Assembly: GCA_026397045.1 (NCBI GenBank)
Contig: JAPLVO010000008.1
Coordinates: forward strand, 20,850 to 84,849
From: Patescibacteria group bacterium
GTDB lineage: Bacteria; Patescibacteriota; Saccharimonadia; CAILAD01; BJGX01
DNA: 64,000 bases
Reading direction: 5' to 3'
The notes under the pieces are model-generated. The model ran no database searches. It had not been told where the DNA came from and saw only the letters and a list, made by a program, of their open reading frames with translations. Below, in pieces: positions 1-64,000 of the stretch. Numbering within the stretch: position 1 is the stretch's first letter; each line of letters opens with the position of its first letter. The position numbers were made by a program, and so were the translations under genes.

Positions 1-1
1 A

Positions 2-592
2 ATTAAGGCGCATGATTCGTCTATCCATCTTGGAGCGCTCTTTCAGGATCTTCTGAGCGTGACTAAGATAGAGGATAAGCACATAAAGGATAGCAGAAAA
101 GTATTCAACCTAAGCGACCTAGTGCTCAAAATATCATCAGAGATGGAGCCTATTGCATCCAAAAAGAACCTCAGCCTAAAGACTCACATCGGTGGCGCAG
201 GGATTAAAAATGAGCTCGTGGTTGCGCCTACCTTCATGGTTTCTGCAGATCCTCTTAGGCTAAATGAAATAGTAACAAACCTTGTCGATAACGCAATTAA
301 ATACACCCAGGCCGGCGGCATAGATATCAATATCACAGGAGATAAATCTAGTGTTAGTGTCGAAATTACTGACACAGGTATGGGGATAACACCTCAAGAA
401 CAAAAGCACCTTTTTGAAAAATTTTATAGGGTGGACAATACTATGACTAGGGAGCAATCAGGAACCGGGCTTGGCCTATATATCGCCAGGAATTTAGTGG
501 AGCTATATGGTGGCAAGATATGGGTGTCTTCTAAGCTAGGTAAAGGCTCGACCTTTGGTTTTAGGCTGCCGATAGTAAGAGTGGTTGCATAA
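2..592 (+). CDS. sensor histidine kinase, C-terminal fragment (5' end lies outside the window)
   Basis: Reading frame is open to the window edge. HATPase_c motifs are present: N-box NLVDNAIKYT, G1 DTGMGI, G2 GTGLGLYIARNLVELYGGKIWV. Confidence 0.75.
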   Translation: MKAHDSSIHLGALFQDLLSVTKIEDKHIKDSRKVFNLSDLVLKISSEMEPIASKKNLSLKTHIGGAGIKNELVVAPTFMVSADPLRLNEIVTNLVDNAIKYTQAGGIDINITGDKSSVSVEITDTGMGITPQEQKHLFEKFYRVDNTMTREQSGTGLGLYIARNLVELYGGKIWVSSKLGKGSTFGFRLPIVRVVA

Positions 593-638
593 TAAGCATA
601 AAAAGAATTATAATAGTAAATATATAAAAGAGGTGCAT

Positions 639-1151
639 ATGTCAAAATTATTATTAGTAGAAGATGATATCAGCCTTAGAGATGTCTATAATGCTCGACT
701 CCAAGCCGAAGGCTATGATATCTCCCTGGCAAGCAATGGTGAAGAGGCCCTAGCAATGGCCGTGAAAGTACGCCCCGATTTAATCGTCTTGGATGTTATG
801 ATGCCAAGGATATCCGGCTTTGATGTCCTTGACATAGTCAGAACAACCCCAGAAATAGCCCACACCAAGGTAATCATGATGACTGCCCTTGGCAGCTCAG
901 AAGATAAAGAAAGGGGCGAAAAACTTGGTGTCGACCAATACCTTGTTAAGTCTCAAGTCACTCTCGAAGATGTTGTAACGACAATAAAAAAAGTCCTTGA
1001 AGGTGGTAGCTCATCTGCAGGGGAGCCTATAGTTGGTCAGGATTCCGTAAATACGCCAGAGGCAGCCACGGCCGCACCTCTTGCCGATACCTCTTCCCCA
1101 GTTATGCCCCCAGAAATACCTCAAGAGCCATTAGCCACTCCACCCCAGTAG
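639..1151 (+). CDS. response regulator, receiver domain only, with Pro-rich C-terminal tail
   Basis: CheY-like LLLVEDD...LDVMMP motifs. GAGG RBS at 630. No DNA-binding output domain. Immediately downstream of the kinase fragment. Confidence 0.8.
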   Translation: MSKLLLVEDDISLRDVYNARLQAEGYDISLASNGEEALAMAVKVRPDLIVLDVMMPRISGFDVLDIVRTTPEIAHTKVIMMTALGSSEDKERGEKLGVDQYLVKSQVTLEDVVTTIKKVLEGGSSSAGEPIVGQDSVNTPEAATAAPLADTSSPVMPPEIPQEPLATPPQ

Positions 1152-1230
1152 CTTTTAGCGGCCTGATGTTTAGCCTATCTGCATTATAAAACTGTGTTAT
1201 ATACCCTCATTATGAGATATAATTGGGCTT

Positions 1231-2637
1231 ATGATAAATCGCACAATGATTTCCGAACTAACAAACATGGTCGGCCAAGAAGCTAGTATTAATGGCTGGG
1301 TTCATGTTAGACGCGACCACGGCAAGTTAGCCTTTTTTGAGATTCGTGATGCTTCAGCTATTGTTCAGACAGTATACTTTAGGAGCGGGGTGGCTCTGGA
1401 CGAAATAATCGACAAGCTCAGGCCTGAATATGTCGTGGAAATCAAGGGACTAATAAAGGCTCGGCCAGAAAAAATGATAAATACCGAACATCCAAATGGC
1501 GCTGTTGAATTTGAGATTATAGACCTTAAAATTTTAAGCCACGCCGAAACACCACCTTTCGAGATAGCGGATATCAAATCTAAGGTTGGTGAAGATGTAA
1601 GAATGCGCTACCGGTATCTTGATTTGCGAAGGGCAGGTATGCAAAACAACCTTCGTTTCAGGCATAAATTTATAAAATCTATTAGGGATTATATGGACTC
1701 ATTTGGTTTTATCGAAATAGAGACTCCTATTTTAACTAAATCTTCACCCGAAGGAGCTCGAGACTTCTTGGTGCCATCTAGGCTCAGTGAAGGTAAGTTT
1801 TATGCACTTCCTCAGGCGCCTCAGCAGTTCAAGCAGCTCTTGATGATTAGCGGATTTGAAAAATACTATCAAATTGCTCGTTGCTTTCGCGATGAGGATC
1901 AGAGAGGCGATAGACAGCCCGAGTTTACCCAGCTAGATATGGAAATGAGTTTTATGTCTCAGCAAGAGATTTTAGATTTCAACGAGACAATGCTAAAGAA
2001 AATAATTTCGGATATGCTCCCTAATAAAAAGCTACCCACTAAATTTCCCGTAATTACTTATGCTGAATCTATGGAAAAATATGGCAATGACAAGCCAGAC
2101 ATGCGTAAAAATGTCGATGACCCAGACGAGCTCGCTTTTTGTTGGGTAGTAGACTTCCCAGTTTTTGAAAAAACATCAGAAGGCCATATCACCTTTGCTC
2201 ACAACCCTTTTGCCAAGCCGCTAGATGAAGATCTTGGACTACTTAAATCCGATAACCCAAAGGACCTACTTAAAATGCGAGCGCACTGTTATGACTTAGT
2301 TCTAAATGGAGTAGAAATTAGTAGTGGCAGCTTGAGAATTAATGACCCCCTTGTGCAGAAAGCTATTTTTGAAAGGTTTGGTCTAAGCGAGAGCGAAGTC
2401 AACGAGAGGTTTGGTGACTTCCTAGAGGCCTTTAAGTACGGGGTGCCACCTCATGGTGGCTTTGCTCCTGGCCTAGACAGATTGATTACTGAGCTGCTAA
2501 ATGAAGGCTCAATTCGAGAAGTTATCGCATTTCCTAAAACGGGCGACGGCAGGGATCTCATGTTTAAAAGCCCATCTATTGTCAGCCCTGAGCAGCTCAA
2601 GGAGCTTGGAATTGCAATCAAGCCCCAGGATGGTTAG
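1231..2637 (+). CDS. aspS: aspartyl-tRNA synthetase, short archaeal/eukaryote-type (no GAD insertion domain)
   Basis: Class II motif FRDEDQRGDRQPEFTQLDMEMSF. N-terminal OB fold. 468 aa, versus ~590 aa for the usual bacterial type. Confidence 0.9.
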   Translation: MINRTMISELTNMVGQEASINGWVHVRRDHGKLAFFEIRDASAIVQTVYFRSGVALDEIIDKLRPEYVVEIKGLIKARPEKMINTEHPNGAVEFEIIDLKILSHAETPPFEIADIKSKVGEDVRMRYRYLDLRRAGMQNNLRFRHKFIKSIRDYMDSFGFIEIETPILTKSSPEGARDFLVPSRLSEGKFYALPQAPQQFKQLLMISGFEKYYQIARCFRDEDQRGDRQPEFTQLDMEMSFMSQQEILDFNETMLKKIISDMLPNKKLPTKFPVITYAESMEKYGNDKPDMRKNVDDPDELAFCWVVDFPVFEKTSEGHITFAHNPFAKPLDEDLGLLKSDNPKDLLKMRAHCYDLVLNGVEISSGSLRINDPLVQKAIFERFGLSESEVNERFGDFLEAFKYGVPPHGGFAPGLDRLITELLNEGSIREVIAFPKTGDGRDLMFKSPSIVSPEQLKELGIAIKPQDG

Positions 2638-2643
2638 CTAAAA

Positions 2644-3303
2644 GTGGCCTTTGTCTTAGAACTAAAAAACTTCCAGGGACCTTTTGATGTGCTACTAGAA
2701 ATGCTAAGAAAACAAAAGTTAGATATAACCGAGGTAGCTCTTGCCAAGATAACATCTGACTACCTTAAATATACTGCCCAGCTAGATTTGAAGATTACTG
2801 AAATGAATTGGTTTTTATATGTGGCCGCTAAATTGGCAATGGATAAAAGTTCTGCACTATTGGATGTAGATGTCACTGATGAAAGCGATGACATCGATCT
2901 TGAGGAAAGCCTAAAGCGCTATGCAGTCGTAAAGGCTTCTGCGAGGCAGATAGGTGATAGGTCCTTAGCCCCAATGCTAACAAGTAGATCCAAGCCGACA
3001 AGGCCAGCAAGGCTAGCTCCCATTACAGCGGCCCAGCTTGCAAAAAGTTTTAAAGAGGCAATGGCCCAGTACCGCGCTAAGCCAGAGATTCAAACTATAG
3101 AGTCTAGGTCTGATAAGTACCAATATATACGGGAGAATTTTATTAACAGCCTTAATAAATTAGATTCTTTTACCGCAGATGAAATAGTTGATAATTCCAG
3201 TAATAAAACTGAAGCTATAATTTATTTCCTAGCTTTATTGGATATGCTACGAGATGGTCGACTCGACATCAGAAATGACATATTTATGCAGGGGGCAAAC
3301 TAA
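2644..3303 (+). CDS. scpA: segregation and condensation protein A
   Basis: N-terminal LELKNFQGPFDVLLEMLRKQKLDITEV is characteristic of ScpA. GTG start. Followed by scpB. Confidence 0.8.
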   Translation: MAFVLELKNFQGPFDVLLEMLRKQKLDITEVALAKITSDYLKYTAQLDLKITEMNWFLYVAAKLAMDKSSALLDVDVTDESDDIDLEESLKRYAVVKASARQIGDRSLAPMLTSRSKPTRPARLAPITAAQLAKSFKEAMAQYRAKPEIQTIESRSDKYQYIRENFINSLNKLDSFTADEIVDNSSNKTEAIIYFLALLDMLRDGRLDIRNDIFMQGAN

Positions 3304-3785
3304 TGATCAGTAATATTCCCAGGCTAGTGACCTTACTATTTTATTCTGGCGAAGCGGTAAGTGCTAAGCAAATTATTAAAGAATTCAAGATTACCCAAGA
3401 GGAACTAGGCCAATTAGTTATTACTGCTAATAAAAGCCTGGACTCGCTAGGTTTATATATCATTTACAGCTCGACGAAATTAGAGCTTGCGACTCTTAGC
3501 CAGTACACTAAAGCTACTCTGGCATTCCATAATGATTCTACCCAGACTCTGTCTCAGTCAGCGCTAGAGGTACTGAGCATAATATCGTATAATCAGCCCA
3601 TTAGTAAGGACGAAGTTGATGATATCCGAGGTGTTTCCAGCGAACAGTCCTTAAAGAATCTAGCCAATTTGGGTTTGATACAAAAATCTAGCAATACTTC
3701 AGATTTAAAATATACAACAACGACTGAATTTCTGAAGCTAGCTGGCATAAAAAACCTTAAGGATTTGGACACGCCAAATGAATGA
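3303..3785 (+). CDS. scpB: segregation and condensation protein B
   Basis: ScpB-like winged-helix repeats. Start overlaps the scpA stop. 160 aa. Confidence 0.7.
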   Translation: MISNIPRLVTLLFYSGEAVSAKQIIKEFKITQEELGQLVITANKSLDSLGLYIIYSSTKLELATLSQYTKATLAFHNDSTQTLSQSALEVLSIISYNQPISKDEVDDIRGVSSEQSLKNLANLGLIQKSSNTSDLKYTTTTEFLKLAGIKNLKDLDTPNE

Positions 3786-4464
3786 GGATATTAGGATAAA
3801 TAAGTACTTGGCTAGCGCTGGCTTGGCTGATTCGAGGCGCAAAGCTGATGAAATGATTAAGGCTGGGTTGGTTTTAGTTAATGGAAACCGCATTACCGAG
3901 CTAAGCACAAAATTAGGAGCTGATGACATTGTAGAAATTGCTGGCGTAAAAGGCGAGATCAGAAGAAACATATATATTGCCCTAAACAAGCCTCGTGGAG
4001 TAGTCTGCTCTCATGTTAATCAGGATAATAACCCAACTATCTTCGACATTCTACCTAAGGCATTTTATAATCTTAAAATAGCAGGCCGCCTAGACAAAGA
4101 TAGCGAGGGCTTGGTTATTCTTAGCTCAGATGGAGACTTCATCCAGAGCCTGTCCCACCCTAGCAATAATAAATCCAAGACCTACATAGTAATAACGAAG
4201 GAGCAAATTACTCAACAAAGCATATCCGCCCTGAATGCTGGGATAAAGCTCAAGGATGGTATGAGCAAATTAAAGGTTAGCGCTATTAATAATAATACAG
4301 TAAGGGTAATACTGAGCGAGGGCAAGAATAGGCAAATTAGGAGAAGTTTCGCAGGTGCCCAGCTAGAAGTTATTAAGCTTCAAAGAGTCAAGATAGGTAA
4401 CTATACCAACCCAAGACTTCAGCCCAGAAAATTCGTGTTTATTAAGCCCGAGGATGTCTTGTGA
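3778..4464 (+). CDS. pseudouridine synthase, RsuA/RluB family
   Basis: S4 domain INKYLASAG...RRKADEMIKAGLVLVNG. Catalytic GRLDKDSEGLVIL. EGKNRQIRR motif. Confidence 0.85.
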   Translation: MNEDIRINKYLASAGLADSRRKADEMIKAGLVLVNGNRITELSTKLGADDIVEIAGVKGEIRRNIYIALNKPRGVVCSHVNQDNNPTIFDILPKAFYNLKIAGRLDKDSEGLVILSSDGDFIQSLSHPSNNKSKTYIVITKEQITQQSISALNAGIKLKDGMSKLKVSAINNNTVRVILSEGKNRQIRRSFAGAQLEVIKLQRVKIGNYTNPRLQPRKFVFIKPEDVL

Positions 4465-5360
4465 GCCCAGCGGTAATTATTGGCCTAATAACGAGCTTAG
4501 TATTGATTAATCTCGGAGTAAATATAGGGCCCTCTAATACCAATTCTATGGATCCTAAATATGCTGCTGTGCCTATTGCCCCGGCTCAGTACATGGCTGG
4601 GCCAACACTTATTCCGAATGCTACGAAGCTAGATACGCCTGCTAGCTCGGCTGTTTTACACGATGTTGATTCTGGCGTAATGCTTTATCAAAAATCTGCC
4701 AGTGAGAGACGGCCCGTTGCGTCCATAGCCAAGCTAATGACGGCGCTCGTGATAATGGACAGCCATAGCCCAGACGAAATCGTCAAAATCGGCGAGATTC
4801 CACGGCTCGAGCTGGATGCCCAGAAAATTGGTATCACTGAAGGGGAGGAGTTTAAGCTAGAGGATCTACTAAAGGCCTTGCTCATATACTCTGCCAATGA
4901 TGTAGCTAACGCTCTGGCCATCTACGATAGTGGTTCTATAGAAAAATTTGCTAGCAAAATGAATCTTAAATCGAAGGAGTGGGGTCTAGAGAATAGTAAC
5001 TTCGTCAACCCATCTGGCCTGGACTCGACCGATCAATACAGTAGTGCAAGAGATGTATTAACGCTATCTGAGCTGCTAATAAATAATAAAATATTTTCCG
5101 ATATTGTCTCGACAGAGTACACTAATATAAATAATTTATCCGGCAAAGACTATAGCCTCACCACCACGAATAAGCTTCTAGGCAAAAACGGCGTGATAGG
5201 GCTCAAAACCGGTTTTACACTAATCGCGGGAGAATGCCTAGTTGCATTGACTCAGAGAGATGGGCATAGGGTTGTTTCTGTAGTCCTAGATAGCCCTAAC
5301 CGTTTCCAAGAAAGCAAAAATATGGTAGACTGGGCGTTCAATAACTATATTTGGCAATAA
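4461..5360 (+). CDS. D-alanyl-D-alanine carboxypeptidase (peptidase S11 / PBP5-like)
   Basis: SIAK (SxxK), SAND (SxN) and KTGFT (KTG) motifs. N-terminal signal/TM segment. Confidence 0.8.
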   Translation: MSPAVIIGLITSLVLINLGVNIGPSNTNSMDPKYAAVPIAPAQYMAGPTLIPNATKLDTPASSAVLHDVDSGVMLYQKSASERRPVASIAKLMTALVIMDSHSPDEIVKIGEIPRLELDAQKIGITEGEEFKLEDLLKALLIYSANDVANALAIYDSGSIEKFASKMNLKSKEWGLENSNFVNPSGLDSTDQYSSARDVLTLSELLINNKIFSDIVSTEYTNINNLSGKDYSLTTTNKLLGKNGVIGLKTGFTLIAGECLVALTQRDGHRVVSVVLDSPNRFQESKNMVDWAFNNYIWQ

Positions 5361-5361
5361 A

Positions 5362-6684
5362 ATGAAATCATTATCAAGAGTAATAATTGTAGGGCAACCT
5401 AATGTCGGCAAAAGTGTTTTGTTTAATCGTTTAACCCATACCAACCAAGCGATTACATCTAACATAGCCCATACAACCCGCGACCAAAATCGCGGGGTTG
5501 TTAGGCATGATTCTGTTCAATTCGAGCTGGTTGATAGTGCAGGCTTTGCTAAGACCAGCGATGAGCTAAACAAACTTGCGATATCACTTATAGAGAGTGC
5601 TGTTAACAGCAGCGACTTGGTGATATTTGTGGCCGATGGCACCAGCGAACTAAACAATAACGACCTTAGACTTGCAAAGATGGTCATGAAGAGCCGACTT
5701 CATACTATCTTGCTCATAAATAAGTCAGACAAAAAGGAGTTCCTGGATAATCAAAACTATTTTAGAAAACTCGGTTTTGAGAACATCATGCAGGCCTCAG
5801 CTCAAAACGGCCAGGGGATTAATGACCTGCTAGATGAAATCGTATTAAAAATACCCCGTAAAAAAGCCATAAAAAAGCAGGAAAGTATTAAGGTTGCGAT
5901 TCTGGGGCGCCCCAATGTAGGTAAGAGTGCGCTACTAAATGCCATGGCCAAAGAAGATCTAGCACTGGTGAGTGATATTGCTGGTACGACCCGAGATGTT
6001 AATTCAGCCAGGCTCAAATACAAAGACACCACTTTAGAATTCTACGACACAGCTGGCCTTAGGCGAAGAGGTAAAATAGCGGCTGGGATTGAATTTTTTT
6101 CTACCACTAGAAGCAAATCGGCTATAGAAAAAGCTGATATCTGCCTGGTCCTAGTTGATGCTAAAGAGATGCTTACTAACCAGGATGAGCATATTATAGG
6201 CCTGATAAAAGATTCTCAGAAGGCGTTGATAGTAGTAGTTACGAAGTGGGATGCCATTGAAGACAAAGATGATAATCTGATGCAGTATCTGGCTAGCAAG
6301 ATAAGCGGCCAGCTCCAGTATGTCTGGTGGGCACCGCTTATTTTTACTTCTTCTGTTGATTTTCAGAACCTAGAGAAACTTAAGGAAATAATAGTTACCG
6401 TAAACAATAGATTAGAGACAACACTACCTACTACCAAGCTCAATGAAGTACTACGAAATGCCGTCAACAGACAACCTCCGGTGACCACTAAGGGCTACCA
6501 CGCCAAATTAAATTATATAACTCAGACAGCTACCAACCCACTGGAGCTGAGTATTTTTGGGACGCACCCTGAACTTATTCACTTTAGCTACCAGAGATAT
6601 CTGGAAAACCAGATTCGCAAAAACTTTGAACTTACTGGGATACCCATTAAAATACTGTTCAAGAGTAAGTACAAAGATAAATAA
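5362..6684 (+). CDS. der: ribosome-biogenesis GTPase Der (EngA)
   Basis: Two tandem G domains (GQPNVGKSVLFN and GRPNVGKSALLN) followed by a C-terminal KH-like domain. Confidence 0.9.
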   Translation: MKSLSRVIIVGQPNVGKSVLFNRLTHTNQAITSNIAHTTRDQNRGVVRHDSVQFELVDSAGFAKTSDELNKLAISLIESAVNSSDLVIFVADGTSELNNNDLRLAKMVMKSRLHTILLINKSDKKEFLDNQNYFRKLGFENIMQASAQNGQGINDLLDEIVLKIPRKKAIKKQESIKVAILGRPNVGKSALLNAMAKEDLALVSDIAGTTRDVNSARLKYKDTTLEFYDTAGLRRRGKIAAGIEFFSTTRSKSAIEKADICLVLVDAKEMLTNQDEHIIGLIKDSQKALIVVVTKWDAIEDKDDNLMQYLASKISGQLQYVWWAPLIFTSSVDFQNLEKLKEIIVTVNNRLETTLPTTKLNEVLRNAVNRQPPVTTKGYHAKLNYITQTATNPLELSIFGTHPELIHFSYQRYLENQIRKNFELTGIPIKILFKSKYKDK

Positions 6685-6699
6685 GCTATAATATAGACT

Positions 6700-7254
6700 A
6701 TGAAACTTATCATTGGCATTGGCAACCCAGGACAAGAATATATAAATACTCGACATAATTTAGGCTTTATGGTGCTCGACGAAATCTGCAAAACCATTAA
6801 AGTTTCTACTAAATTCGATAAGAAACTCAAAGCCGAGATGTATGCCACTATTATCGGCGGCGAGACCGTGATACTAGCCAAGCCCCAAACCTTCGTAAAC
6901 TTAAGCGGGGATAGTGTAGCTAAGATAGCTACTTTTTATAAAATACAAACCAAGGACATCTGGGTTGTGTCTGATGATTTAGCGCTGGACTTTGGTACCA
7001 CCCGAATAAGGGTTGGCGGGAGTAGCGGAGGGCACAATGGCCTAAGAGATATTATCGGCAAAGTAGGGGAAGATTTTACGCGCTTCAGGGCGGGGATTAG
7101 AAACGAATCAGCAGAAAAAATTTCAACTGAAAAATTCGTTCTACAAAAATTTAATCAAGAAGAGCTAGAAAACCTTGAGGTATTTATTAAAAGGGTAGCC
7201 GAGATAGTACTAGAATCACTAGAAAAAAGTCCAGAGCATAGCACTATAAAATAA
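6700..7254 (+). CDS. pth: peptidyl-tRNA hydrolase
   Basis: KLIIGIGNPGQEYINTRHNLGF N-terminus and HNG catalytic region. Confidence 0.9.
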   Translation: MKLIIGIGNPGQEYINTRHNLGFMVLDEICKTIKVSTKFDKKLKAEMYATIIGGETVILAKPQTFVNLSGDSVAKIATFYKIQTKDIWVVSDDLALDFGTTRIRVGGSSGGHNGLRDIIGKVGEDFTRFRAGIRNESAEKISTEKFVLQKFNQEELENLEVFIKRVAEIVLESLEKSPEHSTIK

Positions 7255-7342
7255 TACTTAAAGTTTATTCCGCTACATGCTAGCAATTAATTTTTGGACT
7301 TGATAAGCTGAGTAAAACAAATACAAAATTTGAAGAATAAAA

Positions 7343-7385
7343 AACAGACCAGCCGTATAAACTCGAACTGATCTGTTTATTATTC
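7343..7385 (+). terminator. rho-independent terminator downstream of pth
   Basis: AACAGACCAG ... CTGATCTGTT stem (9 of 10 bp) followed by TTATTATT. Confidence 0.45.
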
Positions 7386-7522
7386 CCTTTAAGGCCCCCG
7401 AAACGGGATTTTGGCGACCGCGTAGTATATAAGTAGGCCGTGGCGTTAAAGGGAGTAATCTGCTCGCGAGATCTAAAAGGAGGGTGATTTCTAGATTTGG
7501 CCTCGCGGAGCAGATTACTCCC
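7382..7522 (+). ncRNA. candidate structured RNA / long hairpin in the pth-dprA spacer
   Basis: A 20-bp near-perfect inverted repeat (GGGAGTAATCTGCTCGCGAG 7451-7470 / CTCGCGGAGCAGATTACTCCC 7502-7522) encloses a loop containing AAAGGAGGGTGA. An alternative CCCTTTAA/TTAAAGGG pairing lies just upstream. Confidence 0.3.
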
Positions 7523-7623
7523 TTGAAATACTGGAGAAATATGTTCTTACTTAAGAACGATTAGTATACTATCACATAAGCAGTATGTTGTCAATACTTT
7601 TAACTCCTTACGCTTAATAGTTT

Positions 7624-8502
7624 TTGGAAGCTACAGATTGGAGCAAGAATATGAATATACAACATATATACAATAAAGACAATGCCTATCCAATTCTCTT
7701 GCGGGGCATAGCTAGCCCACCTAAGTCATTATACGCAATTGGCGAAATCCCAGATTTACCTATGATAGCTATCGTTGGCACTCGAAAACCAACCGACTAT
7801 GGGCGCCAGATTTCCTATCAGCTTAGTAGCCAGTTAGCCAAAGCTGGATTTTGTGTGGTTAGCGGAATGGCCTTAGGGGTCGATGCCATTGTACATAAAG
7901 CTGCGATTGAGGCTGGCGGAAAAACTATCGCCGTGCTTGGATCTGGCCTTGATAAGCCCTACCCGATAAGTAACCATGGAATTTATAAAGAAATTGCTAG
8001 TGGTGCTGGAGCGGTAATTAGTGAATACCCATTAGGCACGCAGGCCTACAAGCAAAATTTCCCGGCCCGCAACAGAATTATAGCTGGCCTTTCATTGGCC
8101 ACCATAGTGACAGAGGCAGATGCTAAATCTGGCAGCCTAATAACTGCTAATTTTGCCCTTCAGGCCAACAGGACTGTGATGGCTGTACCCGGCAATATAT
8201 CTAGCCCACGGTCAGCTGGCCCAAATAACCTGATAAAGAATGGTGCGCAATTAATAACCAATATTGCAGATGTACTGGCTATATTGGGCTTACAACTACC
8301 ATCGATGGTCACAGCCAAGCCTCGTGCAGATAGCAGAGAGGAGGCTCGTATAATGGAGCAATTAGCAGACAGATCCTTAACCACCGAGCAATTGATTGAG
8401 CTAACCGAGATAGATGCTATTAATATTGCCTCGATTATTAGCCTGATGGAAATAACTGGAAAGATACGAAACCTAGGGGCTGGAAGCTGGATACTTACCT
8501 AG
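7624..8502 (+). CDS. dprA: DNA processing protein A (Smf)
   Basis: Rossmann-like GTRKPTDYG...VVSGMALGVDAIVHKAA...LGSGLDKPYP. The true start is probably the ATG at 7651. Confidence 0.85.
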   Translation: MEATDWSKNMNIQHIYNKDNAYPILLRGIASPPKSLYAIGEIPDLPMIAIVGTRKPTDYGRQISYQLSSQLAKAGFCVVSGMALGVDAIVHKAAIEAGGKTIAVLGSGLDKPYPISNHGIYKEIASGAGAVISEYPLGTQAYKQNFPARNRIIAGLSLATIVTEADAKSGSLITANFALQANRTVMAVPGNISSPRSAGPNNLIKNGAQLITNIADVLAILGLQLPSMVTAKPRADSREEARIMEQLADRSLTTEQLIELTEIDAINIASIISLMEITGKIRNLGAGSWILT

Positions 8503-8849
8503 TAAATCCTTTGCAATACTTCTATACTTATAGTATTATAGTGGTGCAATCCCATGGAAACCTAAATACTGCTAGGGCTCTTTACTTCTTCTTCCCTTTG
8601 GAGACTATCAGCCCGGCTTGGGTTAAGGACAGGTGCAGTTGCCTCCTCGGCTTCAAACTGTCTGTCTATGATCGGTCTGCAGCTATTTAGAGTGTATTAC
8701 AAACCCAACGGCGCCTTGGCAAATGATTCGACTGGAACTCCAGTTAAATTATGGCAAAAGCGTGGGCATATGGTTTTTTGTCGCCAGCGTATGACGGGGT
8801 TTTAATAGTTGGAGCATTCGCTCCATCACTAAATTTATTTCCATGGGTC

Positions 8850-8887
8850 GGGGTTGGTTACTGATGTAGCCAACCCCTAAATTTTTT
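8850..8887 (+). terminator. intrinsic terminator-like hairpin inside the dprA-topA noncoding gap
   Basis: GGGGTTGG-(12 nt)-CCAACCCC stem followed by TAAATTTTTT. No plus-strand CDS ends within 340 nt upstream. Confidence 0.45.
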
Positions 8888-9040
8888 AAACAATTAAATT
8901 TACACGATACTATGTTTCAGTTCGCCCGGAACGGCGGGTAAATTTGACACCACAAAGAAATATAATATATAGTTCTTTCTCTGTACGCATTTGCAAAAAA
9001 TCGAATAAAACATTAGCATTATTAAGAAAGAACAAATAGC

Positions 9041-11317
9041 ATGCCAAAGAATTTAGTAATAGTCGAATCTCCTGCAAAGGCGAAAACCATAGAAAAATAT
9101 CTGGGTGGTGATTTTGAAGTACTTAGCAGTATGGGTCATATTCGAGACCTCCCGAAGAGTGGTATAGGAATTGATATTGAAAACAAATTCAAGCCTGACT
9201 ATGCTGTGACGGCTGACAAAACGAAGATCGTAAGTGCCCTTAAAAAGGCTGCAAAAGGCAAGGAAGTGTGGCTAGCAACTGACGAAGACCGAGAAGGGGA
9301 GGCTATAAGCTGGCATTTATGCAGTGTGTTGAAGCTGGATCCTGCTAAGACCAAGCGAATCACCTTCCACGAGATTACAAAGCCGGCTATCGAGGAATCT
9401 ATTAAGCACCCTAGAAATGTCGACCTTAATATTGTGGATGCTCAGCAAGCCCGAAGGATACTAGACAGGCTGGTAGGCTATGAGCTCAGCCCAGTGCTGT
9501 GGAAAAAGATTCAAACTGGCTTGAGTGCTGGTAGAGTCCAATCGGTGGCTGTCCGAATAATAGTAGATAAAGAAAGAGAAATTGAAAAGTTTGATTTGAA
9601 ATATGATTACAAGGTTACGGGAGTTTTTACCTTGCCAGATGGCAATTCACTGAAAGCTGAGCTATCGACTAGGCTGCCTGATTCTAAGAAGACTGAAAAA
9701 TTTCTACAAGAGCTAATAGGCAAATCATATAAAGTATCAGATGTTACGAAAAGGCCTTCGAAGAAGAGCCCAGCACCACCTTTTACAACCTCTACTTTGC
9801 AGCAAGCTGCCTCTAGCCGGCTAGGGTATTCTGTTAAGCAAACCATGGTACTAGCCCAAAAGCTATACGAGGCTGGACATATTAGCTACATGCGTACCGA
9901 CTCAGTCAACCTTTCTAAGACAGCTCTTGATCAAGCTGAGAAGCAAATTCGATCCGAATATGGGGACAAATTTTATAACAAAAGGATATATAAAACCAAG
10001 AGCTCTAGTGCACAAGAAGCTCATGAAGCCATAAGGCCGACAGATTTTACCCTCTCTAGTGCGGGGGCTGAGCCCAAACAAATAAAGCTCTATAATTTGA
10101 TATGGTCGAGAGCAATTTCATCACAAATGGCTGATGCCCAAATCGAGAAAACTCGAGTAACTATCGCAATTGACTCTATAAAAGAAGTGTTTTTGGCTAA
10201 AGGTGAGGTAGTGGTCTTTCCGGGTTTTCTTTCAGCTTACCTATCGCCCAGCCAAGCCGACCCAAATATTTTGCCTAAGCTAACTGCTAATGACATTGTT
10301 ACTCCAACTGAAATATTAGCTAACCAAACTTATTCCCGACCACCAGCCAGGTATTCTGAAGCCTCCTTGGTTAAAAAGCTCGAATCGGAGGGGATTGGGC
10401 GTCCAAGCACATACGCTCCGACAATTTCCACTATACAGGCCCGAGGCTATGTACAAAAATCAAATGATGACGGCAAGACAAGAAATATTGAAGTATTTAA
10501 ACTCGCAGCTGGCGAGCTCACAAAAAATACCCAAGAAGAAAAATATGACACTGATCGGACTCGACTTGTACCGACAGATACCGGTACTGTTGTCACCGAT
10601 TTTTTGGTTAAGTATTTCACAGAGATCCTAGATCCACAATTTACTGCTAAAGTCGAAAAGCAGTTTGACTTGATCGCAGAAGGCAAGGAAAAGTGGCAGA
10701 AAATGTTAGGTGAGTTTTATAAGCCATTCCATGAACTTATCACTTCCTCGGAAGATATTTCTAGAAAGGAAGCTAGCCAAAATAGAGTGCTAGGCGTGGA
10801 CCCAAAGAGTAAAAAACCCATTATCGCCAGGCTGGGAAGGTTTGGTGCCATGATTCAGATCGGCGAGGTAGAGGACGAGGAAAAGCCTAAATTCGCACCA
10901 ATGCCAGAAGGTCGTAAGATTGCTGATGTAACTCTAGAAGAGGCACTGAAGATGTTCGAGCTCCCGAGGACTGTTGGCGAATTACAAGATGGCACCCAAA
11001 TAGTTGCCACTACCGGCCGTTTTGGACCCTATTTGAAGGCTGGAGCTCTAAATGTTTCGCTAAAAGGCGAGGACCCTTTTACCGTTACCGAGAAAAAAGC
11101 ACTAGAGCTAGTAGCTGAATACCAGAAAATGCTTGATGAGCGCATCATATTAGATTTCCCAGAAGAATCGATCCAGGTACTTAATGGGCGATACGGGCCA
11201 TATATTACTAATGGTAAATCTAATGCCAAGATTCCTAAGGGTACTGAGCCCAAAACACTCAAGCTGAAGGATTGCCAACTTCTTCTGAGTGCTAAAAAGA
11301 CGAAATCTAAAAAATAA
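9041..11317 (+). CDS. topA: DNA topoisomerase I
   Basis: Toprim N-terminus (LVIVESPAKAKTIEKYLG) and topo IA core. 758 aa. Confidence 0.9.
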   Translation: MPKNLVIVESPAKAKTIEKYLGGDFEVLSSMGHIRDLPKSGIGIDIENKFKPDYAVTADKTKIVSALKKAAKGKEVWLATDEDREGEAISWHLCSVLKLDPAKTKRITFHEITKPAIEESIKHPRNVDLNIVDAQQARRILDRLVGYELSPVLWKKIQTGLSAGRVQSVAVRIIVDKEREIEKFDLKYDYKVTGVFTLPDGNSLKAELSTRLPDSKKTEKFLQELIGKSYKVSDVTKRPSKKSPAPPFTTSTLQQAASSRLGYSVKQTMVLAQKLYEAGHISYMRTDSVNLSKTALDQAEKQIRSEYGDKFYNKRIYKTKSSSAQEAHEAIRPTDFTLSSAGAEPKQIKLYNLIWSRAISSQMADAQIEKTRVTIAIDSIKEVFLAKGEVVVFPGFLSAYLSPSQADPNILPKLTANDIVTPTEILANQTYSRPPARYSEASLVKKLESEGIGRPSTYAPTISTIQARGYVQKSNDDGKTRNIEVFKLAAGELTKNTQEEKYDTDRTRLVPTDTGTVVTDFLVKYFTEILDPQFTAKVEKQFDLIAEGKEKWQKMLGEFYKPFHELITSSEDISRKEASQNRVLGVDPKSKKPIIARLGRFGAMIQIGEVEDEEKPKFAPMPEGRKIADVTLEEALKMFELPRTVGELQDGTQIVATTGRFGPYLKAGALNVSLKGEDPFTVTEKKALELVAEYQKMLDERIILDFPEESIQVLNGRYGPYITNGKSNAKIPKGTEPKTLKLKDCQLLLSAKKTKSKK

Positions 11318-11319
11318 AG

Positions 11320-11348
11320 TTGACCGTAACTAGTATAAATGATATAAT
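11320..11348 (+). promoter_or_regulatory. consensus sigma-70-type promoter (TTGACC-17 nt-TATAAT)
   Basis: TTGACC at 11320-11325, a 17-nt spacer, TATAAT at 11343-11348. Sits about 55 nt upstream of the 11403 start. Confidence 0.4.
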
Positions 11349-11402
11349 AATATTCATGTGAAGTGGCCTAGAACGGCTATTTTGTGAATTAGAATAAACT
11401 TT

Positions 11403-12419
11403 ATGACTAAATATACTTCTCAACAGCTTAATACCCTCGTAGACGATGCTCTAGGTAGCCTTAAAAAAGACCGTGATAAGGAAGTCCTTCGGAGGCGTGG
11501 GGGTATTAATGTCGAGGCTCAGACGCTCGAACAGATTGGCCGAGATCTTAATATTACTCGAGAAAGGGTTCGTCAGATAGAAAAGGCGGCCCTTATTAAG
11601 ATTAGGGAGCTAAATAACCATGATTATGATTTTTCCAGGTCTATCATGGAGATATTATCGCAAAAAGGTGGGCTTGTAAGCCTGATGAGTGTAAATACCG
11701 AACTTGGGCTTGACCACACAAGAGAGCCTCAAGCTATATTTCTTATCAGGACCAACCCTTCGATGCTGTTTATTGACCGTAACGACCACCACCTGCGCAT
11801 CGTAGGTGATTCTTCGGTATTCACTCAAGAAAAGATTAAAGATGCCCATGATGCCCTCGTAGAAGTAATCAGGCAAAATGGTAAGCCAGCCAAGTTTGCC
11901 AGTATTTACAAGCTGATAGATGGTCCACACAGCGAAGATAGCCTGGCTGAGCTAGCTAAAGCTTCGAACTATCTAGCCGAGCTGGATGGTAGCTGGGGCC
12001 TAACTAGCTGGCCAGAGGTAAACCCAAAAAGTATTCGAGACAAAATATACCTTGTACTAAAAAAGGTGGGGCGCCCGATGCATTTCTCCGATATTGCTGA
12101 AAAAATTTCTTATTTAGCTGCTAACCCTAAAAAGGTGACTACCCAGGCTGTACACAATGAACTTATTAAAGACAAAAGATTTGTGTTGATAGGTCGTGGC
12201 ATCTATGCATTAGCAGAATGGGGCTACCGATCGGGCACTGTTGCTGATATCATAGAGGAGATCCTTAAAGAAGAGGCTGGACCTCTCAATAAAGATGAAA
12301 TTGTAAAGCGAGTTCTTGCAAGGCGTCAAGTAAAGACGACTACTATAGTCCTAAATCTTCAAGAAAAGCCACAATTTAAGAGAGTAAAAAAGGGCGTCTA
12401 TACTCTTACTAGTAGCTAA
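11403..12419 (+). CDS. sigma-70 region 4 (HTH) + C-terminal HARE-HTH-like winged-helix protein
   Basis: N-terminus VLRRRGGINVEAQTLEQIGRDLNITRERVRQIEKAALIKIRE is a textbook sigma region 4. Regions 1-3 are absent. The C-terminus HFSDIAEKI...GRGIYALAEWGY resembles the HARE-HTH of RNA polymerase delta. Confidence 0.55.
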   Translation: MTKYTSQQLNTLVDDALGSLKKDRDKEVLRRRGGINVEAQTLEQIGRDLNITRERVRQIEKAALIKIRELNNHDYDFSRSIMEILSQKGGLVSLMSVNTELGLDHTREPQAIFLIRTNPSMLFIDRNDHHLRIVGDSSVFTQEKIKDAHDALVEVIRQNGKPAKFASIYKLIDGPHSEDSLAELAKASNYLAELDGSWGLTSWPEVNPKSIRDKIYLVLKKVGRPMHFSDIAEKISYLAANPKKVTTQAVHNELIKDKRFVLIGRGIYALAEWGYRSGTVADIIEEILKEEAGPLNKDEIVKRVLARRQVKTTTIVLNLQEKPQFKRVKKGVYTLTSS

Positions 12420-12471
12420 AAAAGCAAAATATTAAAGGCAAGCGTATCACAGGCCTCTTTAGTCAAAAAAT

Positions 12472-15144
12472 ATGGAAATAATAATCAACATAATTACAAC
12501 TCTAGCCCAAACCATAGGAATTATCCTTTTCCAGTTTTGGGGCTGGGTTTTTATTGCCGGCTGGTTGGCCTATCAAATTTACTCTAATAATAAAAAAATC
12601 GCCTACATCGATCGAATCGACCATACATTATTACAAATCATAGTGCCCAAAGACAACGAAAAGAGTGAATTATCTGCCGAGCAGCTGTTTGCGAGTCTGC
12701 ATGGAATATTAAAACCAATCAAAGAAGATTCAGCCATTCAAGAGCACATTAGCTTCGAGATAGTTAGCCACGATCACCTCATATATTTTTATGTATGGTG
12801 TCCTAGGCACCTAAAGGACTATGTAGAGAGTCAAATATATGCTCAATACCCATTAGTCCAGATAACCGAAATGGATAAAGATTATAGTAAAAAGGACTTA
12901 TTGGGTCGAACCGCCTTTACGACAGAGGTTGTACTGGTTAAAAATCAAATCTTCCCTATAAAAACATTCGCAACATTCGAGGTTGACCCTTTAGCAGGGC
13001 TAACTACTGTACTGTCGAGTCTTGGTGATAGCGAAGAAATTTGGATTCAAATGCTACTGGAACCAGTCGATGACAGCTGGCATAAGGCATCTTTAGCCTA
13101 TGTAGATGAAGTCAAGAATGGAAAGAAGTTAGGACTATCGGACGATTTACGCAACAAGTCCTTGAAGGCTCCCGGAAAACTAATCAGCAGCTTGGTCTCC
13201 GCTGCTTTTACGCCTGAAACATACCGTGAAAATTCATCGGCAAAGAGTAAAGGTGGTGATAAAAAAGAATTATCTCCAGGGCAGACCACACTTTTGGCGG
13301 CCGTTGAAGCAAAAGCAGAGAAGCTAGGCTATGGGGTTAAGATACGAGTATGCTATATTGGCCAAAATCCAGCGGCTGCAAAGCAACGCTTGCAGGCTCT
13401 GGTTGGTGGCTTTAAGCAATTCAATACAGTCAATTTGAATGGTTTTGGTGGAACCCAAATGGTTGAGGGGACGGATGGGCTAGAAGACTACCAATCGAGA
13501 AAATTCGAAGACGATGGCTACATACTAAATATCGAAGAGGCGGCTAGTATATTTCATTTGCCCCACACCAGCGTGGAGACCCCCAATATAGCCTACACCT
13601 CGACCAAAGTAGGGGAGCCGCCCGCGGGACTACCAACCCTAAATAACACTAAAGCCGAAGACCTAAGCCTGTTTGGCAGCACTACTTTTAGGCAGGGGAA
13701 TATAAAATTCGGAATTAAAAGAATAGACCGCGAGAGGCACCTCTATATTATTGGAAAGAGTGGAGTCGGAAAATCATTTATGCTTAACTTGCTGACTCTG
13801 AGTGATATATATCAAAATGAAGGCTTCGCGGTAGTGGACCCACATGGGGATTTTGCACAAGACATTATGAAGTTTATACCTGAGAATCGAATCAAAGATG
13901 TTATCTACATCAACCCAGATGATTCCAACTTCCCCGTAGCATTTAACCCCATGGAGTACACGGATGAAAATCGGCGAAATAATATAGCCTCCGAAATAGT
14001 TGGTGTACTAAAAAAGATGTTCGGAGATAGCTGGGGTCCTAGACTAGAGCATATTTTGAGGTTTACTCTATTGGCATTACTAGAGACACCCGACACAACA
14101 ATGCTAGGCATTACCCGAATGTTAACCGACAAAAACTACCGCAAAACGATTGTGGATAACATATCTGATCCTATCGTGAAAGCCTTCTGGGTTACAGAGT
14201 TCGCTAGCTGGAACGATAAATTTGCCTCAGAAGCTGTTCAGCCAGTCCTCAACAAAGTTGGGGCCTTCACTGCTGTGCCGATCGTTAGAAATATTATCGG
14301 CCAGCCTAAGAGCTCATTTTCATTCAGAGAAGCTATGGATAATGGCAAGATAATTATTGTCAATTTAAGTAGGGGCTTAATTGGTGAGGACAACGCCGCA
14401 ATATTAGGTTCACTAATTATTACCAAAATCCAACTCGATGCCATGAGTAGATCTGATATAAAAAATGTTGCTGATCGAAGGCCATTCTACCTATATGTAG
14501 ATGAGTTTCAGAATTTTGCGACCGAGTCTTTTGCCGTCATATTATCCGAAGCCCGAAAGTATGGCCTAAGATTGACAGTAGCTAATCAGTACATCTCGCA
14601 GATGCCTGATGAAGTTAGGGACGCGGTGTTTGGCAATGTTGGCTCAATGGTAACCTTCCGTGTTGGTGCTGATGACGCCGACTACCTATCAAAGTACTTT
14701 GAGCCGGTATTTGAGCCTAAAGACCTTGTAAACCTTGATAAGCGAGATATATATGTATCTATGAGCATTGGCGGACAAACCTCTAATGCGTTTAGTGCCA
14801 AGAGCCTAAATATGCCAACTCCACAATATGATCATACCCAAGCAATTATAGAAAACTCGCGAGAGAATTACTCTTTGAAGAGGGCAGATGTAGAGGCTCT
14901 AATCGCAAACTGGGTATCCCCGGAAAGTCCCAAGGGAAATGAATCTAATGGCAAACCACAGTTGACTGGAGGCAATAGTGCTAATCCCGTCGCTAACACA
15001 GCTTCTGCTAAGCCTGCTCAGATAAGGCCAGAAATAAGCGGCGTAGAGCCCAAAAAATATAGTGAGCTGATTAAAAGCAAGCCTAATACTAATCGCAAAA
15101 GATACAACAATAGCAACAAGTATAAGAGTAATAAGTCATATTAG
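12472..15144 (+). CDS. membrane-anchored VirD4/TraG/HerA-superfamily (AAA_10-like) P-loop ATPase; possible type IV coupling protein
   Basis: Two N-terminal TM helices. Walker A YIIGKSGVGKSF, then VVDPHGDF. Walker B FYLYVDEFQNF. ARKYGLRLTVANQYISQM and FGNVGSMVTFRVGADDADYLS motifs typical of T4CP/HerA. Basic low-complexity C-terminal tail. Confidence 0.55.
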   Translation: MEIIINIITTLAQTIGIILFQFWGWVFIAGWLAYQIYSNNKKIAYIDRIDHTLLQIIVPKDNEKSELSAEQLFASLHGILKPIKEDSAIQEHISFEIVSHDHLIYFYVWCPRHLKDYVESQIYAQYPLVQITEMDKDYSKKDLLGRTAFTTEVVLVKNQIFPIKTFATFEVDPLAGLTTVLSSLGDSEEIWIQMLLEPVDDSWHKASLAYVDEVKNGKKLGLSDDLRNKSLKAPGKLISSLVSAAFTPETYRENSSAKSKGGDKKELSPGQTTLLAAVEAKAEKLGYGVKIRVCYIGQNPAAAKQRLQALVGGFKQFNTVNLNGFGGTQMVEGTDGLEDYQSRKFEDDGYILNIEEAASIFHLPHTSVETPNIAYTSTKVGEPPAGLPTLNNTKAEDLSLFGSTTFRQGNIKFGIKRIDRERHLYIIGKSGVGKSFMLNLLTLSDIYQNEGFAVVDPHGDFAQDIMKFIPENRIKDVIYINPDDSNFPVAFNPMEYTDENRRNNIASEIVGVLKKMFGDSWGPRLEHILRFTLLALLETPDTTMLGITRMLTDKNYRKTIVDNISDPIVKAFWVTEFASWNDKFASEAVQPVLNKVGAFTAVPIVRNIIGQPKSSFSFREAMDNGKIIIVNLSRGLIGEDNAAILGSLIITKIQLDAMSRSDIKNVADRRPFYLYVDEFQNFATESFAVILSEARKYGLRLTVANQYISQMPDEVRDAVFGNVGSMVTFRVGADDADYLSKYFEPVFEPKDLVNLDKRDIYVSMSIGGQTSNAFSAKSLNMPTPQYDHTQAIIENSRENYSLKRADVEALIANWVSPESPKGNESNGKPQLTGGNSANPVANTASAKPAQIRPEISGVEPKKYSELIKSKPNTNRKRYNNSNKYKSNKSY

Positions 15145-15454
15145 AAAGTAGGCTCTTTTGCCTACGCAAAAGGTATAAAGAGCAGTACTGAGACACCTTA
15201 ATTAGGATATTTTATTGTGTCGCACAATATATCTTTTGCGACATGCGCAATATATTTACAGTAATTTAACGAATATTTTTTATATCCTGATATTATATCC
15301 ATTTGATAATTAGATATTTATTATCCACCATTCCCCTGTTTCCACTAATAGGGGCCGGGTGCCGTGAGACTGAGCATTCATGATGTATAGTTAATATAGC
15401 TAGTATTTAGCAATAAACAAAAACCGAACATAGGAGAGCGTTGAATAGTTACTA

Positions 15455-16282
15455 TTACTTGTAGAAGGCCCGGCCATCAACCCTTAAATCAATATATTCA
15501 GATGGTTTTTTATTCTCTGCGGCAAGTAAATCTAGTGTAGAGCTAAGCGATCTAATTTGCGATTCTGGTGATGCCAGAGAGTTAAATCTGATTTCGTACC
15601 CAGAGGTAGTTTGGACTCTGAGTTCTACAGTGGTATCTGATACGGACATCAGACTTGGCCCGAGATTACTCGACTTAATAAATTCGAAGACCTTATTGGT
15701 AAAGTCGACAAAATCCCTGCCGACAACTCTGTCTCCAGTTTTGGTAGGAATGTTACTATTATCATTTACAAGGGGTAGTTCGCCAAGCTGACCCGCCTGA
15801 AGCTCACTCATCACGCTACCATTGACCGACACTACATAACTCTTACTACCAGTTTTCCAGACCAACGAAGGTTTTTGTTCATCTGTCTTTATGCTAAGCC
15901 TGTTAGGAAAAGATTTCTGCACTATGATGGATTCTTGGCCCGTGAAAGTTTTCTGCAAGCTAGTCTTTAACTCTCCTCCATTCATAAAAAGCCAATTTCT
16001 TCCCAGTAGTCTAGATGACAAATACTTGTCTGTCTCTTCTTTTAGCCCCTGTGATAAAGATGTGTTCGGTCCTTGTACATCTACCCTACTTATCAGAAAT
16101 AGATTAGAGAAAAAAACTGCATAGGTAACCAATGTTAAAGCAATAATATAGGGAGAATAATGCCATAGTCTTCGCAGTATATCAGATAGCCTCATTGCTT
16201 CTTTGGGCTTGGCTGAGCCATCTGGATCATTACTTTTTAGAGGCATAAATTCATAAGCCCTTTTTACATCTCGACGCTTCAA
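15455..16282 (-). CDS. ftsQ: cell division protein FtsQ/DivIB (POTRA)
   Basis: Single TM helix followed by a POTRA-like ISRVDVQG region. Last gene of the dcw cluster, immediately after murG. Confidence 0.65.
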   Translation of the reverse strand: MKRRDVKRAYEFMPLKSNDPDGSAKPKEAMRLSDILRRLWHYSPYIIALTLVTYAVFFSNLFLISRVDVQGPNTSLSQGLKEETDKYLSSRLLGRNWLFMNGGELKTSLQKTFTGQESIIVQKSFPNRLSIKTDEQKPSLVWKTGSKSYVVSVNGSVMSELQAGQLGELPLVNDNSNIPTKTGDRVVGRDFVDFTNKVFEFIKSSNLGPSLMSVSDTTVELRVQTTSGYEIRFNSLASPESQIRSLSSTLDLLAAENKKPSEYIDLRVDGRAFYK

Positions 16283-17433
16283 GCTTTTGCTCCAGGTGAA
16301 CTATGTTTGCCAGTGTTTACAATTATGTTTGCCAAATCCTCGGCTGAATTGGGTATGAAAAATTTATGAATTGTATCAGAAATATAAGCTAATGATTTTT
16401 TATCACCAATCAGCCTAGAGATCTCGTTAATAAGGCCCAAGCCTTCCATATCCTTTTGCTGTAGTAGCCTCACTGCCCCATGTTTTGACAAATACTGGGC
16501 ATTTTTTAATTGATGATCGTTAGTAGATGTTGGCAGAGGGATTATAATTGCTGGCTTGGACATCGCCGATAACTCCGCAAGTGAATTCATCCCGGCCCTC
16601 GAGACGACTACATCTGCCCAACGATATGCTGCAGGCATATCTTTTGATAAAAACCCTTCTGGCTGGTAGGATTTTTTTAGTTCTGCTGGAAGTCTGTGTC
16701 TCATGTATCTAGCCTTCTCTTCTCCCTGCTCTCCAGCAATATGCATAATATTAAAATTCTTAGTAAAAAGTTCTAAATTATTAAAAATGTTTTCGTTGAT
16801 CTCTGCCGCTCCCTGGGAGCCTGCGAAAACTAGTATGTTCGGTTTTTGTCCGCTACTCTCTCTCGTGCGACCCGGCCCGAGTCGAGTAAACTCTGGCCTT
16901 ACCGGGTTACCGGTGAAAAACAGCTTACTACTAGCGATATCAGGGTACAAGGTGGTTGGGAAGCTAACTCCAACAGCTTTGGCGTGTTTAGATAGTATCC
17001 GATTTGTTTTACCCATAATAGAATCTGATTCGTGTATTACATATGGCACTTTTGCCCTGCCTGCCGCTAAGCCGACTGGCAAGCCAACATAACCACCTTT
17101 TATAAATACTACATCAGGCTTAAATTGCTTTATGATTTTTCGGCTAAGTGAATAAGCCTTTATCACCCTACTAATATCCTTTATGTTATGCAGCTGGGTC
17201 TTAAGATCAGCAATCTCCCTTGCTCCTCCCCTGCCATAACGGCGATACTTGCCACTAGGTATTACTTTGTAGCTAATATTTGCCTCTTTTAGAAGCCTGA
17301 GCTCATAATCCTTGCCGGAACATACGAACAAAATATCAGAATCAGGACTTAGCTTGCGAATCGATGCGATTACGGCTAGAACTGGCGATATGTGACCTGC
17401 GGTTCCGCCCCCTACTACTAGTATCTTCATCAT
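16279..17433 (-). CDS. murG: UDP-GlcNAc:lipid I N-acetylglucosaminyltransferase MurG
   Basis: MKILVVGGGTAGHISP N-terminus. AAGGAGG RBS 4 nt upstream of the ATG at 17433. Overlaps the ftsW 3' end by about 90 nt. Confidence 0.85.
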   Translation of the reverse strand: MMKILVVGGGTAGHISPVLAVIASIRKLSPDSDILFVCSGKDYELRLLKEANISYKVIPSGKYRRYGRGGAREIADLKTQLHNIKDISRVIKAYSLSRKIIKQFKPDVVFIKGGYVGLPVGLAAGRAKVPYVIHESDSIMGKTNRILSKHAKAVGVSFPTTLYPDIASSKLFFTGNPVRPEFTRLGPGRTRESSGQKPNILVFAGSQGAAEINENIFNNLELFTKNFNIMHIAGEQGEEKARYMRHRLPAELKKSYQPEGFLSKDMPAAYRWADVVVSRAGMNSLAELSAMSKPAIIIPLPTSTNDHQLKNAQYLSKHGAVRLLQQKDMEGLGLINEISRLIGDKKSLAYISDTIHKFFIPNSAEDLANIIVNTGKHSSPGAKA

Positions 17434-18577
17434 AGACCTCCTTATATGTATATTTAGAAATATTCTGCAAGATACCAATTCCTCCCAATAAAGCTACTAG
17501 GCTGGTTCCGCCATAGCTTACAAAGGGCAATGGTATGCCAGTCAACGGTATAATATTAAGCATAGCAGATATATTAATTATCGACTGAAAACCGATCCAG
17601 CAGCTTATACCTATGGCCAATAACCTACCAAAGTTATCTGGCGCCGACTTAGCTATTTTCACACCTCTCCAGACAAGAGCAGTGAAGACTACTATTATAC
17701 TACTAGTGCCAATCAAGCCAAACTCTTCGCCGATGATGGCAAAAATAGAGTCATTGGTGGCCTCTGGAAGGTAGCCGTATGCCTGAAGGCTTTTACCAAG
17801 GCCTCGGCCCAAAAAACCGCCACTGCCTAGGGCGATCAAGGCCTGGTTAATGTGATAGCCAGAACCTGCTGTATCATCGCTGGAGTTAAGAAATGTTGCC
17901 AACCTAGCTAACCTATATGGAGCGATTAAGATAAGTACCCCAGCACCACCGACTAGGCTTAATGCGGCAGCACTGAAATTCCATATAGGAACACCGGACA
18001 CCAAATACATAGATAGCATTGTCAAAATTATAACCATTGCACTGCCCATGTCTTTTTGTAAAAGAATTGCACTGGCTGCGACAAGTAGTATTAAGAACAT
18101 AAATGGCACCAGGCTTTCGAAGGGGCTCTTTAGTTTGTCTTTATTTTTGCTTAGCCAGGTTGCCATAAATATCACCGAGCCGACCTTCAAGAATTCTACT
18201 GGCTGGAAGTTGATAAAGCCTATTTTGACCCATCTAGTGGCACCACCGCTACTAACTGCAACCCCCGGAATAAGAACTAAGAACATCAGTGCGAAAGCTC
18301 CCCAAAATATCGGCGTGGCATATTTCTGCCAAAAATGGTAGTCGGTTTTAGCCGCTATGATCCAGGCGAATAATCCCACTACTAGCCCAGCCAGTTGCTT
18401 AAAGAAAAAAGAATTATTATCACTCTCGCCTGCAGTTTGCTTCAATATAGCAATCCACCCAGTAGAGAAAATCAAAATAAGACCAACGCCGACTAATATA
18501 CCTACTAATATGGTGAGTAAATAATCTGGTCGGTGCTTATAAAATATAGTTTTTTTTGTTTTATTTTTTGGTAGCAT
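17342..18577 (-). CDS. ftsW: SEDS-family peptidoglycan glycosyltransferase FtsW/RodA
   Basis: About 10 TM segments with the SEDS signature. Positioned between mraY and murG. Confidence 0.85.
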   Translation of the reverse strand: MLPKNKTKKTIFYKHRPDYLLTILVGILVGVGLILIFSTGWIAILKQTAGESDNNSFFFKQLAGLVVGLFAWIIAAKTDYHFWQKYATPIFWGAFALMFLVLIPGVAVSSGGATRWVKIGFINFQPVEFLKVGSVIFMATWLSKNKDKLKSPFESLVPFMFLILLVAASAILLQKDMGSAMVIILTMLSMYLVSGVPIWNFSAAALSLVGGAGVLILIAPYRLARLATFLNSSDDTAGSGYHINQALIALGSGGFLGRGLGKSLQAYGYLPEATNDSIFAIIGEEFGLIGTSSIIVVFTALVWRGVKIAKSAPDNFGRLLAIGISCWIGFQSIINISAMLNIIPLTGIPLPFVSYGGTSLVALLGGIGILQNISKYTYKEVYDEDTSSRGRNRRSHIASSSRNRIDSQAKS

Positions 18578-18588
18578 TCTTTAGTATC

Positions 18589-19614
18589 TTAGCCCTTACC
18601 GACTAAGCCAATCATCAGCCCTAAGCCGGCGCATACAGCGCCTATTATCCACAGCCTCATTGTGACTTTTGTCTCTGGCCAGCCAATTGCCTCTAGGTGA
18701 TGATGCAGCGGTGCCGAAATAAATATTTTTCGCTTAAATAGCTTCTTGGAAATAATCTGCACCAGGCTCGAGCCTGCCTCCATAACAAAGACAAAGCCAA
18801 TAATAGGAAGGACAAAAACAGAATTCGTCAGCATTGCTACCACTCCAAGAGCCGTTCCAAGGGCAAATGAGCCTATATCCCCCATGAAAAACCTAGCCGG
18901 GAATATATTAAACCAAGTATAGGCCAGCACAGCCCCTACTGTAGCTAGGCAGAACCCAGCTATCCCGATATTACCTTGGGCTAAGGCGATGATTCCAAAG
19001 GCCCCAAAGGATGCAGCTAAGAGGCCACCCGACAGACCATCTAGGCCATCGGTTATATTCACAGCATTAGATGTGGATACAATTACCAAAACAAAGAGCG
19101 GAATATAAAGAATTCCAATTTCGAAATCCCCGACTGCTGGGATATGGATCAGGCTATATTTGAGCCTATAATAGAAGTAAAGTGCACCAATAACTGCTAT
19201 GACCATTATTAGCAAGAACTTTATTGTTGATCTAAGACCAGCGACTCCTTTACCAGAACCTCTGATGTTGATAATATCATCAATCAAGCCGATTGACCCG
19301 GCCGATATGAGGCCAAATACTAAAAGATATGTTTGATTACGCGACCAATTCGTGAGTAAAGTAACTGCAGATATCGCAATAACTGTCACAATACCAGCCA
19401 TAGTGGGTATGTTTCTTTTGTGTTTGGCAGCATGGAGCCGGGCAAACACAGTGGCTTTCTCGCCAGTAGTAGCCGTGTCTCTAATTTGCTTCCAGAGTTT
19501 TAGCTTGAACGCAAAGTATGTATATACAGGAGTCAGGGCAATTGCTACGCCAAAACCCAGTGAGGCTTGAACCAAAAGTATAAGAAAGTTTTGGGTTAAT
19601 AGTTGGTCTGTCAT
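18589..19614 (-). CDS. mraY: phospho-N-acetylmuramoyl-pentapeptide transferase
   Basis: Polytopic membrane protein with MraY DD/DG motifs (NAVNITDGLDGL). Confidence 0.9.
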   Translation of the reverse strand: MTDQLLTQNFLILLVQASLGFGVAIALTPVYTYFAFKLKLWKQIRDTATTGEKATVFARLHAAKHKRNIPTMAGIVTVIAISAVTLLTNWSRNQTYLLVFGLISAGSIGLIDDIINIRGSGKGVAGLRSTIKFLLIMVIAVIGALYFYYRLKYSLIHIPAVGDFEIGILYIPLFVLVIVSTSNAVNITDGLDGLSGGLLAASFGAFGIIALAQGNIGIAGFCLATVGAVLAYTWFNIFPARFFMGDIGSFALGTALGVVAMLTNSVFVLPIIGFVFVMEAGSSLVQIISKKLFKRKIFISAPLHHHLEAIGWPETKVTMRLWIIGAVCAGLGLMIGLVGKG

Positions 19615-19646
19615 GTTTGTATACTTAATTCTACCAAAATCTGGCC

Positions 19647-21410
19647 TTAATTCCCATTCGGAGGCACCTGATAATAAATAAAGAGCTGCTTGGCGACTTC
19701 CGCAAAGGCTGGAACTGCAGTCTTTTCTGCGAATCCATCAACCTTGGGGTAATCAACTCTTACTAGCATAACAAACTTAGGATCCTCAACGGGCCCAAAG
19801 CCAACGAAACTTCCAATGTTCTTTGACTCCTCATAGCCCTGGCCATCAGCCTTAGGAACCTGTGCGGTTCCAGTTTTGCCTGCGATATTATAGCCCTTCA
19901 TCCTGGCCGGCCAACCAGACCCCTTAAGCACCACTTGCTCCATCATGCTAGCTACCGTTGCAGCCGTCTGAGCGGATATTACATTATCTCTTATAACTTC
20001 TGGCTTTTTTTGTTTGATTTCGCCAGATTGAGTGATTTCTTTGTCCACTAAGTAGGGCTTATAGAGTGTACCCCCATTAGCCACTACTGCCACAGAGTTG
20101 ATAAGCTGTAAGCTAGTGCTCGAAAGCCCCTGACCAAAGCTCATATTAGCGTAATCTACATCTGGGCTATCTGGATCTTTTATAAAACCTTTTGATTCAC
20201 CGGCCAGCTCAATGCCTGTGCGCTCACCAAAGCCAAACTTTTTGATATAGTCGTAAAATACCTCCTTGGACTTGTAAGTGATCTTATTCGGATCAGTCCC
20301 GAGCTGTTTTAATACAAATACTACCCCAGTATTTAAGGACTTCTGAATGACATCAACCATGCTTGATGTGCCATACTTCTTATTGTCAGCGTTCTTGACT
20401 ACCCTATCATCAATCTTAGATTCTCCAGTGTCCTCGTATTTAGTATCTGGTTTTACCTTGCCTGTTTCGATACCAGCCGACATTGTTATAACCTTAAAGC
20501 CAGACCCAGGCTCAAATAAATTGGTTATAGAACGATTTAAGAACTTGCTATACTCATCTTGCGGAACAGCCTGATAATTATTTGGGTCATAATAAGGATA
20601 GTTAACCATTGCTTTTATTGCTCCAGTTTTCGGGTCCATAACTATTATGCTGCCATTTTCGGCTTTATTATTTTTGACTGCCGTCTCGAGTGCTTGGGCG
20701 GCCATAGCCTGTATATTCCTGTCGATTGTGAGGACAAGGTCGCTGCCGTCTTTAGGCTTGATGAGCGTGTTCTCATTGGAAGTTATCGGCACGCCTTGAG
20801 CATCAGTTACGGCCCTGTTGACTCCATCTACGCCAGCAATTGTCTGGTTCATATACTCCTCAATACCATATTGCCCAGATTCGTCATCATTTACATAGCC
20901 GGTAATGTGCGAAAATAGCTCACCTTCTGGGTAGTTTCGGCCATCTTGAGGGATTAATATAACCCCAGCTATATTCATTTTTTTTACTTCTTCGGCTTCA
21001 TTAGATGATAGCTTTTTATTAATAACAACATAGCGCTGATCTTTATCAGATAATTTAGAGCGTAGCGCTTCGCGATCCGTGCTCCCAAGGTATCCAGATA
21101 GTTTATCAACACTTTCGTTAGGGTCCTTAATATACTTTGGGTCTGCGGCCAATAGATACCGCTGCTGGTTTAATGCGATTGGATAGAGTTCGTTATTACC
21201 ATCCTGAACATAAATCTGGCCTCTCTTGGCATTAATTACAAATTTTCTAGATTGCTGAGCATTCGCTTTTTGTATGTAGGAATTATGCATATAAACTTGT
21301 ACATAAACTAGCTTAAAAATCACAACAAACACGAAAATACACATCGTTACAGATATAAATACAATGCGCTTATTAAAATCATTGGCTGGGCTGCTGCTAT
21401 TTGGCATATA
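19647..21410 (-). CDS. ftsI: peptidoglycan D,D-transpeptidase FtsI (class B PBP)
   Basis: PBP dimerisation and transpeptidase domains (SxxK, SxN, KTG present). The ORF extends to 21509 but the likely start is MPNSS at 21410, abutting ftsL. Confidence 0.8.
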   Translation of the reverse strand, partial: YMPNSSSPANDFNKRIVFISVTMCIFVFVVIFKLVYVQVYMHNSYIQKANAQQSRKFVINAKRGQIYVQDGNNELYPIALNQQRYLLAADPKYIKDPNESVDKLSGYLGSTDREALRSKLSDKDQRYVVINKKLSSNEAEEVKKMNIAGVILIPQDGRNYPEGELFSHITGYVNDDESGQYGIEEYMNQTIAGVDGVNRAVTDAQGVPITSNENTLIKPKDGSDLVLTIDRNIQAMAAQALETAVKNNKAENGSIIVMDPKTGAIKAMVNYPYYDPNNYQAVPQDEYSKFLNRSITNLFEPGSGFKVITMSAGIETGKVKPDTKYEDTGESKIDDRVVKNADNKKYGTSSMVDVIQKSLNTGVVFVLKQLGTDPNKITYKSKEVFYDYIKKFGFGERTGIELAGESKGFIKDPDSPDVDYANMSFGQGLSSTSLQLINSVAVVANGGTLYKPYLVDKEITQSGEIKQKKPEVIRDNVISAQTAATVASMMEQVVLKGSGWPARMKGYNIAGKTGTAQVPKADGQGYEESKNIGSFVGFGPVEDPKFVMLVRVDYPKVDGFAEKTAVPAFAEVAKQLFIYYQVPPNGN

Positions 21411-21411
21411 G

Positions 21412-21738
21412 TTATCGGGCAGTGGTATATGAAACCGTCTTGACGGCCGAAAGCTTGGCTGTTTCAGAAGCCTTTTTAGCTTCAGATATAGTTTGCAATC
21501 TGGCGGCATCGATGGAAAGATTCTCTCTTGTCGATTGGAGCTCAGTCTGCCGACTCTCTAAGTTAGATATTTTATAGTTAAATGTTGATGTTTTAGTCAC
21601 TTGATTAAGATACATCAAGCCAAGCAAAATTACCAAGCCTATCAGCATTAGAGATGTACTGACTGGCCCTGATTGTACCTTAATTTTATTTTTGACAAAG
21701 TTCTGATTCTTTCTTAGTGACATCGCTCTTGTTGACAT
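21412..21738 (-). CDS. ftsL: FtsL-like small bitopic division protein
   Basis: 108 aa with one TM helix then a coiled coil. Sits between rsmH and ftsI. Confidence 0.5.
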   Translation of the reverse strand: MSTRAMSLRKNQNFVKNKIKVQSGPVSTSLMLIGLVILLGLMYLNQVTKTSTFNYKISNLESRQTELQSTRENLSIDAARLQTISEAKKASETAKLSAVKTVSYTTAR

Positions 21739-21754
21739 TTAAACTCCTGATTTA

Positions 21755-21778
21755 TTTTTGTTTTTGTTTTTGTTTTTG
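21755..21778. repeat. (TTTTTG)4 microsatellite, i.e. (CAAAAA)n on the coding strand, in the rsmH-ftsL spacer
   Basis: Four exact tandem hexamers. Similar tracts occur at 21875-21890, 22821-22840 and 23024-23042. Confidence 0.7.
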
Positions 21779-21889
21779 CTTAAATTAAGTAAGAAATTAC
21801 TTAACTACACGGACTTTGAGCTTGCGGGAACGTGGAGATTGATCTTTTACTACGATACTCATATTTTTGACTCCTTTTTTTGTTTTTGT

Positions 21890-22798
21890 TTAATTTATCT
21901 TTTCAACGGCTCGGAGCATAGCGCTCCTTGCTCGTGGGTTGTTATCATTTTTAGAACCTTTTACTGGTTTTTTATTCACCAGTCTAAAGTTTGGTGTGCC
22001 TATTTCCATACCAGTTACATAATCTTTTTCAGAATTTGTTATTCTTTTAAAGTACTGCTTAACTATTCGATCTTCAAGGCTGTGAAAGCTAATTATCGCC
22101 ATTATCCCCTTGGACTTAAGGCACCTGCTTGCCATTGGTAAAACCCGCTCAAGACTATAAAGCTCGGCATTAACTTCAATTCTTATGGCCTGGAAAGTCT
22201 TGGTCGCTGGGTGGACCTTGGTCTTACCGGGTAGGGCGCTGGAAACTATACTAGCTAGCTCAGTGGTGCTGGCAATGGCCGACACTGACCTTGCCAAGAC
22301 GATTGCTTTGGCAATTTGTCTCGAACGGGATTCTTCACCATATTTGTATATGATGCTAGCTATGTCGGATTCGTCATATCCGTTGACTATCTCTAGGGCG
22401 TCTTTTGCCTGGGTGGTATCCATCCTCATGTCTAGCCTGGCGTCCTTACTAAAGCTAAATCCCCTTGTGGGGGTGTCTAGCTGCGGTGATGAGACACCAA
22501 GGTCCAATAGGATTCTGTCAGGCTGGGGGATATTATCCCAATTAAGCTCTGCGAAGTTGCTGTGCAGGAAATCGATGTTTGTATGGCTCGCAAATTTCTT
22601 TCTAAGATAGCTTAAGGCGTCTGTATCTCTATCCACGAGGATGAGATGTCCGCTAGGGCCAATCTTGGAAAGTATTGCTTCAGCATGTCCTCCATAGCCT
22701 GCTGTGCAGTCTAGCACGGTCTGCCCGCTTTCTAAGCCCAGAAGATCGATAGTTTGCTGTAGTAATACTGGTATGTGTAATTTCATTGTCAAGGTCAC
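21890..22798 (-). CDS. rsmH: 16S rRNA (cytosine1402-N4)-methyltransferase
   Basis: SAM-dependent MTase motifs (VLDCTAGYGGHA, LDLGVSSPQLD). Confidence 0.9.
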   Translation of the reverse strand: MTLTMKLHIPVLLQQTIDLLGLESGQTVLDCTAGYGGHAEAILSKIGPSGHLILVDRDTDALSYLRKKFASHTNIDFLHSNFAELNWDNIPQPDRILLDLGVSSPQLDTPTRGFSFSKDARLDMRMDTTQAKDALEIVNGYDESDIASIIYKYGEESRSRQIAKAIVLARSVSAIASTTELASIVSSALPGKTKVHPATKTFQAIRIEVNAELYSLERVLPMASRCLKSKGIMAIISFHSLEDRIVKQYFKRITNSEKDYVTGMEIGTPNFRLVNKKPVKGSKNDNNPRARSAMLRAVEKIN

Positions 22799-23076
22799 CT
22801 ATTTAGCAGCCAGCTGTTGATTTTTGTTTTTGTTTTTTTGGTAAAGTAGCTCAGGGCGGTTAGCCTCTGAACTGCTATGTGGTAAGGACTTATTTAATAA
22901 GTCCTTATTGAGTGTGTGAGATAGTTTGTGAGGTGGAGTTTGTATTAACATAAGATGCTAGGGTCTTTATTTAAGCGTCACCCTCCAGAAACGCTTACTG
23001 ACTGCCAAATAGTCGACTTTGTGTTTTTATTTTTGTTTTTTTAAGGATCTGGCTATTATAAGTCCATCGAAAGGTT

Positions 23077-23427
23077 TTACTTAGCTACTATTCGCCAGTA
23101 CTTGCCGGCACGGACCATGGCAACTGTGCGAGCATTTGTAAGTAAAGCCATTTGATGGGCTTCTAAGGTTACTCTCCCCTGCTTGGAGTCGAGTTTTGAG
23201 GTTGATTTACCGATGCGGAATTTAACGTTCAAATCAGCGATTGATTCATCTAGAATATCACCTGATAGCGCATTTTCCATTTCGTTGTCCCATACCTCTT
23301 TAGAGTAAAGGTGCAGATATTGGCCGAAGCCTTGGGTAACCACTACTTCGTTTCCTAACTCGCTCTGTAATTCTCGAGGAATTGTGAGCCTATTTTTGTC
23401 GTCTAGTTTTCTTTCGAAGTAATCCAT
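23077..23427 (-). CDS. mraZ: transcriptional regulator MraZ
   Basis: Duplicated SpoVT/AbrB-like units (KLDDKNRLTIPRELQ and KLDSKQGRVTL). Confidence 0.8.
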   Translation of the reverse strand: MDYFERKLDDKNRLTIPRELQSELGNEVVVTQGFGQYLHLYSKEVWDNEMENALSGDILDESIADLNVKFRIGKSTSKLDSKQGRVTLEAHQMALLTNARTVAMVRAGKYWRIVAK

Positions 23428-23441
23428 TGTCTTTTCTTTTG

Positions 23442-23575
23442 TTACCCACTTTTACCCACTAGGACTATTGTACTCCACAATCTTACCCACTGCAATAGCT
23501 TTAAGGGAGTTTTTTTATAGTTTCCAATAAGATTTTTGCAATCTTATAGAGCGAACAAAAAGCGAATTACCCACT
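23442..23575 (-). promoter_or_regulatory. candidate MraZ operator: four exact TTACCCACT repeats (AGTGGGTAA on the mraZ-coding strand)
   Basis: Repeats at 23442, 23452, 23483 and 23567. The first two are 10 bp apart, and all lie 15-150 bp upstream of mraZ. Each contains the TGGG core of known MraZ boxes. Confidence 0.4.
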
Positions 23576-23579
23576 ACTA

Positions 23580-24098
23580 ATGTTTGCTATAATAAATTAC
23601 ATGAGACATCGTAAAAAGATTTCTGCAGATTATTTGCACAGTGGTTTTTTTGGTATAGAAGACAGCCTGGTGTCCACTACTGGTGCACTAGCAGGTATCG
23701 CCATTAGCTCAACCAGTAAGGCAGCAATTATTTCTGCGGCGCTAGTTATAATTGCGGTAGAATCTACTTCTATGGCCGCCAGTGAGTTTGTAAGCGAGGA
23801 GACTGAAGAAGATGTCGAGAATACCAAAAACCCTGCTAGCCCTCTAATTAGCGGCCTAATTATATTTGTTGGCTACATAGTAGCTGGCATTATTCCCCTC
23901 GCTCCCTACTTACTATTGCCTAAACTTCAGGCAATACCCGTAAGCATCGGCCTAGCCTTAACGGGGCTGTTTTTGCTTGGTATTTACAAAGGTAAAATTA
24001 GCCACAAGAGCCCGTTGCGATCAGCGCTAGAAGTGCTAATAATCGGCGGTGTTGCAGCTGGAATCGGTGTTGCAGTTGGCTTGATATTTAAGGTCTAG
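23580..24098 (+). CDS. VIT1/CCC1-family membrane protein (putative Fe/Mn transporter)
   Basis: GIEDSLVSTTGALAGIA resembles the VIT-family signature. Hydrophobic C-terminal half. Confidence 0.6.
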   Translation: MFAIINYMRHRKKISADYLHSGFFGIEDSLVSTTGALAGIAISSTSKAAIISAALVIIAVESTSMAASEFVSEETEEDVENTKNPASPLISGLIIFVGYIVAGIIPLAPYLLLPKLQAIPVSIGLALTGLFLLGIYKGKISHKSPLRSALEVLIIGGVAAGIGVAVGLIFKV

Positions 24099-24609
24099 TA
24101 ATGGCAGTTAGTTCGTGGTATTTCTGCCAATACTCTATTGGAAGTGAAGGATCGTCAATTGGAACAGAATCTTCAAAATCTTGCTGAAAAGCTGGCGAAC
24201 TAATATCTAAAATCTTTAAACCATTTGGTCCCGCTATCCAGCAATCAACCCATCCAGCACCTTCACTGACTTCACCGCTTTTCATATCAACCTCAGTAAC
24301 TTGAATTTCACCGCTCGGCAGTATTGCGAGTAGCGTGCCGCTACCTTCAACTACCTGTCGTTTCGCGGTATAACCTTCTTTGGTGATATTCATAACTGGA
24401 CATGCGGCATTGGGATTAATCTCGAATAAAGCACCGTCAGCTTGTTCTTCGGTTTTGTCTAAATATTTAATCGCAAAGATTCGATAATCTTTATTTGAGT
24501 CTATTTCTGTTAGTTCAGATTCTAAATCATATTTTATTGGGTGGAACTTTTCATCTGGTCCCAGCAGACCGCCGATATCAATACCTGGCTTTGGAGCTGT
24601 TTCAGACAT
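24088..24609 (-). CDS. hypothetical protein (possibly cupin-like beta-barrel)
   Basis: ORF directly downstream of glyQS. No confident motif match. Confidence 0.35.
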   Translation of the reverse strand: MSETAPKPGIDIGGLLGPDEKFHPIKYDLESELTEIDSNKDYRIFAIKYLDKTEEQADGALFEINPNAACPVMNITKEGYTAKRQVVEGSGTLLAILPSGEIQVTEVDMKSGEVSEGAGWVDCWIAGPNGLKILDISSPAFQQDFEDSVPIDDPSLPIEYWQKYHELTAITRP

Positions 24610-25954
24610 GTAGCCTACCTGTAAGGTAACGCTTGAGTTCTTCAATCTTAATTCGTTCTTGTGCCATAGTGTCGCGATCTCGTACGGTGACGGCTTTGTC
24701 TTCTAAGCTCTCAAAGTCTACTGTCACGCAGTATGGAGTGCCAATTTCGTCTTGGCGCCTGTAGCGCTTGCCGATAGATTGGGTTTCGTCGTACTCCACA
24801 TTGTATTCACCTGCAATCGATCTAAATATCTCATGAGCAACATCGCTTAGTTCGGGTTTTTTGCTTAGCGGCAAAATAGCAACTTTAACAGGTGCGATTC
24901 TGGGGTCAAATTTCATCACCACTCGCTTCTCGTCATTAACTTCTTCTTCGGTGTAGGCATCTACAAGTGCTGCCAAAAACAGCCTATCTACACCAACTGA
25001 TGTCTCTACCACCCAAGGCAAGGTGTGCTCTTTTGACTCTTCATTAAAATATTCTAGCTTCTGACCACTGTATTTTGAGTGTCTACTTAGATCCCAGTCT
25101 CCACGATTATGGATTCCTTCCATTTCCTTGAAGCCAAATGGAAAATTATACTCGATGTCCCAGGCGTCTTTGGCGTAGTGGGCTCGCTCGTTCTCGCCAT
25201 GCTCTCTAAAGCGTAAATTATCTTTTCGCAAGAAGCTTTGGTGCCACTGCATACGGCGCTCTTTCCAGCTTTCAAAAACTTCTTTAGCATTATCGGGCTC
25301 AACGAACATTTGCATTTCGGCCTGCTCAAATTCGCGCTGTCTAAACAAGAAGTCGCCTGGAGTTATTTCGTTACGAAAGGCCTTACCTATTTGGGCCACG
25401 CCAAATGGTAATTTGGCTCGAGTTGTTTCGCGTACATTATTAAAGTTTGTGTAAATTCCCTGGCAGGTTTCGCCTCTTAAATAAGCTGTCGCGCTAGAAT
25501 CTTCAATTGGACCCAGAAAAGTCTTCATTAAAAGATTAAAATGTCTTATATCTGTCCAGTCGTGTTCTTTACAGTTTGGGCATACAATATCAATTAGCTT
25601 AGAATTGAGCTCATCTACATCAACGCTATCAATGTCTGCTAGCTTGTCGGCCCTATAGCGTTTCTTGCAAGCCTTACAGTCTATCATTGGGTCGCTAAAA
25701 CGCTCAACATGGCCACTCGCCTCCCAGACCTTTGGGCTTTGAATAATTGCACTATCTAGACCGGTGATATTCTCGTTCGTATAGACCATTTCTTTCCACC
25801 ACAGCTTCTTGAGATTATTTTTTAGCTCAACGCCGTATGGGCCAAAGTCGTACATACCGCTAACGCCACCGTATATTTCACTGGCCTGAAACACAAAACC
25901 GCGCCGCTTGGCGTAGCTAACTAACTCTTCCATGGATATTTTTGGATTGCTCAT
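24602..25954 (-). CDS. glyQS: glycyl-tRNA synthetase, alpha2 homodimeric type
   Basis: Class II motifs with a C-terminal anticodon-binding domain. 450 aa. Confidence 0.9.
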   Translation of the reverse strand: MSNPKISMEELVSYAKRRGFVFQASEIYGGVSGMYDFGPYGVELKNNLKKLWWKEMVYTNENITGLDSAIIQSPKVWEASGHVERFSDPMIDCKACKKRYRADKLADIDSVDVDELNSKLIDIVCPNCKEHDWTDIRHFNLLMKTFLGPIEDSSATAYLRGETCQGIYTNFNNVRETTRAKLPFGVAQIGKAFRNEITPGDFLFRQREFEQAEMQMFVEPDNAKEVFESWKERRMQWHQSFLRKDNLRFREHGENERAHYAKDAWDIEYNFPFGFKEMEGIHNRGDWDLSRHSKYSGQKLEYFNEESKEHTLPWVVETSVGVDRLFLAALVDAYTEEEVNDEKRVVMKFDPRIAPVKVAILPLSKKPELSDVAHEIFRSIAGEYNVEYDETQSIGKRYRRQDEIGTPYCVTVDFESLEDKAVTVRDRDTMAQERIKIEELKRYLTGRLHV

Positions 25955-25978
25955 TTCTATATTATAGCCCAGAATCTA

Positions 25979-26710
25979 CTAAGCATGCAAAAGCTCAGTA
26001 CTTTCGGATATAACTTTGATACTCTTTATCTTTCGATCAAAGCTATATTGTAGATAGCCCAGCAGCAAGCTAAGCGACTCCACTAAAGTTCTATTTTCTA
26101 ACTTAAGACGAAGGCAGGTAGAGATATTGTAGTTCGTGCAAATACTCCATAGCTTTACGGCATCTGGGCTAATAACAATTGCATCAATATTAGTTTTACT
26201 GCTGGCGACTCTGCCGTCGGTCATATTAAAATAATACTTACTATGGCCTTCAATCCCCCTGATGTCTGGCGCTAAGCCTGAATACTTCATCATTCCTAAG
26301 AGCGCAAAAGTTGCTGTTAATAGCACATTACTGCCACTGCCTATCTCTTCTAAGGAGCTCTTGTAGCAGTGATAAAGAGTATTATTGGGCTGGGCTTCGA
26401 TGGTTATTAAGTCTAAGACCTCTGTAATTAGCAGGGCCATGAGCCTTGCTTCAAGCTTAGCTTCAAAAAAAATGTTTAATGCTTGTGTTCGCGCAGCAAC
26501 TAGCGTTGGCAGCTTACCTTTACCGATGTAGCTAAATCGAGTCTCCACTAGCGGCTCAGTATGAGCTTGGAGCTTGGCCCTAGGCTTCTTTATGCCCTTG
26601 GCTATAAGGCTAATTTTGCCCTGCTCTAGCGTAAAAATCACTATAATCCTATCATTATCCTTGAGGCTTCTGCGCGCTATCACATAGCCGGTGCAGTCAG
26701 ACTGCCTCAC
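25979..26710 (-). CDS. recO: DNA repair protein RecO
   Basis: N-terminal OB fold (GYVIARRSLKDNDRIIVIFTLEQGKISLIAKG). 243 aa. Confidence 0.7.
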   Translation of the reverse strand: MRQSDCTGYVIARRSLKDNDRIIVIFTLEQGKISLIAKGIKKPRAKLQAHTEPLVETRFSYIGKGKLPTLVAARTQALNIFFEAKLEARLMALLITEVLDLITIEAQPNNTLYHCYKSSLEEIGSGSNVLLTATFALLGMMKYSGLAPDIRGIEGHSKYYFNMTDGRVASSKTNIDAIVISPDAVKLWSICTNYNISTCLRLKLENRTLVESLSLLLGYLQYSFDRKIKSIKVISESTELLHA

Positions 26711-27089
26711 TTTGGCCGATCAAATCTTTAACTACCTTTGAGAATTGTGAAATCGAAAACTGAGACTTTGTATATATCCCTAAAATATTTAGGCTCACCA
26801 TGAGCTCCTTATCCATATTAAGATCCTGGGTATTCATGCCGGTTACAATTATTGTCGGGACAGTATCCCCGTTAGGCCTCTTGCGTAAATCGCGTAACAG
26901 CTCAAAGCCATTTTTATTCTTAAGCATGATATCCAGCACCAGTAAAGAAATGTTATCGGGATTAAAAATCTTAATTGCAGAATTATAGCTTTCCGCAGTT
27001 AATACTCCAATCCCCTCTAGCTCTAAGGAATGGCGATATACATCACACAACAGTTTATCGTCCTCTACTATTAATACTTTTTTATTCAT
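26697..27089 (-). CDS. stand-alone response regulator receiver (CheY-like)
   Basis: VLIVEDD ... LLVLDIMLKNKNGFELL ... motifs. 130 aa with no output domain. Confidence 0.8.
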   Translation of the reverse strand: MNKKVLIVEDDKLLCDVYRHSLELEGIGVLTAESYNSAIKIFNPDNISLLVLDIMLKNKNGFELLRDLRKRPNGDTVPTIIVTGMNTQDLNMDKELMVSLNILGIYTKSQFSISQFSKVVKDLIGQSEAV

Positions 27090-27713
27090 TTATCCATTAT
27101 AGCTAAATGGGATCTGATTAGACAGGCTTAGCCGCATATAGACTAGCCGCATTTCGCCAGACTTCCTCCACCTGAGAGAGCCCCCGTGGCGAATTAGTAG
27201 AGTGTTGATAAACTCCACGATATCTACTCCAAAATTCATGGAGTCGGATACCGTGCCGCCTTTAATACGGACCGAAACATAGCCAGATCGGCAGCGTAAA
27301 TCGATAGCAATCTTCTTAATAGATAGATCCTCGAGGATTATGAGCAATATTATCACTTTTACAACGCTCGCAATTATGTCCCTATCCGAGATAACATTCA
27401 AAAGTGGTCTATTCCTATTAGGGGTTATTTTAATACCGGCCGCTCGATATGCCTGCGCCGCCCTATCAAAGGCCGCCATGAGGCTAGTGATAGTGCCTTC
27501 GGCTGAATCGATATTTTGACCGATGTATATAATTTGATTGAGCAGATCAATATTGAACTTATTCCTTAAAATAATTTCATTATGGTTAGGGCTTAGGGTG
27601 GCCGAATCTCCGTAACCGGTAGATAGACAATGCTCTATTATTAATTGGTCTGAGGTTATTCGCCTTACGATACTAGCCACGACTAAATTGAAGGACTCAT
27701 AATCTAATGCCAT
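27090..27713 (-). CDS. hypothetical protein, degenerate histidine-kinase-like (GHKL) ATPase
   Basis: C-terminus NFGVDIVEFINTLLIRHGGSLRW resembles a G2 box. No TM segment and no clear H-box. Adjacent to the receiver gene. Confidence 0.3.
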   Translation of the reverse strand: MALDYESFNLVVASIVRRITSDQLIIEHCLSTGYGDSATLSPNHNEIILRNKFNIDLLNQIIYIGQNIDSAEGTITSLMAAFDRAAQAYRAAGIKITPNRNRPLLNVISDRDIIASVVKVIILLIILEDLSIKKIAIDLRCRSGYVSVRIKGGTVSDSMNFGVDIVEFINTLLIRHGGSLRWRKSGEMRLVYMRLSLSNQIPFSYNG

Positions 27714-27757
27714 ACACTCAGCTTAGACTTGCACCAACCAGTGAGCAAGCATAGGCC

Positions 27758-28495
27758 CTATGGTACTAGCTTTGTGCCATCTAGTAGGCTGTTGAATGTC
27801 GCCGAATAAGTGTCGGGGTCATCGGTTCTAAATAGCATGATCTTCTCACGGTAAGGAATAATTACGATTTCTGCCTTACCGCCTGTCTTGTCATCAAATA
27901 CTCCTTTGTAACGACGACCTTTTATACCGGATACGGTGGCGTCTGAGGCTACAATTTTGCCGCCTGACTTCTTAGCCTCATCATCTAAAGACTTAATCTC
28001 TTTTTCATAGTCAGATTTCTTAAGATCGATGGAGAACTTATGCAGCTCACTGGTAATATCTACATATTGGGGGTCAGCCAAACCGTTGAAGGTCCCATCG
28101 GCAGGTTTTGGAGTTATAGAAAAGCTCCACAGCTTAGGGATTGGAACCTGAAAGCTTCCTAGCTCGGAGGGGGCACTATAGACAACTACACTCTTGCTCT
28201 GATCTATCAAGGCCTGCTTATCTGAAGCTGCTTTCTGCTCCGTCTTGCCTGTTGCCAAGCCAGAAGCGTACTGGGCATCTAAGGCTTGCTTCTTGGCGGC
28301 CGCGTTCTTGTTTGATGTAAGTATCAAAACAATTAATAATATGGCCAATATCCCCCCCACTACGCCGATGATAATAAATATCAAGGTATTGGCTGATTTC
28401 TTCTTTGGTGCGCCAGATGGCATGGCGGATGGATCTGGCAAGACGGATGCATTGGCATCTGGCTCGGGGTTGTTTAGTGGATTTTGGGGGTCCAT
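27758..28495 (-). CDS. bitopic membrane protein, Pro-rich N-terminus, extracytoplasmic domain
   Basis: Single TM helix (LIFIIIGVVGGILAILLIVLIL). No family assignable. Confidence 0.4.
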   Translation of the reverse strand: MDPQNPLNNPEPDANASVLPDPSAMPSGAPKKKSANTLIFIIIGVVGGILAILLIVLILTSNKNAAAKKQALDAQYASGLATGKTEQKAASDKQALIDQSKSVVVYSAPSELGSFQVPIPKLWSFSITPKPADGTFNGLADPQYVDITSELHKFSIDLKKSDYEKEIKSLDDEAKKSGGKIVASDATVSGIKGRRYKGVFDDKTGGKAEIVIIPYREKIMLFRTDDPDTYSATFNSLLDGTKLVP

Positions 28496-28499
28496 AAAA

Positions 28500-29030
28500 T
28501 TAATCTCCTGTTAAAATTGCTTGCCCTGGCTCCCAATCTATTGGACATAGGCCGCCAGTTTGCAGGGCCTGAACTACTCGCATTGTCTCGTCGACGCTAC
28601 GCCCGACATTACTATCTGAGAGTACCGCATACCTTAGCTTACCATCAGGGTCGATGATGAATGTACCTCTTTCGGATTCGCCATCTGCTTCATTTAGTAC
28701 TTCATAGGCAGTAGAGAGCTGGTGATTGGTATCGGCAAGGATAGGGAAATCGACATCTTTGAGGTCTCTCTCAAACCATGCTTTATGCGAATTAATACTA
28801 TCTGTACTCGCTGCTAAAATATAGGCATTGATCTTTTTAAATTCGGCACTCTTCTTGGCGAAACCCTCTATTTCTGTCGGGCAGACAAAGGTGAAGTCTC
28901 TGGGATAGAAAAATAGTACTACCCATTTACCTTTGTAGTCTTTCAGACTGATATCCTTGAAGTCTCCTTTGATGCCCTTCTGAAAGGCAGGCTGCTTAAA
29001 ATCTGGGGCTGGTTGGTTTAGTCTCAACAT
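28500..29030 (-). CDS. peroxiredoxin (AhpC/TSA family)
   Basis: Peroxidatic FTFVCPTEI motif. Confidence 0.85.
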   Translation of the reverse strand: MLRLNQPAPDFKQPAFQKGIKGDFKDISLKDYKGKWVVLFFYPRDFTFVCPTEIEGFAKKSAEFKKINAYILAASTDSINSHKAWFERDLKDVDFPILADTNHQLSTAYEVLNEADGESERGTFIIDPDGKLRYAVLSDSNVGRSVDETMRVVQALQTGGLCPIDWEPGQAILTGD

Positions 29031-29171
29031 TATTTTCTCCTTTAACTGATGATTAATTTAATATTTCCATTGCGACATCATAAGTGCCATTATTGTCTTA
29101 AATTACGATTAATAAAACTAATTACTTGTGTATGGGTTGTGTTTATATTGTACTACAGTAAGGACTTAAGC

Positions 29172-29654
29172 TCAAAATATATATATATTCGCTGGCCCGA
29201 TCTTTTGATCGATCTTCTTGCTTTCAAAGCTAAAGGCGTATGATATCACCACTGTTCCTGGTTTAAGTTCATTTTTGAACTTTTCATTTAAACGATGCAT
29301 ATAGGGGGCAGCCGAAAATATAAATACAACATCGGCCTTGGATAAATCAGCCTTCCAGTAATCGGTAATAACCACTTTCGCCTTTGGGTATTCACGCAAT
29401 CGGTATTTAGAGACCAGTGCAAGTACGGGATTGAGCTCATATCCAATGGCCTTATAACCGTGCTTGCTAGCCGACATTAGTACTCGTCCATCTCCACTGC
29501 CTAGGTCTACCACGGTGGACCCTTTTCTAATTTTAAGTACGGAGAATATGCCCTCTATAGCCTGATTATCTGTCGGAACAAAGGGGGCTCCGATAAACAC
29601 AATCATACCAAACGAAACAAATAGCAGTATAAGGAGTATCCAGATAATAATCAT
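29172..29654 (-). CDS. class I SAM-dependent methyltransferase with N-terminal TM segment
   Basis: VVDLGSGDGRVLM glycine-rich motif I. Confidence 0.55.
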   Translation of the reverse strand: MIIIWILLILLFVSFGMIVFIGAPFVPTDNQAIEGIFSVLKIRKGSTVVDLGSGDGRVLMSASKHGYKAIGYELNPVLALVSKYRLREYPKAKVVITDYWKADLSKADVVFIFSAAPYMHRLNEKFKNELKPGTVVISYAFSFESKKIDQKIGPANIYIF

Positions 29655-29663
29655 TACAAAATT

Positions 29664-30137
29664 CTACCCGTTTACTTTTAGCCAGCTTATCACTTCGGGT
29701 ACTGTCTTGAGTGGTTGAATTTTAGGCCACATTGCTATGATCTTTAAATCTGGGCCCAACATAACCGCAGATCGCTGAGTACCAAAGAATTTACGCCCAT
29801 ACATGCTCCGCTCCTGCCAAGCTCCATAGGCCTCTATCATTTCATGCTCAGGATCAGCCAAAATATCAAAGGGCAAATGGTGATTTTGTTTGAATTTAAA
29901 ATGGCTAGCAGCACTGTCTTTACTAACCCCAACCACATCTACCCCTAAGGCCTGTAGTTCTTCAAAATGATCTCGCAGCGAACAGGATTGCGCCGTGCAG
30001 CCTGGAGTTTCGTCCTTTGGATAAAAATAAATCAAAGTCGTCTTACCCTTCAAGCTATCTAGGGTATGAGTCTTGCCATCCTGGTCTTGGATATTAAATA
30101 CTGGTGCCTTATCGCCTACCTTAAGTTCCATCTGCAC
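29664..30137 (-). CDS. bcp: thiol peroxidase Bcp (atypical peroxiredoxin)
   Basis: PGCTAQSC active site. Confidence 0.8.
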   Translation of the reverse strand: MQMELKVGDKAPVFNIQDQDGKTHTLDSLKGKTTLIYFYPKDETPGCTAQSCSLRDHFEELQALGVDVVGVSKDSAASHFKFKQNHHLPFDILADPEHEMIEAYGAWQERSMYGRKFFGTQRSAVMLGPDLKIIAMWPKIQPLKTVPEVISWLKVNG

Positions 30138-30158
30138 TCCTTTATAATTAAAATGCCG

Positions 30159-30881
30159 TTACTGTTTAGGCCTGAGGTACTGGTCCCAGTAATGAAACAA
30201 CTTTGCAGTTGCGAATAGGTCCTCGGCATTGTATTTAGCAATCTCAATATTTTTACCTTCTAAATAGGCTGGCCCTACATCACTTCCGTCCATCCCAGAT
30301 TCTTTAGGGCTCTTGATGCCAAATGCCCGGCACCATCGGTGCAGGCTGCCTTTGAACATGGCGCCACCATAAAAAGTCAGTAGATCAAATAAATCGTGAT
30401 GGGTAGCCCCCCTGAGGCCCTTAGAGTTGTATCTATTACTTACGAGGTCCTTGCTTGGCCTGATGCCGTGTACAGCAGAGCGAACCATCATATATGGCAC
30501 ATCTGCGCGACGCCCAAAAAAGCTAATAAACTCATCGGTGATTTCTGCTAGCCCCCAAAATTTAGTAAGCATCTCGGCTTCATCCATTGCGACATATTTA
30601 ATTCCGTTTTCTTCTACATCATCGGCTTTCTTGCCTGCATTGTCATAATATACAGCGCCCTTCTCTTCATCAATATCATATACCCCAATAGCCACTATTT
30701 TACCCGTGAGAGGGCTAAATACTAGGTTTTGCTTAAGGTCTTTAAGTGCCCGTTCGTAGCCGTCAGGGTCTTTTTTGGGATCAGGCAATTTTTTGCTAAG
30801 GTCTTTTTTGGTGGCATCGTCGAACTTATCGAAATCCTCACCAACCATCTCTATGTCAAATACTAATCTTTTTTTATTCAT
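30159..30881 (-). CDS. RNase H-like 3'-5' exonuclease (PolB-exonuclease-like DEDDy)
   Basis: LVFDIEM ... YNAEDLFATAKLF (Y-x3-D). The start at 30881 is chosen to avoid overlapping the helicase. Confidence 0.45.
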   Translation of the reverse strand: MNKKRLVFDIEMVGEDFDKFDDATKKDLSKKLPDPKKDPDGYERALKDLKQNLVFSPLTGKIVAIGVYDIDEEKGAVYYDNAGKKADDVEENGIKYVAMDEAEMLTKFWGLAEITDEFISFFGRRADVPYMMVRSAVHGIRPSKDLVSNRYNSKGLRGATHHDLFDLLTFYGGAMFKGSLHRWCRAFGIKSPKESGMDGSDVGPAYLEGKNIEIAKYNAEDLFATAKLFHYWDQYLRPKQ

Positions 30882-30897
30882 TTTTGTATTATAACAG

Positions 30898-30935
30898 AAA
30901 CAAACACCTGACAGTAATTGCTCAGGTGTTTGTTT
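30898..30935 (-). terminator. 14-bp perfect inverted repeat between the helicase stop and the exonuclease start
   Basis: AAACAAACACCTGA-(10 nt)-TCAGGTGTTTGTTT. Only about 14 nt separate it from the next ATG. Confidence 0.45.
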
Positions 30936-30972
30936 ATAAAATGTTGCTTCGCCCAATTGGACGACTCGATAG

Positions 30973-32190
30973 TTAACCAGCGATGAAGGTAAGCGCCTTA
31001 CCGGTCTTGCCAGCTCGTCCAGTTCGGCCAATTCGGTGTATGTAGTCCTCATAGTTATTAGGCTGATCGAAGTTAATAACATGACTAACATTAGGTATAT
31101 CTAGGCCACGGGCTGCTACATCGGTAGCTACTAATATACCTACCTTGCCGTCCTTAAAGGCGCGCAGTGCGCGCTGGCGCTGAGGCTGGGATTTGTTGCC
31201 ATGAATAGCTTCTGCTGGCAATCCTGCCCTAGTTAAGCTATCAGCAAGCTTTTGGACCCCAAATTTAGTCTCGCCGAATACTAGCACCTTCTCGAAATCC
31301 TCGGAACTAAGTAGGTCATTGAGTATTTGTATTTTTGCTTCCTTAGAGCCAGCCCTAACTACATCTTGCTCGATGTGCTCGCTAGTTTCACGAGTACGAA
31401 CTGATATTGTAACTGGGTCTTTAAGCATTGAATCTAGCAAAAACTGAATTTGCGGAGTAATAGTAGCGCTAAAACATAGCGATTGGCGCTCGCTAGGTAG
31501 CTCGGCCAAGATTTCTTTGATGTCTGGCAAAAATCCCATATCTAGCATTCTGTCGGCCTCATCAAGTACCAAAGTGGTTACAAATTGCAGCTTCAGCTCG
31601 CGTTTTTGCATGAGATCTTTTAGCCGGCCTGGTGTGCCGATAATAAACTGCGGGCGACGACGCAAGTCGCGGATTTGCTTCTGCATGTTAACACCGCCAA
31701 CGCATATTGCCGAGTAAAGATTAAGATTTGTAGCGAACGATTTGAACTCTTCATCGATTTGCATCGCTAGCTCTCGGGTCGGTGCCATAATAAGCACGGC
31801 CTTTTGGCCAGGATTAGTTTTGATCCTATTAATAATCGGTAGCACGAAAGCAGCAGTTTTGCCGGTACCAGTATTGGCTAGGCCAATTACATCTCGACCT
31901 TCAAGGATTGGCTTAATAGCTCCATCTTGAATAGCTGTTGGGTACTCGTGGCCTTTTTTGGTGATATTGGCCTGCAAATCGGCTACAAAACCGAAGTCGC
32001 TAAATTTGTGAACTGGCACAAACTCAACCCTGTCGATTTTTTCGACTGCTTTATTGATATATTTAGTGGGGTCAATGTAAGCCTTACCCCGGTTGTTTCT
32101 GCGGTTGTTGCCTCGGCTATTTGAGCCAAAGGACCGCGATTGGTTACCGCCTCGTTTAGAACGAGAAGCGGAAAAAGATCTGTATGCCAT
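30973..32190 (-). CDS. DEAD-box ATP-dependent RNA helicase with RG/RN-rich N-terminal tail
   Basis: Q motif, Walker A GTGKT, DEAD (VLDEADRMLDMGF), SAT and HRIGRTGR motifs. Confidence 0.9.
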   Translation of the reverse strand: MAYRSFSASRSKRGGNQSRSFGSNSRGNNRRNNRGKAYIDPTKYINKAVEKIDRVEFVPVHKFSDFGFVADLQANITKKGHEYPTAIQDGAIKPILEGRDVIGLANTGTGKTAAFVLPIINRIKTNPGQKAVLIMAPTRELAMQIDEEFKSFATNLNLYSAICVGGVNMQKQIRDLRRRPQFIIGTPGRLKDLMQKRELKLQFVTTLVLDEADRMLDMGFLPDIKEILAELPSERQSLCFSATITPQIQFLLDSMLKDPVTISVRTRETSEHIEQDVVRAGSKEAKIQILNDLLSSEDFEKVLVFGETKFGVQKLADSLTRAGLPAEAIHGNKSQPQRQRALRAFKDGKVGILVATDVAARGLDIPNVSHVINFDQPNNYEDYIHRIGRTGRAGKTGKALTFIAG

Positions 32191-32400
32191 TAAATACCTT
32201 TCTGTTCAATGGATGAACAGCGAAGTAATAGTTAGAACTATATCGGTATTCATCATTATCTTTAATTGGTGATACAATAATAACATAAGTTATATATGGT
32301 GTCAATTATATTATTTTGCTAAGCGTAATCAGCTACAAGCCTTAGCAATTGAAATATATAGCATTTTTTGCTATGCTTATCAGGTTAGCAGGGCTAACAA

Positions 32401-32475
32401 TGGGGCGTCGCCAAGTGGTAAGGCAACGGTTTTTGGTACCGTCATACGCAGGTTCGAACCCTGCCGCCCCAGCCA
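32401..32475 (+). tRNA. tRNA-Gln (anticodon UUG)
   Basis: Cloverleaf folded by hand: acceptor UGGGGCG/CGCCCCA with the U1-A72 pair typical of tRNA-Gln, anticodon loop UUUUGGU, T-arm GCAGG-TTCGAAC-CCTGC, 3' CCA encoded. Close match to E. coli tRNA-Gln. Confidence 0.9.
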
Positions 32476-32554
32476 TCCAAAGAGCCGGTACATTAGTGCC
32501 GGTTTTTTGGATAGTTTTGTGGGCAGGGTGAGAAGCCTATCCGCTTCTGGCGGA

Positions 32555-32573
32555 AACCCTGCCGCCCCAGCCA
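32555..32573 (+). repeat. exact 19-nt direct repeat of the tRNA-Gln 3' end (AACCCTGCCGCCCCAGCCA)
   Basis: Identical to 32457-32475, 98 bp downstream. Resembles an att-site footprint of tRNA-targeted integration. Confidence 0.5.
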
Positions 32574-32589
32574 ATAGTACTTATGATTA

Positions 32590-33723
32590 TTATTCTAGAT
32601 ACCCGCCTGTTCCTTTGTTTATTTTTGAATAAATCTGTTTATATATTATGTTTGCTTCAGAGTGAGTTAGTGACTTTTCTAAATGACGAAGCGTAATGCG
32701 TACAAGCACATTCTTTTGATTAGGGTTAATGCCTAAGCGACTTCTAGCCTTATCGGGCAATACTTCGTAGCTCGTTTCGCTTAAAATCTCTACACTCTCA
32801 AGGGAATCAAGTTTATTTCCAAGTGCATCGCGAATATCAGAGCTAATATCTTCTTCAACATAACCACTCGGTACACTATAAGATATATCTCGTACAATAG
32901 CGGGCTGATTTGATACCGCCCTGTAAGGTTCAAGATTACCCATTTGTTCAGCAATCTTAGGGTTGCTAGATCGTAGATAACGAACATCCGAAATGCCTTT
33001 AAGGGTCATAACCAAACGATCTAGGCCCATACCCAATGCCCAGCCAGAGTATTCACTTGGGTCAAGACCCGCATTTGTTAAGATTTTTTCTTTTATCAAT
33101 CCACATTCCAGGATCTCAATATCATGATCACTTTGTACCGCGTTTACTTCGATACCTTCGTTCGTATAAGGATGTGGTGAATCTACAATACGCAACTTCC
33201 AGCCTGGTGCAGCAGTTTTCGCCACGCCCTTTACGACGATAACTAGATCGTCCTTTACAATTGTTTTGCGGGCAGAGTTTTTTACAATTCTCCACATTTC
33301 AAGCATGTGGACTTCACTTACGTGTTTTTTATCAGACACATCACGCCTATAGGCTAATCCTGGTAGCAGTATAACGACATCATCCCAATCATCTCGCCTT
33401 GCAAGCTCTCTTAAGATACCTGGCAGGTGTGCACTGGTGTGGGTACGAAGTATATGTGAATTATCGACATAATGTGTGTAAGTTGAGGAACGGCTTATAT
33501 TGTCGCCAGAAATTAAGAGATTGTCGTAATTGTCTTCTACAGTGACCACAGGGTCTTTTCGATACACTAAAACTTCACTTTGCGGGTGACTTGAACGCAT
33601 ATACTGTTCGACTTTTTCATATACCATCTTAATAGCATGGGGTTTTTGTGACTGCGTAAGGTCACTAATTGCTAGGTATTTCTTAAGTGACTCCTGGCTG
33701 ATAGGCTCAATATACATTTTCAT
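32590..33723 (-). CDS. single-chain phenylalanyl-tRNA synthetase: PheS-type catalytic core + C-terminal FDX-ACB anticodon-binding domain (FARS2-like)
   Basis: LRTHTSA, motif 2 YRRDVSDKKHVSEVHMLEMW and motif 3 GWALGMGLDRLVM. C-terminal ~95 aa resemble the FDX-ACB domain of PheT. AAGGAG RBS 7 nt upstream of the ATG at 33723. Confidence 0.65.
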   Translation of the reverse strand: MKMYIEPISQESLKKYLAISDLTQSQKPHAIKMVYEKVEQYMRSSHPQSEVLVYRKDPVVTVEDNYDNLLISGDNISRSSTYTHYVDNSHILRTHTSAHLPGILRELARRDDWDDVVILLPGLAYRRDVSDKKHVSEVHMLEMWRIVKNSARKTIVKDDLVIVVKGVAKTAAPGWKLRIVDSPHPYTNEGIEVNAVQSDHDIEILECGLIKEKILTNAGLDPSEYSGWALGMGLDRLVMTLKGISDVRYLRSSNPKIAEQMGNLEPYRAVSNQPAIVRDISYSVPSGYVEEDISSDIRDALGNKLDSLESVEILSETSYEVLPDKARSRLGINPNQKNVLVRITLRHLEKSLTHSEANIIYKQIYSKINKGTGGYLE

Positions 33724-33758
33724 TTTAATACTCCTTATTATTATTTTAGTTGTTCGAG

Positions 33759-33789
33759 GCAAAATAAAAAACCTGCCTCGAGGGCAGGT
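33759..33789 (-). terminator. intrinsic terminator / attenuator hairpin immediately upstream of the PheRS RBS
   Basis: AACCTGCC-TCGAG-GGCAGGTT followed on the minus strand by TTTTTATTTT. Lies 35 nt before the PheRS start codon. Confidence 0.55.
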
Positions 33790-33812
33790 TCCAAATTATG
33801 GCAATGGGGACT

Positions 33813-33872
33813 CTATCCTCGAAACGGGTTGAGAATAAAGTTAAAAAATAAGTTGTGCGAGCACGTTTTCAT
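33813..33872 (-). CDS. candidate Phe-rich leader peptide MKTCSHNLFFNFILNPFRG (19 aa)
   Basis: Read directly: ATG at 33872, 4 Phe codons clustered as FFNF plus F, stop 23 nt before the terminator hairpin. Confidence 0.3.
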   Translation of the reverse strand: MKTCSHNLFFNFILNPFRG

Positions 33873-34019
33873 GAGGCCTACAATATCATAAATAAATATG
33901 GATTACAAGCCTTTTACGCTTATTGATATATGCTTTGGTGTATAATTAAAGCAGTTCTAACCTGGGTTACAATGCTTAGCCACCTTTAAAACAATCGACA
34001 ATAGTCGGTTTTTTTGTAT

Positions 34020-35294
34020 TTATAAATACTTATTTAGGCTATTCACATACTTAATAATACTTGCATTGCCAGATCTATTAGCGTACATCTGCATGTTGCC
34101 AATAATTTTGCGATTAGCCTTTATGTCTTCTGCAGTATCAAGCTTACCTAGTTTTTTCTGTTCTTGCGAAAACAAACCTGCGTAACATTTTTTAACTGCA
34201 TCATGCTCACCAATCTCCCCAAAAGCTTTTAGCGCAGTATAATAGTCCCCTTTAGAGAAATAATATGCACCCTTGTTGTGATATATAGAATTATTAAGTT
34301 TAGCCCGATCAAGGGAATACTGGGCGAAGTTGAGGGCTTTTTTGTATTCGTTTCCTCGCATAAAATAAATTGCACCATTGTGGCCAGCCATATGAATAAG
34401 CTTAGGCTCATCGCTTTGTTTGGCGTACTTTAGGGCCTTAGCGTAGCTAGAACTGCCACAAAAATCTACCACGACATTATTATAGGCAGCTGCCAGGTTC
34501 TTTTCGACAATGTCGCGCTGACTACTGAGTATGTAGGCAATACGGGCAGACTCTAGCAGTGACTCGGCAGAAACATCGTGGGTCTTAAAATATTGGTCGC
34601 TAACATCAAGTAGATTTATACTTACAATCTCTTCGATAGGTAATAAATTCTGGTTAGGCTTTTTGTAGTTAGCGAAAGTTCCACTGGTGGCCTCAATATC
34701 AGCGCCCTTAAAATGCAGTGCGACATGACCCGGATAAGTCTTTATTTCTAGGTCCTTAATATCATGTCTTAGCGAATAAAGGTGTATATATAATGTAACA
34801 ATTTGGTTGCAATCACCCTCCAGCATATTTTTGCCCGGATCCTTCAAGAGTTCTCCAAAAGTACAAGATTTGCGGTATTTGTAGCGCCCAGCATGCGGGG
34901 ACAAGTATGACATTATACTGCGCAGGTATTGCAGCTGCTCAGCATGCTCGGAGAGATTTTTGCTATCTATGCCAGCTGCACTAATCTCGGCCAAGACTTG
35001 ATCTACAGAATGTTTGTTTTTAGACAAATAAATCTCAAAGCTGCTGGCAATGGCCAGAGAGTTATTATAGAGCTCGCGCCTTTTTGCTTTTTTTAGGTAT
35101 TTATAGCCGCGGTATTTGAATTCACTCCAAAGATTAATACCTATAATGTTGTTTTGCAAGAACCAGTCTAGATCTTTCCTGATATCATCTTTAGTTTGGT
35201 GCTCATCTAGCTTGGCAAAAAACTTAGCCACCCTGCGCTCGCTAGGGTCAGTGTTATTACTAAATAAATAAAATATTTTTTGAAAAATGTTCAT
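34020..35294 (-). CDS. hypothetical protein with TPR/Sel1-like repeats
   Basis: C-terminal half shows an A/Y/G-rich helical-repeat pattern. No catalytic motif. Confidence 0.35.
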   Translation of the reverse strand: MNIFQKIFYLFSNNTDPSERRVAKFFAKLDEHQTKDDIRKDLDWFLQNNIIGINLWSEFKYRGYKYLKKAKRRELYNNSLAIASSFEIYLSKNKHSVDQVLAEISAAGIDSKNLSEHAEQLQYLRSIMSYLSPHAGRYKYRKSCTFGELLKDPGKNMLEGDCNQIVTLYIHLYSLRHDIKDLEIKTYPGHVALHFKGADIEATSGTFANYKKPNQNLLPIEEIVSINLLDVSDQYFKTHDVSAESLLESARIAYILSSQRDIVEKNLAAAYNNVVVDFCGSSSYAKALKYAKQSDEPKLIHMAGHNGAIYFMRGNEYKKALNFAQYSLDRAKLNNSIYHNKGAYYFSKGDYYTALKAFGEIGEHDAVKKCYAGLFSQEQKKLGKLDTAEDIKANRKIIGNMQMYANRSGNASIIKYVNSLNKYL

Positions 35295-35340
35295 GCTATA
35301 TTGTGGCGGTCTTATTCTAGCGTTAAAATCAGCGTACTAA

Positions 35341-35811
35341 CTACAGCAGCTTCTTGATATCGTCTTCCATTTTGATTGGTTCTAGATTGCTAGCAAATCG
35401 GGCTACGACATTACCTTCTCTATCAATCAAAAACTTTGTAAAGTTCCATTTTATGGCACTTAGTAAGCCGCCTTTTTGTTTTTTTAGGTATTTATACAGA
35501 GGGTCGGCATTTTTGCCGTTGACATCAATCTTTGCGAAAGTCTCAAAAGTTGTTTTATAGCGCATGGCGCAAATATTGGCTATTTCTTCGTCTGATTCTG
35601 GAGCCTGATTGGCAAATTGATTGCAGGGAAAATCTAGAATCTCTAGGCCGTCTTTGTGGTATTTTTTATATAGCTTCTCTAGGCCTTCATATTGAGGGGT
35701 AAAGCCACAGTGAGTCGCGGTGTTGACTATAAGTAGTACCTTGCCGCGGTATTTAGTCATCTCTTGCATCTTGCCATCTACTTGCTTGATCTTATAGTCA
35801 TATATACTCAA
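35341..35811 (-). CDS. glutathione peroxidase family (Cys-type)
   Basis: NTATHCGFT and FPCNQFANQ motifs. Confidence 0.85.
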   Translation of the reverse strand: MSIYDYKIKQVDGKMQEMTKYRGKVLLIVNTATHCGFTPQYEGLEKLYKKYHKDGLEILDFPCNQFANQAPESDEEIANICAMRYKTTFETFAKIDVNGKNADPLYKYLKKQKGGLLSAIKWNFTKFLIDREGNVVARFASNLEPIKMEDDIKKLL

Positions 35812-35916
35812 AATATTTAGTTCCTTGTTTACTTGTTATAGTTCTATTTTACTACACTTGGCTGTGTTTTAGATGCCTAAATACAAATGGCTTTGCTATA
35901 ATAGCAGTCATATATC

Positions 35917-36696
35917 ATGATAATTTTACTTCACTCATCTAAGACAATGAAGGCCACCAAGCTAGTAGGGCTAGAGCTATCTAAGCCGGCGCTGGCGGCT
36001 CAAGCTCAAGAGCTAGGGGTCTATTTGGCGAGCTTAAAGCTCGGAGAGATTCAGGCCGTCATGGGGGTTTCTGGCAATCTGGCTCAAGAAATCATGACCA
36101 CAGCTAGTAGCTGGCCAGCTGCTCAAGACAAGGGCTCAGCCCTGCATAGCTTTCGGGGGGATGTTTTTAGTGGCTTGCAGGTGGCAAGCTTTGATAAAAA
36201 AGATCTAGCATATGCCAACCAACACCTCAAAATAATTTCTGGCCTGTATGGCCTTTTGCGGCCGCTTGATGCCGTGTCGCCTTATCGGCTAGAGATGGGC
36301 TACAAGCTGATTCGCGAGCCCTTCACCAGCTTGTATAAGTTCTGGAGTGATACGCTAGCCAAGCTACTACCAGCAGGCCAGCCAATTGTTAATTTGACTT
36401 CTCTAGAGTATGGGCGGGCCATTGTGCCTTATCTAGACAAGAGCTTAGTCATAAGCCCGCGATTTTATACATACAACGCCAAGGCTCGTCAGTACACCAG
36501 CGTAGCCGTGCATTCTAAAATAGCCCGCGGGGCCTTTGCGCACTGGCTTATAACTAAACGCATCAATAAGGTTTCAGAGCTAACTAATTTTGATGAGATC
36601 GGCTATAGGTATGAGGCCTCGCTAAGCACCCCACTGGCGCCAGCCTTTGTGTGTCGTGATTTTATGGGCAAAGGGCTGAGTGTTAGGCTGGGTTAA
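35917..36696 (+). CDS. yaaA: peroxide stress protein YaaA (UPF0246)
   Basis: N-terminal MIILLHSSKTM. Length and pattern match the YaaA family. Confidence 0.75.
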   Translation: MIILLHSSKTMKATKLVGLELSKPALAAQAQELGVYLASLKLGEIQAVMGVSGNLAQEIMTTASSWPAAQDKGSALHSFRGDVFSGLQVASFDKKDLAYANQHLKIISGLYGLLRPLDAVSPYRLEMGYKLIREPFTSLYKFWSDTLAKLLPAGQPIVNLTSLEYGRAIVPYLDKSLVISPRFYTYNAKARQYTSVAVHSKIARGAFAHWLITKRINKVSELTNFDEIGYRYEASLSTPLAPAFVCRDFMGKGLSVRLG

Positions 36697-37784
36697 TCTT
36701 GATTAACTCGAATAGGTACTAAGCTATCTGCGATTTTAGTACTGCAACGGTGGGCCAAGCCTAACTCAGCAATAGCCAAAATTGTATCAGCGTATTCTAA
36801 TCCGCCATTAAGGCTACAGGCCCTGGTAAAATACCCTCCTCCAAGCCCGGGAGCTAGGTTTGCTTCTAAAAAGTATATCTTTCCTGCACTGTCCATCCTC
36901 AAGTCTATTCTGCCGTAATCGCGACCGCCAAGGACCCTAAACATTGTTAGCGATAAAGCAGCTATCCTCGCCCTGAGTATTGGATCAACAACTTTTACGA
37001 CTCGCTCGGTGTCTTCCTTTTTGACATCGTGGCACAGTATTCTGTCGCCTTTGGCATTTTTATCGGTGAGTATCTCTATAGGCATTGCTGATGCTTCTGC
37101 ACCAAACCCTAGGATAGCTACGCTGTATTCTCTTCCCTGCAGGAACGATTCAACTAAGGCTCTTGTGCCAAACACATTAAAGATAGATTCTACTTTACTG
37201 CTAAAATCATCAAAATTATGCGCTACAGAAAGCTCATCTATGCCCTTACTGCCACCCGATGATATGGGCTTAATGAAAAGAGGGTAAAGTATATCAAGAT
37301 TATCGTTAGGCCCATACTCGCCAGGGATAGCTGTGAAATGGGCAGATGTTGGCAGCCCAGCATCTGCTATTGCTTGCTTGGCCAAGACCTTGTCATTATT
37401 AATATCCATCGCAGTCATGTTCGAGCCTGTGTATCTAATACCTTTTTGATCCAGAAACTCAGATAGCCAAACTACTCTTCCCTCCGGCCCGCCATCTAGG
37501 TCAAGCTTAAGCTTTGAAGCTCCCAGAAAAACTAAATCGGGCGATAGATCGGCTAGAGTGTCTAGGTCCTTAAGAGTATTAATTATGCTTATACCTACTT
37601 TAGAATATCTTTTTGTTAGAACAGCGAATACTTTATCTTGCGTAGATTTACTCATGCCTCCCGCACCAGCCCTATCGGTTCGTACTATTTGAATGTGTTT
37701 TGAAATTTTGGTCATTTTAATTACTTTAGCACTAGCCATATTAAGAAATGTTTTAATTAGATAATAATAATTATTTCTTGTCAA
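36693..37784 (-). CDS. ddl: D-alanine--D-alanine ligase family ATP-grasp enzyme
   Basis: RIDLRMDSAGKIYFLEANLAPGLG ... YADTILAIAELGL. The start is probably an internal Met. Confidence 0.65.
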   Translation of the reverse strand: MTRNNYYYLIKTFLNMASAKVIKMTKISKHIQIVRTDRAGAGGMSKSTQDKVFAVLTKRYSKVGISIINTLKDLDTLADLSPDLVFLGASKLKLDLDGGPEGRVVWLSEFLDQKGIRYTGSNMTAMDINNDKVLAKQAIADAGLPTSAHFTAIPGEYGPNDNLDILYPLFIKPISSGGSKGIDELSVAHNFDDFSSKVESIFNVFGTRALVESFLQGREYSVAILGFGAEASAMPIEILTDKNAKGDRILCHDVKKEDTERVVKVVDPILRARIAALSLTMFRVLGGRDYGRIDLRMDSAGKIYFLEANLAPGLGGGYFTRACSLNGGLEYADTILAIAELGLAHRCSTKIADSLVPIRVNQD

Positions 37785-37997
37785 TTATAACAGGTTAGGA
37801 GCTGGCTGGCTAGCTATATAGTGCTAGGGTGACATACAAATAATAATGTATTTGTAATAAATCGTAAAATCAGGTATAATATTGGAGTTCTTAGATACTA
37901 TGCTGCTACGGCTCTAATGGATCAGGTTATTAAATAAGTTCTGGGTGCAGCTAAACAGCCGACAAGCTGGGATTCACCAGAGAGATAAGAAGGAACT

Positions 37998-38255
37998 ATG
38001 GCAAAGAATCTATTTGTTGGTTCACTCCCATGGAGTGTAAACGACGAGCAGCTTGCTCAAATTTTTGCAGAGGCCGGTACAGTTGATTCAGCTCGTGTTA
38101 TCACAGAGCGAGACAGCGGCCGATCTAAGGGTTTCGGATTTGTGGAAATGGCTTCAGACGATGAAGCTAAAAAAGCAGTCGAAATGCTAAATGGCAAAGA
38201 AATTGAAGGACGAGCTATCACCGTGAATGAAGCTCGACCACGCGAAGAAAGATAA
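37998..38255 (+). CDS. RRM-type RNA-binding protein
   Basis: RNP-2 LFVGSL and RNP-1 KGFGFVEM. 85 aa. Confidence 0.85.
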   Translation: MAKNLFVGSLPWSVNDEQLAQIFAEAGTVDSARVITERDSGRSKGFGFVEMASDDEAKKAVEMLNGKEIEGRAITVNEARPREER

Positions 38256-38273
38256 TATATCTTTCATACCACT

Positions 38274-38297
38274 AAACCCCGCTTAGGCGGGGTTTTT
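38274..38297 (+). terminator. rho-independent terminator
   Basis: AAACCCCGC-TTAG-GCGGGGTTTTT. Confidence 0.7.
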
Positions 38298-38382
38298 GGT
38301 TATGCTTGCGTAATAATTAGTATGGTTTTATAATACAGCGGATCATCAGATTGGTGATAGCGTTTGGATATTGGGAGTGCAC

Positions 38383-38526
38383 ATGCCTTGGAAAAACTGT
38401 GAGAAGTGTAGTGGTAGTGGTGTCTGCGGGGGGTGTGGCGGCAGAAACACTTGGGGATCTCGCTCATGCTCGACATGCGGTGGGGATGGTAAATGCAAGG
38501 ATTGCAAAGGGAAGAAGGGTGCTTAA
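38383..38526 (+). CDS. 47-aa Cys-rich zinc-ribbon peptide (four CxxC; DnaJ-type CxxCxGxG repeats)
   Basis: MPWKNCEKCSGSGVCGGCGGRNTWGSRSCSTCGGDGKCKDCKGKKGA. GGGAG RBS 6 nt upstream. Not in the supplied ORF track, which lists a different frame. Confidence 0.5.
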   Translation: MPWKNCEKCSGSGVCGGCGGRNTWGSRSCSTCGGDGKCKDCKGKKGA

Positions 38527-38579
38527 TATTTATAACTTAGTCCCCAGCGAGCTTAGGCTTGCTGGGGACTCAGTCCTTT

Positions 38580-39953
38580 CTAGGCCCTGCTTACTAGGCT
38601 ACCAATGGGTGTATCAGATAGTATCAAGCTAAAATTATCAGTCAAATGTTTTCTTATTGAGTCGGAAAGTGCAAAATTTTTATCTTTTCTGGCACTATCA
38701 TAGCTGTCTATCAGCTCGAGTATTGTATCGTGGAGTGGATCGTCAAATACTAGCTGAAGCCCAAATACATCATCGACTAAGCGCATAGCTTCTCTGGCGT
38801 CTAAAGTATAAATTTTACCCTCTATAATTTTAAGGGCAGCTAGAGCCCTAGGAGTGTTTAGGTCATCCCTTAGAGCAGAGTTGAACTCTTCTAAGAACTT
38901 ATCAACCGAGCCTGTTTGGTCCATTTCTGATAATTGTCCTACTCTAGCAAGCATCAAATTATCTACATACACCCTTAAGCTCTTCACCCTCTCATGGGCT
39001 GAGTTAATGTCCTCTATGTCTAGGTCCATTCTAGTTCTATAGTGAGCACTCATTACTAAGTACCGATAAGCCATAGGGTGGTTAATATCATTCATTACCA
39101 TGGTATTGCCGAGTGATTTACTCATCTTGGTGGATCCTAGACTCAAATGCTCATTGTGCATATATATGTTGGCTTGCTTACCCCCACACTGGGCAAGCTC
39201 ATTTTCATGATGAGGGAATTTAAGGTCTACTCCACCGGTGTGAATATCGAAGTTATTTGCTAATAACTCCCCGCTCATAGCAGAACACTCGATATGCCAG
39301 CCTGGTCTACCTGGATAAAGACTAGTACCAATCTTAAAATCCCACTGCGGCTCACCTGGCTTACTGGCCTTCCACAGCACAAAATCAGCAACTCCTATTT
39401 TCTGATCTTGATCGTCCGTAACTCTGGGTTTAGCTGTGAAGTCGAGGTTTACAAGCCTACCGTATGTCTTGCCTGTCGCCTGATAATTCTTAATGCTAAA
39501 ATATACACTTCCTGAAGATATATATGCAACCCCTTGCTCTCTTAAATCTAAAATTATCTTCTGCATTGAATCTATAAAGTCGGTAGCTCTGGGTAGATGA
39601 CTTATATCCCCTCTTTTTACCCCTACTTTCTCAATGTCTTCTGTAAATAAGTCCGTGTACTTGTCTGCCAGTCTCCCAAGCGCAGTCATTGGCTCATCAT
39701 CTGGGTAAATTTGCTTTGATTTAGCTATCATCTTGTCGTCAATATCTGTGATATTCATTACCCACTCGACATCATGCTGCTCGACATGCCTTATAACCCT
39801 TTGGAGCAAGTCGGGTAATAAAAAGGCCCTCAGGTTGCCTACATGAACATGGTCGTAGACCGTGGGCCCACAGCTATATATGGTTACCCGATTAGAATTG
39901 ATTGGCTTTAATTCTACTTTGGTATTTGTTAGTGAGTTGTATAGCTTGAGCAT
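38580..39953 (-). CDS. cysS: cysteinyl-tRNA synthetase
   Basis: HIGH-type HVGN, KMSKS, Zn-binding Cys. Confidence 0.9.
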   Translation of the reverse strand: MLKLYNSLTNTKVELKPINSNRVTIYSCGPTVYDHVHVGNLRAFLLPDLLQRVIRHVEQHDVEWVMNITDIDDKMIAKSKQIYPDDEPMTALGRLADKYTDLFTEDIEKVGVKRGDISHLPRATDFIDSMQKIILDLREQGVAYISSGSVYFSIKNYQATGKTYGRLVNLDFTAKPRVTDDQDQKIGVADFVLWKASKPGEPQWDFKIGTSLYPGRPGWHIECSAMSGELLANNFDIHTGGVDLKFPHHENELAQCGGKQANIYMHNEHLSLGSTKMSKSLGNTMVMNDINHPMAYRYLVMSAHYRTRMDLDIEDINSAHERVKSLRVYVDNLMLARVGQLSEMDQTGSVDKFLEEFNSALRDDLNTPRALAALKIIEGKIYTLDAREAMRLVDDVFGLQLVFDDPLHDTILELIDSYDSARKDKNFALSDSIRKHLTDNFSLILSDTPIGSLVSRA

Positions 39954-39955
39954 TA

Positions 39956-40495
39956 TTAACTATTATATACCTTTCTTAATACTTCTGCAGTATGCCTGCA
40001 GTCTTCAAGCGCATCATGCCGCCCTCGCGTTGGCAGTCCAAAATATTCAAATGTAGCTTCACTTCTTATAATATCACCGCGTCCTTTTTTAACCATATGC
40101 ATATATGCCAGGCTCCAAATATCTAAATAATGATAATCGTGCTCATATATATCCTTACCTACCGAATTCAGCATTTTAGAAAGCATGGTGTGGTCTAGCA
40201 TTTCATTCCAGCTTGCTAGATATATTTCTGTTCCAAATTTGCTTAAAAATATCTCAATTACATCCTCCTCCATAGGAGCACTATTTAAAATACCCTGTGT
40301 AATTCCATGTACATCAAATGACTCCTTGGGCATATTTGAAACATCTTGCTTGATGTAGCTTAGGAAACTATCTTTTTCTTTCAGGCTTTGTTTATCTAGC
40401 AGTACTGCCCCAAGCTGGATTGGCAAGGACTTTTTGAGATCCAGTCCGGTGGTTTCGAAGTCGATTAAAAGTATGTCTTTAGAAAAGCCTCGCAT
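39956..40495 (-). CDS. DEDDh 3'-5' exonuclease (DnaQ/oligoribonuclease-like)
   Basis: Exo I LLIDFETTGLD and Exo III HDALEDCRHTAEVL motifs. Confidence 0.7.
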   Translation of the reverse strand: MRGFSKDILLIDFETTGLDLKKSLPIQLGAVLLDKQSLKEKDSFLSYIKQDVSNMPKESFDVHGITQGILNSAPMEEDVIEIFLSKFGTEIYLASWNEMLDHTMLSKMLNSVGKDIYEHDYHYLDIWSLAYMHMVKKGRGDIIRSEATFEYFGLPTRGRHDALEDCRHTAEVLRKVYNS

Positions 40496-40496
40496 C

Positions 40497-41096
40497 CTAA
40501 AAGGCCTGCCTATTGTCTAATGCCCTACTCAATGTCAGCTGATCGGCGTACTCTAAATCCCCACCAATCGGCAATCCATGAGCTAGCTTGCTAATTTTGC
40601 CAGTATAGCCCTGATCTATAAGCTTGCGCGATATGTAAATTGAAGTAGTCTCACCTTCAATATTAGGGTTGGTGGCAAGGATGATTTCTTCGGGCTCTAC
40701 TAACGAGACTCTATCTATAAGACTTTGGATTTCCAAATCATCTGGTCCGATACCGTCAATAGGGCTTATTACGCCATGTAGTATATGATATTGGCCTCTA
40801 AATAAGCCCGTTCTCTCTAGCGCTACTATATCCATTGGGCTAGATACTACAGCTATAAGATCGGCTGTCCTGCTGGTGCTTGAGCATATAGGGCATAAAT
40901 CACCCGAGGCATAATTCTTGCAGGTATGACACCTTTGGAGACCTTTCTTGAGCTCTAGCACTACCCTGCCGAATTGCTCGCTATCACCGTTGGCGAGTAA
41001 ATAAAAAACCATTCGCTCGGCAGACTTTGCGCCAATCGATGGCAACTTAGAAAACTCATCTATTAGATTAGTAATATTATCTGGGAGAATCTGCAT
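40497..41096 (-). CDS. recR: recombination protein RecR
   Basis: HhH, C4 zinc finger CHTC...CPIC, Toprim domain. Confidence 0.9.
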   Translation of the reverse strand: MQILPDNITNLIDEFSKLPSIGAKSAERMVFYLLANGDSEQFGRVVLELKKGLQRCHTCKNYASGDLCPICSSTSRTADLIAVVSSPMDIVALERTGLFRGQYHILHGVISPIDGIGPDDLEIQSLIDRVSLVEPEEIILATNPNIEGETTSIYISRKLIDQGYTGKISKLAHGLPIGGDLEYADQLTLSRALDNRQAF

Positions 41097-41103
41097 GAGT
41101 TTA

Positions 41104-41412
41104 CTACATGCCAGGAAGATTCATGCTACCAGCAATCTCTTGCATTTTCTCTGTAGCCTCACTCATAAGGTCCTTATTTGCCTGGTTAACTGCTGCGATG
41201 ATCAAAGATGACAGCCTTTCAAGGTCTTCACTGGCTTCAGGCTTAATCTCTATACTCTTAATCTCGACATTCATACTGGATTGACTAATCGCTAGGCCAG
41301 CCGTAACTGTGACATCACCTTCGCCTGCCTCTGCCACGATTTGCATTCTTTTGAGCTCTTTTTGTAATTTTAAGGCTTTCTGGGCCAATTTGGCTTTTTC
41401 CATCATCGACAT
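41104..41412 (-). CDS. ybaB: nucleoid-associated protein YbaB/EbfC
   Basis: 102 aa. Classic position upstream of recR. Confidence 0.85.
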   Translation of the reverse strand: MSMMEKAKLAQKALKLQKELKRMQIVAEAGEGDVTVTAGLAISQSSMNVEIKSIEIKPEASEDLERLSSLIIAAVNQANKDLMSEATEKMQEIAGSMNLPGM

Positions 41413-41445
41413 AATATTTCTCCTTTTATTGAAGTTACAACAATA

Positions 41446-42939
41446 CTATTGTATCTGATATAGCCTAGCTTCGCTATATCCAGCCGAAAAAGTACTAACC
41501 AGCTTCCAGCTAGATGGGACCTGATCGTAATAATCATGCTGCCCTGTCTTGCCTATAACCCATACTCTTCCCGACTGGATGTCATTATAAGAGTCTAAGT
41601 AGATGCCCTTATCATATATCAAGCCAGATTCACCATAGCCGTTCGGCCTACCCTGCTTTGTGTATAGAAATATATCTAAGCCAGTTCTGTTGTAATAGCT
41701 ACTATCAAAATAGACATACAATTCTCCGGCGATAAGCTTGTCATCAGGCTTGAAGCTACTCTCAAGGCCACTCATTACGGTGCTCATTTGATGATTAGAC
41801 TGTGAATTAACATTTCTAATTCCAACCAGCTGAGAACTCACCACAATAAATAGTAGTAGTGCTGCTAGGATTTTATTTTTGGCGTTAATCTCAGATATCG
41901 CCAGAGCCAATAGCATGCATAATCCAATGGCCGCAAACACAAAATACCGCTCATGGTAGATTGGCCTAAAGAAAGATATTGAAAGTGCAAATAGTATGGG
42001 GAAAAAGCTAAAGAGTAATATAAGCCTAGAGAAGTGGGCTTTTGTTTTGTCATTTATGGTATGAGCTACTATTACAACAAGCAAAATAACAGGAACTACC
42101 CAGTACAATACTGGCCATAAAGCACGGCCATCGGTAAATGTAGTAAACTGCCATATGGTATCGTTAAGAGTCATGGCTGACGCCCTAGATAACCAGCCAA
42201 GGCCCTGCCCCCTAGTTAGTTGGCTCAGCATATTTGGCACCCATGGCATAAAAAGTATTACTGCCGCAAGATTAGCTAGCCACCATCGCCAATTAGTTAA
42301 TATGGAAATCTTTTTGCTACCTGTTTGCATGAATATAGCCACTACATAAATCCAGAAGCTAATCACTACGAGTGCGGTAAAATAATGCGTATAAAGGCCA
42401 GCCGTGATGCCAGCTACATATATGATATAACCCCTCCAATCTTTTTGATTTTGGGTTATATATATAACACCCAGCATCGCTACAAGCAGAAATACTCCTA
42501 GCACGCCATACATCCTAGCTTCCTGGCTATAGCGAATTAGAAATGGGTTGAGGGCTAAAATAAAGCCTGCCAGCGCAGCTACATTGTGCTTTTTACCTAC
42601 CTTCAACACAATAAAGTAGCCTAACCCTACAACAACCACGCCAAATACAGCACTAAGTGACCGTAAAGCCAGAGCTGAACTGCCAAATAACAAACCCCAA
42701 CCATGCAAGAGCTCGTAATACAGTGGCGGGTGTACATCCCTGGCCGAGCCGAGCCAAACACCGAGCCAATCTTTACTAGAGAGCATAATACTGAATCCTT
42801 CATCGTGCCATATGCTTGATTTAGTAATGCCGAAGGCTCTAGTAACTACAGCTAAAATGATAATTAAGACTAGAACCAATAGCCAATGCCTATTTAGCGT
42901 CTTGGAAAATTTATTAAAACTATTTTTTATACTTACCAC
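41446..42939 (-). CDS. GT-C fold membrane glycosyltransferase (ArnT/PMT_2-like)
   Basis: About 12 TM helices. A DE-containing first periplasmic loop (SIWHDEGFSIM). Confidence 0.5.
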   Translation of the reverse strand: MVSIKNSFNKFSKTLNRHWLLVLVLIIILAVVTRAFGITKSSIWHDEGFSIMLSSKDWLGVWLGSARDVHPPLYYELLHGWGLLFGSSALALRSLSAVFGVVVVGLGYFIVLKVGKKHNVAALAGFILALNPFLIRYSQEARMYGVLGVFLLVAMLGVIYITQNQKDWRGYIIYVAGITAGLYTHYFTALVVISFWIYVVAIFMQTGSKKISILTNWRWWLANLAAVILFMPWVPNMLSQLTRGQGLGWLSRASAMTLNDTIWQFTTFTDGRALWPVLYWVVPVILLVVIVAHTINDKTKAHFSRLILLFSFFPILFALSISFFRPIYHERYFVFAAIGLCMLLALAISEINAKNKILAALLLFIVVSSQLVGIRNVNSQSNHQMSTVMSGLESSFKPDDKLIAGELYVYFDSSYYNRTGLDIFLYTKQGRPNGYGESGLIYDKGIYLDSYNDIQSGRVWVIGKTGQHDYYDQVPSSWKLVSTFSAGYSEARLYQIQ

Positions 42940-43660
42940 GTATCAACTGCCAGCGTATCTTAGCTAAGTCACCGAAGGTTTGTATTGAGGCCTTTATGGG
43001 TGATGTACCGCTAATTTTGCTTCCTTGCTTAATGTCATGCCAATCAGGCACATCGATAATACCAATCGTGTAGCCTTTTTTTCTAGCTATCGCTAGCACC
43101 TCCATATCAAAGCCCCAGCTATCGATCGTCTGTAAGGGGAATATTGATTGTGCCGATTCTTTGGTGAACCCCTTGAAGCCACACTGGGTATCGGCTATAC
43201 CTGGTAGTAGAACCATCTGAACTAACATATTGCCAGCTCCTGAAATTAACTTACGGATACCTTTATGGCTCTTTTGAAGGTCCCTAACGCATATAGCAAG
43301 TTGGCTGCCGGATTGCATTAGGCTAACAGCTTCCTTGATGTATTTGAGGGGTGTCGCTAAATCTGCATCCATAAAAATAATATACTGCCCCTTGGCCTCT
43401 AGCATACCCTTTTTGACTTGCAGGCCTTTAATAAACTTACCTTTAGGCTTCGGGCCAACATCGATGACTTTGATTTTATTAAAAACTTTAGAATGAGCAT
43501 TTACTTCCTTGATGGTGTCATCTGGGCTTCTTGCATCAACCACCAAGACCTCGATATTGAGCTTTTCTTTGCTAGCGTACTTGTGTAGCTGATCTAGTGT
43601 TGGTCCTATCCTGCCCTGCTCATTATAGGTTGGTATTACAATACTTATTAGGTCTTTCAT
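42920..43660 (-). CDS. GT2 polyprenyl-phosphate glycosyltransferase (DPM1/GtrB-like)
   Basis: ISIVIPTYNE, DAD (IIFMDADLATP), QCGFK motifs. Confidence 0.8.
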   Translation of the reverse strand: MKDLISIVIPTYNEQGRIGPTLDQLHKYASKEKLNIEVLVVDARSPDDTIKEVNAHSKVFNKIKVIDVGPKPKGKFIKGLQVKKGMLEAKGQYIIFMDADLATPLKYIKEAVSLMQSGSQLAICVRDLQKSHKGIRKLISGAGNMLVQMVLLPGIADTQCGFKGFTKESAQSIFPLQTIDSWGFDMEVLAIARKKGYTIGIIDVPDWHDIKQGSKISGTSPIKASIQTFGDLAKIRWQLIRGKYKK

Positions 43661-45222
43661 TGATTTATCTCGCAGGCACTAAATAGTAGCTTGCCATTAA
43701 AGTCTGAATAGAAATCCTTGACTGTGGCATTAGGGAATTTTGCCTTAACAATAGCTACCTGTTTATCGTGGTCGGCTCCAGCTGGCACTATTATAAGGAT
43801 ATTTGTAGTATTAGCTATTGGTAGGTCTCTTAGCTGGGCAGTATCCAGTAGACTATACTGAGACTTTTTATGGGTTAGATACTCGATTGTGTTGGCCTCA
43901 TAACCGCCCATAATAACATAATTACTTCGTGCGGGATTATTTGTAGAGATCAAATATTTGGCGATTGCCACTGAGCCCTCATTGTAGGCTTCATAGGTCT
44001 TGGCATCCTGAGCCCACGATACGAAGTATTGCCGATATGCCTGAATCAGGGATAGGGCCATGAGCACACAAACCAAGAATAAGCCTGTGATTCGGGCCAG
44101 CCTATTGATAGGAAAGGTCTGATACCACATATAAAGCAAGTAATTTACTCCCATGCCGGCCATAATTAGAACTGGCACGGCTGTGCCTATGGATCTTAGA
44201 GCGTGAGGCAAACCTTCTGCCGTCAAAAGAGATGGCAATAACATTGATCCAAAAACAACCAGAAGCAATGCATACTTAGGTTTGGCAAAGTTAAATAGGC
44301 ACATGACTAGGCCCAAAATAAACATTATGCCCACGAAAATATTTAGTAGCGGCTGGCCAGAAAAATTATGCCGATTATTACTATCCCCTATGTAATTGTA
44401 TTGCAAAATAGTTTTTGCTGTTCCAGAAAGCAGAGTTTGAATTGGCTGACCATTATTTAAGTTTTTGTTCAAAAAGCTGGTACCACCTGCCCTAGCTGTA
44501 GACCCTCCAGGGTCCTTGATGGTGGTATACAAAAGTGGGCTCATAACTGCCCCAAAAACAGCCATACTAAGAATTAGCTTCTTCCAATTACTCATTAGCC
44601 AGCTTCTTCTAAAGATTAGCATATATATAAAACCTGCGAAGATTGCTGTTAATATCATGGAGAACGCTGTGTATGTATAAAATCCTAAGCCTAGAGATAC
44701 TGCAGCAAGAATATAGTAAATCTTTTTATTAGTCTTATAGGCCTTAGCGCCAAATAGTAATATTAAGGCTATGAATAATGGCACTAGGCTAGCCCTAAAG
44801 CCATCGCGTTGAATTGTCACCACCCACGGATTGATTGCAAAAAAGAAAGCCGTGATCAGCGCTGTTCGGCGATTAAACCACTCTTTAGTGGCAAAGAATA
44901 CCACTATTACGCTAAGAACTCCGAAGAGTGCAGGTGCAACTCTCAGAGCTGTTATTGTATTTCCCATCGCTAGGACAAAAACAGCCTGGAAATAAAAAAA
45001 CAATGCCTCGCGGGGGCCATTAGTATTATAAATAATCCTTAGGTCGCGGTTTTCTAGGATCTTGAATATATCTAGTCCGTTTGCTGCTTCATCTGGATGT
45101 AAACCTGGCGGGAGTGTATTTAGCTGGTAGAATCTAAAAAATATAGCTAATGCGACTATTGCCAGAAGCAAAAACCAGACCATATTTTTCCTTATAAAAA
45201 TGAGTGTTTTGTTATTTTTCAT
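43657..45222 (-). CDS. GT-C fold membrane glycosyltransferase (ArnT/PMT_2-like)
   Basis: LHPDEAANGLD first-loop motif. 13-14 TM helices. 521 aa. Confidence 0.6.
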   Translation of the reverse strand: MKNNKTLIFIRKNMVWFLLLAIVALAIFFRFYQLNTLPPGLHPDEAANGLDIFKILENRDLRIIYNTNGPREALFFYFQAVFVLAMGNTITALRVAPALFGVLSVIVVFFATKEWFNRRTALITAFFFAINPWVVTIQRDGFRASLVPLFIALILLFGAKAYKTNKKIYYILAAVSLGLGFYTYTAFSMILTAIFAGFIYMLIFRRSWLMSNWKKLILSMAVFGAVMSPLLYTTIKDPGGSTARAGGTSFLNKNLNNGQPIQTLLSGTAKTILQYNYIGDSNNRHNFSGQPLLNIFVGIMFILGLVMCLFNFAKPKYALLLVVFGSMLLPSLLTAEGLPHALRSIGTAVPVLIMAGMGVNYLLYMWYQTFPINRLARITGLFLVCVLMALSLIQAYRQYFVSWAQDAKTYEAYNEGSVAIAKYLISTNNPARSNYVIMGGYEANTIEYLTHKKSQYSLLDTAQLRDLPIANTTNILIIVPAGADHDKQVAIVKAKFPNATVKDFYSDFNGKLLFSACEINQ

Positions 45223-45778
45223 TATTAAATATAAAGTACTTATACATTAGATAATTATAAAACAGAACAACTGCTACAGCTGCTAGCAGGGCGGTGTTTC
45301 TAATATCAAACTCTCTAGTAAAGGGTAGCCTTAGGTAGCTAGTGATGCTGTATGCTAGCTGAGCTGGCCAAATCCAGACATCAGTAAAAACAAAAAATAT
45401 TATTGGGCGAATTAAATATAGGCCAGCCGCAGTAATAATAAAAAACAAAACTAACTTAGCAGGAGATAGCTTTTTTGCCTTAAAGGTGAAGTTCTTATTG
45501 AATATGAAGCTATTAATCATTGCTGCAGTTCCAGATATTAACCCAGCCAAGACCACCCCAGTAATATTGTATTGTTTGCCAGCGAGAGTAAAGCTAAATA
45601 TTAAAAGGGTACTGGGTAGTATTGTGGCCGCAAGAATATTTAGCAGGGTAAAATCTACCAGGGTGTTAAGTATGCCAACTAGACCAAATCTACCAACTTG
45701 GGCAGCCTCGGAAAGTTTATTAGAAGGTTTGGATTTAGTGTTACTCATCATATTGCTTATGGATTTATTATAACTCAA
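45212..45778 (-). CDS. GtrA-family flippase-like membrane protein
   Basis: RFGLVGILNTLVDFTLLNIL with 4 TM helices. Confidence 0.6.
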   Translation of the reverse strand: MSYNKSISNMMSNTKSKPSNKLSEAAQVGRFGLVGILNTLVDFTLLNILAATILPSTLLIFSFTLAGKQYNITGVVLAGLISGTAAMINSFIFNKNFTFKAKKLSPAKLVLFFIITAAGLYLIRPIIFFVFTDVWIWPAQLAYSITSYLRLPFTREFDIRNTALLAAVAVVLFYNYLMYKYFIFNNEK

Positions 45779-45797
45779 TCTGTTCGGATATTAAATA

Positions 45798-47156
45798 TTA
45801 ATTTTGGCCGCCTCGGTCAATAGACTTAAAGAGGGTTTGCTCGGGCTGGAAGAATAGTTCGACTTCGCCAGTTGGACCATTACGATGCTTTTTTATAAGA
45901 ATATCCGCGATATTCTTCTTCTCAGAATCCTTCTCATAATAATCCTCGCGATATATAAACATCACTACATCAGCATCCTGCTCTATAGAACCAGATTCTC
46001 GTAAATCGGACAACTGCGGGATCTTTGGTGATCTTTGCTCAACCGACCTAGAAAGCTGAGACAAGGCAATAACAGGCACATTTAGCTCTCGGGCCATTCC
46101 CTTAAGACCGCGGGATATTTCGGATATCTCCTGAACCCTATTTTCTGATGAGTTACGGCCACTCATTAGCTGCAAATAATCTATAACTATCAGCCCTAGA
46201 TCGTGCTCAGATTGAAGACGGCGGGCTTTAGTTCTCATCTCCATAACATTTGCCATGGCAGAGTCGTCGATGTATATCGGCGCTTCGGACAATACCCCCA
46301 TGGCCTTATTGAGTTTTTCAAAATCCTTATCTTCAAGACTCCCCGTTCTAAGCTTCCAGCTATCAATGCCGGCCTCCGACGCGAGAAGTCTGTCTATCAA
46401 TTGCTCCTTGCTCATCTCTAGGCTAAATACGCCCACTGGGACACCCTCTTTAGTTGCGACATTCTGGGCAATATTTAACGCCAAGCTAGTTTTGCCCATA
46501 CTAGGCCGAGCCGCTAAGATAATTAAGTCGGATTTCTGTAGGCCTGCCAAAAGATTATCTATCCCGGAAAATCCAGTTGGAACTCCGCGCAGACTTTCTT
46601 TATCTTTGTGCAAGCTATCGAGACGATCAAAACTCTCGGCTAGGACATCCTTTATAGACACAAAGTTTTGCCTGAGGTGCTTTTGGCTGACATCGAAAAG
46701 TGTTTTCTCGGCATTATCCAATAAGCTATCGAGAGGCTGATCCTCGTCATAGGCCATTGTGTTAATTTGACTAGAGGCCTTGATTAGTCTTCGCAGAGTG
46801 GCCTTTTGGGCAACAAACTGGGCGTACTGCACTACATGCGCAGCTGATGGAACGCCATTAACAAGCTCCGTCAGGTAACTTGCGCCGCCCATACTCTTAA
46901 GTGTACCCTGCTTATCCAGCTCTTCAGAGAGTGTTACTACATCTAGCGGTTCGCGTTTTTCGTATAGACTAAGGATGGATTCAAATATATGACTATTTTT
47001 ATCTACATAAAAATCGTCAATATGCACTACATCGGCAATTTTAATTATTGCGTCTTTATCCATCAGTAGCGACCCAAGTAGGCTGGCTTCGGCCTGGGGG
47101 TTTTGCGGCGGTACCTTGACGCTCAGGACCTCTTTGGCTGTAAACTTCTTAGCCAT
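45798..47156 (-). CDS. dnaB: replicative DNA helicase
   Basis: DnaB N-terminal domain plus RecA-like core (Walker A ARPSMGKTSLALN). Confidence 0.9.
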   Translation of the reverse strand: MAKKFTAKEVLSVKVPPQNPQAEASLLGSLLMDKDAIIKIADVVHIDDFYVDKNSHIFESILSLYEKREPLDVVTLSEELDKQGTLKSMGGASYLTELVNGVPSAAHVVQYAQFVAQKATLRRLIKASSQINTMAYDEDQPLDSLLDNAEKTLFDVSQKHLRQNFVSIKDVLAESFDRLDSLHKDKESLRGVPTGFSGIDNLLAGLQKSDLIILAARPSMGKTSLALNIAQNVATKEGVPVGVFSLEMSKEQLIDRLLASEAGIDSWKLRTGSLEDKDFEKLNKAMGVLSEAPIYIDDSAMANVMEMRTKARRLQSEHDLGLIVIDYLQLMSGRNSSENRVQEISEISRGLKGMARELNVPVIALSQLSRSVEQRSPKIPQLSDLRESGSIEQDADVVMFIYREDYYEKDSEKKNIADILIKKHRNGPTGEVELFFQPEQTLFKSIDRGGQN

Positions 47157-48591
47157 CTATTACCTCTCCGCCCAGTATCGCCATCGCTGAACTGACTAAT
47201 TCTTCCTGAGAATCGATCTGAGTGGGCTTTTTAATAGCTTCCAGCTTGATAATTAGATGCATACTTCGACCATACACCTTGGTAAAGGCCTTCTCGACTA
47301 AACTAGTATTTCGTGGTTCAGCGATTCTATCCTTATGAAAGCTAAACCTACAGACGACCTCAATACTATCTTTGTAGACTCTAATCTCCGCTCCTTTCAG
47401 GACTGCATATAAAGAATTGTTGTAGTGCTTGATGACACTAAGCGACTTAATGAACAACTCCTCGCTGTCAGGTCTTAGTTTGGTCTCGGGCTCTAGGGTT
47501 TTACTCTTAGGGGCGCCAGCGGTGCTAGCACCCTCAATATTACCTACCTCTTTGTGTGAATTAACCTGGGCTGAGGCGAGAGCCATTGGCATTGTGGGCT
47601 GGGTGCTATTAGCCTGTGAATTTATGAACGATTTAGCTAGCCCAACCTGTAAAACTAGCTGCGGCAATGATGACTGACGAATATTTGACTGCACCCAGTG
47701 AAGGTTCTCAGCGAGGCCTAGTAGGAACTCATCACTGTACACATCCCCTTGTTGCAAATAACTCTGAATACTATCTAGCATCTGCTGGGCCAGCAGTGAA
47801 GTATCGGCGCCGGAGTCGTATAGCGCCTGTAAGAATGAAAGCATTTCCTTGATTTGATTGGCATCTCGGGCATCAAATATCTGTTTTATTTTAGTGCTAT
47901 CCTGTAGCCCTGTGAAGTCCGATATTATGCTAACCGTTATTGGCCCTTTAATGGCCGAGACTTGGTCTAATAAGCTAATTGCATCCCTAAAGCCACCCCG
48001 GCTGATCTTAGCAATCAAGTCCAGTGCCTTGTCTTCAATTATTATATTTTCTTGGTCTGCGATGTATCTTAAGTGCTTTGTCATATCAGAAGCAAGGATT
48101 GGCTTAAAATCGAATCTTTGCGTCCTGGATGTAATTGTCTCGGGCAGCTTGTGCGCTTCGGTGGTGGCAAAAATAAATACGACATGGGCAGGTGGCTCCT
48201 CGAGGGTCTTTAATAGGGCATTAAAGGCAGGGGTGGTGAGCATGTGTACTTCATCGATAATATAAACCTTGTACTCGAGCTTGGCAGGTAAAACCTGGAC
48301 TTTCTCTCTAAGGCTTCGAATTTCATCTATGCCGCGATTACTAGCCCCATCTATCTCTATTATATCGAGGTGGCTAGATATAGAATCCTCCTTATTTAGG
48401 CCGTTTAATTGCTTGGCGATAATCCTAGCAATGCTTGTTTTACCAACACCACGCGGCCCCGTAAGCAGATAAGCGTGACTATGTTTGCCCGTGGCTATAG
48501 CGTTAGTAAGAGTACTAACGACATGCTTCTGGCCAACTACCTCGCTGAAGTCAGCAGATCTATATTTACGATATAAAGCTAAATTAGACAA
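47149..48591 (-). CDS. dnaX: DNA polymerase III subunit gamma/tau
   Basis: AAA+ HAYLLTGPRGVGKTS, Zn module, sensor 2. Confidence 0.9.
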   Translation of the reverse strand: MSNLALYRKYRSADFSEVVGQKHVVSTLTNAIATGKHSHAYLLTGPRGVGKTSIARIIAKQLNGLNKEDSISSHLDIIEIDGASNRGIDEIRSLREKVQVLPAKLEYKVYIIDEVHMLTTPAFNALLKTLEEPPAHVVFIFATTEAHKLPETITSRTQRFDFKPILASDMTKHLRYIADQENIIIEDKALDLIAKISRGGFRDAISLLDQVSAIKGPITVSIISDFTGLQDSTKIKQIFDARDANQIKEMLSFLQALYDSGADTSLLAQQMLDSIQSYLQQGDVYSDEFLLGLAENLHWVQSNIRQSSLPQLVLQVGLAKSFINSQANSTQPTMPMALASAQVNSHKEVGNIEGASTAGAPKSKTLEPETKLRPDSEELFIKSLSVIKHYNNSLYAVLKGAEIRVYKDSIEVVCRFSFHKDRIAEPRNTSLVEKAFTKVYGRSMHLIIKLEAIKKPTQIDSQEELVSSAMAILGGEVIDG

Positions 48592-48649
48592 ACCACTCTC
48601 CTACTTTAGTAGCTATTATAGCTGATTAGTTAGGCCTTTTACAGGTCTA

Positions 48650-49192
48650 TTATATAGTAGAGATAAGCGCCTCTATGGCAGCCCAAGAAGGCTTGGTACC
48701 AGCCGGCACAACGATTGTGACTTCATCGCCTGGCTGAGCCTTGAAATAAGTGACACTGGCATAAAGAACTCGATATTTTATATCGCCAACCACTGCAACA
48801 TATTGGCCATTCTCGAGTGATATCTTGGCTATAATCTTTTTGCGTTCTACTGGACCAATCTGCTTGTATATAAAGCTACCGTCCTGAGCTATAGTTAGCT
48901 TGAGAGTGTCTCCTTCGACTAGCTTGGATTTAGAAGCATAATTAGCTGGTACTGGATAGACTTTGCCATCTGGACCAATCATATTCTGGCCATCAAACTG
49001 GCCTTCTATTATTTTACCAATGGAGTCCTGTGAGCCAGGCTGAACTAAATCTTGAAGCTTGGGCTCAGGCAAATCACTTGAACTAACGCCGAGCTTCTTA
49101 AGCTCTTCTTCTACCTGTTTAATAGTATCTTGAGCGACCTGCATTTGGGTCGCTAGATTCTGCATAATTTTCTGTTTATCTTTATCTATCAT
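48650..49192 (-). CDS. hypothetical protein (N-terminal coiled coil, C-terminal beta-rich domain)
   Basis: ORF with coding-like composition. No motif recognised. Confidence 0.35.
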   Translation of the reverse strand: MIDKDKQKIMQNLATQMQVAQDTIKQVEEELKKLGVSSSDLPEPKLQDLVQPGSQDSIGKIIEGQFDGQNMIGPDGKVYPVPANYASKSKLVEGDTLKLTIAQDGSFIYKQIGPVERKKIIAKISLENGQYVAVVGDIKYRVLYASVTYFKAQPGDEVTIVVPAGTKPSWAAIEALISTI

Positions 49193-49304
49193 TTTGTTAA
49201 CCTACCTTACATAAATTACTTTTTACACATTTTAGCAAGAAACAGTACAAAAGCCAAACAAAAAAGACCCCAAAGGGTCTAAATTGTGATTTACAGATTA
49301 AAAA

Positions 49305-49760
49305 CTACTGCAATTCAATTGTCGCTCCGGCCTCTTCAAGCTTCTTCTTGGCCTCTTCTGCCTCTTTGGCAGGCACAGCTTCTTTGATCATCTTAGGCGC
49401 ACCATCTACCACAGCCTTGCTTTCTGCAAGACCTAGGCCAGATACTTCGCGCACTGCCTTGATTACATCAATTTTCTTTTCGCCTGTTGCAGTTAGCATA
49501 ATGTCGTAAGCACTTTTAGCCTCTTCGACTTCCGCTTCACCACCTGCTGGACCACCAACCGCAGCTGCTGCAGCTGGAGCGGCAGCACTTACGCCAAAGT
49601 GATCTTCCAAAACCTTAACTAATTCTGACAAATCTAAAACACTTAGTTCCGAGATTTGGTCAACTAGTGATTTAAACTTTGCGGGTACTTCTTTATTCTC
49701 TTCAACTGAAGCTACAGATTCCTCTTTAACTTCATCTTTTTTCGTAATTTCTTCTGCCAT
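49305..49760 (-). CDS. rplL: 50S ribosomal protein L7/L12 with ~27-aa acidic/Lys-rich N-terminal extension
   Basis: [29 protein letters not shown], Ala-rich hinge. 151 aa versus the usual ~122. Confidence 0.85.
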
Positions 49761-49761
49761 T

Positions 49762-50298
49762 TTATACTTCTCCCTTCTTAACTTGCAGTGCGTTTAGCAC
49801 ATGCAATACTTGAGTTATATTGCCATTTAGGACTCTTACAAATCCACTTAGTGGAGCCGCAATTGTACCTACTACTTGGGCCGTAAGAATCTCTCGACTC
49901 GGTAGCTTAGCTAGCGCTAAGATATTTTCACGGCTTATTGTGTTCCCTGATTCATCGATGCCACCAATGATCTCTAGGTTCTCATTTGTTTTAGCAAAAT
50001 CTGCAATTACTTTGCAGGTTTGTGCTTCATCCTGACCAAAAGCAATTGCCATTGGTCCTGTAAAAACCGAATGATCGGCTTTTTTAAGTTCGGTTTGTGC
50101 GATAGCAACCTTTACTAAGGTATTTTTACTTACCTTATAGCTGATACCGGCCTCTCGTAGCTTATTGCGCAAATCGTTAATTGACGGGACATCTAAGCCG
50201 CGGTAATCAGTCATTACGGCAATTTTGCTACTTGTGAAGGCCTCGGCTAAGACCTTTACATCAGCCTCTTTTTGCTTGCGTGTTTTTGCCATAGGCAT
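49762..50298 (-). CDS. rplJ: 50S ribosomal protein L10
   Basis: L10 family, located directly upstream of rplL. Confidence 0.85.
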
Positions 50299-50483
50299 CC
50301 TCCGATGCTTTAAATTTAATGTGCATGATTACCAAACAAAAAGCCCCCGGTAATAAACCTAGGACCTTAAAGTTTGAAAATCTATTGTTAGATTTGTAAC
50401 CTCATGTAGCGAATTAAGTCATTTAGACTGCTACAGTCTTTGGTAATCGATATTATTATAGCAGCTTAGCGGTGAATATTCAA
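50299..50483 (-). promoter_or_regulatory. rplJ 5' leader (possible L10 autoregulatory leader)
   Basis: 185-nt untranslated spacer upstream of rplJ. Inferred from the conserved L10-leader position only. Confidence 0.25.
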
Positions 50484-51755
50484 CTACAAACTACGCTTAA
50501 ACGCATTATCGTATGGCCATGCAAGGTCATTGGCTAGCTTGGCGGTGTAGGTAGCGAGCTGGTTACTTTGTAGATCGCCTAAAATGGCTTTGCCTATCAG
50601 CATGCCGAGCTCTCTGGACTGGGAAATGCCTATGCCACGACTAGTTAGGGCCGCCATGCCAAGTCTCAGGCCACTGGGCCGCCATGCTGATTTGAGGTCG
50701 CCGGGCACTGAATTACGATTTGTTATTACACCTGAAACTTCAAGTGTTTGCTGAATTGCTAGGCTATCGGAGGCCTTGGGCAGATTAATTAAGCTAAGGT
50801 GGGTTTCGCTCTTGGCTGAGACGGTAATGCCAGACGAGAGTACTCCTTGCTCTAGCGAAGCAGTATTAGCTACGACTGATTTGATGTATTTACTAAAAGG
50901 CACTTTGTCGGTGTACTCGTCCTCGCCGAGTACCTCCATTAAGGCCTGGCCAACGGCAGCTATCTGATTGAGATGCGGCCCACCGCTGGTTCCAGGAAAA
51001 ACAGTCTTATTGATCGCTGGCATGTACTGCTTTTTAGCAAAAAGTAACGCTGAGCGCGGTCCACGCAGTGTCTTGTGCGTGGTTGTTGTCACGAAGTCCG
51101 CCCCACTGCCATCAGGATTAAATGGGCTGCTGTGCTCACCGGTGGCGACTAATCCTGAAATGTGAGCAATATCTGCCAATACAAGGCAGCCATTACCATG
51201 AGCCAGGCTGCATATTTCTGTAAACTCATACTTTTGTGGATAGGCCGAAAACCCAACGACCAATAACCTTGGCTTATACTTAATAATTTTGCGCTTAAGC
51301 TCGGCTAGATCCAAAACAAAGCCCTGGGGGCTAGGCGTGAGGTAGTATGATTGGTGGTTGAAGAACTTTAGATAGCTGCTAGACGAGTGAAGATGGCTGA
51401 GGTGGCCACCGCTGGCTAAGTCCAGGCTAAGTACTGTATCGCCAGGCTCAAGAACAGTTAAAAATACCATGGCATTTGCTGGGCTACCAGACAGTACTTG
51501 GACATTTACGCCATACTCACCAGTTGAATCAAACACCTCAAGAGACTTTTGCTGTACAAACTCTTCTAGCTCATCGGCGAGTATGTTGCCTCCATAATAT
51601 CGCTTTCCTGGGTAGCCTTCGGCGTATTTATCATTCCATATTGAACCTAGCAAATCTAAAACTTTAGGACTTGGGTAGTTTTCTGAGGCTATTAAATTGA
51701 TAGTGGCTTGCTGACGAGAGTTTTCTTGCTCAGTTAGCTTGTATATTTTATTCAT
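50484..51755 (-). CDS. glyA: serine hydroxymethyltransferase
   Basis: PLP-lysine signature TTTTHKTLRGPRSAL. Confidence 0.9.
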   Translation of the reverse strand: MNKIYKLTEQENSRQQATINLIASENYPSPKVLDLLGSIWNDKYAEGYPGKRYYGGNILADELEEFVQQKSLEVFDSTGEYGVNVQVLSGSPANAMVFLTVLEPGDTVLSLDLASGGHLSHLHSSSSYLKFFNHQSYYLTPSPQGFVLDLAELKRKIIKYKPRLLVVGFSAYPQKYEFTEICSLAHGNGCLVLADIAHISGLVATGEHSSPFNPDGSGADFVTTTTHKTLRGPRSALLFAKKQYMPAINKTVFPGTSGGPHLNQIAAVGQALMEVLGEDEYTDKVPFSKYIKSVVANTASLEQGVLSSGITVSAKSETHLSLINLPKASDSLAIQQTLEVSGVITNRNSVPGDLKSAWRPSGLRLGMAALTSRGIGISQSRELGMLIGKAILGDLQSNQLATYTAKLANDLAWPYDNAFKRSL

Positions 51756-51929
51756 TATATGCCCTAATTATACCATTTAGCTTACAAATGTAATTAATTA
51801 ATGTATCCTTTTATGGCTACCCGCCAAACTACGATCAGTTAGGCCTGCTAACAGATACTAGCAGATCAATTGCTGGGTTACTCGGATATAAAAAGCCCCA
51901 ATGTGGGGCTTTTTATATAATTGACCGAG

Positions 51930-52898
51930 CTATTTCTGCCTGGCCTCACGCAAGGCCTCGTTGTGGTCGAGCCTGATGCTAGGGCTCATGCTAGAAGTTA
52001 TATATATATTTCGGATAAACACTCCTTTGACTCCACTCGGCTTAGCCGATGAAAGAGCCTTAACTACCGATCTGGCATTGGAATATAGATCCTCAGGCTT
52101 GAAGCTAAGTTTCCCAATCGCGACATGTATAACCCCATTGGCATCATTCTTGATTTCCACCTTACCCTTCTTAAACTCATCGACTGCCTTGGCTGGATCG
52201 GCCGTTACAGTACCATTTTTAGGTGAAGGCATTAAGCCTTTTGGGCCAAGTATTTTCGCAAGTTTGCCTAGCTCACTCATTTTGTCTGGGCTGGCAATTA
52301 ATATATCAAAATTAAACTTTTCCTTTGCTATTTCTTTTAATATAAGTTCACCATCTACAAAATCAGCTCCTGCCTTCTTAGCTGCCTCAGATTCATTCTC
52401 GCCAGATATCACGGCAACTACCAAAGTTTTGCCAGTACCTGCAGGTAATGAGATATTAGTTCTTACCATCTGATCAGCCTGCCTAGGATCAATATTTAGC
52501 GTTGCATGCAATTCAGCAGTTGCGTCAAATTTTACCTTAGAAATCTTGGGCAGCAAAGCCATGGCCTCTGCAAGCGTGTAGAGCTTATCCTTTTCGAGCA
52601 TATCTCGCGCAGACTTCTGGTTCTTTGTGTACTTTTTAACTCTAGGCTTTTGTTTGGTTTTCGGTACTTCGATGGATTTTTTAGAATCTATCTTTTTAGC
52701 CTCTTTGGCTTCTTTATCACTGGCCTCGGTTTGGGCCTTAATGCTTCTCTTACCGGATTTAGCAACCTTTACGGGTTTTTCTAATTCACTAGCTGAAGAC
52801 TCACCTAACTCTGCTACTTCTTTAGGCTCTAAGTCTTTCTTTATAACTTTTTTGATTGATTTTTTACTATCTTCCATATCATCTCCTTCGGTGGTCAA
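51930..52898 (-). CDS. rplA: 50S ribosomal protein L1 with ~85-aa Lys/Glu-rich N-terminal extension
   Basis: Canonical L1 begins near KKYTKNQKSARDMLEKDKLYTLAEA. No in-frame ATG/GTG/TTG start near that point, so the extension appears to be translated. Confidence 0.8.
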   Translation of the reverse strand: MTTEGDDMEDSKKSIKKVIKKDLEPKEVAELGESSASELEKPVKVAKSGKRSIKAQTEASDKEAKEAKKIDSKKSIEVPKTKQKPRVKKYTKNQKSARDMLEKDKLYTLAEAMALLPKISKVKFDATAELHATLNIDPRQADQMVRTNISLPAGTGKTLVVAVISGENESEAAKKAGADFVDGELILKEIAKEKFNFDILIASPDKMSELGKLAKILGPKGLMPSPKNGTVTADPAKAVDEFKKGKVEIKNDANGVIHVAIGKLSFKPEDLYSNARSVVKALSSAKPSGVKGVFIRNIYITSSMSPSIRLDHNEALREARQK

Positions 52899-52940
52899 GC
52901 TCTAAAGTTTAATTAGATCCCACGATTAGGTTATTATTAT

Positions 52941-53369
52941 TTACTCTACCTCTACCCCCATAGACCTTGCAGTGCCAGCAATTATTTTTTTTGCGGCTTC
53001 TATATCATTAGCATTTAAATCTGGCATTTTTATTTCTGCTATTTCGGTGAGCTGGGCTTGTGTTAGTTTCCCAACTTTATCCTTATTGGGAACGCCAGAA
53101 GCCTTTTTGAGCTTTAGAGCTTCTTTTATTAGGGTTTTAGCGGGGGTGCCTTTGGTGACAAAGCTCATTGACTTGTCTTCATAAATAGTGACATGAACTG
53201 GAGTAGGCTGACCCTTGCGATCTTGAGTCTGCTCATTAAAAGGATTTATAAAATCCATCATGTTAACTCCGTATTGACCTAGTGACGAGCCTACAGGAGG
53301 CGCTGGTGTAGCCTGACCTCCCATAATTACCATCTTTACTTTAGCTTGAATTTTTTTTACTGCTGCCAT
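52941..53369 (-). CDS. rplK: 50S ribosomal protein L11
   Basis: MAAVKKIQAKVKMVIMGGQATPAPPVGSSLGQYGVN. Confidence 0.9.
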   Translation of the reverse strand: MAAVKKIQAKVKMVIMGGQATPAPPVGSSLGQYGVNMMDFINPFNEQTQDRKGQPTPVHVTIYEDKSMSFVTKGTPAKTLIKEALKLKKASGVPNKDKVGKLTQAQLTEIAEIKMPDLNANDIEAAKKIIAGTARSMGVEVE

Positions 53370-53385
53370 TTTTAGTAGTTCCTTT

Positions 53386-53919
53386 CTAGATCTTCTTTAC
53401 TTGCAGGGAATCGAGTTCAACTGGTGTTTCGCGTCCGAACATACTAACTAGCACCTTAATCTTGCCCTTCTGCTCATCGATTTCATTAACCTGACCATCA
53501 AAGCCCTTAAAGGGGCCATCGGTGATATTTACTGTTTCGCCTATCTTGAAGTCTATTACATATTTGGGTTCGTCAATGCCCATTCTACGCTGAATAGACT
53601 TGACCTCGTCTTCACTTAGAGGTGTTGGCGTGGTACTAGTGCCTACAAAGCCAGTTACATTAGGCGTGTTACGAACCACGAACCAAGAATCCTCGGTGAT
53701 AGCCATCTGTACCATGATATACCCGGGGAATATCTTACGCTCAACTGTTTTACGGTGGCCATTCTTGATTTCTATTTGCTTTTCTTTGGGCACGATAATA
53801 TCAAATATCTTATCCTTCATGTCTAAAGAATCAGTTCGCTGGCGCAAGGCTTCAGAAACTTGATCTTCATAACCAGAGTAAGTGTGAATAACGAACCAAT
53901 CTTTTTGTACTGTAGACAT
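53386..53919 (-). CDS. nusG: transcription antitermination factor NusG
   Basis: NGN (WFVIHTYSGYEDQV) plus KOW domains. Confidence 0.9.
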   Translation of the reverse strand: MSTVQKDWFVIHTYSGYEDQVSEALRQRTDSLDMKDKIFDIIVPKEKQIEIKNGHRKTVERKIFPGYIMVQMAITEDSWFVVRNTPNVTGFVGTSTTPTPLSEDEVKSIQRRMGIDEPKYVIDFKIGETVNITDGPFKGFDGQVNEIDEQKGKIKVLVSMFGRETPVELDSLQVKKI

Positions 53920-54110
53920 TATGGAATCCTCAAAATTAATGACTTTAATGTTGTTCTCCAGGCAGCGTCAAGGCCTGCGAGTATTAAGCCCAGGATAATA
54001 GATACTGCAACTATCAAACCAGCTAGTTGAAGGGCTTGCTTTCGAGTTGGCCAAACAACTTTTTGCATTTCGGCCACTGATTTCTTGATGTAATTTGTAA
54101 ATCCGTGCAT
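53919..54110 (-). CDS. secE: preprotein translocase subunit SecE
   Basis: 63 aa with one TM helix and a VVWPTRKQ motif. Directly upstream of nusG. Confidence 0.75.
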   Translation of the reverse strand: MHGFTNYIKKSVAEMQKVVWPTRKQALQLAGLIVAVSIILGLILAGLDAAWRTTLKSLILRIP

Positions 54111-54191
54111 GATTCGTATCTAATCTAAAAAAGCCCTTTGCGGCCTTTCTTGTATTTTACCTAATAAATAGGGGCTTTGTCAACAATTTCA

Positions 54192-55460
54192 TTATGGCCT
54201 TGGCAGCTTGATATCAATAGAGCTAGGCAGGCTGTTAGATAGCTGTGTTAGATATGAGGCTAATTCCGCCGATACCGCTGAACTCGCTATGAAATAAGTA
54301 ATCACTATAACTGCTGCAATCATCACGACAATTAGCAGACTGAGATATCCAGGGTTACGATTGTTGTGCATTACTAAGCCAGCTCTCATGCCATGAACAC
54401 GAACAACTCTTGCCCAGTACCCCACTTGCCAGGCAGTCCATACCGACCATAGGATATACAAAAAAGTCGAGAATGAGGATAATACAAGTATCTGAAGGCT
54501 CACGGCGGTTGTAGTATCTATTAGATAAACATTTATAGCTACCAGGCCAAGGCTAAGGCCGAAAAACAGCATCAAATGCAGCATCCATACGAACCCATAT
54601 TTAATACTGGCTAGAGGGTGGCTGAGGGTATACTTGAAGGCGGGGCTTAATTTAGCCGTTCCAGTTTCGGTGCCTATTGCAACGCTAGCCATCAACCAAA
54701 ACCTTAAGGTCGAATACGCTGCAATCATCATAATCAGCACCAATAATGCGCATAGGCACAGAAAAGCTTGCTGATATATAGAGCCATAGCCGAGCACATA
54801 TATAGCCAGTATGGTTAAAGCCGCAAACCCTAAAATAAGCATAAATACCATTACTTTTACAATCTTCTGTAGAAAGCTACCTAATATCTGGCTAGCTGAT
54901 TGTTTTAATGAATTAGAAAGCTTGGGCTCACGATTATCTAGCTGCTGATACCTGAACCTTAACAGTGCAGGAGTTATTAGGCTATCGGCAATAATACTAA
55001 CTAGAGCAATTATAAGTATGGTGCCTCCTAATACTATGAGCATGGATGTATTTTGGGCCGATACACCAGCCTTTAGCTCTATAAGCAGCTCATCGAGTTT
55101 TAAGACTGATAAATAGCGCAACTGAAATATCAAGATTGGCAAAATTACGAAAAATAAAACTCGAGCCCCTAATAAGTTTCTGGCTAATGACAGCTGGAAT
55201 ATGTCTGCAATCAAAACGGACTTCCAGGCCGAACTAACCATAGTGATAACTCCTGATTGAGCTGGCCTGGGAGCTGGGGCTTGAGTTGGAGTTGGCCTGG
55301 GAGCTGGAGCTCGAGTCGGAGTTGGCCTGGGAGGTGGAGCTGGAGCTCGAGTCGGAGTTGGCCTGGGAGCTGGGGCTGGCCTGGCAGCTGAAACCTTCGG
55401 ACTTTTTACAGTCGACATGCGTGAGACCCTTTTAATATCAATGTTTTTTGGTGTAGCCAT
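54192..55460 (-). CDS. polytopic membrane protein with N-terminal Pro/Thr/Ala-rich tandem repeats
   Basis: (RPTPTRAPAP)n N-terminus then about 8 TM helices. No family recognised. Confidence 0.4.
   Translation of the reverse strand: MATPKNIDIKRVSRMSTVKSPKVSAARPAPAPRPTPTRAPAPPPRPTPTRAPAPRPTPTQAPAPRPAQSGVITMVSSAWKSVLIADIFQLSLARNLLGARVLFFVILPILIFQLRYLSVLKLDELLIELKAGVSAQNTSMLIVLGGTILIIALVSIIADSLITPALLRFRYQQLDNREPKLSNSLKQSASQILGSFLQKIVKVMVFMLILGFAALTILAIYVLGYGSIYQQAFLCLCALLVLIMMIAAYSTLRFWLMASVAIGTETGTAKLSPAFKYTLSHPLASIKYGFVWMLHLMLFFGLSLGLVAINVYLIDTTTAVSLQILVLSSFSTFLYILWSVWTAWQVGYWARVVRVHGMRAGLVMHNNRNPGYLSLLIVVMIAAVIVITYFIASSAVSAELASYLTQLSNSLPSSIDIKLPRP
55258..55390 (-). repeat. ~33-bp tandem DNA repeat (~4 copies) encoding the P/T/A-rich repeats
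   Basis: TGGCCTGGGAGCTGGRGCTYGAGTYGGAGT units. One copy carries a 6-nt insertion. Confidence 0.6.
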
Positions 55461-55494
55461 TAAAGTTATGTCTACTAATTATAACCCCTATGAG

Positions 55495-56334
55495 CTATAG
55501 CGCAAAACTTCTTTTGATCTTTATGAACAATAAAATTCTAATTTTTACGAATAAAGGAAGGCTGGCTCTAGATTTTGAAAGCTCACTGGCAGGCCTACTA
55601 TTTATCAATTTAGTTAACTCGCTGAAGTACGAATAAGCAAGCTCCACACCATATCGGCTAGACTTAGGTAGGGACTTTATAGCTCCACTGGCTATTTTTA
55701 GATCCTTATTTATATCTTCTGTGATGTCAGTGATATCTTGCTGGGTTAGGTTCTTTGAAGATTTGCCAGGAAAATATAATCGGCCAAGATTACCAGAATC
55801 ATCGGAGATATCTCTTAGGAAATTTATCTTTTGGAATGCAGAGCCCAGTGCTCTGGCAGATGGCTTTAACTCCCTAAACTTTTTCTTATCACCGGCCACA
55901 AATACCATTAAGCACATTAGGCCCACAGCTTCAGCTGAGCCATATATATAATCACTGTACTCTTCTAGAGAATACCGCTTCTTTTTAATATCCATGCGCA
56001 TGCTATCCATGAATGAGTCGATCAAATCCATGGGTATACCGTACTCACGAACAACCAAGCAAAAACTATGGACAATTGGGTTAATGCTAAAACCCGTCTT
56101 TAAGGCTCTTTTGGTGTCAGCTGTTAGCTCATCGAGATATTCAGCCATTTCCTTAGGCCGCCATGTATCCACGACCTCGTCTGCTATTCTAACAAACCCG
56201 TAAATAGACACTATTGAGTCTGCCACTTTGGGGCTAAGGAGCTTAGTTGCAGATGAGAATGAGCTTGAATAAGAGAAGGTGATGTCTCGACTTAAGCGAA
56301 TGCTTATTTGGTTATATAGGCCAATATTAATCAC
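55495..56334 (-). CDS. crtB: phytoene/squalene synthase family (CrtB/CrtM-like)
   Basis: Asp-rich YGFVRIADEVVD and signature-2 LGSAFQKINFLRDISDDSGNLGRLYFP. Confidence 0.7.
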   Translation of the reverse strand: MINIGLYNQISIRLSRDITFSYSSSFSSATKLLSPKVADSIVSIYGFVRIADEVVDTWRPKEMAEYLDELTADTKRALKTGFSINPIVHSFCLVVREYGIPMDLIDSFMDSMRMDIKKKRYSLEEYSDYIYGSAEAVGLMCLMVFVAGDKKKFRELKPSARALGSAFQKINFLRDISDDSGNLGRLYFPGKSSKNLTQQDITDITEDINKDLKIASGAIKSLPKSSRYGVELAYSYFSELTKLINSRPASELSKSRASLPLFVKIRILLFIKIKRSFAL

Positions 56335-56339
56335 TGCTA

Positions 56340-57410
56340 CTACTTTTTCCTAGCCACACAGTATGAGGCGAGATTTCTTAAAAGATCTTCGAGCTCAGTA
56401 TCTAGGTTCATCCTATCCAATATTAATAAGGACTTTTTAAGATGATCATCTGCCGCAACAGTGACCTTAGCCCGTGCACCACATTCCTCGAGAATAACTC
56501 GGACTATCTTGGTGTCATGAATATTTATATCCGTCTTGCCCAGCCTAGTCTCAATGGCCTTCCATTGCAGTGGAGATGATAGCTTTTTAGCATAATACAT
56601 CAGTAGCGTTTGTTTACCTTCGCGAATATCTGAGCCGACTGGCTTACCTGTTTGTCGACTTGAGCCAAACATGCCAAGGAGGTCGTCTGCGAGCTGGAAA
56701 GCTTTGCCTAATTCAGAGCCAAACTCAGCAAAGAGCTTAAAAAGCTTACTATTTCCCCCGGCGGCGACAATGCCTAGTTGCATGGGATATGTAATAGTAT
56801 ATTGAGCAGTTTTATAAAAATTCACCTTTTCTATTTTACTTAGATTCAAATCTCCTCTAAGACCCGCCATGACATCTAATTGCTGCCCTGCTCCGGTATC
56901 GAAAAGTGTTTTTTGGAAATGCTTCATCATTTCGAACACCAGCTTGGGGTCGAGGTCGAGGCTGGTTAGCACTTCAAATGTAAAGAACTCATTTAGCTCC
57001 CCTGCTAAAATAGCGATGGACTCGGCAGTTTTCCTAGCAGGTTTATCATCTAGCAGCTTCTTGAACCTTTTTTCATATACTCCCGTAATATTTGCGCCGC
57101 CGTAGCGTGTGGTATCGCCGTCCATAATATCATCATGGATAAGTACGAAGTTATGAAAAATTTCTAACGATACAGATGCATCCAGGGCCTTAGCTATTTC
57201 TTTGCCGCCGGCAGCCCTATAGCCTAGTACCATTAAGGTTGGCCTGAGTCTCTTGCCGCCTCTGAGAATGAACTTCTTCATATCCAGCAGCAGCTTGGCA
57301 TAGACTGGATCAATCTTACTAGCCTCGGCTATTTTAAGATCATAGAAATCAGATAATCTACCATCTACCTCTGATTTAACAAACTTGTTTAATGCAATAA
57401 ATTTTTCCAT
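56340..57410 (-). CDS. polyprenyl diphosphate synthase (GGPP/FPP synthase, CrtE/IdsA-like)
   Basis: FARM LIHDDIMDGD and SARM FQLADDLLG. Confidence 0.8.
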   Translation of the reverse strand: MEKFIALNKFVKSEVDGRLSDFYDLKIAEASKIDPVYAKLLLDMKKFILRGGKRLRPTLMVLGYRAAGGKEIAKALDASVSLEIFHNFVLIHDDIMDGDTTRYGGANITGVYEKRFKKLLDDKPARKTAESIAILAGELNEFFTFEVLTSLDLDPKLVFEMMKHFQKTLFDTGAGQQLDVMAGLRGDLNLSKIEKVNFYKTAQYTITYPMQLGIVAAGGNSKLFKLFAEFGSELGKAFQLADDLLGMFGSSRQTGKPVGSDIREGKQTLLMYYAKKLSSPLQWKAIETRLGKTDINIHDTKIVRVILEECGARAKVTVAADDHLKKSLLILDRMNLDTELEDLLRNLASYCVARKK

Positions 57411-57411
57411 A

Positions 57412-58911
57412 CTACGCCTTAGTATCCTTCAAAATCCTTTCCATGACTAGCTTAGCACTAAGGGTCACCATCGGTATGCCGCCTCCAGGATAGGTGCTCG
57501 CACCGACAAAATAAAGGTTCTTTATATCCTTACTTTTATTGTGTGGCCTAAAATAGCCAGACTGCAAAAAGTGATGGCTCAGACCAAAAGCAGATCCGAT
57601 GTGCAAATTATATTTGTCTCTGAAATCTTCTGGCGTAAAAATAGATTCCACTTTTATTTTTTTCTCAATATCCAAATCAAACTCCGTCTTTAGCCTTGAT
57701 AGTACCTGCTTTCTAAGGCGTTTTATGCCAGACTGCCATTGCACCTTTGAATCAAGATTCGGAACCGGCACCAGTACATAGAATACACTCTTTCCTTTTG
57801 GTGCCAAGCTTGGGTCAGTCTTGGTAGGAATATAAGTATAAAACGAAGGATCCTTAGGAAGTTTTTTCTGATGGAATATTTCATCAAGATTATTTTTAAA
57901 GTCTTTACAGAGATATACATTATGATGAAGCATGCCCTCGCAGCTATCATCTACACCCCAATAGAATAGTAAGGCTGAGCTTGCCTGCTTATATGATTCG
58001 AGTTTTGTATTAGGAGTCGAAGGTCGATCTTTTTCATCAATCAATTTCATCTGAGAATATACTAAATCAGCATTGGCTACAATTGTATCCGCATAAAGTT
58101 TTTTGTTCTTATTTGTCCTAATACCGACTGCGGTTTTGTTTTCTATAATTATTTCTTCTACCGGTGTCGAGGTAATTATTTTACCCCCTAAATCTTTGAC
58201 CAGCTTTTCAATAGCCAAAGATAGTGAGTACATGCCACCCTTTGGATACCAAATACCCAATCCTGTTTCCATATAGCTCACCACGCTATAAACCGCTGGT
58301 GCCTCGTGCGGACTAACACCCAAATACATACTTTGAAAACTAAATAATTGCCTAAGGCGCTCATCTTTGAAATAACGCGAGACAAATTTATAGAGCTTAG
58401 ATAAGCCTCTCTTTTTGAATAATTGGGCACCACTTACGGGGCTGATGAAGTCGGTAATATTGCTAAAGTTTTTATCTATAAAGTTAGCCCTAGCGATTCT
58501 ATATATCTCCGATACATCGCCGAAAAATTTATAAAACTGCTCTGGGCCTTTAGGGTCAAACTTGGACAGCTCGCTTGCAAATTTTGGTAAATTACTACTT
58601 ACAGTAATTCTACTTTTATCGGCGAATGCAACTTGATAGTTTGGCTCTAGCTGTAACAACTCGATATAGTCATCGAAATTTTTACCACAGTAGCTGAAGG
58701 TCTCATAGAGGGTATCGGTCATCATGAGAAGGGTCGGCCCCATGTCAAAAGTGTAGCCACTTTTCTCAATACGGTGTGCTCGGCCGCCAATTTTATCTTC
58801 CTTTTCGACAATAGTGACTTCGTAGCCATTTTTAAGCAAACGAGCAGCCGCACACATCCCGCCTATGCCGCCGCCAACTATAATTACACTTTTGAGTTTA
58901 TTATTTTTCAT
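57412..58911 (-). CDS. crtI: phytoene desaturase family (CrtI/CrtN)
   Basis: N-terminal FAD fold VIIVGGGIGGMCAAARL...EKEDKIGGRA. About 500 aa amine-oxidase fold. Confidence 0.8.
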   Translation of the reverse strand: MKNNKLKSVIIVGGGIGGMCAAARLLKNGYEVTIVEKEDKIGGRAHRIEKSGYTFDMGPTLLMMTDTLYETFSYCGKNFDDYIELLQLEPNYQVAFADKSRITVSSNLPKFASELSKFDPKGPEQFYKFFGDVSEIYRIARANFIDKNFSNITDFISPVSGAQLFKKRGLSKLYKFVSRYFKDERLRQLFSFQSMYLGVSPHEAPAVYSVVSYMETGLGIWYPKGGMYSLSLAIEKLVKDLGGKIITSTPVEEIIIENKTAVGIRTNKNKKLYADTIVANADLVYSQMKLIDEKDRPSTPNTKLESYKQASSALLFYWGVDDSCEGMLHHNVYLCKDFKNNLDEIFHQKKLPKDPSFYTYIPTKTDPSLAPKGKSVFYVLVPVPNLDSKVQWQSGIKRLRKQVLSRLKTEFDLDIEKKIKVESIFTPEDFRDKYNLHIGSAFGLSHHFLQSGYFRPHNKSKDIKNLYFVGASTYPGGGIPMVTLSAKLVMERILKDTKA

Positions 58912-58941
58912 TATTTAGTGAATATATAATATAATAATACT

Positions 58942-59256
58942 GTGAATAATGCATATTTAGCCATACTTTTATTTAGCATAGCGGGGATGGGTATAATTGA
59001 CGCCCGCTATAAGTTAGTATTTTTTTTAGATTATAAATCGGCCGCCAAGAGCATCGCCATAGTGATGACGCTGCTTTTAGTTATTGATGTGATAGGAATA
59101 AATTTAGATATATTCAGCACTAATCCAGATTATGTGACTGGCATTTTTATTGGCAGCGAAAACCTGCCGCTGGAGGAATTCTTTTTTTTATTTCTTCTTT
59201 GCTATTTCACGCTATCTATCAATCGGATAATATCGTCGAGACTTAAAAATGTTTAA
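58942..59256 (+). CDS. lycopene-cyclase-domain small membrane subunit (CrtYe/LbtA-like)
   Basis: About 100 aa, 3 TM helices, conserved PLEEFFF (PxEE) motif. Confidence 0.5.
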   Translation: MNNAYLAILLFSIAGMGIIDARYKLVFFLDYKSAAKSIAIVMTLLLVIDVIGINLDIFSTNPDYVTGIFIGSENLPLEEFFFLFLLCYFTLSINRIISSRLKNV

Positions 59257-59557
59257 ATATAGTGGCTTGATTATATTATGTTTAGCGCTGTCGACTGGTA
59301 TTATATTTATTTACAAATTAAAAGTAACGCTTAGCAAAGCACTACTATACACCGGGCTTGTAAGTTTTGTTGCTATGCTGTTTTTTAACACCATACTCAC
59401 GAGCCTGCCTATAGTGGTGTATAATACGGCTTCAACTCTAAATATTAGAGTCCTAACATTCCCTATTGAGGACATAGGATATTTATTGGCGGTCTTAATG
59501 ATTCTGCCAGCTTTGTTTGAAAAGTTTATTAACGAAAGTAGTTCTAATAAAAAATAA
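59249..59557 (+). CDS. lycopene-cyclase-domain small membrane subunit (CrtYf/LbtB-like)
   Basis: About 100 aa, 3 TM helices, FPIEDIGY (PxED) motif. Overlaps the previous gene by 8 nt. Confidence 0.5.
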   Translation: MFKYSGLIILCLALSTGIIFIYKLKVTLSKALLYTGLVSFVAMLFFNTILTSLPIVVYNTASTLNIRVLTFPIEDIGYLLAVLMILPALFEKFINESSSNKK

Positions 59558-61550
59558 TCATCAGCTTTCTATTCGAGAAGTTTTAGCCAGTTCTAGGCCA
59601 TTTAGCTGGGTTAACACTGTCGGTCCTTTCTTTGTAGGCTATACGATTGCCAATGGCTCGATCAATCTCCCCTGCGTGGTAGGTGCGGTTTACTTTTGCT
59701 TCTTCTACAATTTTTTATTATATGGAGTGAATGATATATTTGATTATGAATCAGATATAAAAAATCCTCGAAAAAATTCTATAGAGGGTGGCCTGGTCGA
59801 CAAGAGCAAACATAATCTGATGTTCGCTCTTATAATAGCTACGAATATACCTATTTTAATATACCTAATGGCCACTGGCAGCATACTTAGTGGCTCAATA
59901 CTGGCCCTAATCATATTTTTTGCATTTAGCTATTCCGCTAAGCCATTCAGATTTAAAGAGGTGCCAATTCTAGATTCGATAAATTCTAGCTTGCACTTTG
60001 TGATGCCTTTAGTTTTTGGCTTGGTTTATGCAGGTGCCACCAGCCTTCCTTGGCCAGCGATAATATCTTTCTTTTTGTGGGGAGCTGCCTCGCAGGCCCT
60101 AGGAGCTATCCAGGACATTAAGCCCGATAGGGCAGGCGGTATAGAGTCGATCGCAACCAAGCTGGGGTCAAAGTTTACAAATAGGTATAGCATTATTCTT
60201 TATACCGTGAGCTGTATCATACCCGTCATATTCTATTTCCCATGGGGAATAGCTGTAGGAATTATACTTTCCCTTTACCCATTAAATGTTCTGTTCTTTA
60301 GCAGATTCAAATCAGATGCTAAGAGTGGTGAATACAATAGGGCCTGGAAAAACTTTCTATGGTTAAACCTGCTGTGTGGTTTCTGGCTAAGTCAACTGTT
60401 ACTGTTCGTCTTTGACCCATTAGGGCTGGGGCTAAGCAGGATAGCTTTGCTGGGAGTCTTTATTATTATTATTGGCTTGGCTCAACTATCCCTTACTCTG
60501 TACAATTACAAGAAATTCACTCGTCCCAAGACTAAACGCCTCAATGATCTGCCGCATATAGATATACTACTCCACTCCACCGGCAACAAGGATAATATCG
60601 CCTCCACGCTCCTTGCTCTGATAGGCCAAAACTACCCTCACTTTGATATTTACTACGCCAACCTAGATAATGACCCGCGCTCCAGGAAGATCGCTGAAGG
60701 CTACCAGGATAAAAGGCTACAAATCGTTGACGCTGGCAGAACTCCAGCCGGCTGGAGTCAGGCGGCCTGGGCTAGCAATGTATTATTTAAAAAATCTAAA
60801 TCGGATATAAATGTATTAATAAGCCCAGATACTATTCTGCTACCCAACACCCTTTCGGTAATTGCCAGCATGTTCGACTCTAGCGATCTAGATCTAGTAT
60901 CATTATTGCCGGCTGATCAAAATGAATCATTATGGCAGCAACTTTTAATGAGCCAGGAACACTATTTGCTATTAGGACTCTACCCTTCTGCATACATCAC
61001 CAAAAACCACCCAAAACTAGCCACGGCTTATAGTAATTTAATTGCTTTTAAGAAGTCTCCGCTTAAAAAAGTTGGTGGGTTTGAATTAACCAAAAACAGC
61101 CCCCTTGAGGACCTCGATATAGCCAATAAAGCCAACCAAATCGGGCTAAACACTAAATTCTATTGTGCTAGCGACTTGGCAGTTAGCCAGAATAGATCTG
61201 GGCTAGTGAGTTTAGCTGCCTACAACCAACAAAAACTGTATCCTAGCCTACACTTCAATATGCCCCTTACTGTTGCTCTTATTTCGGGTGGTATTTTCAT
61301 TATTTCATTCCCAATATTCTTATTAAGCGCCTTGATGCTAGCAGGGATATATGATGGCACAATACTTTTGGCGATAGGTTGTGCTCTACTGCTATTCAAT
61401 AGGCTAGTAGTAATGGTCAAATCCAAGCAGAGCATTTCTGGTGCTCTGCTTTACCCATTAGGCTGTCTTGCGATTTTGCTGCAACTTTTCACATCGATGC
61501 TCTATTATGAGCTAAGAAAGCACAGCTGGAAAAGCCGCTACGAACTATAG
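59517..61550 (+). CDS. fusion: UbiA-family prenyltransferase (lycopene-elongase-like) + C-terminal GT2 glycosyltransferase
   Basis: N-terminal SRPFSW and NDIFDYESD (NDxxDxxxD) UbiA motifs with 7-8 TM helices. C-terminal GT2 region (DxD-like LDND, then 2-3 terminal TM helices). Confidence 0.55.
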   Translation: MKSLLTKVVLIKNNHQLSIREVLASSRPFSWVNTVGPFFVGYTIANGSINLPCVVGAVYFCFFYNFLLYGVNDIFDYESDIKNPRKNSIEGGLVDKSKHNLMFALIIATNIPILIYLMATGSILSGSILALIIFFAFSYSAKPFRFKEVPILDSINSSLHFVMPLVFGLVYAGATSLPWPAIISFFLWGAASQALGAIQDIKPDRAGGIESIATKLGSKFTNRYSIILYTVSCIIPVIFYFPWGIAVGIILSLYPLNVLFFSRFKSDAKSGEYNRAWKNFLWLNLLCGFWLSQLLLFVFDPLGLGLSRIALLGVFIIIIGLAQLSLTLYNYKKFTRPKTKRLNDLPHIDILLHSTGNKDNIASTLLALIGQNYPHFDIYYANLDNDPRSRKIAEGYQDKRLQIVDAGRTPAGWSQAAWASNVLFKKSKSDINVLISPDTILLPNTLSVIASMFDSSDLDLVSLLPADQNESLWQQLLMSQEHYLLLGLYPSAYITKNHPKLATAYSNLIAFKKSPLKKVGGFELTKNSPLEDLDIANKANQIGLNTKFYCASDLAVSQNRSGLVSLAAYNQQKLYPSLHFNMPLTVALISGGIFIISFPIFLLSALMLAGIYDGTILLAIGCALLLFNRLVVMVKSKQSISGALLYPLGCLAILLQLFTSMLYYELRKHSWKSRYEL

Positions 61551-61571
61551 CCTGATCTTTTGCTTGCTTCC

Positions 61572-62411
61572 CTAAAGCGCTCTATCGCTTGCCCTAAACA
61601 CTACTTTGGCTATAATTATAGCCAATACGGATGCTAGCCCGACTGCTATAAATACTGGCAAAGTCTGAGATAGCAAAAATACTATTACCCTACCCAGAGC
61701 TAAAGGGTCCATTAGTCGGGAAGGGTCCGAAGAGATTAATAGATTATTCGCACTTAATAAATTAGCCGAAAAAGCCATTACCAGCCCGATGATAGAGCCA
61801 AATGCAAGTGAATAAGCAGGGCTAGTTATTTTTCTACTGCCCTTGCGAATATTAACTATTACCAGCGATAGTATCGAAATAGAAATAGTCACCCACAAAA
61901 AAGGTATAGCTTGGCTCGCCGTAGTATAGATTAGTTTGGCATACTGCAATCTATCTAATAGTGTCTTGTCCTCGCTATCTGGTGCGATCAGCGAAATGCT
62001 GTCTGGAATAATTTTGGTAATCTCGAATTTAGCTCTTGGGTCGTCTATGCCAGAAAGTGCCTTTGACCTCAGCTGCACTAGATCTAATTGCAAAGCTATA
62101 GGGCCATTAGGCGAATTAAGCCACTCCAATATAGATATCTGGCTTGGCTGCAAAGTAGACTTTACAACTTCTGGGGTTACTGCTTGGCCGATTCCGTTCT
62201 TTGCAAGACCCACAATTGCCTCATTGCCGCTTAATTGGCTAATGAGCAAGGAGCTCAAGCTCTTGGCGGCAGTGTTATAAAATCCTGAGCCGGCCAATAC
62301 TTGTGTTAGCCTTTGGTTGGAGGAAAATGTCCCCACTAGAGACATGGCAAAGACTAAAAGTAAAAAGCTCAGGCAGACCACTGCCTGTAATATTCTATTG
62401 ATTAGTGACAA
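61572..62411 (-). CDS. hypothetical membrane protein
   Basis: N-terminal and C-terminal TM helices. No family recognised. Confidence 0.4.
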   Translation of the reverse strand: MSLINRILQAVVCLSFLLLVFAMSLVGTFSSNQRLTQVLAGSGFYNTAAKSLSSLLISQLSGNEAIVGLAKNGIGQAVTPEVVKSTLQPSQISILEWLNSPNGPIALQLDLVQLRSKALSGIDDPRAKFEITKIIPDSISLIAPDSEDKTLLDRLQYAKLIYTTASQAIPFLWVTISISILSLVIVNIRKGSRKITSPAYSLAFGSIIGLVMAFSANLLSANNLLISSDPSRLMDPLALGRVIVFLLSQTLPVFIAVGLASVLAIIIAKVVFRASDRAL

Positions 62412-62433
62412 AACAAAGTTGACATTATGTAGA

Positions 62434-63000
62434 TTATTTTAGCATCTCATTATGATCCTCGGCTAGAGATAACATAACAAATTCTATTTGGTTGTAGAAA
62501 GACTTATAACCAGCATTGTTGTGCAATGTGTAGTCTGCACGATCCTGGATTGCCGAGACATCAAAGTGGGCATTTTTATTTTCATTAATTTCCAGCTGCT
62601 TAAATGTGTCGAAATCAATTTTGTCGCCAATTCTATTGCGCAGTAAGGATCTTTTGTAGCGAGATTCTGCAGAAGCTACAGTGCTTATTACCTTCCCGCC
62701 TTTGGCGATGGCATAATCGGCTTCTTCTGGGTGCCTTAATGCACTTAATAATATTTTTTGAGTGCCGGCTCCTTCTAGAGCCCAGCGCACCAAAACATCA
62801 TTTCCTTGTTCATCCCTGAGCTTAGTGGCGACTTTATGCATATTTTGCCGGGTAAGATCCCCTAACATATTTTTTTTAATATAATCTCTTAGGATATCCG
62901 CAGTAGAGATATGCTTGTATCCATATTTCTTACAAATATAGTCAGCAGCAGTATCCTTACCACTACCAGCCTGTCCTACTAAAATCAGTATTTTACTCAT
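62434..63000 (-). CDS. P-loop kinase resembling phage T4-type dNMP kinase
   Basis: MSKILILVGQAGSGKDTAADYI closely resembles the T4 Dnk N-terminus (GVKRSGKDTTADFI). Confidence 0.4.
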   Translation of the reverse strand: MSKILILVGQAGSGKDTAADYICKKYGYKHISTADILRDYIKKNMLGDLTRQNMHKVATKLRDEQGNDVLVRWALEGAGTQKILLSALRHPEEADYAIAKGGKVISTVASAESRYKRSLLRNRIGDKIDFDTFKQLEINENKNAHFDVSAIQDRADYTLHNNAGYKSFYNQIEFVMLSLAEDHNEMLK

Positions 63001-63034
63001 TAGCTATATACTATCCTATTTTGGCTTATTCTAG

Positions 63035-63796
63035 CTAATTATATTTACTAAGTTCTTCAAGAAGCTGGCCTTTGTAGTCATAGCTTTTTTGATCATACTC
63101 TGCAAGCACGCTATCTATTGCCTGATTTTTAGAAATAATAAGTGCATCAAGTTCATCTTTATTTTTAGATAATGACTCTACACCTTTACGGAACTGGGCC
63201 CTAGCAGATTCGATATCTGTGCTAAATTTTTCTGAGACTATTTGGCTATCTACCCCCGCGGCGCAGGATATTTTCGCCTCACTGGATAAAGTCTCGAACC
63301 TTGATACTAAAGACAAGTCGTTCTGCTTATCAAGAAGTATGTGACGATCTGAAAGCTCAGTTATTTTATTTTTAAAATCAATTCTTATTCGATCTACGCC
63401 TTCTCTTCTTGCGCTGATTGCGCTGACTATTTTACTTTTATAACTATCTATTGCAGCGGCTTGCTCTGGGGTTCTAGACTTGAGTAATATCTGCCTAAAG
63501 TGTTCTTCTCTCTTTTCGTCGGCCGACTGGCGTATAGACTTTAACTTTTGTTCGGGTTTACTTTGGGGTGTTCTGTTGCTACTGATTAGATCCCTGTTTT
63601 GGTCTCTTTTATTTTTAAGGGCAGCTAGCTTATCGCCAATTTTCAGAGATGATGACTCCTGGCCTGCACAGAAATTTGTTTCTCCCATGGCGATTATGGG
63701 CATAGCAAAAGCACTAGCTGGCATCAATACAAGGCTAAGCAGCAACAGCGAGATAATGGAGATAAATATTTTGATTGGATTATTATTAGTTTTCAT
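63035..63796 (-). CDS. secreted coiled-coil protein (signal peptide)
   Basis: N-terminus MKTNNNPIKIFISIISLLLLSLVLMPASAFA. Charged helical remainder. Confidence 0.4.
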   Translation of the reverse strand: MKTNNNPIKIFISIISLLLLSLVLMPASAFAMPIIAMGETNFCAGQESSSLKIGDKLAALKNKRDQNRDLISSNRTPQSKPEQKLKSIRQSADEKREEHFRQILLKSRTPEQAAAIDSYKSKIVSAISARREGVDRIRIDFKNKITELSDRHILLDKQNDLSLVSRFETLSSEAKISCAAGVDSQIVSEKFSTDIESARAQFRKGVESLSKNKDELDALIISKNQAIDSVLAEYDQKSYDYKGQLLEELSKYN

Positions 63797-64000
63797 CTAA
63801 AGCCTCATCTATTGTTGACATGCTAGAAACAGTTACTTTTGCAGAATCTTCGGCTGTGGTGTCGATATAAGAATTATTGGTATCATTTTGGGCATCAGCA
63901 ATGTTGAGATTGCTTAGGTTCTCTAAGCTGCCGTTGGGCTTGACCGATGAGCTGCTCAGGGTATCGACCGGCGTAGTACCACTTATAGTCGCATACCCTC
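63786..64000 (-). CDS. 3' end of a minus-strand gene that continues beyond the window (Ser/Thr/Asn-rich tail)
   Basis: Reading frame open from the window edge to a TAA at 63786-63788, overlapping the next start by 11 nt. Confidence 0.3.
   Translation of the reverse strand, partial: GYATISGTTPVDTLSSSSVKPNGSLENLSNLNIADAQNDTNNSYIDTTAEDSAKVTVSSMSTIDEALDEN

Follow-up and report, generated by a model that had tools for sequence, protein, structure and literature searches.

A gene in the window, as we call the whole 64-kb stretch of DNA analysed here, encodes a 338-aa protein in which a free-standing primary-type sigma-70 region 4 (sigma4) is followed by what are predicted to be four winged helices (Table 1). 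We observed its domain content, conservation, promoter and operon linkage, and published Tn-seq shows that its counterpart in Southlakia epibionticum is essential. Judged by its sequence, the protein is neither a sigma factor nor an RNA polymerase delta subunit, and it belongs to a housekeeping family that spans Patescibacteria. Our leading interpretation, held tentatively, is a lineage-specific general promoter or RNA polymerase-associated factor that would read -35-like DNA.

Table 1. Features of the sigma4-HARE gene and its neighbourhood; positions are those of the window
Feature	Residues	Position	Strand	Basis or remarks
dprA		7624-8502		upstream of the sigma4-HARE gene
topA		9041-11317		upstream of the sigma4-HARE gene
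Sigma-70-type promoter		11320..11348	+	-35 TTGACC, 17-nt spacer, extended -10 TGaTATAAT; 11/12
5' untranslated leader (~50 nt)		11349..11402	+	RNA fold; modest hairpin at 11358-11386
Whole ORF		11403..12419	+	338 aa, ATG start; sigma4 plus four (two predicted) winged helices
Sigma-70 region 4, complete (4.1 + 4.2 helix-turn-helix), primary-sigma type	1-71	11403..11615	+	Pfam, NCBIfam, PDB, Foldseek
Two diverged, mildly acidic predicted winged-helix modules	72-205	11616..12017	+	AF2, hhalign
HARE-HTH winged helix 1, basic	211-275	12033..12227	+	Pfam HARE-HTH
HARE-type winged helix 2, basic	276-338	12228..12416	+	sub-threshold Pfam HARE-HTH, AF2
VirD4/TrwB-like (T4CP-like) ATPase, membrane-anchored, 890 aa, probable operon partner		12472..15144	+	Pfam TrwB_AAD_bind, TraG-D_C, DUF87

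The product is identical to GenBank MCX6804569.1, a 'hypothetical protein' from a Patescibacteria MAG, and its start methionine lies at the same position as in the homologues. A sequence-only reading had described a two-part protein, a sigma-70 region 4 lacking regions 1-3 and a C-terminus resembling HARE-HTH. Both named domains were recovered, by Pfam Sigma70_r4 at aa 23-69 (E 1.2e-11, 44.3 bits against a cut-off of 24.1) and Pfam HARE-HTH (PF05066) at aa 213-273 (whole-protein scan; E 1e-10, 42.3 bits against a gathering cut-off of 25.9), while the division into just two halves gave way to a longer layout with two extra winged helices predicted in the middle. The two C-terminal HARE-type winged helices are the ones detectable with Pfam: scanned alone, the first matched HARE-HTH at E 2.3e-6, and aa 276-338 gave a second copy at 21.9 bits, under the cut-off, with winged-helix topology in the AF2 model of the full protein (mean pLDDT 84). 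HARE winged helix 1 is the best-conserved part of the protein (NPKKVTTQAVHNELIKDKRFVLIGRGIYALAEWGY), with H227, N252, L254, G266 and Y268 invariant across 105 members.

The Pfam scan returned no match in aa 72-205. When modelled alone with AF2, this segment reached pLDDT 92 and pTM 0.82 and formed two H-b-H-H-b-b units, the second of which closes with a conserved wing motif, LDGxWGLxxWP. Foldseek searches with the segment returned tandem winged-helix proteins only, none at E<=0.001, and hhalign aligned the middle pair with the C-terminal winged-helix pair (probability 80%, E 1.3e-5, 112 columns). Structure prediction and profile comparison of the two middle modules point to an architecture of sigma4 plus four winged helices. 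The protein has a pI of 9.4 and the family a median net charge of +13; sigma4 and the two HARE modules (+6 and +5) are the basic parts, which fits nucleic-acid binding.

In sequence and in its full 4.1 + 4.2 fold, the head resembles the region 4 found in group 1/2 (primary) sigma-70 factors such as RpoD, SigA and RpoS; it is 43% identical to E. coli sigma70 region 4. A 105-member family profile matched group-1/2 sigma region 4 in the PDB at E 1e-19 to 1e-20 and no other sigma region, and Foldseek superposed aa 1-71 on sigma4 structures with rmsd 1.2-2.4 A and 35-44% identity. The recognition helix reads TRERVRQIE, compared to TRERIRQIE in sigma70, and R53, E54, R55, R57 and Q58 align with E. 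coli sigma70 R584, E585, R586, R588 and Q589, which read the -35 hexamer in that factor. Together with T52, these positions are invariant or nearly so among the 105 diverse members, whose overall identity is only ~35%, as expected if DNA reading were retained.

Unlike primary sigma factors, in which regions 1.2, 2 and 3 are also present, the protein carries its region 4 free-standing at the N-terminus with four predicted winged helices after it. Sigma70_r2 and Sigma70_r3 had no Pfam match at E<=1 anywhere in the 338 aa, and NCBIfam RpoD/RpoS models aligned solely through their region 4 (in one case, positions 554-618 of a 631-position model). NCBIfam sigma models scored 20-50 bits against cut-offs of 240-800, and the generic sigma70-ECF model TIGR02937 scored 28.8 bits against 42.9. 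Lacking regions 1.2, 2 and 3, the protein has neither the parts for -10 recognition and DNA melting nor the main core-binding surface. The sequence-only reading had named a misread complete ECF sigma (regions 2 and 4) as the finding that would overturn it; we rejected this and other misread sigma factors because region 2 is absent and the AF2 model after residue 72 consists of winged helices.

Resemblance to delta (RpoE of Firmicutes) was also limited. The NCBIfam delta model TIGR04567 scored 40.9 bits against a cut-off of 42 and covered aa 210-273 only, and comparison with the solved S. aureus delta gave E 0.14 with the single sequence and 0.48 with the profile. What the two have in common in the S. 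aureus delta alignment is a HARE-type winged-helix signature, ...D.RF....G.W/Y.L..W. Delta binds RNA polymerase at the beta' shelf/jaw; it is dispensable in Bacillus, whereas the Southlakia counterpart of the window protein is essential. In delta a single N-terminal HARE winged helix precedes an extended C-terminal tail that is acidic and disordered, and delta acts through this tail, whose net charge is about -47 (PMC7749165), whereas the protein described here has a sigma4 head, four predicted winged helices with the HARE modules repeated at the C-terminus, a net positive charge and no acidic disordered tail. A delta orthologue was rejected on the sub-threshold model score, marginal similarity to S. 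aureus delta and basic charge; the relationship appears to be one of superfamily only, which weakens the delta-like role suggested by the sequence-only reading.

Patescibacteria account for much of bacterial diversity, and their gene regulation is almost unexplored. Homologues formed 586 clusters at 50% identity (E<=1e-30), and all 80 genome loci that were kept came from Patescibacteria, spanning Saccharimonadia, Doudna-, Berkel-, Uhr-, Peregrini- and Gracilibacteria and Minisyncoccales. Family members were defined by an N-terminal Sigma70_r4, a HARE-HTH in the C-terminal half and a length of about 340-380 aa, a description that covers the window protein. Sigma70_r4 was present in 105/105 members and HARE-HTH in 104/105, and the best 120 homologues had the same precomputed architecture as the window protein. 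The family is already catalogued, usually as 'hypothetical', 'RpoS' (Southlakia) or 'delta' (JGI); literature searches found no functional study of the Patescibacteria sigma4-HARE family.

Outside Patescibacteria we found rare relatives of 600-1000 aa (10 clusters; P0242 and P0281-P0289) in which repeated HARE-type winged helices likewise come after sigma region 4 and an additional RNA_pol_A_CTD, often with HHH_5, is fused at the N-terminus. P0242 matched the window protein at E 6e-49. No T4CP gene lies beside these genes, and one of them (L082) adjoins a PolA-primase fusion and a PAPS-reductase-family gene. The HARE-HTH paper of Aravind and Iyer from 2012 reportedly mentions bacterial proteins that unite traits of sigma factors with traits of RNA polymerase alpha. 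A defence-system component was considered and rejected: the only PADLOC match was to the sigma4 part of MzaA, from the anti-phage MZA system (26.8 bits), and the NCBIfam MzaA model matched aa 23-69 only, with 49.4 bits against a cut-off of 800.

The promoter that the sequence-only reading had reported, TTGACC-17-TATAAT, proved real. Its score of 11/12 was reached by 7 of 2000 shuffled 200-nt segments, and a promoter scoring at least 11/12 within 200 nt upstream was present for 44/81 orthologues versus 27/462 other genes in the same loci. Across 19 aligned orthologous upstream regions, gTTGACc...TGaTATAAT was the sole conserved, alignable block. A conserved near-consensus promoter fits high constitutive expression. 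TTGACA itself was not enriched in the 64-kb window (20 observed versus 23.7 expected), and on this weak test we rejected a nucleoid protein with abundant TTGACA sites.

The gene was also correctly placed directly upstream of a T4CP-like ATPase, which Pfam assigns to the TrwB/VirD4 type with a TraM-recognition-type domain. The two genes are separated by 52 nt in the window, with no terminator found between them. The ATPase gene is directly downstream on the same strand in 50/81 loci from several Patescibacteria classes, at a distance of -14 to 114 nt; this linkage is lost in the oral Saccharibacteria loci L024-L036 and in Peregrini- and Gracilibacteria. The window has the conserved neighbourhood, with the ATPase downstream and, as in other Saccharimonadia, dprA and topA upstream. 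Most T4CP homologues in Patescibacteria are not beside virB4 and may have been exapted for another function (PMC12102498).

Genome-wide data from Southlakia bear on both genes. By architecture and synteny rather than sequence alignment, the counterpart there is SEML1_0294, a 349-aa protein with PF04545 at 27-72 and PF05066 at 225-283 that was classed as tri-helical plus three winged domains (PMC10633639). It lies in a block with SEML1_0298 (dprA), SEML1_0296 (topA) and SEML1_0293 (ATPase) (PMC10633639), and this dprA-topA-x-gene-T4CP block is common to the window and Southlakia. SEML1_0294 was essential at all three Tn-seq time points, with 24 insertions in input DNA and 1-2 after selection (PMC10633639 Table S1/S2). 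The VirD4-like ATPase SEML1_0293 was dispensable, and both genes were flagged as core and Patescibacteria-enriched (PMC10633639). An exclusive partnership with the ATPase therefore cannot explain the function of the essential sigma4-HARE gene. Southlakia RpoD (SEML1_0063, 332 aa) contains regions 1.2, 2, 3 and 4 and is essential (PMC10633639), so we rejected a split sigma in which RpoD lacks region 4, on the one genome with data; no rpoD was found in the window or the 80 loci. The idea that the ATPase substitutes for FtsK, with the sigma4-HARE protein as its gamma domain, was also rejected as unneeded since Southlakia FtsK is essential and has its own gamma domain (PMC10633639). Universality in Patescibacteria, an essential Southlakia counterpart, a coexisting full RpoD and the two predicted middle winged helices all go beyond the sequence-only reading.

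Under the general-factor proposal, a Patescibacteria-wide, probably abundant, basic and predicted DNA-binding protein would be built from parts of the transcription apparatus. Its sigma4 head would recognise -35-like TTGACA sequences, with the beta-flap of RNA polymerase as a possible further docking site, and the invariant C-terminal winged-helix pair would anchor the protein on neighbouring DNA or on RNA polymerase, as delta's HARE does. We infer this DNA specificity, RNA polymerase contact and promoter role in part because all three detectable module types, namely sigma4, the delta-type HARE-HTH and the RNA_pol_A_CTD of the relatives, come from RNA polymerase-associated proteins. The invariant or nearly invariant -35-reading residues, the lineage-wide distribution, the essential Southlakia counterpart, the conserved promoter and the basic charge of sigma4 and the HARE modules also speak for the proposal. 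The role would resemble that of CarD and RbpA, two initiation factors of Actinobacteria that are essential and lineage-specific, and not that of an alternative sigma. CarD and RbpA are constitutive general factors that combine promoter-DNA contact with RNA polymerase contact; the analogy is functional only, with no kinship in sequence or fold to a protein whose own RNA polymerase binding is proposed. Since Southlakia has a complete essential RpoD with region 4, there is no obvious missing function to fill, and RpoD region 4 in holoenzyme already occupies the beta-flap. A general transcription role also leaves the deeply conserved operon with the VirD4-like ATPase unaccounted for, and the lack of TTGACA enrichment in the window counts against it, as do the superfamily-level similarity of its HARE domains to delta and the proposal that HARE-HTH elsewhere reads modified DNA (PMC10853773).

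A bolder and more doubtful version would make the protein an extra essential component of basal transcription: a free sigma region 4 on a winged-helix scaffold would give RNA polymerase a second -35-reading or flap-binding head and, through the operon partner, may link a VirD4-like DNA translocase in the membrane with promoter DNA or the polymerase. Phage T4 gp33 offers a functional analogy only: this small protein sits on the beta-flap in place of sigma region 4 and connects the polymerase with the DNA-tracking gp45, and a free sigma4 module could by analogy couple to a DNA-translocating ATPase. However, gp33 has no homology to sigma4 and is not a DNA binder, and for the present protein flap binding is a proposal. 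If the general-factor proposal is true, Patescibacteria would have a lineage-defining change to the bacterial transcription apparatus, and the protein would be the second known case, CarD and RbpA being the first, of an essential initiation factor confined to a clade. A universal, Patescibacteria-enriched family made of promoter-reading parts of RNA polymerase, with an essential counterpart in Southlakia, can be studied with the genetic tools available in that organism, which make the question testable.

Other explanations account for parts of the same evidence. The protein could possibly, though we doubt it, be a DNA-recognition or substrate-adaptor subunit, or a dedicated regulator, of the downstream VirD4-like membrane ATPase. 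As FtsK has its winged-helix gamma domain, Streptomyces TraB its wHTH and T4CPs the relaxosome accessory proteins that dock on them, so by analogy the helix-turn-helix array might select or load DNA for the translocase during DNA uptake or export. Adjacency in 50/81 loci, the lack of a terminator between the two genes in the window, the shared core status, the location beside dprA and topA in both the window and Southlakia, the TraM-recognition-type domain and the possible exaptation of Patescibacteria T4CPs away from virB4 all favour this idea, which would provide a handle on thousands of orphan coupling-protein genes in Patescibacteria genomes. However, the Southlakia ATPase is dispensable and its neighbour is not, the linkage is lost in several lineages, the alphaCTD-sigma4-HARE relatives have no neighbouring T4CP, and the head is specifically primary-sigma region 4 instead of a generic HTH. 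We think it unlikely that the protein represses globally or competes for -35 elements. Such a sigma mimic, with no RNA polymerase contact, would occupy -35-like hexamers and flanking DNA, restrict the access of RpoD holoenzyme and set promoter strength globally, and might also repress its own near-consensus promoter. The sigma-mimic or anti-sigma-competitor option of the sequence-only reading corresponds to this explanation. Invariant -35-reading residues, three basic HTH modules and a conserved TTGAC(A/C) box in its own promoter are consistent with it, but isolated sigma region 4 binds -35 DNA weakly, TTGACA is not over-represented in the window, essentiality is less expected of a pure repressor, and the C-terminal winged helices are so strongly conserved as to suggest that they have a fixed macromolecular partner.

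We consider it quite improbable that the protein is a reader of DNA modification. Its HARE-type winged helices would tell modified self DNA apart from host or incoming DNA that is unmodified or modified differently, and the neighbouring ATPase and DprA would connect this reading with DNA traffic. In its favour, modified bases in DNA are the proposed target of HARE-HTH domains fused to nucleases (PMC10853773), natural competence occurs in Saccharibacteria (PMC10633639), dprA is close by, and the L082 relative adjoins both a PAPS-reductase-family gene and a PolA-primase fusion. Against this, the conserved neighbourhood contains no modification enzyme, universality and essentiality set the gene apart from typical conflict systems, and the sole PADLOC match is to MzaA and confined to sigma4. 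A genuine alternative sigma factor or a Firmicutes delta orthologue is hardly credible: databases use these names, and sigma region 4, HARE-HTH and the near-threshold delta score make the choice understandable, but the sigma models match through region 4 only and far under their cut-offs, and the delta model falls short for a basic protein with no acidic C-terminal region. Domain content already contradicts both names, and at a minimum these annotations need correcting.

The leader downstream of the promoter folds at -10.8 kcal/mol (z = -2.0), and an Rfam scan at gathering thresholds matched no known RNA element in it. Inverted repeats occur at the same place in several orthologous leaders.

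We found that the N-terminal 71 residues of the protein are a full sigma-70 region 4 (sigma4) of the primary-sigma type with regions 1.2 to 3 absent, judging from Pfam, NCBIfam, PDB profile and E. coli sigma70 comparisons. Pfam placed Sigma70_r4 at aa 23-69 (E 1.2e-11, above gathering score), and the NCBIfam RpoD, RpoS, RpoH, SigA-type and generic ECF models aligned only at their own region-4 positions, with scores far under cut-offs. Searched with a profile of 105 diverse family members, the PDB gave matches to primary-type sigma factors (E 1e-19 to 1e-20) that were confined to their region 4. R53, E54, R55, R57 and Q58 align opposite R584, E585, R586, R588 and Q589 of E. coli sigma70, the classical -35-reading residues, and they are invariant or nearly so in the family. 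The sequence-only reading had proposed such a fragment lacking the preceding regions, as found here; a misread complete ECF sigma factor, the case that it named against itself, does not hold because regions 1.2 to 3 are absent. An identical product is deposited in GenBank as MCX6804569.1 ('hypothetical protein', Patescibacteria group MAG).

The C-terminus, earlier called HARE-HTH-like, matched the Pfam HARE-HTH winged-helix (HARE) family above its gathering score (E 1e-10, best stretch aa 213-273). An AlphaFold2 model of the whole protein (alignment of 28 sequences, mean pLDDT 84) was compared with the PDB using Foldseek, where the N-terminus resembled sigma4 structures (rmsd 1.2-2.4 A, 35-44% identity) and the rest resembled the tandem-winged-helix proteins UFL1/DDRGK1, the SelB C-terminus and Pol III subunit RPC62/RPC3. 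Residues 72-200, modelled separately (pLDDT 92, pTM 0.82), were predicted to form two further helix-strand-helix-helix-strand-strand units with no close relative among solved structures; by direct inspection, LDGSWGLTSWPE closes the second of these and is similar to WGLR.WY, the wing motif of the RNA polymerase delta subunit. In a profile-profile comparison the middle pair aligned over its full length with the HARE pair at the C-terminus (hhalign probability 80%, E 1.3e-5, 112 columns), which suggests an internal duplication. Together, the models, Foldseek matches and profile comparison give a predicted architecture of sigma4 followed by four HARE-type winged helices. Conservation is extreme in the C-terminal pair, which is basic; the middle pair varies and is mildly acidic, and basic charge is found in all three conserved modules.

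Features of the sigma4-HARE gene, its product and its neighborhood
Feature	Position	Strand	Size	Remarks
dprA (DNA_processg_A)	7624-8502			upstream of topA
terminator-like hairpin	8850-8877			precedes topA promoter
topA promoter	8944-8973			TTGACA-18-TATAGT; strong, 11/12
topA	9041-11317			directly upstream of sigma4-HARE gene
sigma4-HARE promoter	11320-11348			TTGACC-17 nt-TATAAT, TG extended -10; score 11/12
sigma4-HARE ORF	11403-12419	+	338 aa	ATG start
sigma4 helices	aa 6-70			AlphaFold2 model
two C-terminal winged helices	aa 211-270, aa 280-335			AlphaFold2 model; middle region precedes
VirD4/TrwB-like ATPase gene	12472-15144		890 aa	next after sigma4-HARE gene
dcw cluster		other strand		MurG, FtsW, MraY, a PBP, RsmH; beyond ATPase gene

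A word-indexed search returned at least 8000 matches, the best 120 of which all share this architecture; those that have a name are labelled 'hypothetical protein' or 'DNA-directed RNA polymerase delta subunit' and come from Saccharibacteria or Patescibacteria. Exhaustive HMMER searching of 1.84 billion cluster representatives yielded 586 clusters at E<=1e-30, nearly all 330-400 aa, and among 105 diverse members Sigma70_r4 was present in every one and HARE-HTH in 104. Scanning one genome per species gave at least 371 loci, and all 80 kept were Patescibacteria (Saccharimonadia, Nomura-, Peregrini-, Peri-, Gracili-, Berkel-, Uhr- and Doudnabacteria, Minisyncoccales). Some Peribacteria have two paralogues; at locus L052 these lie about 3.5 kb apart (1436-2470 and 5956-7065), with a VirD4-like ATPase gene at 9933-12410 on the opposite strand, and L048 and L056 likewise carry two. 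One called protein of 659 aa (P0206, 29.8-kb ENA contig) joins a SecD/SecF C-terminal domain to a complete sigma4-HARE protein, which could reflect either a genuine fusion or a gene-calling error (missed stop or merged genes). A 2012 paper reportedly noted the sigma4/HARE combination computationally. The sequence and family are already known from databases and a published essentiality table; we found no characterised protein with this architecture, and current annotations of the family are misleading.

Relatives with an added domain bear on function. P0242 (636 aa) consists of RNA_pol_A_CTD (E 8.6e-11), then Sigma70_r4, then three HARE-HTH repeats, and nine similar proteins (P0281-P0289, 600-1040 aa) often include HHH_5, one of them from a non-Patescibacteria MAG. 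Of the indirect evidence for a role of the family at promoters, the strongest is this joining of the two RNA polymerase heads that read promoter-upstream DNA to the same winged-helix array. None of these relatives has a T4CP neighbor. These alphaCTD-sigma4-HARE proteins (loci L081-L083) are rare and non-Patescibacteria, and in L082 and L083 the gene is flanked by a DnaG-zinc-ribbon/PolA fusion on one side and a PAPS-reductase-family gene on the other, a setting that resembles a mobile or DNA-modification context.

The consensus promoter picked out by the sequence-only reading is real and a conserved property of the gene family. Matches of at least 11/12 occurred within 200 nt upstream of 44 of 81 orthologues versus 27 of 462 other genes in the same loci (Fisher p 4e-24, with loci phylogenetically non-independent), 7 of 2000 shuffled segments reached 11/12, and across 19 aligned upstream regions gTTGACc...TGaTATAAT was the sole conserved element. 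This conservation suggests strong constitutive expression. Just past the promoter, a leader hairpin (11358-11386, -10.8 kcal/mol, z = -2.0) may serve as a stem-loop for stabilisation or regulation; unrelated inverted repeats occupy the equivalent position in several orthologous leaders (L001, L002, L005, L009, L010, L012). Rfam matches at gathering score across the window were limited to one tRNA and a ribosomal protein L10 leader (32401-32472 (+), 50328-50461 (-)).

The gene forms a probable operon with the VirD4-like ATPase gene, which in 50 of 81 loci is the next gene downstream in the same orientation (gap -14 to 114 nt), with representatives in Saccharimonadia, Berkel-, Uhr- and Doudnabacteria and Minisyncoccales; the linkage is absent from one group of oral Saccharibacteria loci and from Peregrini- and Gracilibacteria. 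The proposed co-occurrence check is therefore positive, and the two genes are an old, widely kept pair. Two N-terminal helices of the ATPase form a membrane hairpin, about 350 aa ahead of its P-loop domain match no family, and its tail is basic and of low complexity. Its top PADLOC match is mad8 (2e-18), and NCBIfam gives a weak match to CedD, an archaeal ATPase of DNA import (2.9e-7). A survey of Patescibacteria type IV secretion counted 5,713 VirD4-like genes across 2,918 genomes, only 148 near virB4, and its authors consider them possibly exapted for another function (PMC12102498).

By architecture and synteny, we equated the gene with SEML1_0294 of Southlakia epibionticum, listed in Tables S1 and S2 of Wang et al. 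2023 and absent from the main-text discussion (PMC10633639). That 349-aa protein carries the annotation 'RNA polymerase sigma factor RpoS' (PF04545 at 27-72, PF05066 at 225-283), its domains are classed as one tri-helical and three winged, and its family is flagged core and Patescibacteria-enriched. It was essential by Tn-seq at three of three time points (insertions falling from 24 in input DNA to 1-2 after selection), and the downstream VirD4-like ATPase SEML1_0293 was non-essential (PMC10633639). SEML1_0294 is preceded by a hydrolase, topA and dprA; the dprA-topA-gene-ATPase block (SEML1_0298 to 0293) is common to both genomes. Southlakia RpoD is complete (regions 1.2, 2, 3, 4) and essential, and the genome also has an essential FtsK with its own gamma domain (PMC10633639).

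These findings are a real, well-supported and testable lead, not an artefact, and the mechanism is conjecture. Our leading reading, tentative and short of even odds, is a lineage-specific general promoter or RNA polymerase factor, in which the sigma4 head would bind -35-like DNA and perhaps the beta-flap and the C-terminal winged helices would bind adjacent DNA or RNA polymerase, a proposed role resembling those of CarD and RbpA. This reading leaves the ATPase linkage without explanation. An adaptor or regulator of the ATPase, the main rival, accounts for the operon but fails on the difference in essentiality between the two genes, and we consider it rather unlikely. Doubts are greater for a protein that purely competes for -35 elements, and a reader of DNA modification is improbable. 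Least credible is a true sigma or delta, since the protein lacks region 2, scores 40.9 bits against a delta cut-off of 42 (TIGR04567), shows marginal similarity to solved S. aureus delta, and is basic (pI 9.4, family median net charge +13). PADLOC rejected a defence protein.

Two further observations concern the surroundings. At the end of the dcw cluster, the FtsQ position is taken by a 275-aa ORF (15455-16282 (-)) that has no Pfam match at E<=1e-4 and is kept in related loci (tblastn, 25-53% identity). At the left edge of the window (1-1151), a histidine-kinase ATPase fragment running past the window start and a receiver-domain protein form a two-component pair.

Follow-up and report, generated by a model that had tools for sequence, protein, structure and literature searches.

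A chromosomal DUF8128-bearing ATPase of Saccharibacteria as a candidate domesticated conjugative coupling protein

Introduction

Patescibacteria (CPR) comprise a large part of bacterial diversity and live on other bacteria, with which they exchange macromolecules. Their type IV secretion system (T4SS) is essential, and the coupling protein-like (T4CP-like) family occurs in about 96% of their genomes, more than VirB4, in counts that pool paralogs. In particular, T4CP-like genes were reported in 2,918 of 3,035 Patescibacteria genomes and VirB4 in 2,417 of 3,035 (Quinonero-Coronel et al., 2025; PMC12102498). In the parts of that paper considered here, the VirD4-like genes are described as lying far from virB4, only 148 of 5,713 T4CP-like genes being near it, and as possibly "exapted". 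Since the published counts pool several paralog families, the excess of T4CP over VirB4 may not hold for the gene type described below.

In Southlakia epibionticum ML1 the T4SS cluster (SEML1_0006-0019) adjoins dnaA and, according to the published passages considered here, contains no recognizable coupling protein. Saccharibacteria encode their true VirB4 in a separate gene, SEML1_0008 in this strain. Tn-seq in co-culture classified the T4SS genes as essential (ES) and the VirD4-like gene SEML1_0293 as non-essential (NE); mutant reads of the latter drop about fourfold during outgrowth. The SEML1_0293 family was flagged as "core" and "Patescibacteria-enriched" (Wang et al.). Thus, the core observation of a non-essential VirD4-like gene located away from virB4 is already contained in the 2025 paper (PMC12102498), as far as its passages considered here go.

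Here we describe an ortholog of SEML1_0293 in Saccharibacterial (Patescibacteria/CPR) DNA, analyzed as a single 64-kb stretch (hereafter the window). The passages of PMC12102498 and of the Southlakia T4SS paper considered here do not mention DUF8128, plasmid relatives or a sigma-r4/HARE cassette, and our literature search retrieved no paper on DUF8128 or on HARE-HTH in connection with Patescibacteria. What is new in this work is the kinship of the DUF8128-ATPase with plasmid coupling proteins, the VirB4-like fold predicted for its N-terminal domain and its conserved sigma-r4/HARE partner.

Results

Structure and conservation of the 890-aa protein

The following features were assigned to the gene:

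12472..15144, plus strand: DUF8128/coupling-protein-type ATPase ORF, 890 aa, ATG start, ortholog of Southlakia SEML1_0293
12472..12579, plus strand: N-terminal hydrophobic helix, putative membrane anchor, residues 1-36, followed by a basic NNKK cluster
12619..13656, plus strand: DUF8128 (PF26449) alpha/beta domain, residues about 50-395 (precomputed Pfam, AF2)
13663..14916, plus strand: coupling-protein-type nucleotide-binding domain, residues 398-815 (TrwB_AAD_bind, Foldseek match to TrwB)
13753..13776, plus strand: Walker A, GKSGVGKS, residues 428-435; G428, G431, G433 and K434 invariant in 50 homologs
13966..14298, plus strand: predicted all-alpha insertion of seven helices, residues about 499-609 (AF2/DSSP), corresponding to the TrwB all-alpha domain
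14485..14508, plus strand: Walker B strand and catalytic acid, FYLYVDEF, residues 672-679; F672 to F679 invariant in 50 homologs
14917..15141, plus strand: K-, N- and S-rich basic C-terminal tail, predicted to be disordered, residues 816-890, net charge +9

The ORF is real and strongly conserved. The identical protein was found on four independent metagenome contigs, a database homology search returned more than 6,500 homologs, and relatives are encoded in at least 595 species-representative genomes. The earlier note had described an ORF with Walker A/B and coupling-protein motifs, and this description was borne out: besides the Walker motifs (Walker B also being given as YVDEFQNF from residue 675), the protein contains ARKYGL at 694, ANQY at 704, FGNVG at 720 and TFRVG at 728, and the motif residues are mostly invariant in an alignment of 50 homologs with 55-99% identity. 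GC content and skew of the window show no anomaly.

The two transmembrane helices and long soluble spacer proposed earlier for the N-terminal part needed correction. Hydropathy windows above 1.6 are confined to residues 1-33, and the hydrophobic stretch of about 35 residues is uninterrupted; AF2 models it as a single helix at 2-48, and in the membrane it may form either one TM helix or a tight hairpin of two. F20, G24 and W25 within it are invariant in the 50 homologs. The supposed spacer is a conserved alpha/beta domain of about 350 aa, PF26449 (DUF8128), predicted to be folded, with an AF2 pLDDT of about 85-90 outside a putatively disordered loop at 221-263. The PF26449 match is precomputed on exactly this protein and on every listed homolog; our copy of Pfam lacked PF26449, and the N-terminal region searched alone therefore gave no match. 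A profile that we built from this region finds 3,561 representative clusters, and the taxonomy of the distant DUF8128 proteins was taken from a further homology search.

The helices of the modelled all-alpha insertion (DSSP) are located at 499-520, 523-537, 545-552, 554-563, 567-577, 582-601 and 603-609. The lysine-rich tail noted earlier was also confirmed: it contains 11 K and 3 R versus 5 E and is probably disordered (pLDDT below 50 for 821-890). The tails of homologs are 59-168 aa long with a median net charge of +6.5. SEML1_0293 of Southlakia (921 aa) has the same Pfam positions (PF10412 at 402-719).

Relationship of the ATPase domain to known families

The profiles place the ATPase in the coupling-protein lineage. 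TrwB_AAD_bind (Pfam) matched residues 420-731 with 40.5 bits (cutoff 20.5; 2e-10) and TraG-D_C (Pfam) gave 25.9 bits (cutoff 22; 1e-5), while T4SS-DNA_transf scored exactly at its cutoff (20.1 bits). DUF87 (25.4 bits, cutoff 23.2; 1.7e-5) covered residues 421-496 only, around the P-loop. AAA_10 remained below its cutoff (22.6 versus 27.5 bits) and CagE_TrbE_VirB did not match. The profile check suggested in the earlier note thus places three coupling-protein profiles at or above their cutoffs and AAA_10 below. That note had called the protein VirD4/TraG/HerA-like and named FtsK-family membership with a gamma domain as the finding that would speak against it; none of the FtsK family profiles (FtsK_SpoIIIE, FtsK_alpha, gamma domain) matched at E up to 1, and the protein belongs to the VirD4/TrwB coupling-protein lineage.

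None of the curated equivalogs of NCBIfam was reached. VirB4 equivalogs scored at most 21 bits (cutoffs above 260), the best T4CP equivalogs were conju_CD1115 with 40.8 bits (cutoff 250) and SXT_TraD with 34.5 (cutoff 366), and HerA_antiphage gave 13 bits (cutoff 800). By profile, the protein is a member of the T4CP superfamily but of no curated equivalog family.

TrwB was also the best PDB sequence match of the ATPase, with only about 17-19% identity. In Foldseek comparisons of the predicted model, TrwB structures gave TM scores of 0.64-0.70 normalised to TrwB, with rmsd of about 4-5 A over 411-466 columns. These model-based alignments span almost whole TrwB chains (411-427 aa), and the all-alpha insertion lies within both them and the TrwB_AAD_bind match. 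The structural match of the model to HerA was weaker (TM 0.5).

DUF8128 and VirB4

Foldseek comparison of the DUF8128 model with PDB suggested a likeness to another T4SS component. The top 13 matches were all VirB4/TrwK, with probability 0.87-1.0 (12 of the 13 at 0.97 or higher) and TMq 0.26-0.42. Solved structures resembling the predicted domain are thus VirB4 chains only, at their N-terminal domain, as judged from one model (pLDDT 73) at moderate TM. For the full-length model, too, VirB4 chains had the best E-values. At the sequence level, hhalign revealed no profile tie of DUF8128 to the VirB4 N-terminus or to TrsD, and the N-domain profile matched no PDB sequence.

Relatives on plasmids

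A tblastn search against plasmids returned 710 records, aligned to residues about 49-784 of the query. In BLASTP, a Shouchella clausii plasmid protein (WP_248290882) is 25% identical over 776 columns (E 1e-56) covering both domains. Other plasmid relatives include WP_144625398 (Bacillus subtilis NRS6116_2), WP_331738717 (Embleya linear plasmid) and a Haloterrigena "VirD4" together with its upstream ORF. With our N-domain HMM, the plasmid proteins gave E-values of 3e-23, 1e-19 and 8e-8, and a haloarchaeal ORF consisting of this part alone gave 6e-24. Judging by tblastn, BLASTP and HMM, the region described in the earlier note as a spacer is a domain that also occurs in plasmid conjugative coupling proteins.

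The Bacillaceae and actinobacterial plasmid genes adjoin Replic_Relax relaxases and AAA_10 VirB4-type ATPases; on bacterial plasmids the DUF8128-ATPase is thus placed as conjugative coupling proteins are. Tcp or PrgI genes adjoin it on some plasmids. On a haloarchaeal plasmid, DUF8128 and the ATPase are separate adjacent genes beside a VirB4-like gene.

Genomic neighbourhood

Upstream of the ATPase gene the window contains dprA, topA and a sigma-r4/HARE-HTH gene, and downstream a convergent ftsQ-murG-ftsW-mraY-PBP-mraW-mraZ cluster. Other features of the region are:

11320..11348, plus strand: candidate promoter of sigma-70-like type, TTGACC-17-TATAAT plus TG, immediately past the topA stop and ahead of the unit formed by the two genes
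11403..12419, plus strand: 338-aa protein with N-terminal sigma-70 region 4 and central RNAP-delta-like HARE-HTH, ortholog of SEML1_0294
15148..15165, strand unassigned (reported on the minus strand): short GC-containing hairpin, 6-bp stem, 4 nt past the stop
25979-26710, minus strand: recO, not linked to the ATPase gene
40497-41096, minus strand: recR, not linked to the ATPase gene

The putative promoter is the best of the region, with 11 of 12 consensus matches, and is a consensus match only; over the whole scan, such sites were no commoner than in shuffled sequence. The hairpin, a possible terminator, lies within the 310 nt that separate the ATPase gene from the convergent ftsQ.

VirB, relaxase and integrase families were not found among the larger ORFs of the 64-kb window, four of which had no Pfam match, in agreement with the earlier description of housekeeping neighbours without such genes. 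With phmmer, no relaxase, VirB4 or Tcp homologs were detected within 10 kb in 85 Saccharibacterial loci, and no VirB4, relaxase, PrgI or Tcp homologs in 165 related loci, including 80 Parcubacteria-type loci within 8 kb. The same synteny recurs in dozens of Saccharibacterial species. Given this stable synteny, the invariant catalytic motifs and the lack of nearby relaxase, VirB4 and Tcp genes, the gene is chromosomal and vertically inherited and does not belong to a mobile element, as the earlier note had argued against a conjugative element. Its term "orphan" holds only locally: Saccharibacterial relatives carry a T4SS cluster elsewhere (the dnaA-adjacent one in Southlakia).

The link to dprA-recO-recR proposed earlier was not upheld: recO and recR lie 11-25 kb away on the opposite strand, and the flanks in Parcubacteria-type loci are SecDF and EF-P. 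A functional tie to the dcw cluster, topA or dprA was likewise rejected, these being Saccharibacteria-specific neighbours.

A sigma-r4/HARE-HTH partner conserved across the phylum

The 338-aa protein matches the Pfam families Sigma70_r4 (1.2e-11) and HARE-HTH (1e-10) and, in PDB, region 4 of SigA/RpoD (1e-8); its match to RNAP delta (TIGR04567; 1.8e-10, 40.9 bits) is just below the cutoff of 42. Although regarded earlier as a housekeeping neighbour, its gene turned out to be the sole partner conserved across the phylum: it immediately precedes the ATPase gene, in the same orientation, in 52 of 74 loci from Saccharibacteria and in 53 of 61 Parcubacteria-type loci. DUF8128 and the ATPase are fused in Saccharibacteria and encoded by two separate genes in the Parcubacteria-type lineages. 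No such partner was found in the plasmid loci of DUF8128 coupling proteins. In Southlakia SEML1_0294 is essential (ES), which differs from SEML1_0293, and the adjacency could reflect co-expression alone. It should be mentioned that an apparent sigma-r4/HARE-ATPase fusion in one locus (L015) is an artefact of a masked run of N joining the two ORFs.

Discussion

Our best explanation, to which we give about an even chance, is that the protein is a conjugative coupling protein (T4CP, VirD4/TrwB lineage) of a DUF8128-bearing sub-type which has been domesticated on the chromosome and acts as an accessory translocase. A rival reading, possible but rather doubtful, is that the Saccharibacterial T4SS uses it as its classical coupling protein, with the gene merely set apart from the virB4 cluster; it would recruit protein effectors or DNA, feed them into the channel and be functionless without the system. 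The homology of both domains to conjugative T4CPs fits this, as do the reported distances of T4CP genes from virB4 (in the passages of PMC12102498 considered here) and the Southlakia cluster with no recognizable coupling protein of its own in its published description; the VirB4-like fold predicted for the N-domain could also dock on the T4SS inner-membrane complex. Pilus formation in model systems does not require VirD4, which would account for a non-essential T4CP beside an essential T4SS. However, from the published counts, as given in the part of the source considered here, at least 501 of 618 Patescibacteria genomes without detected VirB4 keep a T4CP-like gene. Moreover, the T4SS genes are unlinked in the 165 loci while the sigma-r4/HARE gene is linked phylum-wide, and a second T4CP-like paralog of Southlakia, SEML1_0142, is essential and thus a better candidate partner for an essential T4SS. 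The unlinked loci, the contrast between non-essential SEML1_0293 and the essential T4SS and the published counts together suggest that the ATPase is not obligately tied to the T4SS.

Quite unlikely is a role as the cytoplasmic-membrane motor for DNA uptake in transformation, in which it would substitute for the missing ComFA alongside ComEC and DprA. Saccharibacteria are naturally competent via ComEC, dprA lies 4 kb upstream in conserved order, a text search of the Southlakia annotations returned ComEC and a ComF-family (ComFC-like) protein but no ComFA, and a membrane-anchored ATPase akin to DNA translocases would suit the task; but the Parcubacteria-type cassette, flanked by SecDF and EF-P, lacks dprA-topA, recO and recR are unlinked, and no competence system is known to use a T4CP. 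Proximity to the dcw cluster (in 36 of 61 Saccharibacterial loci the gene and ftsQ-murG-ftsW run towards each other) and membership of the same ATPase superfamily might suggest an FtsK/SpoIIIE-like chromosome-segregation translocase. This reading is effectively refuted by the missing FtsK profile matches and by the lack of the dcw neighbourhood in other lineages, and replacement of FtsK is rejected because Southlakia also encodes a distinct FtsK, SEML1_0096, which is essential and has a gamma domain. Plasmid-type descent and the loss of relaxase and VirB4 neighbours could also mark a decaying, now functionless remnant of an integrated conjugative element. We strongly disfavour this and hold it to be extremely improbable: the frame is intact, none of the catalytic residues varies among more than 50 species whose proteins are 55-99% identical, relatives are widespread in stable synteny, GC and skew are unremarkable, the family is "core" and its mutants lose reads.

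Under the preferred reading of a domesticated coupling protein, the ATPase, anchored in the cytoplasmic membrane by its N-terminal helix, would assemble there into an ATP-driven hexameric translocase. The HTH partner would bring it to a nucleic-acid or nucleoprotein substrate, which it would move at the membrane and, where a T4SS is present, may hand over via the VirB4-like N-domain. Its contribution would be accessory, and the essential T4SS would not require it. DNA uptake, DNA export and effector translocation, as proposed earlier, are possible activities.

A bolder proposal, which we consider improbable, is that sigma-r4/HARE-HTH, the membrane-anchored DUF8128 and the T4CP-type ATPase form a Patescibacteria-wide, T4SS-independent machine coupling an RNA-polymerase or DNA-binding factor to a membrane translocase. 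If true, a conjugation motor would have been put to a new use here: the machine might import host nucleic acid (RNA or DNA) needed by nucleotide auxotrophs, or instead export or partition nucleic acid. It would also be a candidate for the nucleic-acid uptake route discussed in recent Patescibacteria papers; a preprint on host-RNA feeding names no motor protein. Domestication, the VirB4-like domain and the cassette with an essential partner turn the annotation "orphan VirD4-like" into testable hypotheses, and Southlakia, which is genetically tractable, carries both SEML1_0293 and SEML1_0294. The layout of DUF8128 plus ATPase may also inform the relationship between VirB4 and VirD4.

Comparison with known systems

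The Southlakia locus has the same gene order as the window (dprA, topA, sigma-r4/HARE-HTH gene, ATPase), but SEML1_0293 is followed by a GNAT gene and a CRISPR-Cas9 locus instead of the dcw cluster. Compared with TrwB, VirD4, TraD and TraG, the protein has about 350 extra residues (DUF8128) between anchor and ATPase and a basic C-terminal tail, with no relaxosome genes close by; a P-loop domain with an all-alpha insertion and an N-terminal membrane anchor are shared with TrwB. In VirB4 (TrwK of R388), too, the C-terminal ATPase is preceded by an alpha/beta domain at the N-terminus, but the ATPase domain studied here is nearer to TrwB than to VirB4. The plasmid relatives stand beside conjugation genes, whereas the window gene is chromosomal with no relaxase close by. 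The N-terminal helix that anchors the window protein in the membrane is missing from the Bacillaceae versions. In their ATPase, the plasmid relatives have the same TrwB-type core as the protein described here.

Motifs and Domain Structure of the ATPase

The gene studied and its upstream neighbor, which encodes a sigma-70 region 4/HARE-HTH protein (sigma-r4/HARE-HTH), are located in the window as follows:

12472-15144, + strand: ORF with an ATG start, encoding the 890-aa ATPase
11403-12419, + strand: ORF encoding the 338-aa sigma-r4/HARE-HTH protein

An identical 890-aa protein is encoded on four independent metagenome contigs, and a homology search revealed more than 6,500 relatives which, where the organism was named, belonged mostly to Candidatus Saccharibacteria/Patescibacteria. 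Therefore, the window is derived from the chromosome of a Saccharibacterium (CPR). Its GC content is even (about 0.37-0.46), and no island signature was detected in the GC profile across the window.

All coupling-protein motifs listed in the earlier note were located in the protein, and when 50 homologs (55-80% identical to the query) were aligned, most of the motif residues proved invariant. Pfam analysis revealed TrwB_AAD_bind (2e-10 over residues 420-731), TraG-D_C, DUF87 and T4SS-DNA_transf, and no match to the FtsK family; VirD4/TraD-type conjugation ATPases of NCBIfam matched weakly, below the threshold. By sequence, the best solved relative was TrwB. The motifs and the parts distinguished in an AlphaFold2 model (50 homologs as input, mean pLDDT 80) are:

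Residues 2-48: long N-terminal helix (AlphaFold2)
Residues about 50-395: alpha/beta domain (DUF8128) with a disordered loop at 221-263 (AlphaFold2)
Residues 398-815: P-loop domain (AlphaFold2)
Residues 499-609: seven-helix insertion within the P-loop domain (AlphaFold2)
Residues 821-890: disordered C-terminal tail (AlphaFold2)
Residues 428-435: Walker A, GKSGVGKS
From residue 675: Walker B, YVDEFQNF
Residues 694, 704, 720 and 728: ARKYGL, ANQY, FGNVG and TFRVG, respectively

The N-terminus contains one hydrophobic stretch of ~35 residues, modelled as a single helix; the two transmembrane helices proposed earlier could not be distinguished in it. The supposed long soluble spacer behind it proved to be a conserved folded domain, which precomputed Pfam labels assign to PF26449 (DUF8128). 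The C-terminal tail contains 11 K, 11 N, 11 S and 3 R and has a net charge of +9.

In a Foldseek search of the PDB, TrwB superposed on the ATPase half of the predicted model over 411-466 alignment columns, approximately the full length of the TrwB chain (TM 0.64-0.70 normalised to TrwB, rmsd about 4-5 A), while the best E-values of the 890-aa model belonged not to TrwB but to full-length VirB4 (TrwK of R388). When the N-domain was modelled separately (residues 44-396, pLDDT 73), the top 13 matches were all VirB4/TrwK chains (probability 0.87-1.0, with 12 of 13 at >=0.97; E 3e-5 to 3e-3; TM 0.26-0.42 normalised to the query) and the remainder was noise. At the sequence level, the N-domain profile found nothing in the PDB, and hhalign found no similarity of this domain to pSK41 TrsD or to a plasmid VirB4. 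Thus, a TrwB-type ATPase is preceded by the DUF8128 domain, and the models moderately support the view that the only structural relatives of the latter are VirB4 chains, at their N-terminal domain. As computed, the protein combines a membrane anchor, this N-domain, an intact TrwB-like NTPase with an all-alpha domain, and a basic disordered tail.

Genomic Context in the Window

The genes upstream of the ATPase ORF encode EngA, Pth, DprA, TopA and the sigma-r4/HARE-HTH protein, and the convergent genes downstream encode FtsQ-MurG-FtsW-MraY-PBP-MraW-MraZ. The remaining larger ORFs of the 64 kb encode tRNA synthetases, DnaB, a clamp-loader subunit and ribosomal protein L1; further ORFs encode peroxiredoxins, glycosyltransferases and a carotenoid-type cluster. 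Among the larger ORFs scanned across the window, none matched a VirB, relaxase or integrase family, which bears out the earlier description of a housekeeping neighborhood. As the earlier note had it, the ATPase is a genuine and conserved member of the VirD4/TrwB lineage encoded among housekeeping genes. The presumed closeness to recO and recR did not hold, since both genes are in the window but 11-25 kb away and on the opposite strand.

The sigma-r4/HARE-HTH and ATPase ORFs are 52 nt apart, and the site scan revealed no terminator-like site between them. The best promoter-like site of the region lies just 5' of the sigma-r4/HARE-HTH gene (11320..11348, + strand; 11/12 matches plus TG), in a scan that overall gave no more sites than shuffled sequence. 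Co-transcription of the two genes is plausible.

Four ORFs of 253-424 aa had no Pfam match at E 0.01 and may encode divergent surface or T4SS-like components:

34020-35294 (-)
54192-55460 (-)
61572-62411 (-)
63035-63796 (-)

The carotenoid-type cluster (55495-61550), located within a reduced CPR genome, encodes a phytoene/squalene synthase, a polyprenyl synthase, an amine-oxidase/phytoene-desaturase-like enzyme and a UbiA prenyltransferase fused to a GT2 glycosyltransferase, and contains two small overlapping ORFs (58942-59256 and 59249-59557). It is similar to actinobacterial loci for glycosylated or C50 carotenoids; Saccharibacteria usually have actinobacterial hosts. Oxidative-stress genes (two AhpC/TSA peroxiredoxins, a glutathione peroxidase and the YaaA peroxide-stress protein) are concentrated at 28500-30137 and 35341-36696. 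At 30159-32190 (-), a PolB-exonuclease-like ORF (DNA_pol_B_exo2) overlaps by ~120 nt the 3' end of a DEAD-box helicase ORF located upstream of it on the minus strand, which may reflect a mis-set start codon or coupled genes. An ordinary ribosomal protein L10 leader (Rfam RF00557, 55 bits) was found at 50328-50461 (-), 5' of the L10 and L7/L12 genes.

Distribution and Organization of the Cassette

Relatives of the ATPase are encoded in at least 595 genomes (one per GTDB species), nearly all labelled Saccharibacteria, and 81 of these loci were analyzed, with four copies of the window's own organism left out. In 52 of the 74 loci with sufficient flanking sequence, the sigma-r4/HARE-HTH gene immediately preceded the ATPase gene on the same strand (median gap 43 nt); convergent ftsQ lay downstream in 36 of 61. 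Divergent copies (45-51% identity) had variable contexts. Five loci contained two copies of the DUF8128-ATPase gene, either in tandem (L075, L080) or flanking the sigma-r4/HARE gene (L073, L076, L078). Homologs of VirB4, relaxase, PrgI or Tcp were found by phmmer in none of the analyzed Saccharibacterial loci.

An exhaustive search with the N-domain profile yielded 3,561 representative clusters, many of them comprising proteins of 420-480 aa that stop exactly at the start of the ATPase. Some of these short proteins, named Parcubacteria and Portnoybacteria by their sources, are encoded on long contigs and are therefore not truncated genes. We analyzed 80 metagenome loci of this Parcubacteria-type group, and the module was split in all 80; in 69 of them a separate T4CP-type (type IV coupling protein) ATPase gene followed the TM-DUF8128 gene within 400 nt. 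Among the 61 loci with enough flank, 53 carried a full-length sigma-r4/HARE-HTH ortholog directly upstream (medians: E 2e-82, 343 aa, gap 30 nt). The other neighbors differed from the Saccharibacterial ones: SecA, SecD and SecF upstream, and EF-P, MnmA and tRNA synthetases downstream.

On two long contigs, independently precomputed annotation gave the order SecD, SecF, Sigma70_r4/HARE-HTH, DUF8128, TrwB_AAD_bind ATPase. One of them (L172) encodes an ATPase with a treble-clef zinc finger at its C-terminus and, 8 kb away (18230-19266), a second, fused DUF8128-ATPase paralog. Such paralog pairs in some lineages are consistent with published data, according to which a genome contains about two T4CP-like genes on average. 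The split Parcubacterial ATPases (L109:9272-10855; L172:10263-11891) end in the treble-clef zinc finger PF23477, where the Saccharibacterial proteins have the basic disordered tail; the C-terminal module varies and may specify which partner or substrate is bound.

Since the same partner stands beside the fused (Saccharibacterial) and the split (Parcubacteria-type) forms, the sigma-r4/HARE-HTH gene is the sole constant neighbor across deep divergence and gene fission/fusion. Computationally, the ATPase belongs to a conserved cassette with this HTH protein, and linkage to relaxase or VirB4 was not detected in it. The N-terminus of the 338-aa partner is a sigma-70 region 4 (1e-8 to SigA region 4 in the PDB) and its middle part an RNAP-delta-like HARE-HTH (TIGR04567, 1.8e-10, just below the cutoff), without sigma regions 2 and 3. 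The protein is conserved in both Saccharibacteria and Parcubacteria-type lineages, with orthologs on comparison contigs L172 (7900-8988) and L173 (7881-8951) and in Southlakia epibionticum (SEML1_0294). In the Tn-seq tables for the latter, SEML1_0294 is annotated "RpoS", essential and distinct from RpoD (SEML1_0063) (PMC10633639). A literature search found no papers pairing HARE-HTH with Patescibacteria; the architecture and function of the partner appear to be undescribed.

Relatives on Conjugative Plasmids

A tblastn search of 72,556 plasmids with the 890-aa query matched 710 records (Bacillus 394, Streptomyces 123, Staphylococcus 26, Natrinema 13, Sulfolobus 12, Haladaptatus 11, and others). 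Many alignments spanned query residues about 49-784, that is, the N-domain and the ATPase, with 24-30% identity; a Shouchella clausii plasmid protein was 25% identical over 776 columns (BLASTP, E 1e-56). The Saccharibacterial N-domain HMM matched the N-termini of the plasmid proteins from Shouchella (3e-23), B. subtilis (1e-19) and Embleya (8e-8), and on a Haloterrigena plasmid it matched a separate 352-aa ORF (6e-24) directly upstream of the "VirD4" gene.

On the Shouchella and B. subtilis plasmids the DUF8128-T4CP gene is followed by a Replic_Relax-type relaxase, conjugal-transfer genes (TcpD/TcpE in B. subtilis) and a VirB4-type ATPase; in Shouchella the relaxase was confirmed as PF13814 and the VirB4-type ATPase as AAA_10 (1e-116). 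The order is PrgI, VirB4-like ATPase, DUF8128-T4CP, Replic_Relax relaxase, NlpC/P60 on the Embleya linear plasmid and VirB4-like ATPase, stand-alone DUF8128 ORF, VirD4 ATPase on the Haloterrigena plasmid. Thus, the contexts of the examined DUF8128 plasmid genes are conjugative, and genes of this kind are treated in the literature as VirD4-like coupling proteins.

It should be mentioned that an alphaproteobacterial plasmid, NZ_CP081110 of Sulfitobacter mediterraneus, encodes a 395-aa ATPase-only protein (99994-101181), in which the N-domain and TM helix are missing; its gene is bordered by transposase genes and a recombinase gene. With 38.7% identity (E 1e-86), this protein is more similar to the Saccharibacterial ATPase half than is any plasmid T4CP bearing DUF8128.

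Published Data and Possible Role

The Tn-seq tables for Southlakia epibionticum (Wang et al., 2023; PMC10633639) list the ATPase ortholog, SEML1_0293, as "core family" and "Patescibacteria enriched". The gene order matches that of the window: DprA (0298), TopA (0296), Sigma70_r4/HARE-HTH (0294), ATPase (0293). In the same tables SEML1_0293 is non-essential at all three time points, with normalized reads of 5817, 2940 and 1372 in succession. Also recorded there are a separate essential FtsK with the gamma domain (SEML1_0096) and a VirB4-like gene (SEML1_0008) within an essential T4SS cluster adjoining dnaA, which according to Wang et al. lacks a recognizable coupling protein. A second T4CP-like paralog, SEML1_0142 (1019 aa, "TraM recognition domain", P-loop 381-800), is listed as essential and is preceded by a small essential hypothetical gene (SEML1_0140-0142 region); SEML1_0142 may be the true partner of the essential T4SS.

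Quinonero-Coronel et al. (2025; PMC12102498) counted 5,713 VirD4-like homologs, distributed over 2,918 of 3,035 Patescibacteria genomes; just 148 of these homologs lie near virB4, and VirB4 was found in 2,417 genomes. Hence the core observation of the earlier note had been published: the "orphan" status of VirD4-like proteins in Patescibacteria is on record and the ortholog has Tn-seq data, so that the observation by itself is already known.

Three lines of evidence suggest that the ATPase is an accessory factor rather than an obligatory T4SS component: in Southlakia the ortholog is non-essential, with fitness declining modestly; by the published counts, a T4CP-like gene is retained in at least 501 of the 618 genomes in which VirB4 was not detected; and the ATPase gene is linked to the HTH gene, not to T4SS genes. 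We give about even chances to a domesticated coupling-type translocase that works in the cassette and is not obligately bound to a T4SS; a strictly classical role as a T4SS coupling protein seems less likely. A competence motor is possible, as no ComFA is annotated in Southlakia, but the linkage to dprA stops at Saccharibacteria. The lack of an FtsK-family Pfam match and the presence of a dedicated FtsK in Southlakia effectively exclude an FtsK-like function, and a decaying remnant is effectively excluded as well.

As a domesticated translocase, the protein would assemble, as other T4CPs do, into a hexamer bound to the membrane and driven by ATP; the HTH partner would recruit it to a nucleic-acid or nucleoprotein substrate, which would be translocated at the membrane and possibly handed to a T4SS through the VirB4-like domain. 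The main value of these data is that they make specific experiments possible in a tractable organism, Southlakia. Judging from the literature searched, three findings appear to be new: the association with the sigma-r4/HARE-HTH gene in a phylum-wide cassette, whether fused or split; the predicted resemblance of the DUF8128 fold to VirB4 chains; and the occurrence of DUF8128 also in coupling proteins encoded on plasmids of monoderms and archaea.

The computations show that the protein descends from conjugative coupling proteins or is akin to them. No sigma-r4/HARE neighbor was found in the plasmid loci examined, and the Bacillaceae plasmid versions, unlike the window protein, lack the N-terminal membrane helix. 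Given the homology over both domains and the conjugative contexts, the window protein is a chromosomally encoded descendant, or a relative, of a coupling-protein sub-type with DUF8128 from monoderm and archaeal conjugation systems. Such kinship fits the published view that the Patescibacterial T4SS was derived from monoderm conjugation machinery.

Follow-up and report, generated by a model that had tools for sequence, protein, structure and literature searches.

A single-chain PheS-related protein of a Saccharibacterium groups by sequence with the SrmL family, apart from mitochondrial-type phenylalanyl-tRNA synthetases

The genes for the two-subunit phenylalanyl-tRNA synthetase (PheRS), pheS and pheT, are near-universal marker genes in bacteria, including the Patescibacteria. 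PylRS and SepRS are precedents for PheRS-like cores whose amino acid and tRNA have both changed. Another group of PheS relatives has already been curated and named at NCBI (NCBIfam NF051887, "PheS-related mystery ligase SrmL"). In the literature that we searched, we found no paper on SrmL, on a "mystery ligase" or on a bacterial monomeric PheRS, and no biochemical data. Here, we describe a gene in a 64 kb stretch of DNA from a Saccharibacterium (the window) whose product is a further member of this uncharacterised family. Judged by its sequence, the protein is a member of SrmL and not an orthologue of the mitochondrial enzyme FARS2. The initial annotation, made from the sequence alone, had read the protein as a FARS2-like PheRS. 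Three points go beyond it: SrmL differs from FARS2 at both of its specificity sites, the family is broad and mobile, and some of its members lie beside tRNA-Phe genes on huge contigs in IMG/VR.

The open reading frame that contains srmL extends from 32590 to 33762 on the minus strand, and the ATG at 33723 yields a protein of 377 amino acids (Table 1). The sequence AAGGAG is located 7 nt upstream of this ATG. The srmL product and its homologues have the start MKMYI in common. The terminator-like hairpin upstream of srmL is followed by a T-run. A scan with Rfam found no T-box or other leader upstream of srmL; the only matches were the tRNA-Gln gene that srmL adjoins and a weak match to P9, which is explained by the terminator hairpin. 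Genes for peroxide stress surround srmL in the window.

Table 1. Features of srmL and its product in the window. Residue numbers refer to the 377-aa protein.
Feature	Position	Strand	Basis and remarks
srmL coding sequence	32590..33723	(-)	377 aa plus TAA stop; ORF list, NF051887 match
Terminator-like hairpin	33768..33792	(-)	Just upstream of srmL; ends the preceding 424-aa ORF
PheS-type class II catalytic core, residues 25-260	32944..33651	(-)	Pfam PF01409 tRNA-synt_2d, E 2e-29; Foldseek matches to PheS alpha of many bacteria
LRTHTS, residues 92-97	33433..33450	(-)	Read from the sequence
Motif 2 region GLAYRRDVSDKKHVSEVHMLEMW, residues 122-144	33292..33360	(-)	R126 kept; canonical FHQxEG is VHMLEM, then W144
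HPYT, residues 184-187	33163..33174	(-)	Replaces the canonical FPFT ring-clamp
Motif 3 GWALGMGLDRLVM, residues 227-239	33007..33045	(-)	R236 invariant, A229 kept
C-terminal ferredoxin-fold anticodon-binding-like domain, residues 271-373	32605..32913	(-)	Pfam PF03147 FDX-ACB, 33.5 bits (cutoff 31.1)
Family-specific insertion VLPDKARSRLGINPNQKN, residues 321-338	32710..32763	(-)	Alignment; missing from E. coli PheT and FARS2-type proteins

The initial annotation had described a single chain that joins a PheS core to a C-terminal FDX-ACB domain, has the architecture of the mitochondrial enzyme and lacks an editing domain. This description held up. Both domains are present in the ORF at 32590-33723, a result far beyond chance, and neither the domain search nor the structural model contained an editing domain. 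There was also no Pfam match in the window protein to the N-terminal coiled-coil arm (PF02912). With 54 sequences as input, AlphaFold2 gave a model with a pLDDT of 94.7. In Foldseek searches, the top match among solved structures was the closed form of human mitochondrial PheRS, with TM scores of 0.76-0.80 over both domains (3CMQ, 5MGV and related entries). The TM score relative to the open, tRNA-bound form of the human enzyme was 0.61, and bacterial PheS chains aligned to the core of the model alone. FARS2 was also the best match by sequence among solved structures (E 1e-28). The C-terminal domain was modelled as strand-helix-strand-(extra helix)-strand-helix, and it aligned with the C-terminal domain of FARS2. 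The insertion contains a helix at residues 324-330 in the model.

By family, the protein belongs elsewhere. It matched NF051887 with a score of 411.5 bits (cutoff 300; E 2.7e-123), and residues 20-371 aligned to positions 2-349 of the 349 in the profile. Scores were below the cutoffs for the mitochondrial PheRS model TIGR00469 (162.1 bits; cutoff 258.35) and the bacterial PheS model TIGR00468 (86.2 bits; cutoff 237.45), and there was a weak match to PylS (E 1e-4). We found 614 homologues. The top 120 were 72-98% identical to the window protein and came from metagenome-assembled genomes (MAGs) of Saccharibacteria/Saccharimonadales, which identifies the window as DNA of a Saccharibacterium. The closest proteins were 374-379 aa long, and a GenBank protein that is 98% identical carries the label "hypothetical". 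We searched 1.84 billion representatives exhaustively and obtained 123 matches below 1e-30. NF051887 was matched by all 71 full-length representatives and by the window protein (72 in total). The name SrmL is used in UniRef for WP_108125014.1, from the gammaproteobacterium Saccharospirillum mangrovi; JGI annotates SrmL proteins as PheRS alpha chain. In one divergent relative, the RNA-binding domain is replaced by a chorismate mutase domain, a link between the SrmL family and aromatic amino acids.

We placed the window protein in a neighbour-joining tree of the core, for which E. coli PheS alone provided a weak root. SrmL was monophyletic (bootstrap 99/100), with the window protein inside the clade, and the nearest sequences were a grade of FARS2-type proteins, in which those with names are eukaryotic (a locust and Vitrella). 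The clade has the signatures HPYTxxG, H..(P)HQxDxW and LPxxAxxRLGxxxxQKN. The window protein contains HPYTNEG and VLPDKARSRLGINPNQKN. Its version of motif 2, VHMLEMW, is a variant specific to Saccharimonadales, whereas most SrmL members have PHQxDxW; that is, Gln140 is replaced by Met and Asp142 by Glu. The term "FARS2-like" is thus appropriate for the architecture and fold of the protein. It is not appropriate for its type, based on the TIGR00469 score, the separate clade and the different specificity residues.

SrmL has kept the residues for adenylation but not those that define PheRS specificity. R126 (motif 2) and R236 (motif 3) were invariant or nearly so among the 72 representatives and among 121 close homologues. 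R93, in LRTHTS, was present in 71 of the 72 representatives, and H139, G208 and D246 were also conserved. Motif 2 of the window protein reads GLAYRRD...VHMLEMW, in which R126, H139 and W144 were invariant in the 121 Saccharimonadales sequences and M140 was found in 119 of them. Compared to the canonical motifs, FPFT has become HPYT, FHQxE/DG has become VHMLEM and GWAFG has become GWALG in the window protein. Most of nine FARS2-type representatives have kept the canonical forms, and a few have single substitutions, e.g., FPYT or FPFV. The two Phe residues of FPFT are, in the structures of Thermus thermophilus PheRS, those that sandwich the ring of the substrate; His184 and Tyr186 occupy these positions here. 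T187 and A229 presumably correspond to T251 and A294 of the E. coli enzyme, which set the size of the pocket for Phe. The retention of both argues for a Phe-sized substrate. H184, Y186, T187, W144 and A229 were found in all 121 close homologues, as were L322, L330, G331, Q336, K337 and N338 of the insertion.

The RNA-binding domain is also altered. E. coli PheT and FARS2-type proteins have in common a D-x-[FY] motif, a Ser and a C-terminal Arg, positions that we take to read G34, going by the T. thermophilus complex. These are replaced in SrmL. The window protein has SETSY (SETxY in the family), QKN and a tail ending in GGYLE, in addition to the insertion. Reading of a GAA anticodon, if any, must therefore work differently in SrmL.

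SrmL is patchily distributed and mobile across bacteria. Scanning a single genome for each species yielded at least 521 srmL loci. The best 80 of these include loci from Patescibacteria (Saccharibacteria, Dojkabacteria, Nomurabacteria, Falkowbacteria and others), Myxococcota (Sorangium, Minicystis, Myxococcus and Anaeromyxobacter), Actinomycetota (Kitasatospora, Streptomyces, Kutzneria, Amycolatopsis, Arthrobacter sp. C2 and others), Gammaproteobacteria and Gemmatimonadota. In certain Patescibacteria, srmL is present twice. Close homologues of SrmL were also found on CP066696.1 and on the JGI contig Ga0105237_10000001. Three of 72,556 plasmids carried srmL. On an Azotobacter plasmid, the gene is among IS elements. 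On pGnB68 of Glutamicibacter, it has cmx beside it and tet(33) nearby, and is the only such copy there. On a plasmid of Corynebacterium diphtheriae, a truncated srmL is between erm(X) and tet(65).

We found no conserved neighbours of srmL within the Saccharimonadales, across phyla or in 54 high-GC loci. An apparent cluster of conserved neighbours at 22 loci was rejected because its ORFs were antisense shadows in high-GC DNA. At five loci in Patescibacteria, srmL is beside a divergent LysRS-like gene and genes for small-molecule enzymes. In Saccharibacteria, srmL abuts tRNA genes of various kinds: Gln in the window, and Pro, Met or Ala elsewhere. tRNA-Phe was beside srmL at none of 85 cellular loci scanned. 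The variety of the flanking tRNA genes fits hot spots of insertion or rearrangement, and not a cognate tRNA. SrmL in the window is 73-78% identical to SrmL in other Saccharimonadales, and the gene families shared in the neighbourhood are 27-45% identical (a family-level comparison in which orthology was assumed). This difference points to constraint on SrmL. There was no PADLOC match to indicate a role in a defence system.

SrmL-type genes with all of the clade signatures were also found on six IMG/VR contigs of 145-578 kb. Based on their IMG/VR origin, tRNA arrays and collagen-repeat proteins, we infer that these contigs are from huge phages. Pattern scans, which used narrow patterns, found no canonical PheS or PheT on the six contigs. 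Three of them (415-578 kb) have srmL inside an array that contains 25-29 tRNA genes. The locus on one of these (L152) has just two tRNA-Phe(GAA) genes, and they flank srmL, one 171 nt upstream and the other 151 nt downstream. On a related contig (L156), tRNA-Phe and tRNA-Val directly precede srmL, with tRNA-Phe 111 nt upstream. A third (L151) has no such adjacency of srmL and tRNA-Phe. It has a LysRS-like gene directly after three tRNA-Lys genes and SerRS directly after a cluster of tRNA-Ser genes, with TyrRS nearby, indicating that synthetase genes there are located by their cognate tRNAs. The remaining contigs (L153-L155) have no tRNA genes near srmL. The tRNA-Phe genes of the huge contigs look ordinary: the anticodon is GAA, A73 is present and CCA is encoded. 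The adjacency in the lineage of L152 and L156 is suggestive of a link to tRNA-Phe, and from the huge contigs as a whole we judge that SrmL is probably linked to this tRNA.

Our preferred explanation, held tentatively and with slightly less than even confidence, is that SrmL is an accessory, editing-less, single-chain synthetase that acts on tRNA-Phe in cells, and is a compact PheRS in huge phages. It would be a self-contained enzyme like the class IIc aminoacyl-tRNA synthetases, made of a PheS core and a remodelled ferredoxin-fold RNA-binding domain and having no editing domain. SrmL would bind ATP and a Phe-sized aromatic amino acid and form the aminoacyl-adenylate. The C-terminal domain would then swing open, as in mitochondrial PheRS, and hold the tRNA, most likely tRNA-Phe(GAA), and the amino acid would be moved to the 3' end of the tRNA. 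That is, we infer that SrmL is catalytically active, with Phe as the substrate and tRNA-Phe as the acceptor. In cells, it would be a horizontally moving extra enzyme beside canonical PheS and PheT, and in huge phages it would be a one-gene substitute for PheRS.

Several results bear on this explanation. An accessory status is indicated by the presence of srmL in Actinomycetota, Myxococcota and Gammaproteobacteria with large genomes and on three plasmids, by the two copies in some Patescibacteria, and by the absence of SrmL from the Saccharibacterium Southlakia epibionticum, in which pheS and pheT are essential (see below). The reading as a one-gene PheRS in phages is favoured by the giant-virus MAGs in our IMG/VR scan that likewise carry a FARS2-type enzyme. 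Counting against the preferred explanation are His184 and Tyr186, VHMLEMW and the replaced positions of the anticodon domain, the finding of tRNA-Phe adjacency in one contig lineage and at none of the 85 cellular loci, and the choice of "mystery" by the NCBI curators in naming the family.

The main rival, possible though on balance unlikely, is that SrmL is a neofunctionalised ligase that has kept adenylation and switched its amino acid, its RNA target, or both. Such an enzyme could load an aromatic amino acid that is hydroxylated or otherwise non-standard, or could act on an RNA other than tRNA-Phe, and it would be the third PheRS-derived enzyme alongside PylRS and SepRS. Both specificity sites have been remodelled and then frozen: H184, Y186, W144 and LPxxAxxRLGxxxxQKN are invariant in the 121 Saccharimonadales sequences and dominant across the 72 representatives. 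A monophyletic clade distinct from the FARS2-type enzymes is consistent with this notion, as are the curators' name, "mystery ligase", and the five Patescibacteria loci with a divergent LysRS-like gene and small-molecule enzymes. The presence of more than one paralogue in some genomes of Patescibacteria suggests diversified targets. However, T187 and A229 still form the floor of the pocket, which speaks against a bulkier substrate with a para substituent. In addition, no dedicated tRNA gene accompanies srmL on plasmids or at most loci, the neighbours vary across phyla, and the tRNA-Phe(GAA) next to srmL on huge contigs is ordinary-looking.

It is also conceivable, but improbable in our view, that SrmL is a spare PheRS that is insensitive to inhibitors and serves as a bypass when natural PheRS inhibitors or toxic analogues of Phe block the canonical enzyme. 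This would be a special case of our preferred explanation, differing from it in role alone. Second copies of IleRS, TrpRS or SerRS are known to give resistance to antibiotics. The location of srmL in the mosaic resistance regions of pGnB68 (cmx and tet(33)) and the C. diphtheriae plasmid (erm(X) and tet(65); truncated copy) fits with such a role. So does its enrichment in antibiotic-producing Actinomycetota and Myxococcota and in Saccharibacteria, which live on Actinobacteria. An altered lining of the active site could exclude inhibitors, and the peroxide-stress genes around srmL in the window also fit. In contrast, srmL is on 3 of 72,556 plasmids, with the copy on pGnB68 unique there, and no association with biosynthetic clusters or with resistance genes was conserved among the 54 high-GC loci. 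The lack of PADLOC matches also argues against this role.

That SrmL is the only PheRS of this bacterium is unlikely. The gene is found on chromosomes of Streptomyces, Kitasatospora, Myxococcus, Sorangium and Arthrobacter and on plasmids, there are two copies in some Patescibacteria, and in S. epibionticum, which lacks SrmL, pheS and pheT are essential. We found neither pheS nor pheT in the window or in ~200 loci examined, and no PheT-like sequence next to srmL. However, the window is ~6% of a genome of roughly 1 Mb, so the absence of pheS and pheT from it says little. An FtsX/ABC pair just past the end of the window resembles the neighbours of pheT in Southlakia. Using this pair as an anchor, we found 54 metagenome loci, none with pheT; there were no UvrB, GapA or TrxB anchors in the loci examined.

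S. epibionticum is a cultivated Saccharibacterium, and the one with a full table of annotated genes and Tn-seq data. Its pheS (SEML1_0572) and pheT (SEML1_0562) were called essential by Tn-seq, and the product of SEML1_0562 is a PheT of 853 aa with B3/4, B5 and FDX-ACB domains (PMC10633639). It has exactly one protein with PF01409 and one with PF03147, and thus no SrmL (PMC10633639). Among the Actinomycetota, a PheT of 847 aa occurs across the Arthrobacter group, and Arthrobacter sp. C2 carries srmL; the 4,555,954-bp chromosome of this strain was not among the 120 matches listed (at least 87% identity) in the search for Arthrobacter PheT. In the genome from which the window comes, srmL is presumably present alongside pheS and pheT. 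A Saccharibacterium that has lost pheS and pheT and uses a single-chain, editing-less enzyme alone would be in keeping with the reduced genomes of Patescibacteria, with the conservation of SrmL at the level of a core translation factor, with the absence of pheS and pheT from the loci examined, and with the label used by JGI, PheRS alpha chain. We consider this very improbable, based on the small portion of the genome in the window, the genes of S. epibionticum, the altered residues of the Phe pocket, and the occurrence of srmL in many bacteria that certainly have PheS and PheT, such as the Arthrobacter group.

Finally, SrmL could be a pseudo-synthetase that has no catalytic activity and, like HisZ, acts as a regulator or scaffold. 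This reading is suggested by the paralogy of SrmL to a housekeeping synthetase and its altered substrate-site residues, but is scarcely credible given that the arginines of motifs 2 and 3 and other residues of the ATP site are invariant across phyla and that a full RNA-binding domain is kept and conserved.

SrmL is found in many phyla, at no fewer than 521 loci, on plasmids and on huge contigs, with the residues for chemistry intact and a family name that carries no assigned substrate. If SrmL is a working one-gene PheRS, it would show how phages and bacteria with small genomes can supply Phe-tRNA without the 3.4 kb two-subunit enzyme or editing; it would also be a compact tool for engineering and would bear on the origin of mitochondrial PheRS. 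If its specificity has changed, it would represent a new kind of tRNA charging. One bold version, which we regard as a long shot, is a third PheRS-derived synthetase that attaches a non-standard aromatic amino acid to tRNA-Phe or to another tRNA and has spread as a one-gene module between bacteria and huge phages. A related idea, equally speculative, is that a bacterial single-chain lineage was the stock of mitochondrial PheRS, rather than a fusion in an early eukaryote. There is also a practical consequence. PF01409 is used as a single-copy marker, and its presence in SrmL, which pipelines label "PheRS alpha chain", could inflate estimates of contamination for genomes of Patescibacteria.

We compared the window protein to the known systems that it most resembles. 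Huge-phage and giant-virus synthetases include SrmL-type genes in tRNA arrays with SerRS, LysRS-like and TyrRS genes; the copy in the window, in contrast, is on the chromosome of a Saccharibacterium among housekeeping neighbours, with no phage genes nearby. With PylRS and SepRS, the protein has the catalytic superfamily in common, but it is not a member of either at the level of sequence, its RNA-binding domain is different, and it has no dedicated tRNA gene. Like bacterial PheRS (TIGR00468 and TIGR00472), it has a catalytic core with LRTHTS and motifs 2 and 3, and its C-terminal domain is a homologue of the domain that ends PheT. It differs from bacterial PheRS in lacking the coiled-coil arm, a nearby beta subunit and the B3/4 editing domain. 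Like FARS2 (TIGR00469; 3CMQ, 3TUP), which is in the nearest clade, it is a single chain with a PheS core and an FDX-ACB domain and no editing domain. Unlike FARS2, it has an insertion of ~12-17 residues in the RNA-binding domain and has lost D-x-F, the Ser and the C-terminal Arg. The closest system is SrmL as defined by NF051887: the window protein agrees with it in length and in having both domains and carries the signatures HPYT and RLG..QKN, and what sets its Saccharimonadales subclade apart is VHMLEMW in place of PHQxDxW.

The gene abutting srmL differs among Saccharibacteria loci. The tRNA-Gln(TTG) gene lies beside srmL in the window; at other Saccharibacteria loci SrmL is adjoined by tRNA-Pro, two tRNA-Met or tRNA-Ala genes, not tRNA-Gln. 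Because the abutting tRNA varies, we suggest that SrmL is located at tRNA-linked insertion or rearrangement sites. Upstream of srmL, the 424-aa ORF had no match in Pfam, NCBIfam or PADLOC and was found solely in contigs of the same strain. Peroxide-stress genes flank srmL, and both CP066696.1 and a JGI 1-Mb contig have an AhpC/TSA gene at a distance of 3 kb from srmL. This proximity could be due to chance.

Features of the window and of other loci with SrmL or SrmL-type genes
Feature	Location	Strand	Remarks
tRNA-Gln(TTG) gene	window 32401-32475	+	115 nt past srmL stop, convergent with srmL
424-aa ORF upstream of srmL	window 34020-35294	-	
Peroxide-stress genes flanking srmL	window 28500-30137 and 35341-36696		two AhpC/TSA peroxiredoxins, glutathione peroxidase, YaaA
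Conserved operon adjoining SrmL	L027 11226-16861; L028 11195-16871; also L031, L032, L047		five Patescibacteria-like loci
Two SrmL paralogues per genome	L035 10001-11113 and 16441-17700; L049 9938-12379; L019 and L020		
tRNA with four-base anticodon GGAA	L151 1850-1924		ARAGORN call, in tRNA array of 508 kb IMG/VR contig
338-aa protein, then 890-aa VirD4/TraD-like coupling protein	window 11403-15144		
Carotenoid-type cluster in Saccharibacterium	window 55495-61550		

One gene of the operon conserved beside SrmL is LysRS-like but divergent, scoring 264 bits where the cutoff is 468. The others are a pair of dCTP-deaminase-like genes, a gene for a SAM methyltransferase, and diaminopimelate-decarboxylase-like and LD-carboxypeptidase-like genes. 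The operon could encode a small-molecule or aminoacyl-nucleotide pathway. Two SrmL paralogues are present in a Nomurabacteria genome, in tandem on another Patescibacteria contig, and on two separate contigs of one Saccharibacteria MAG.

The divergent relative P0230 has an SrmL-like core with LPWV in place of HPYT. At the usual place of the RNA-binding domain it has a chorismate mutase domain (residues 283-357; E 6e-9 to the N-terminus of E. coli TyrA). In the L151 array, the tRNA called with anticodon GGAA has an enlarged anticodon loop and is adjoined by tRNA-Trp and tRNA-Phe genes.

Elsewhere in the window, the N-terminus of the 338-aa protein resembles sigma-70 region 4, and the protein also has a segment similar to RNA polymerase delta. 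The carotenoid-type cluster has genes for a squalene/phytoene synthase and a polyprenyl synthase, a desaturase gene of the FAD amine-oxidase type, and a pair of small ORFs that resemble lycopene cyclases. It also encodes a 677-aa fusion of a UbiA prenyltransferase with a glycosyltransferase. This cluster may have come from a host, by acquisition, and it resembles the C50-carotenoid genes of actinobacteria.
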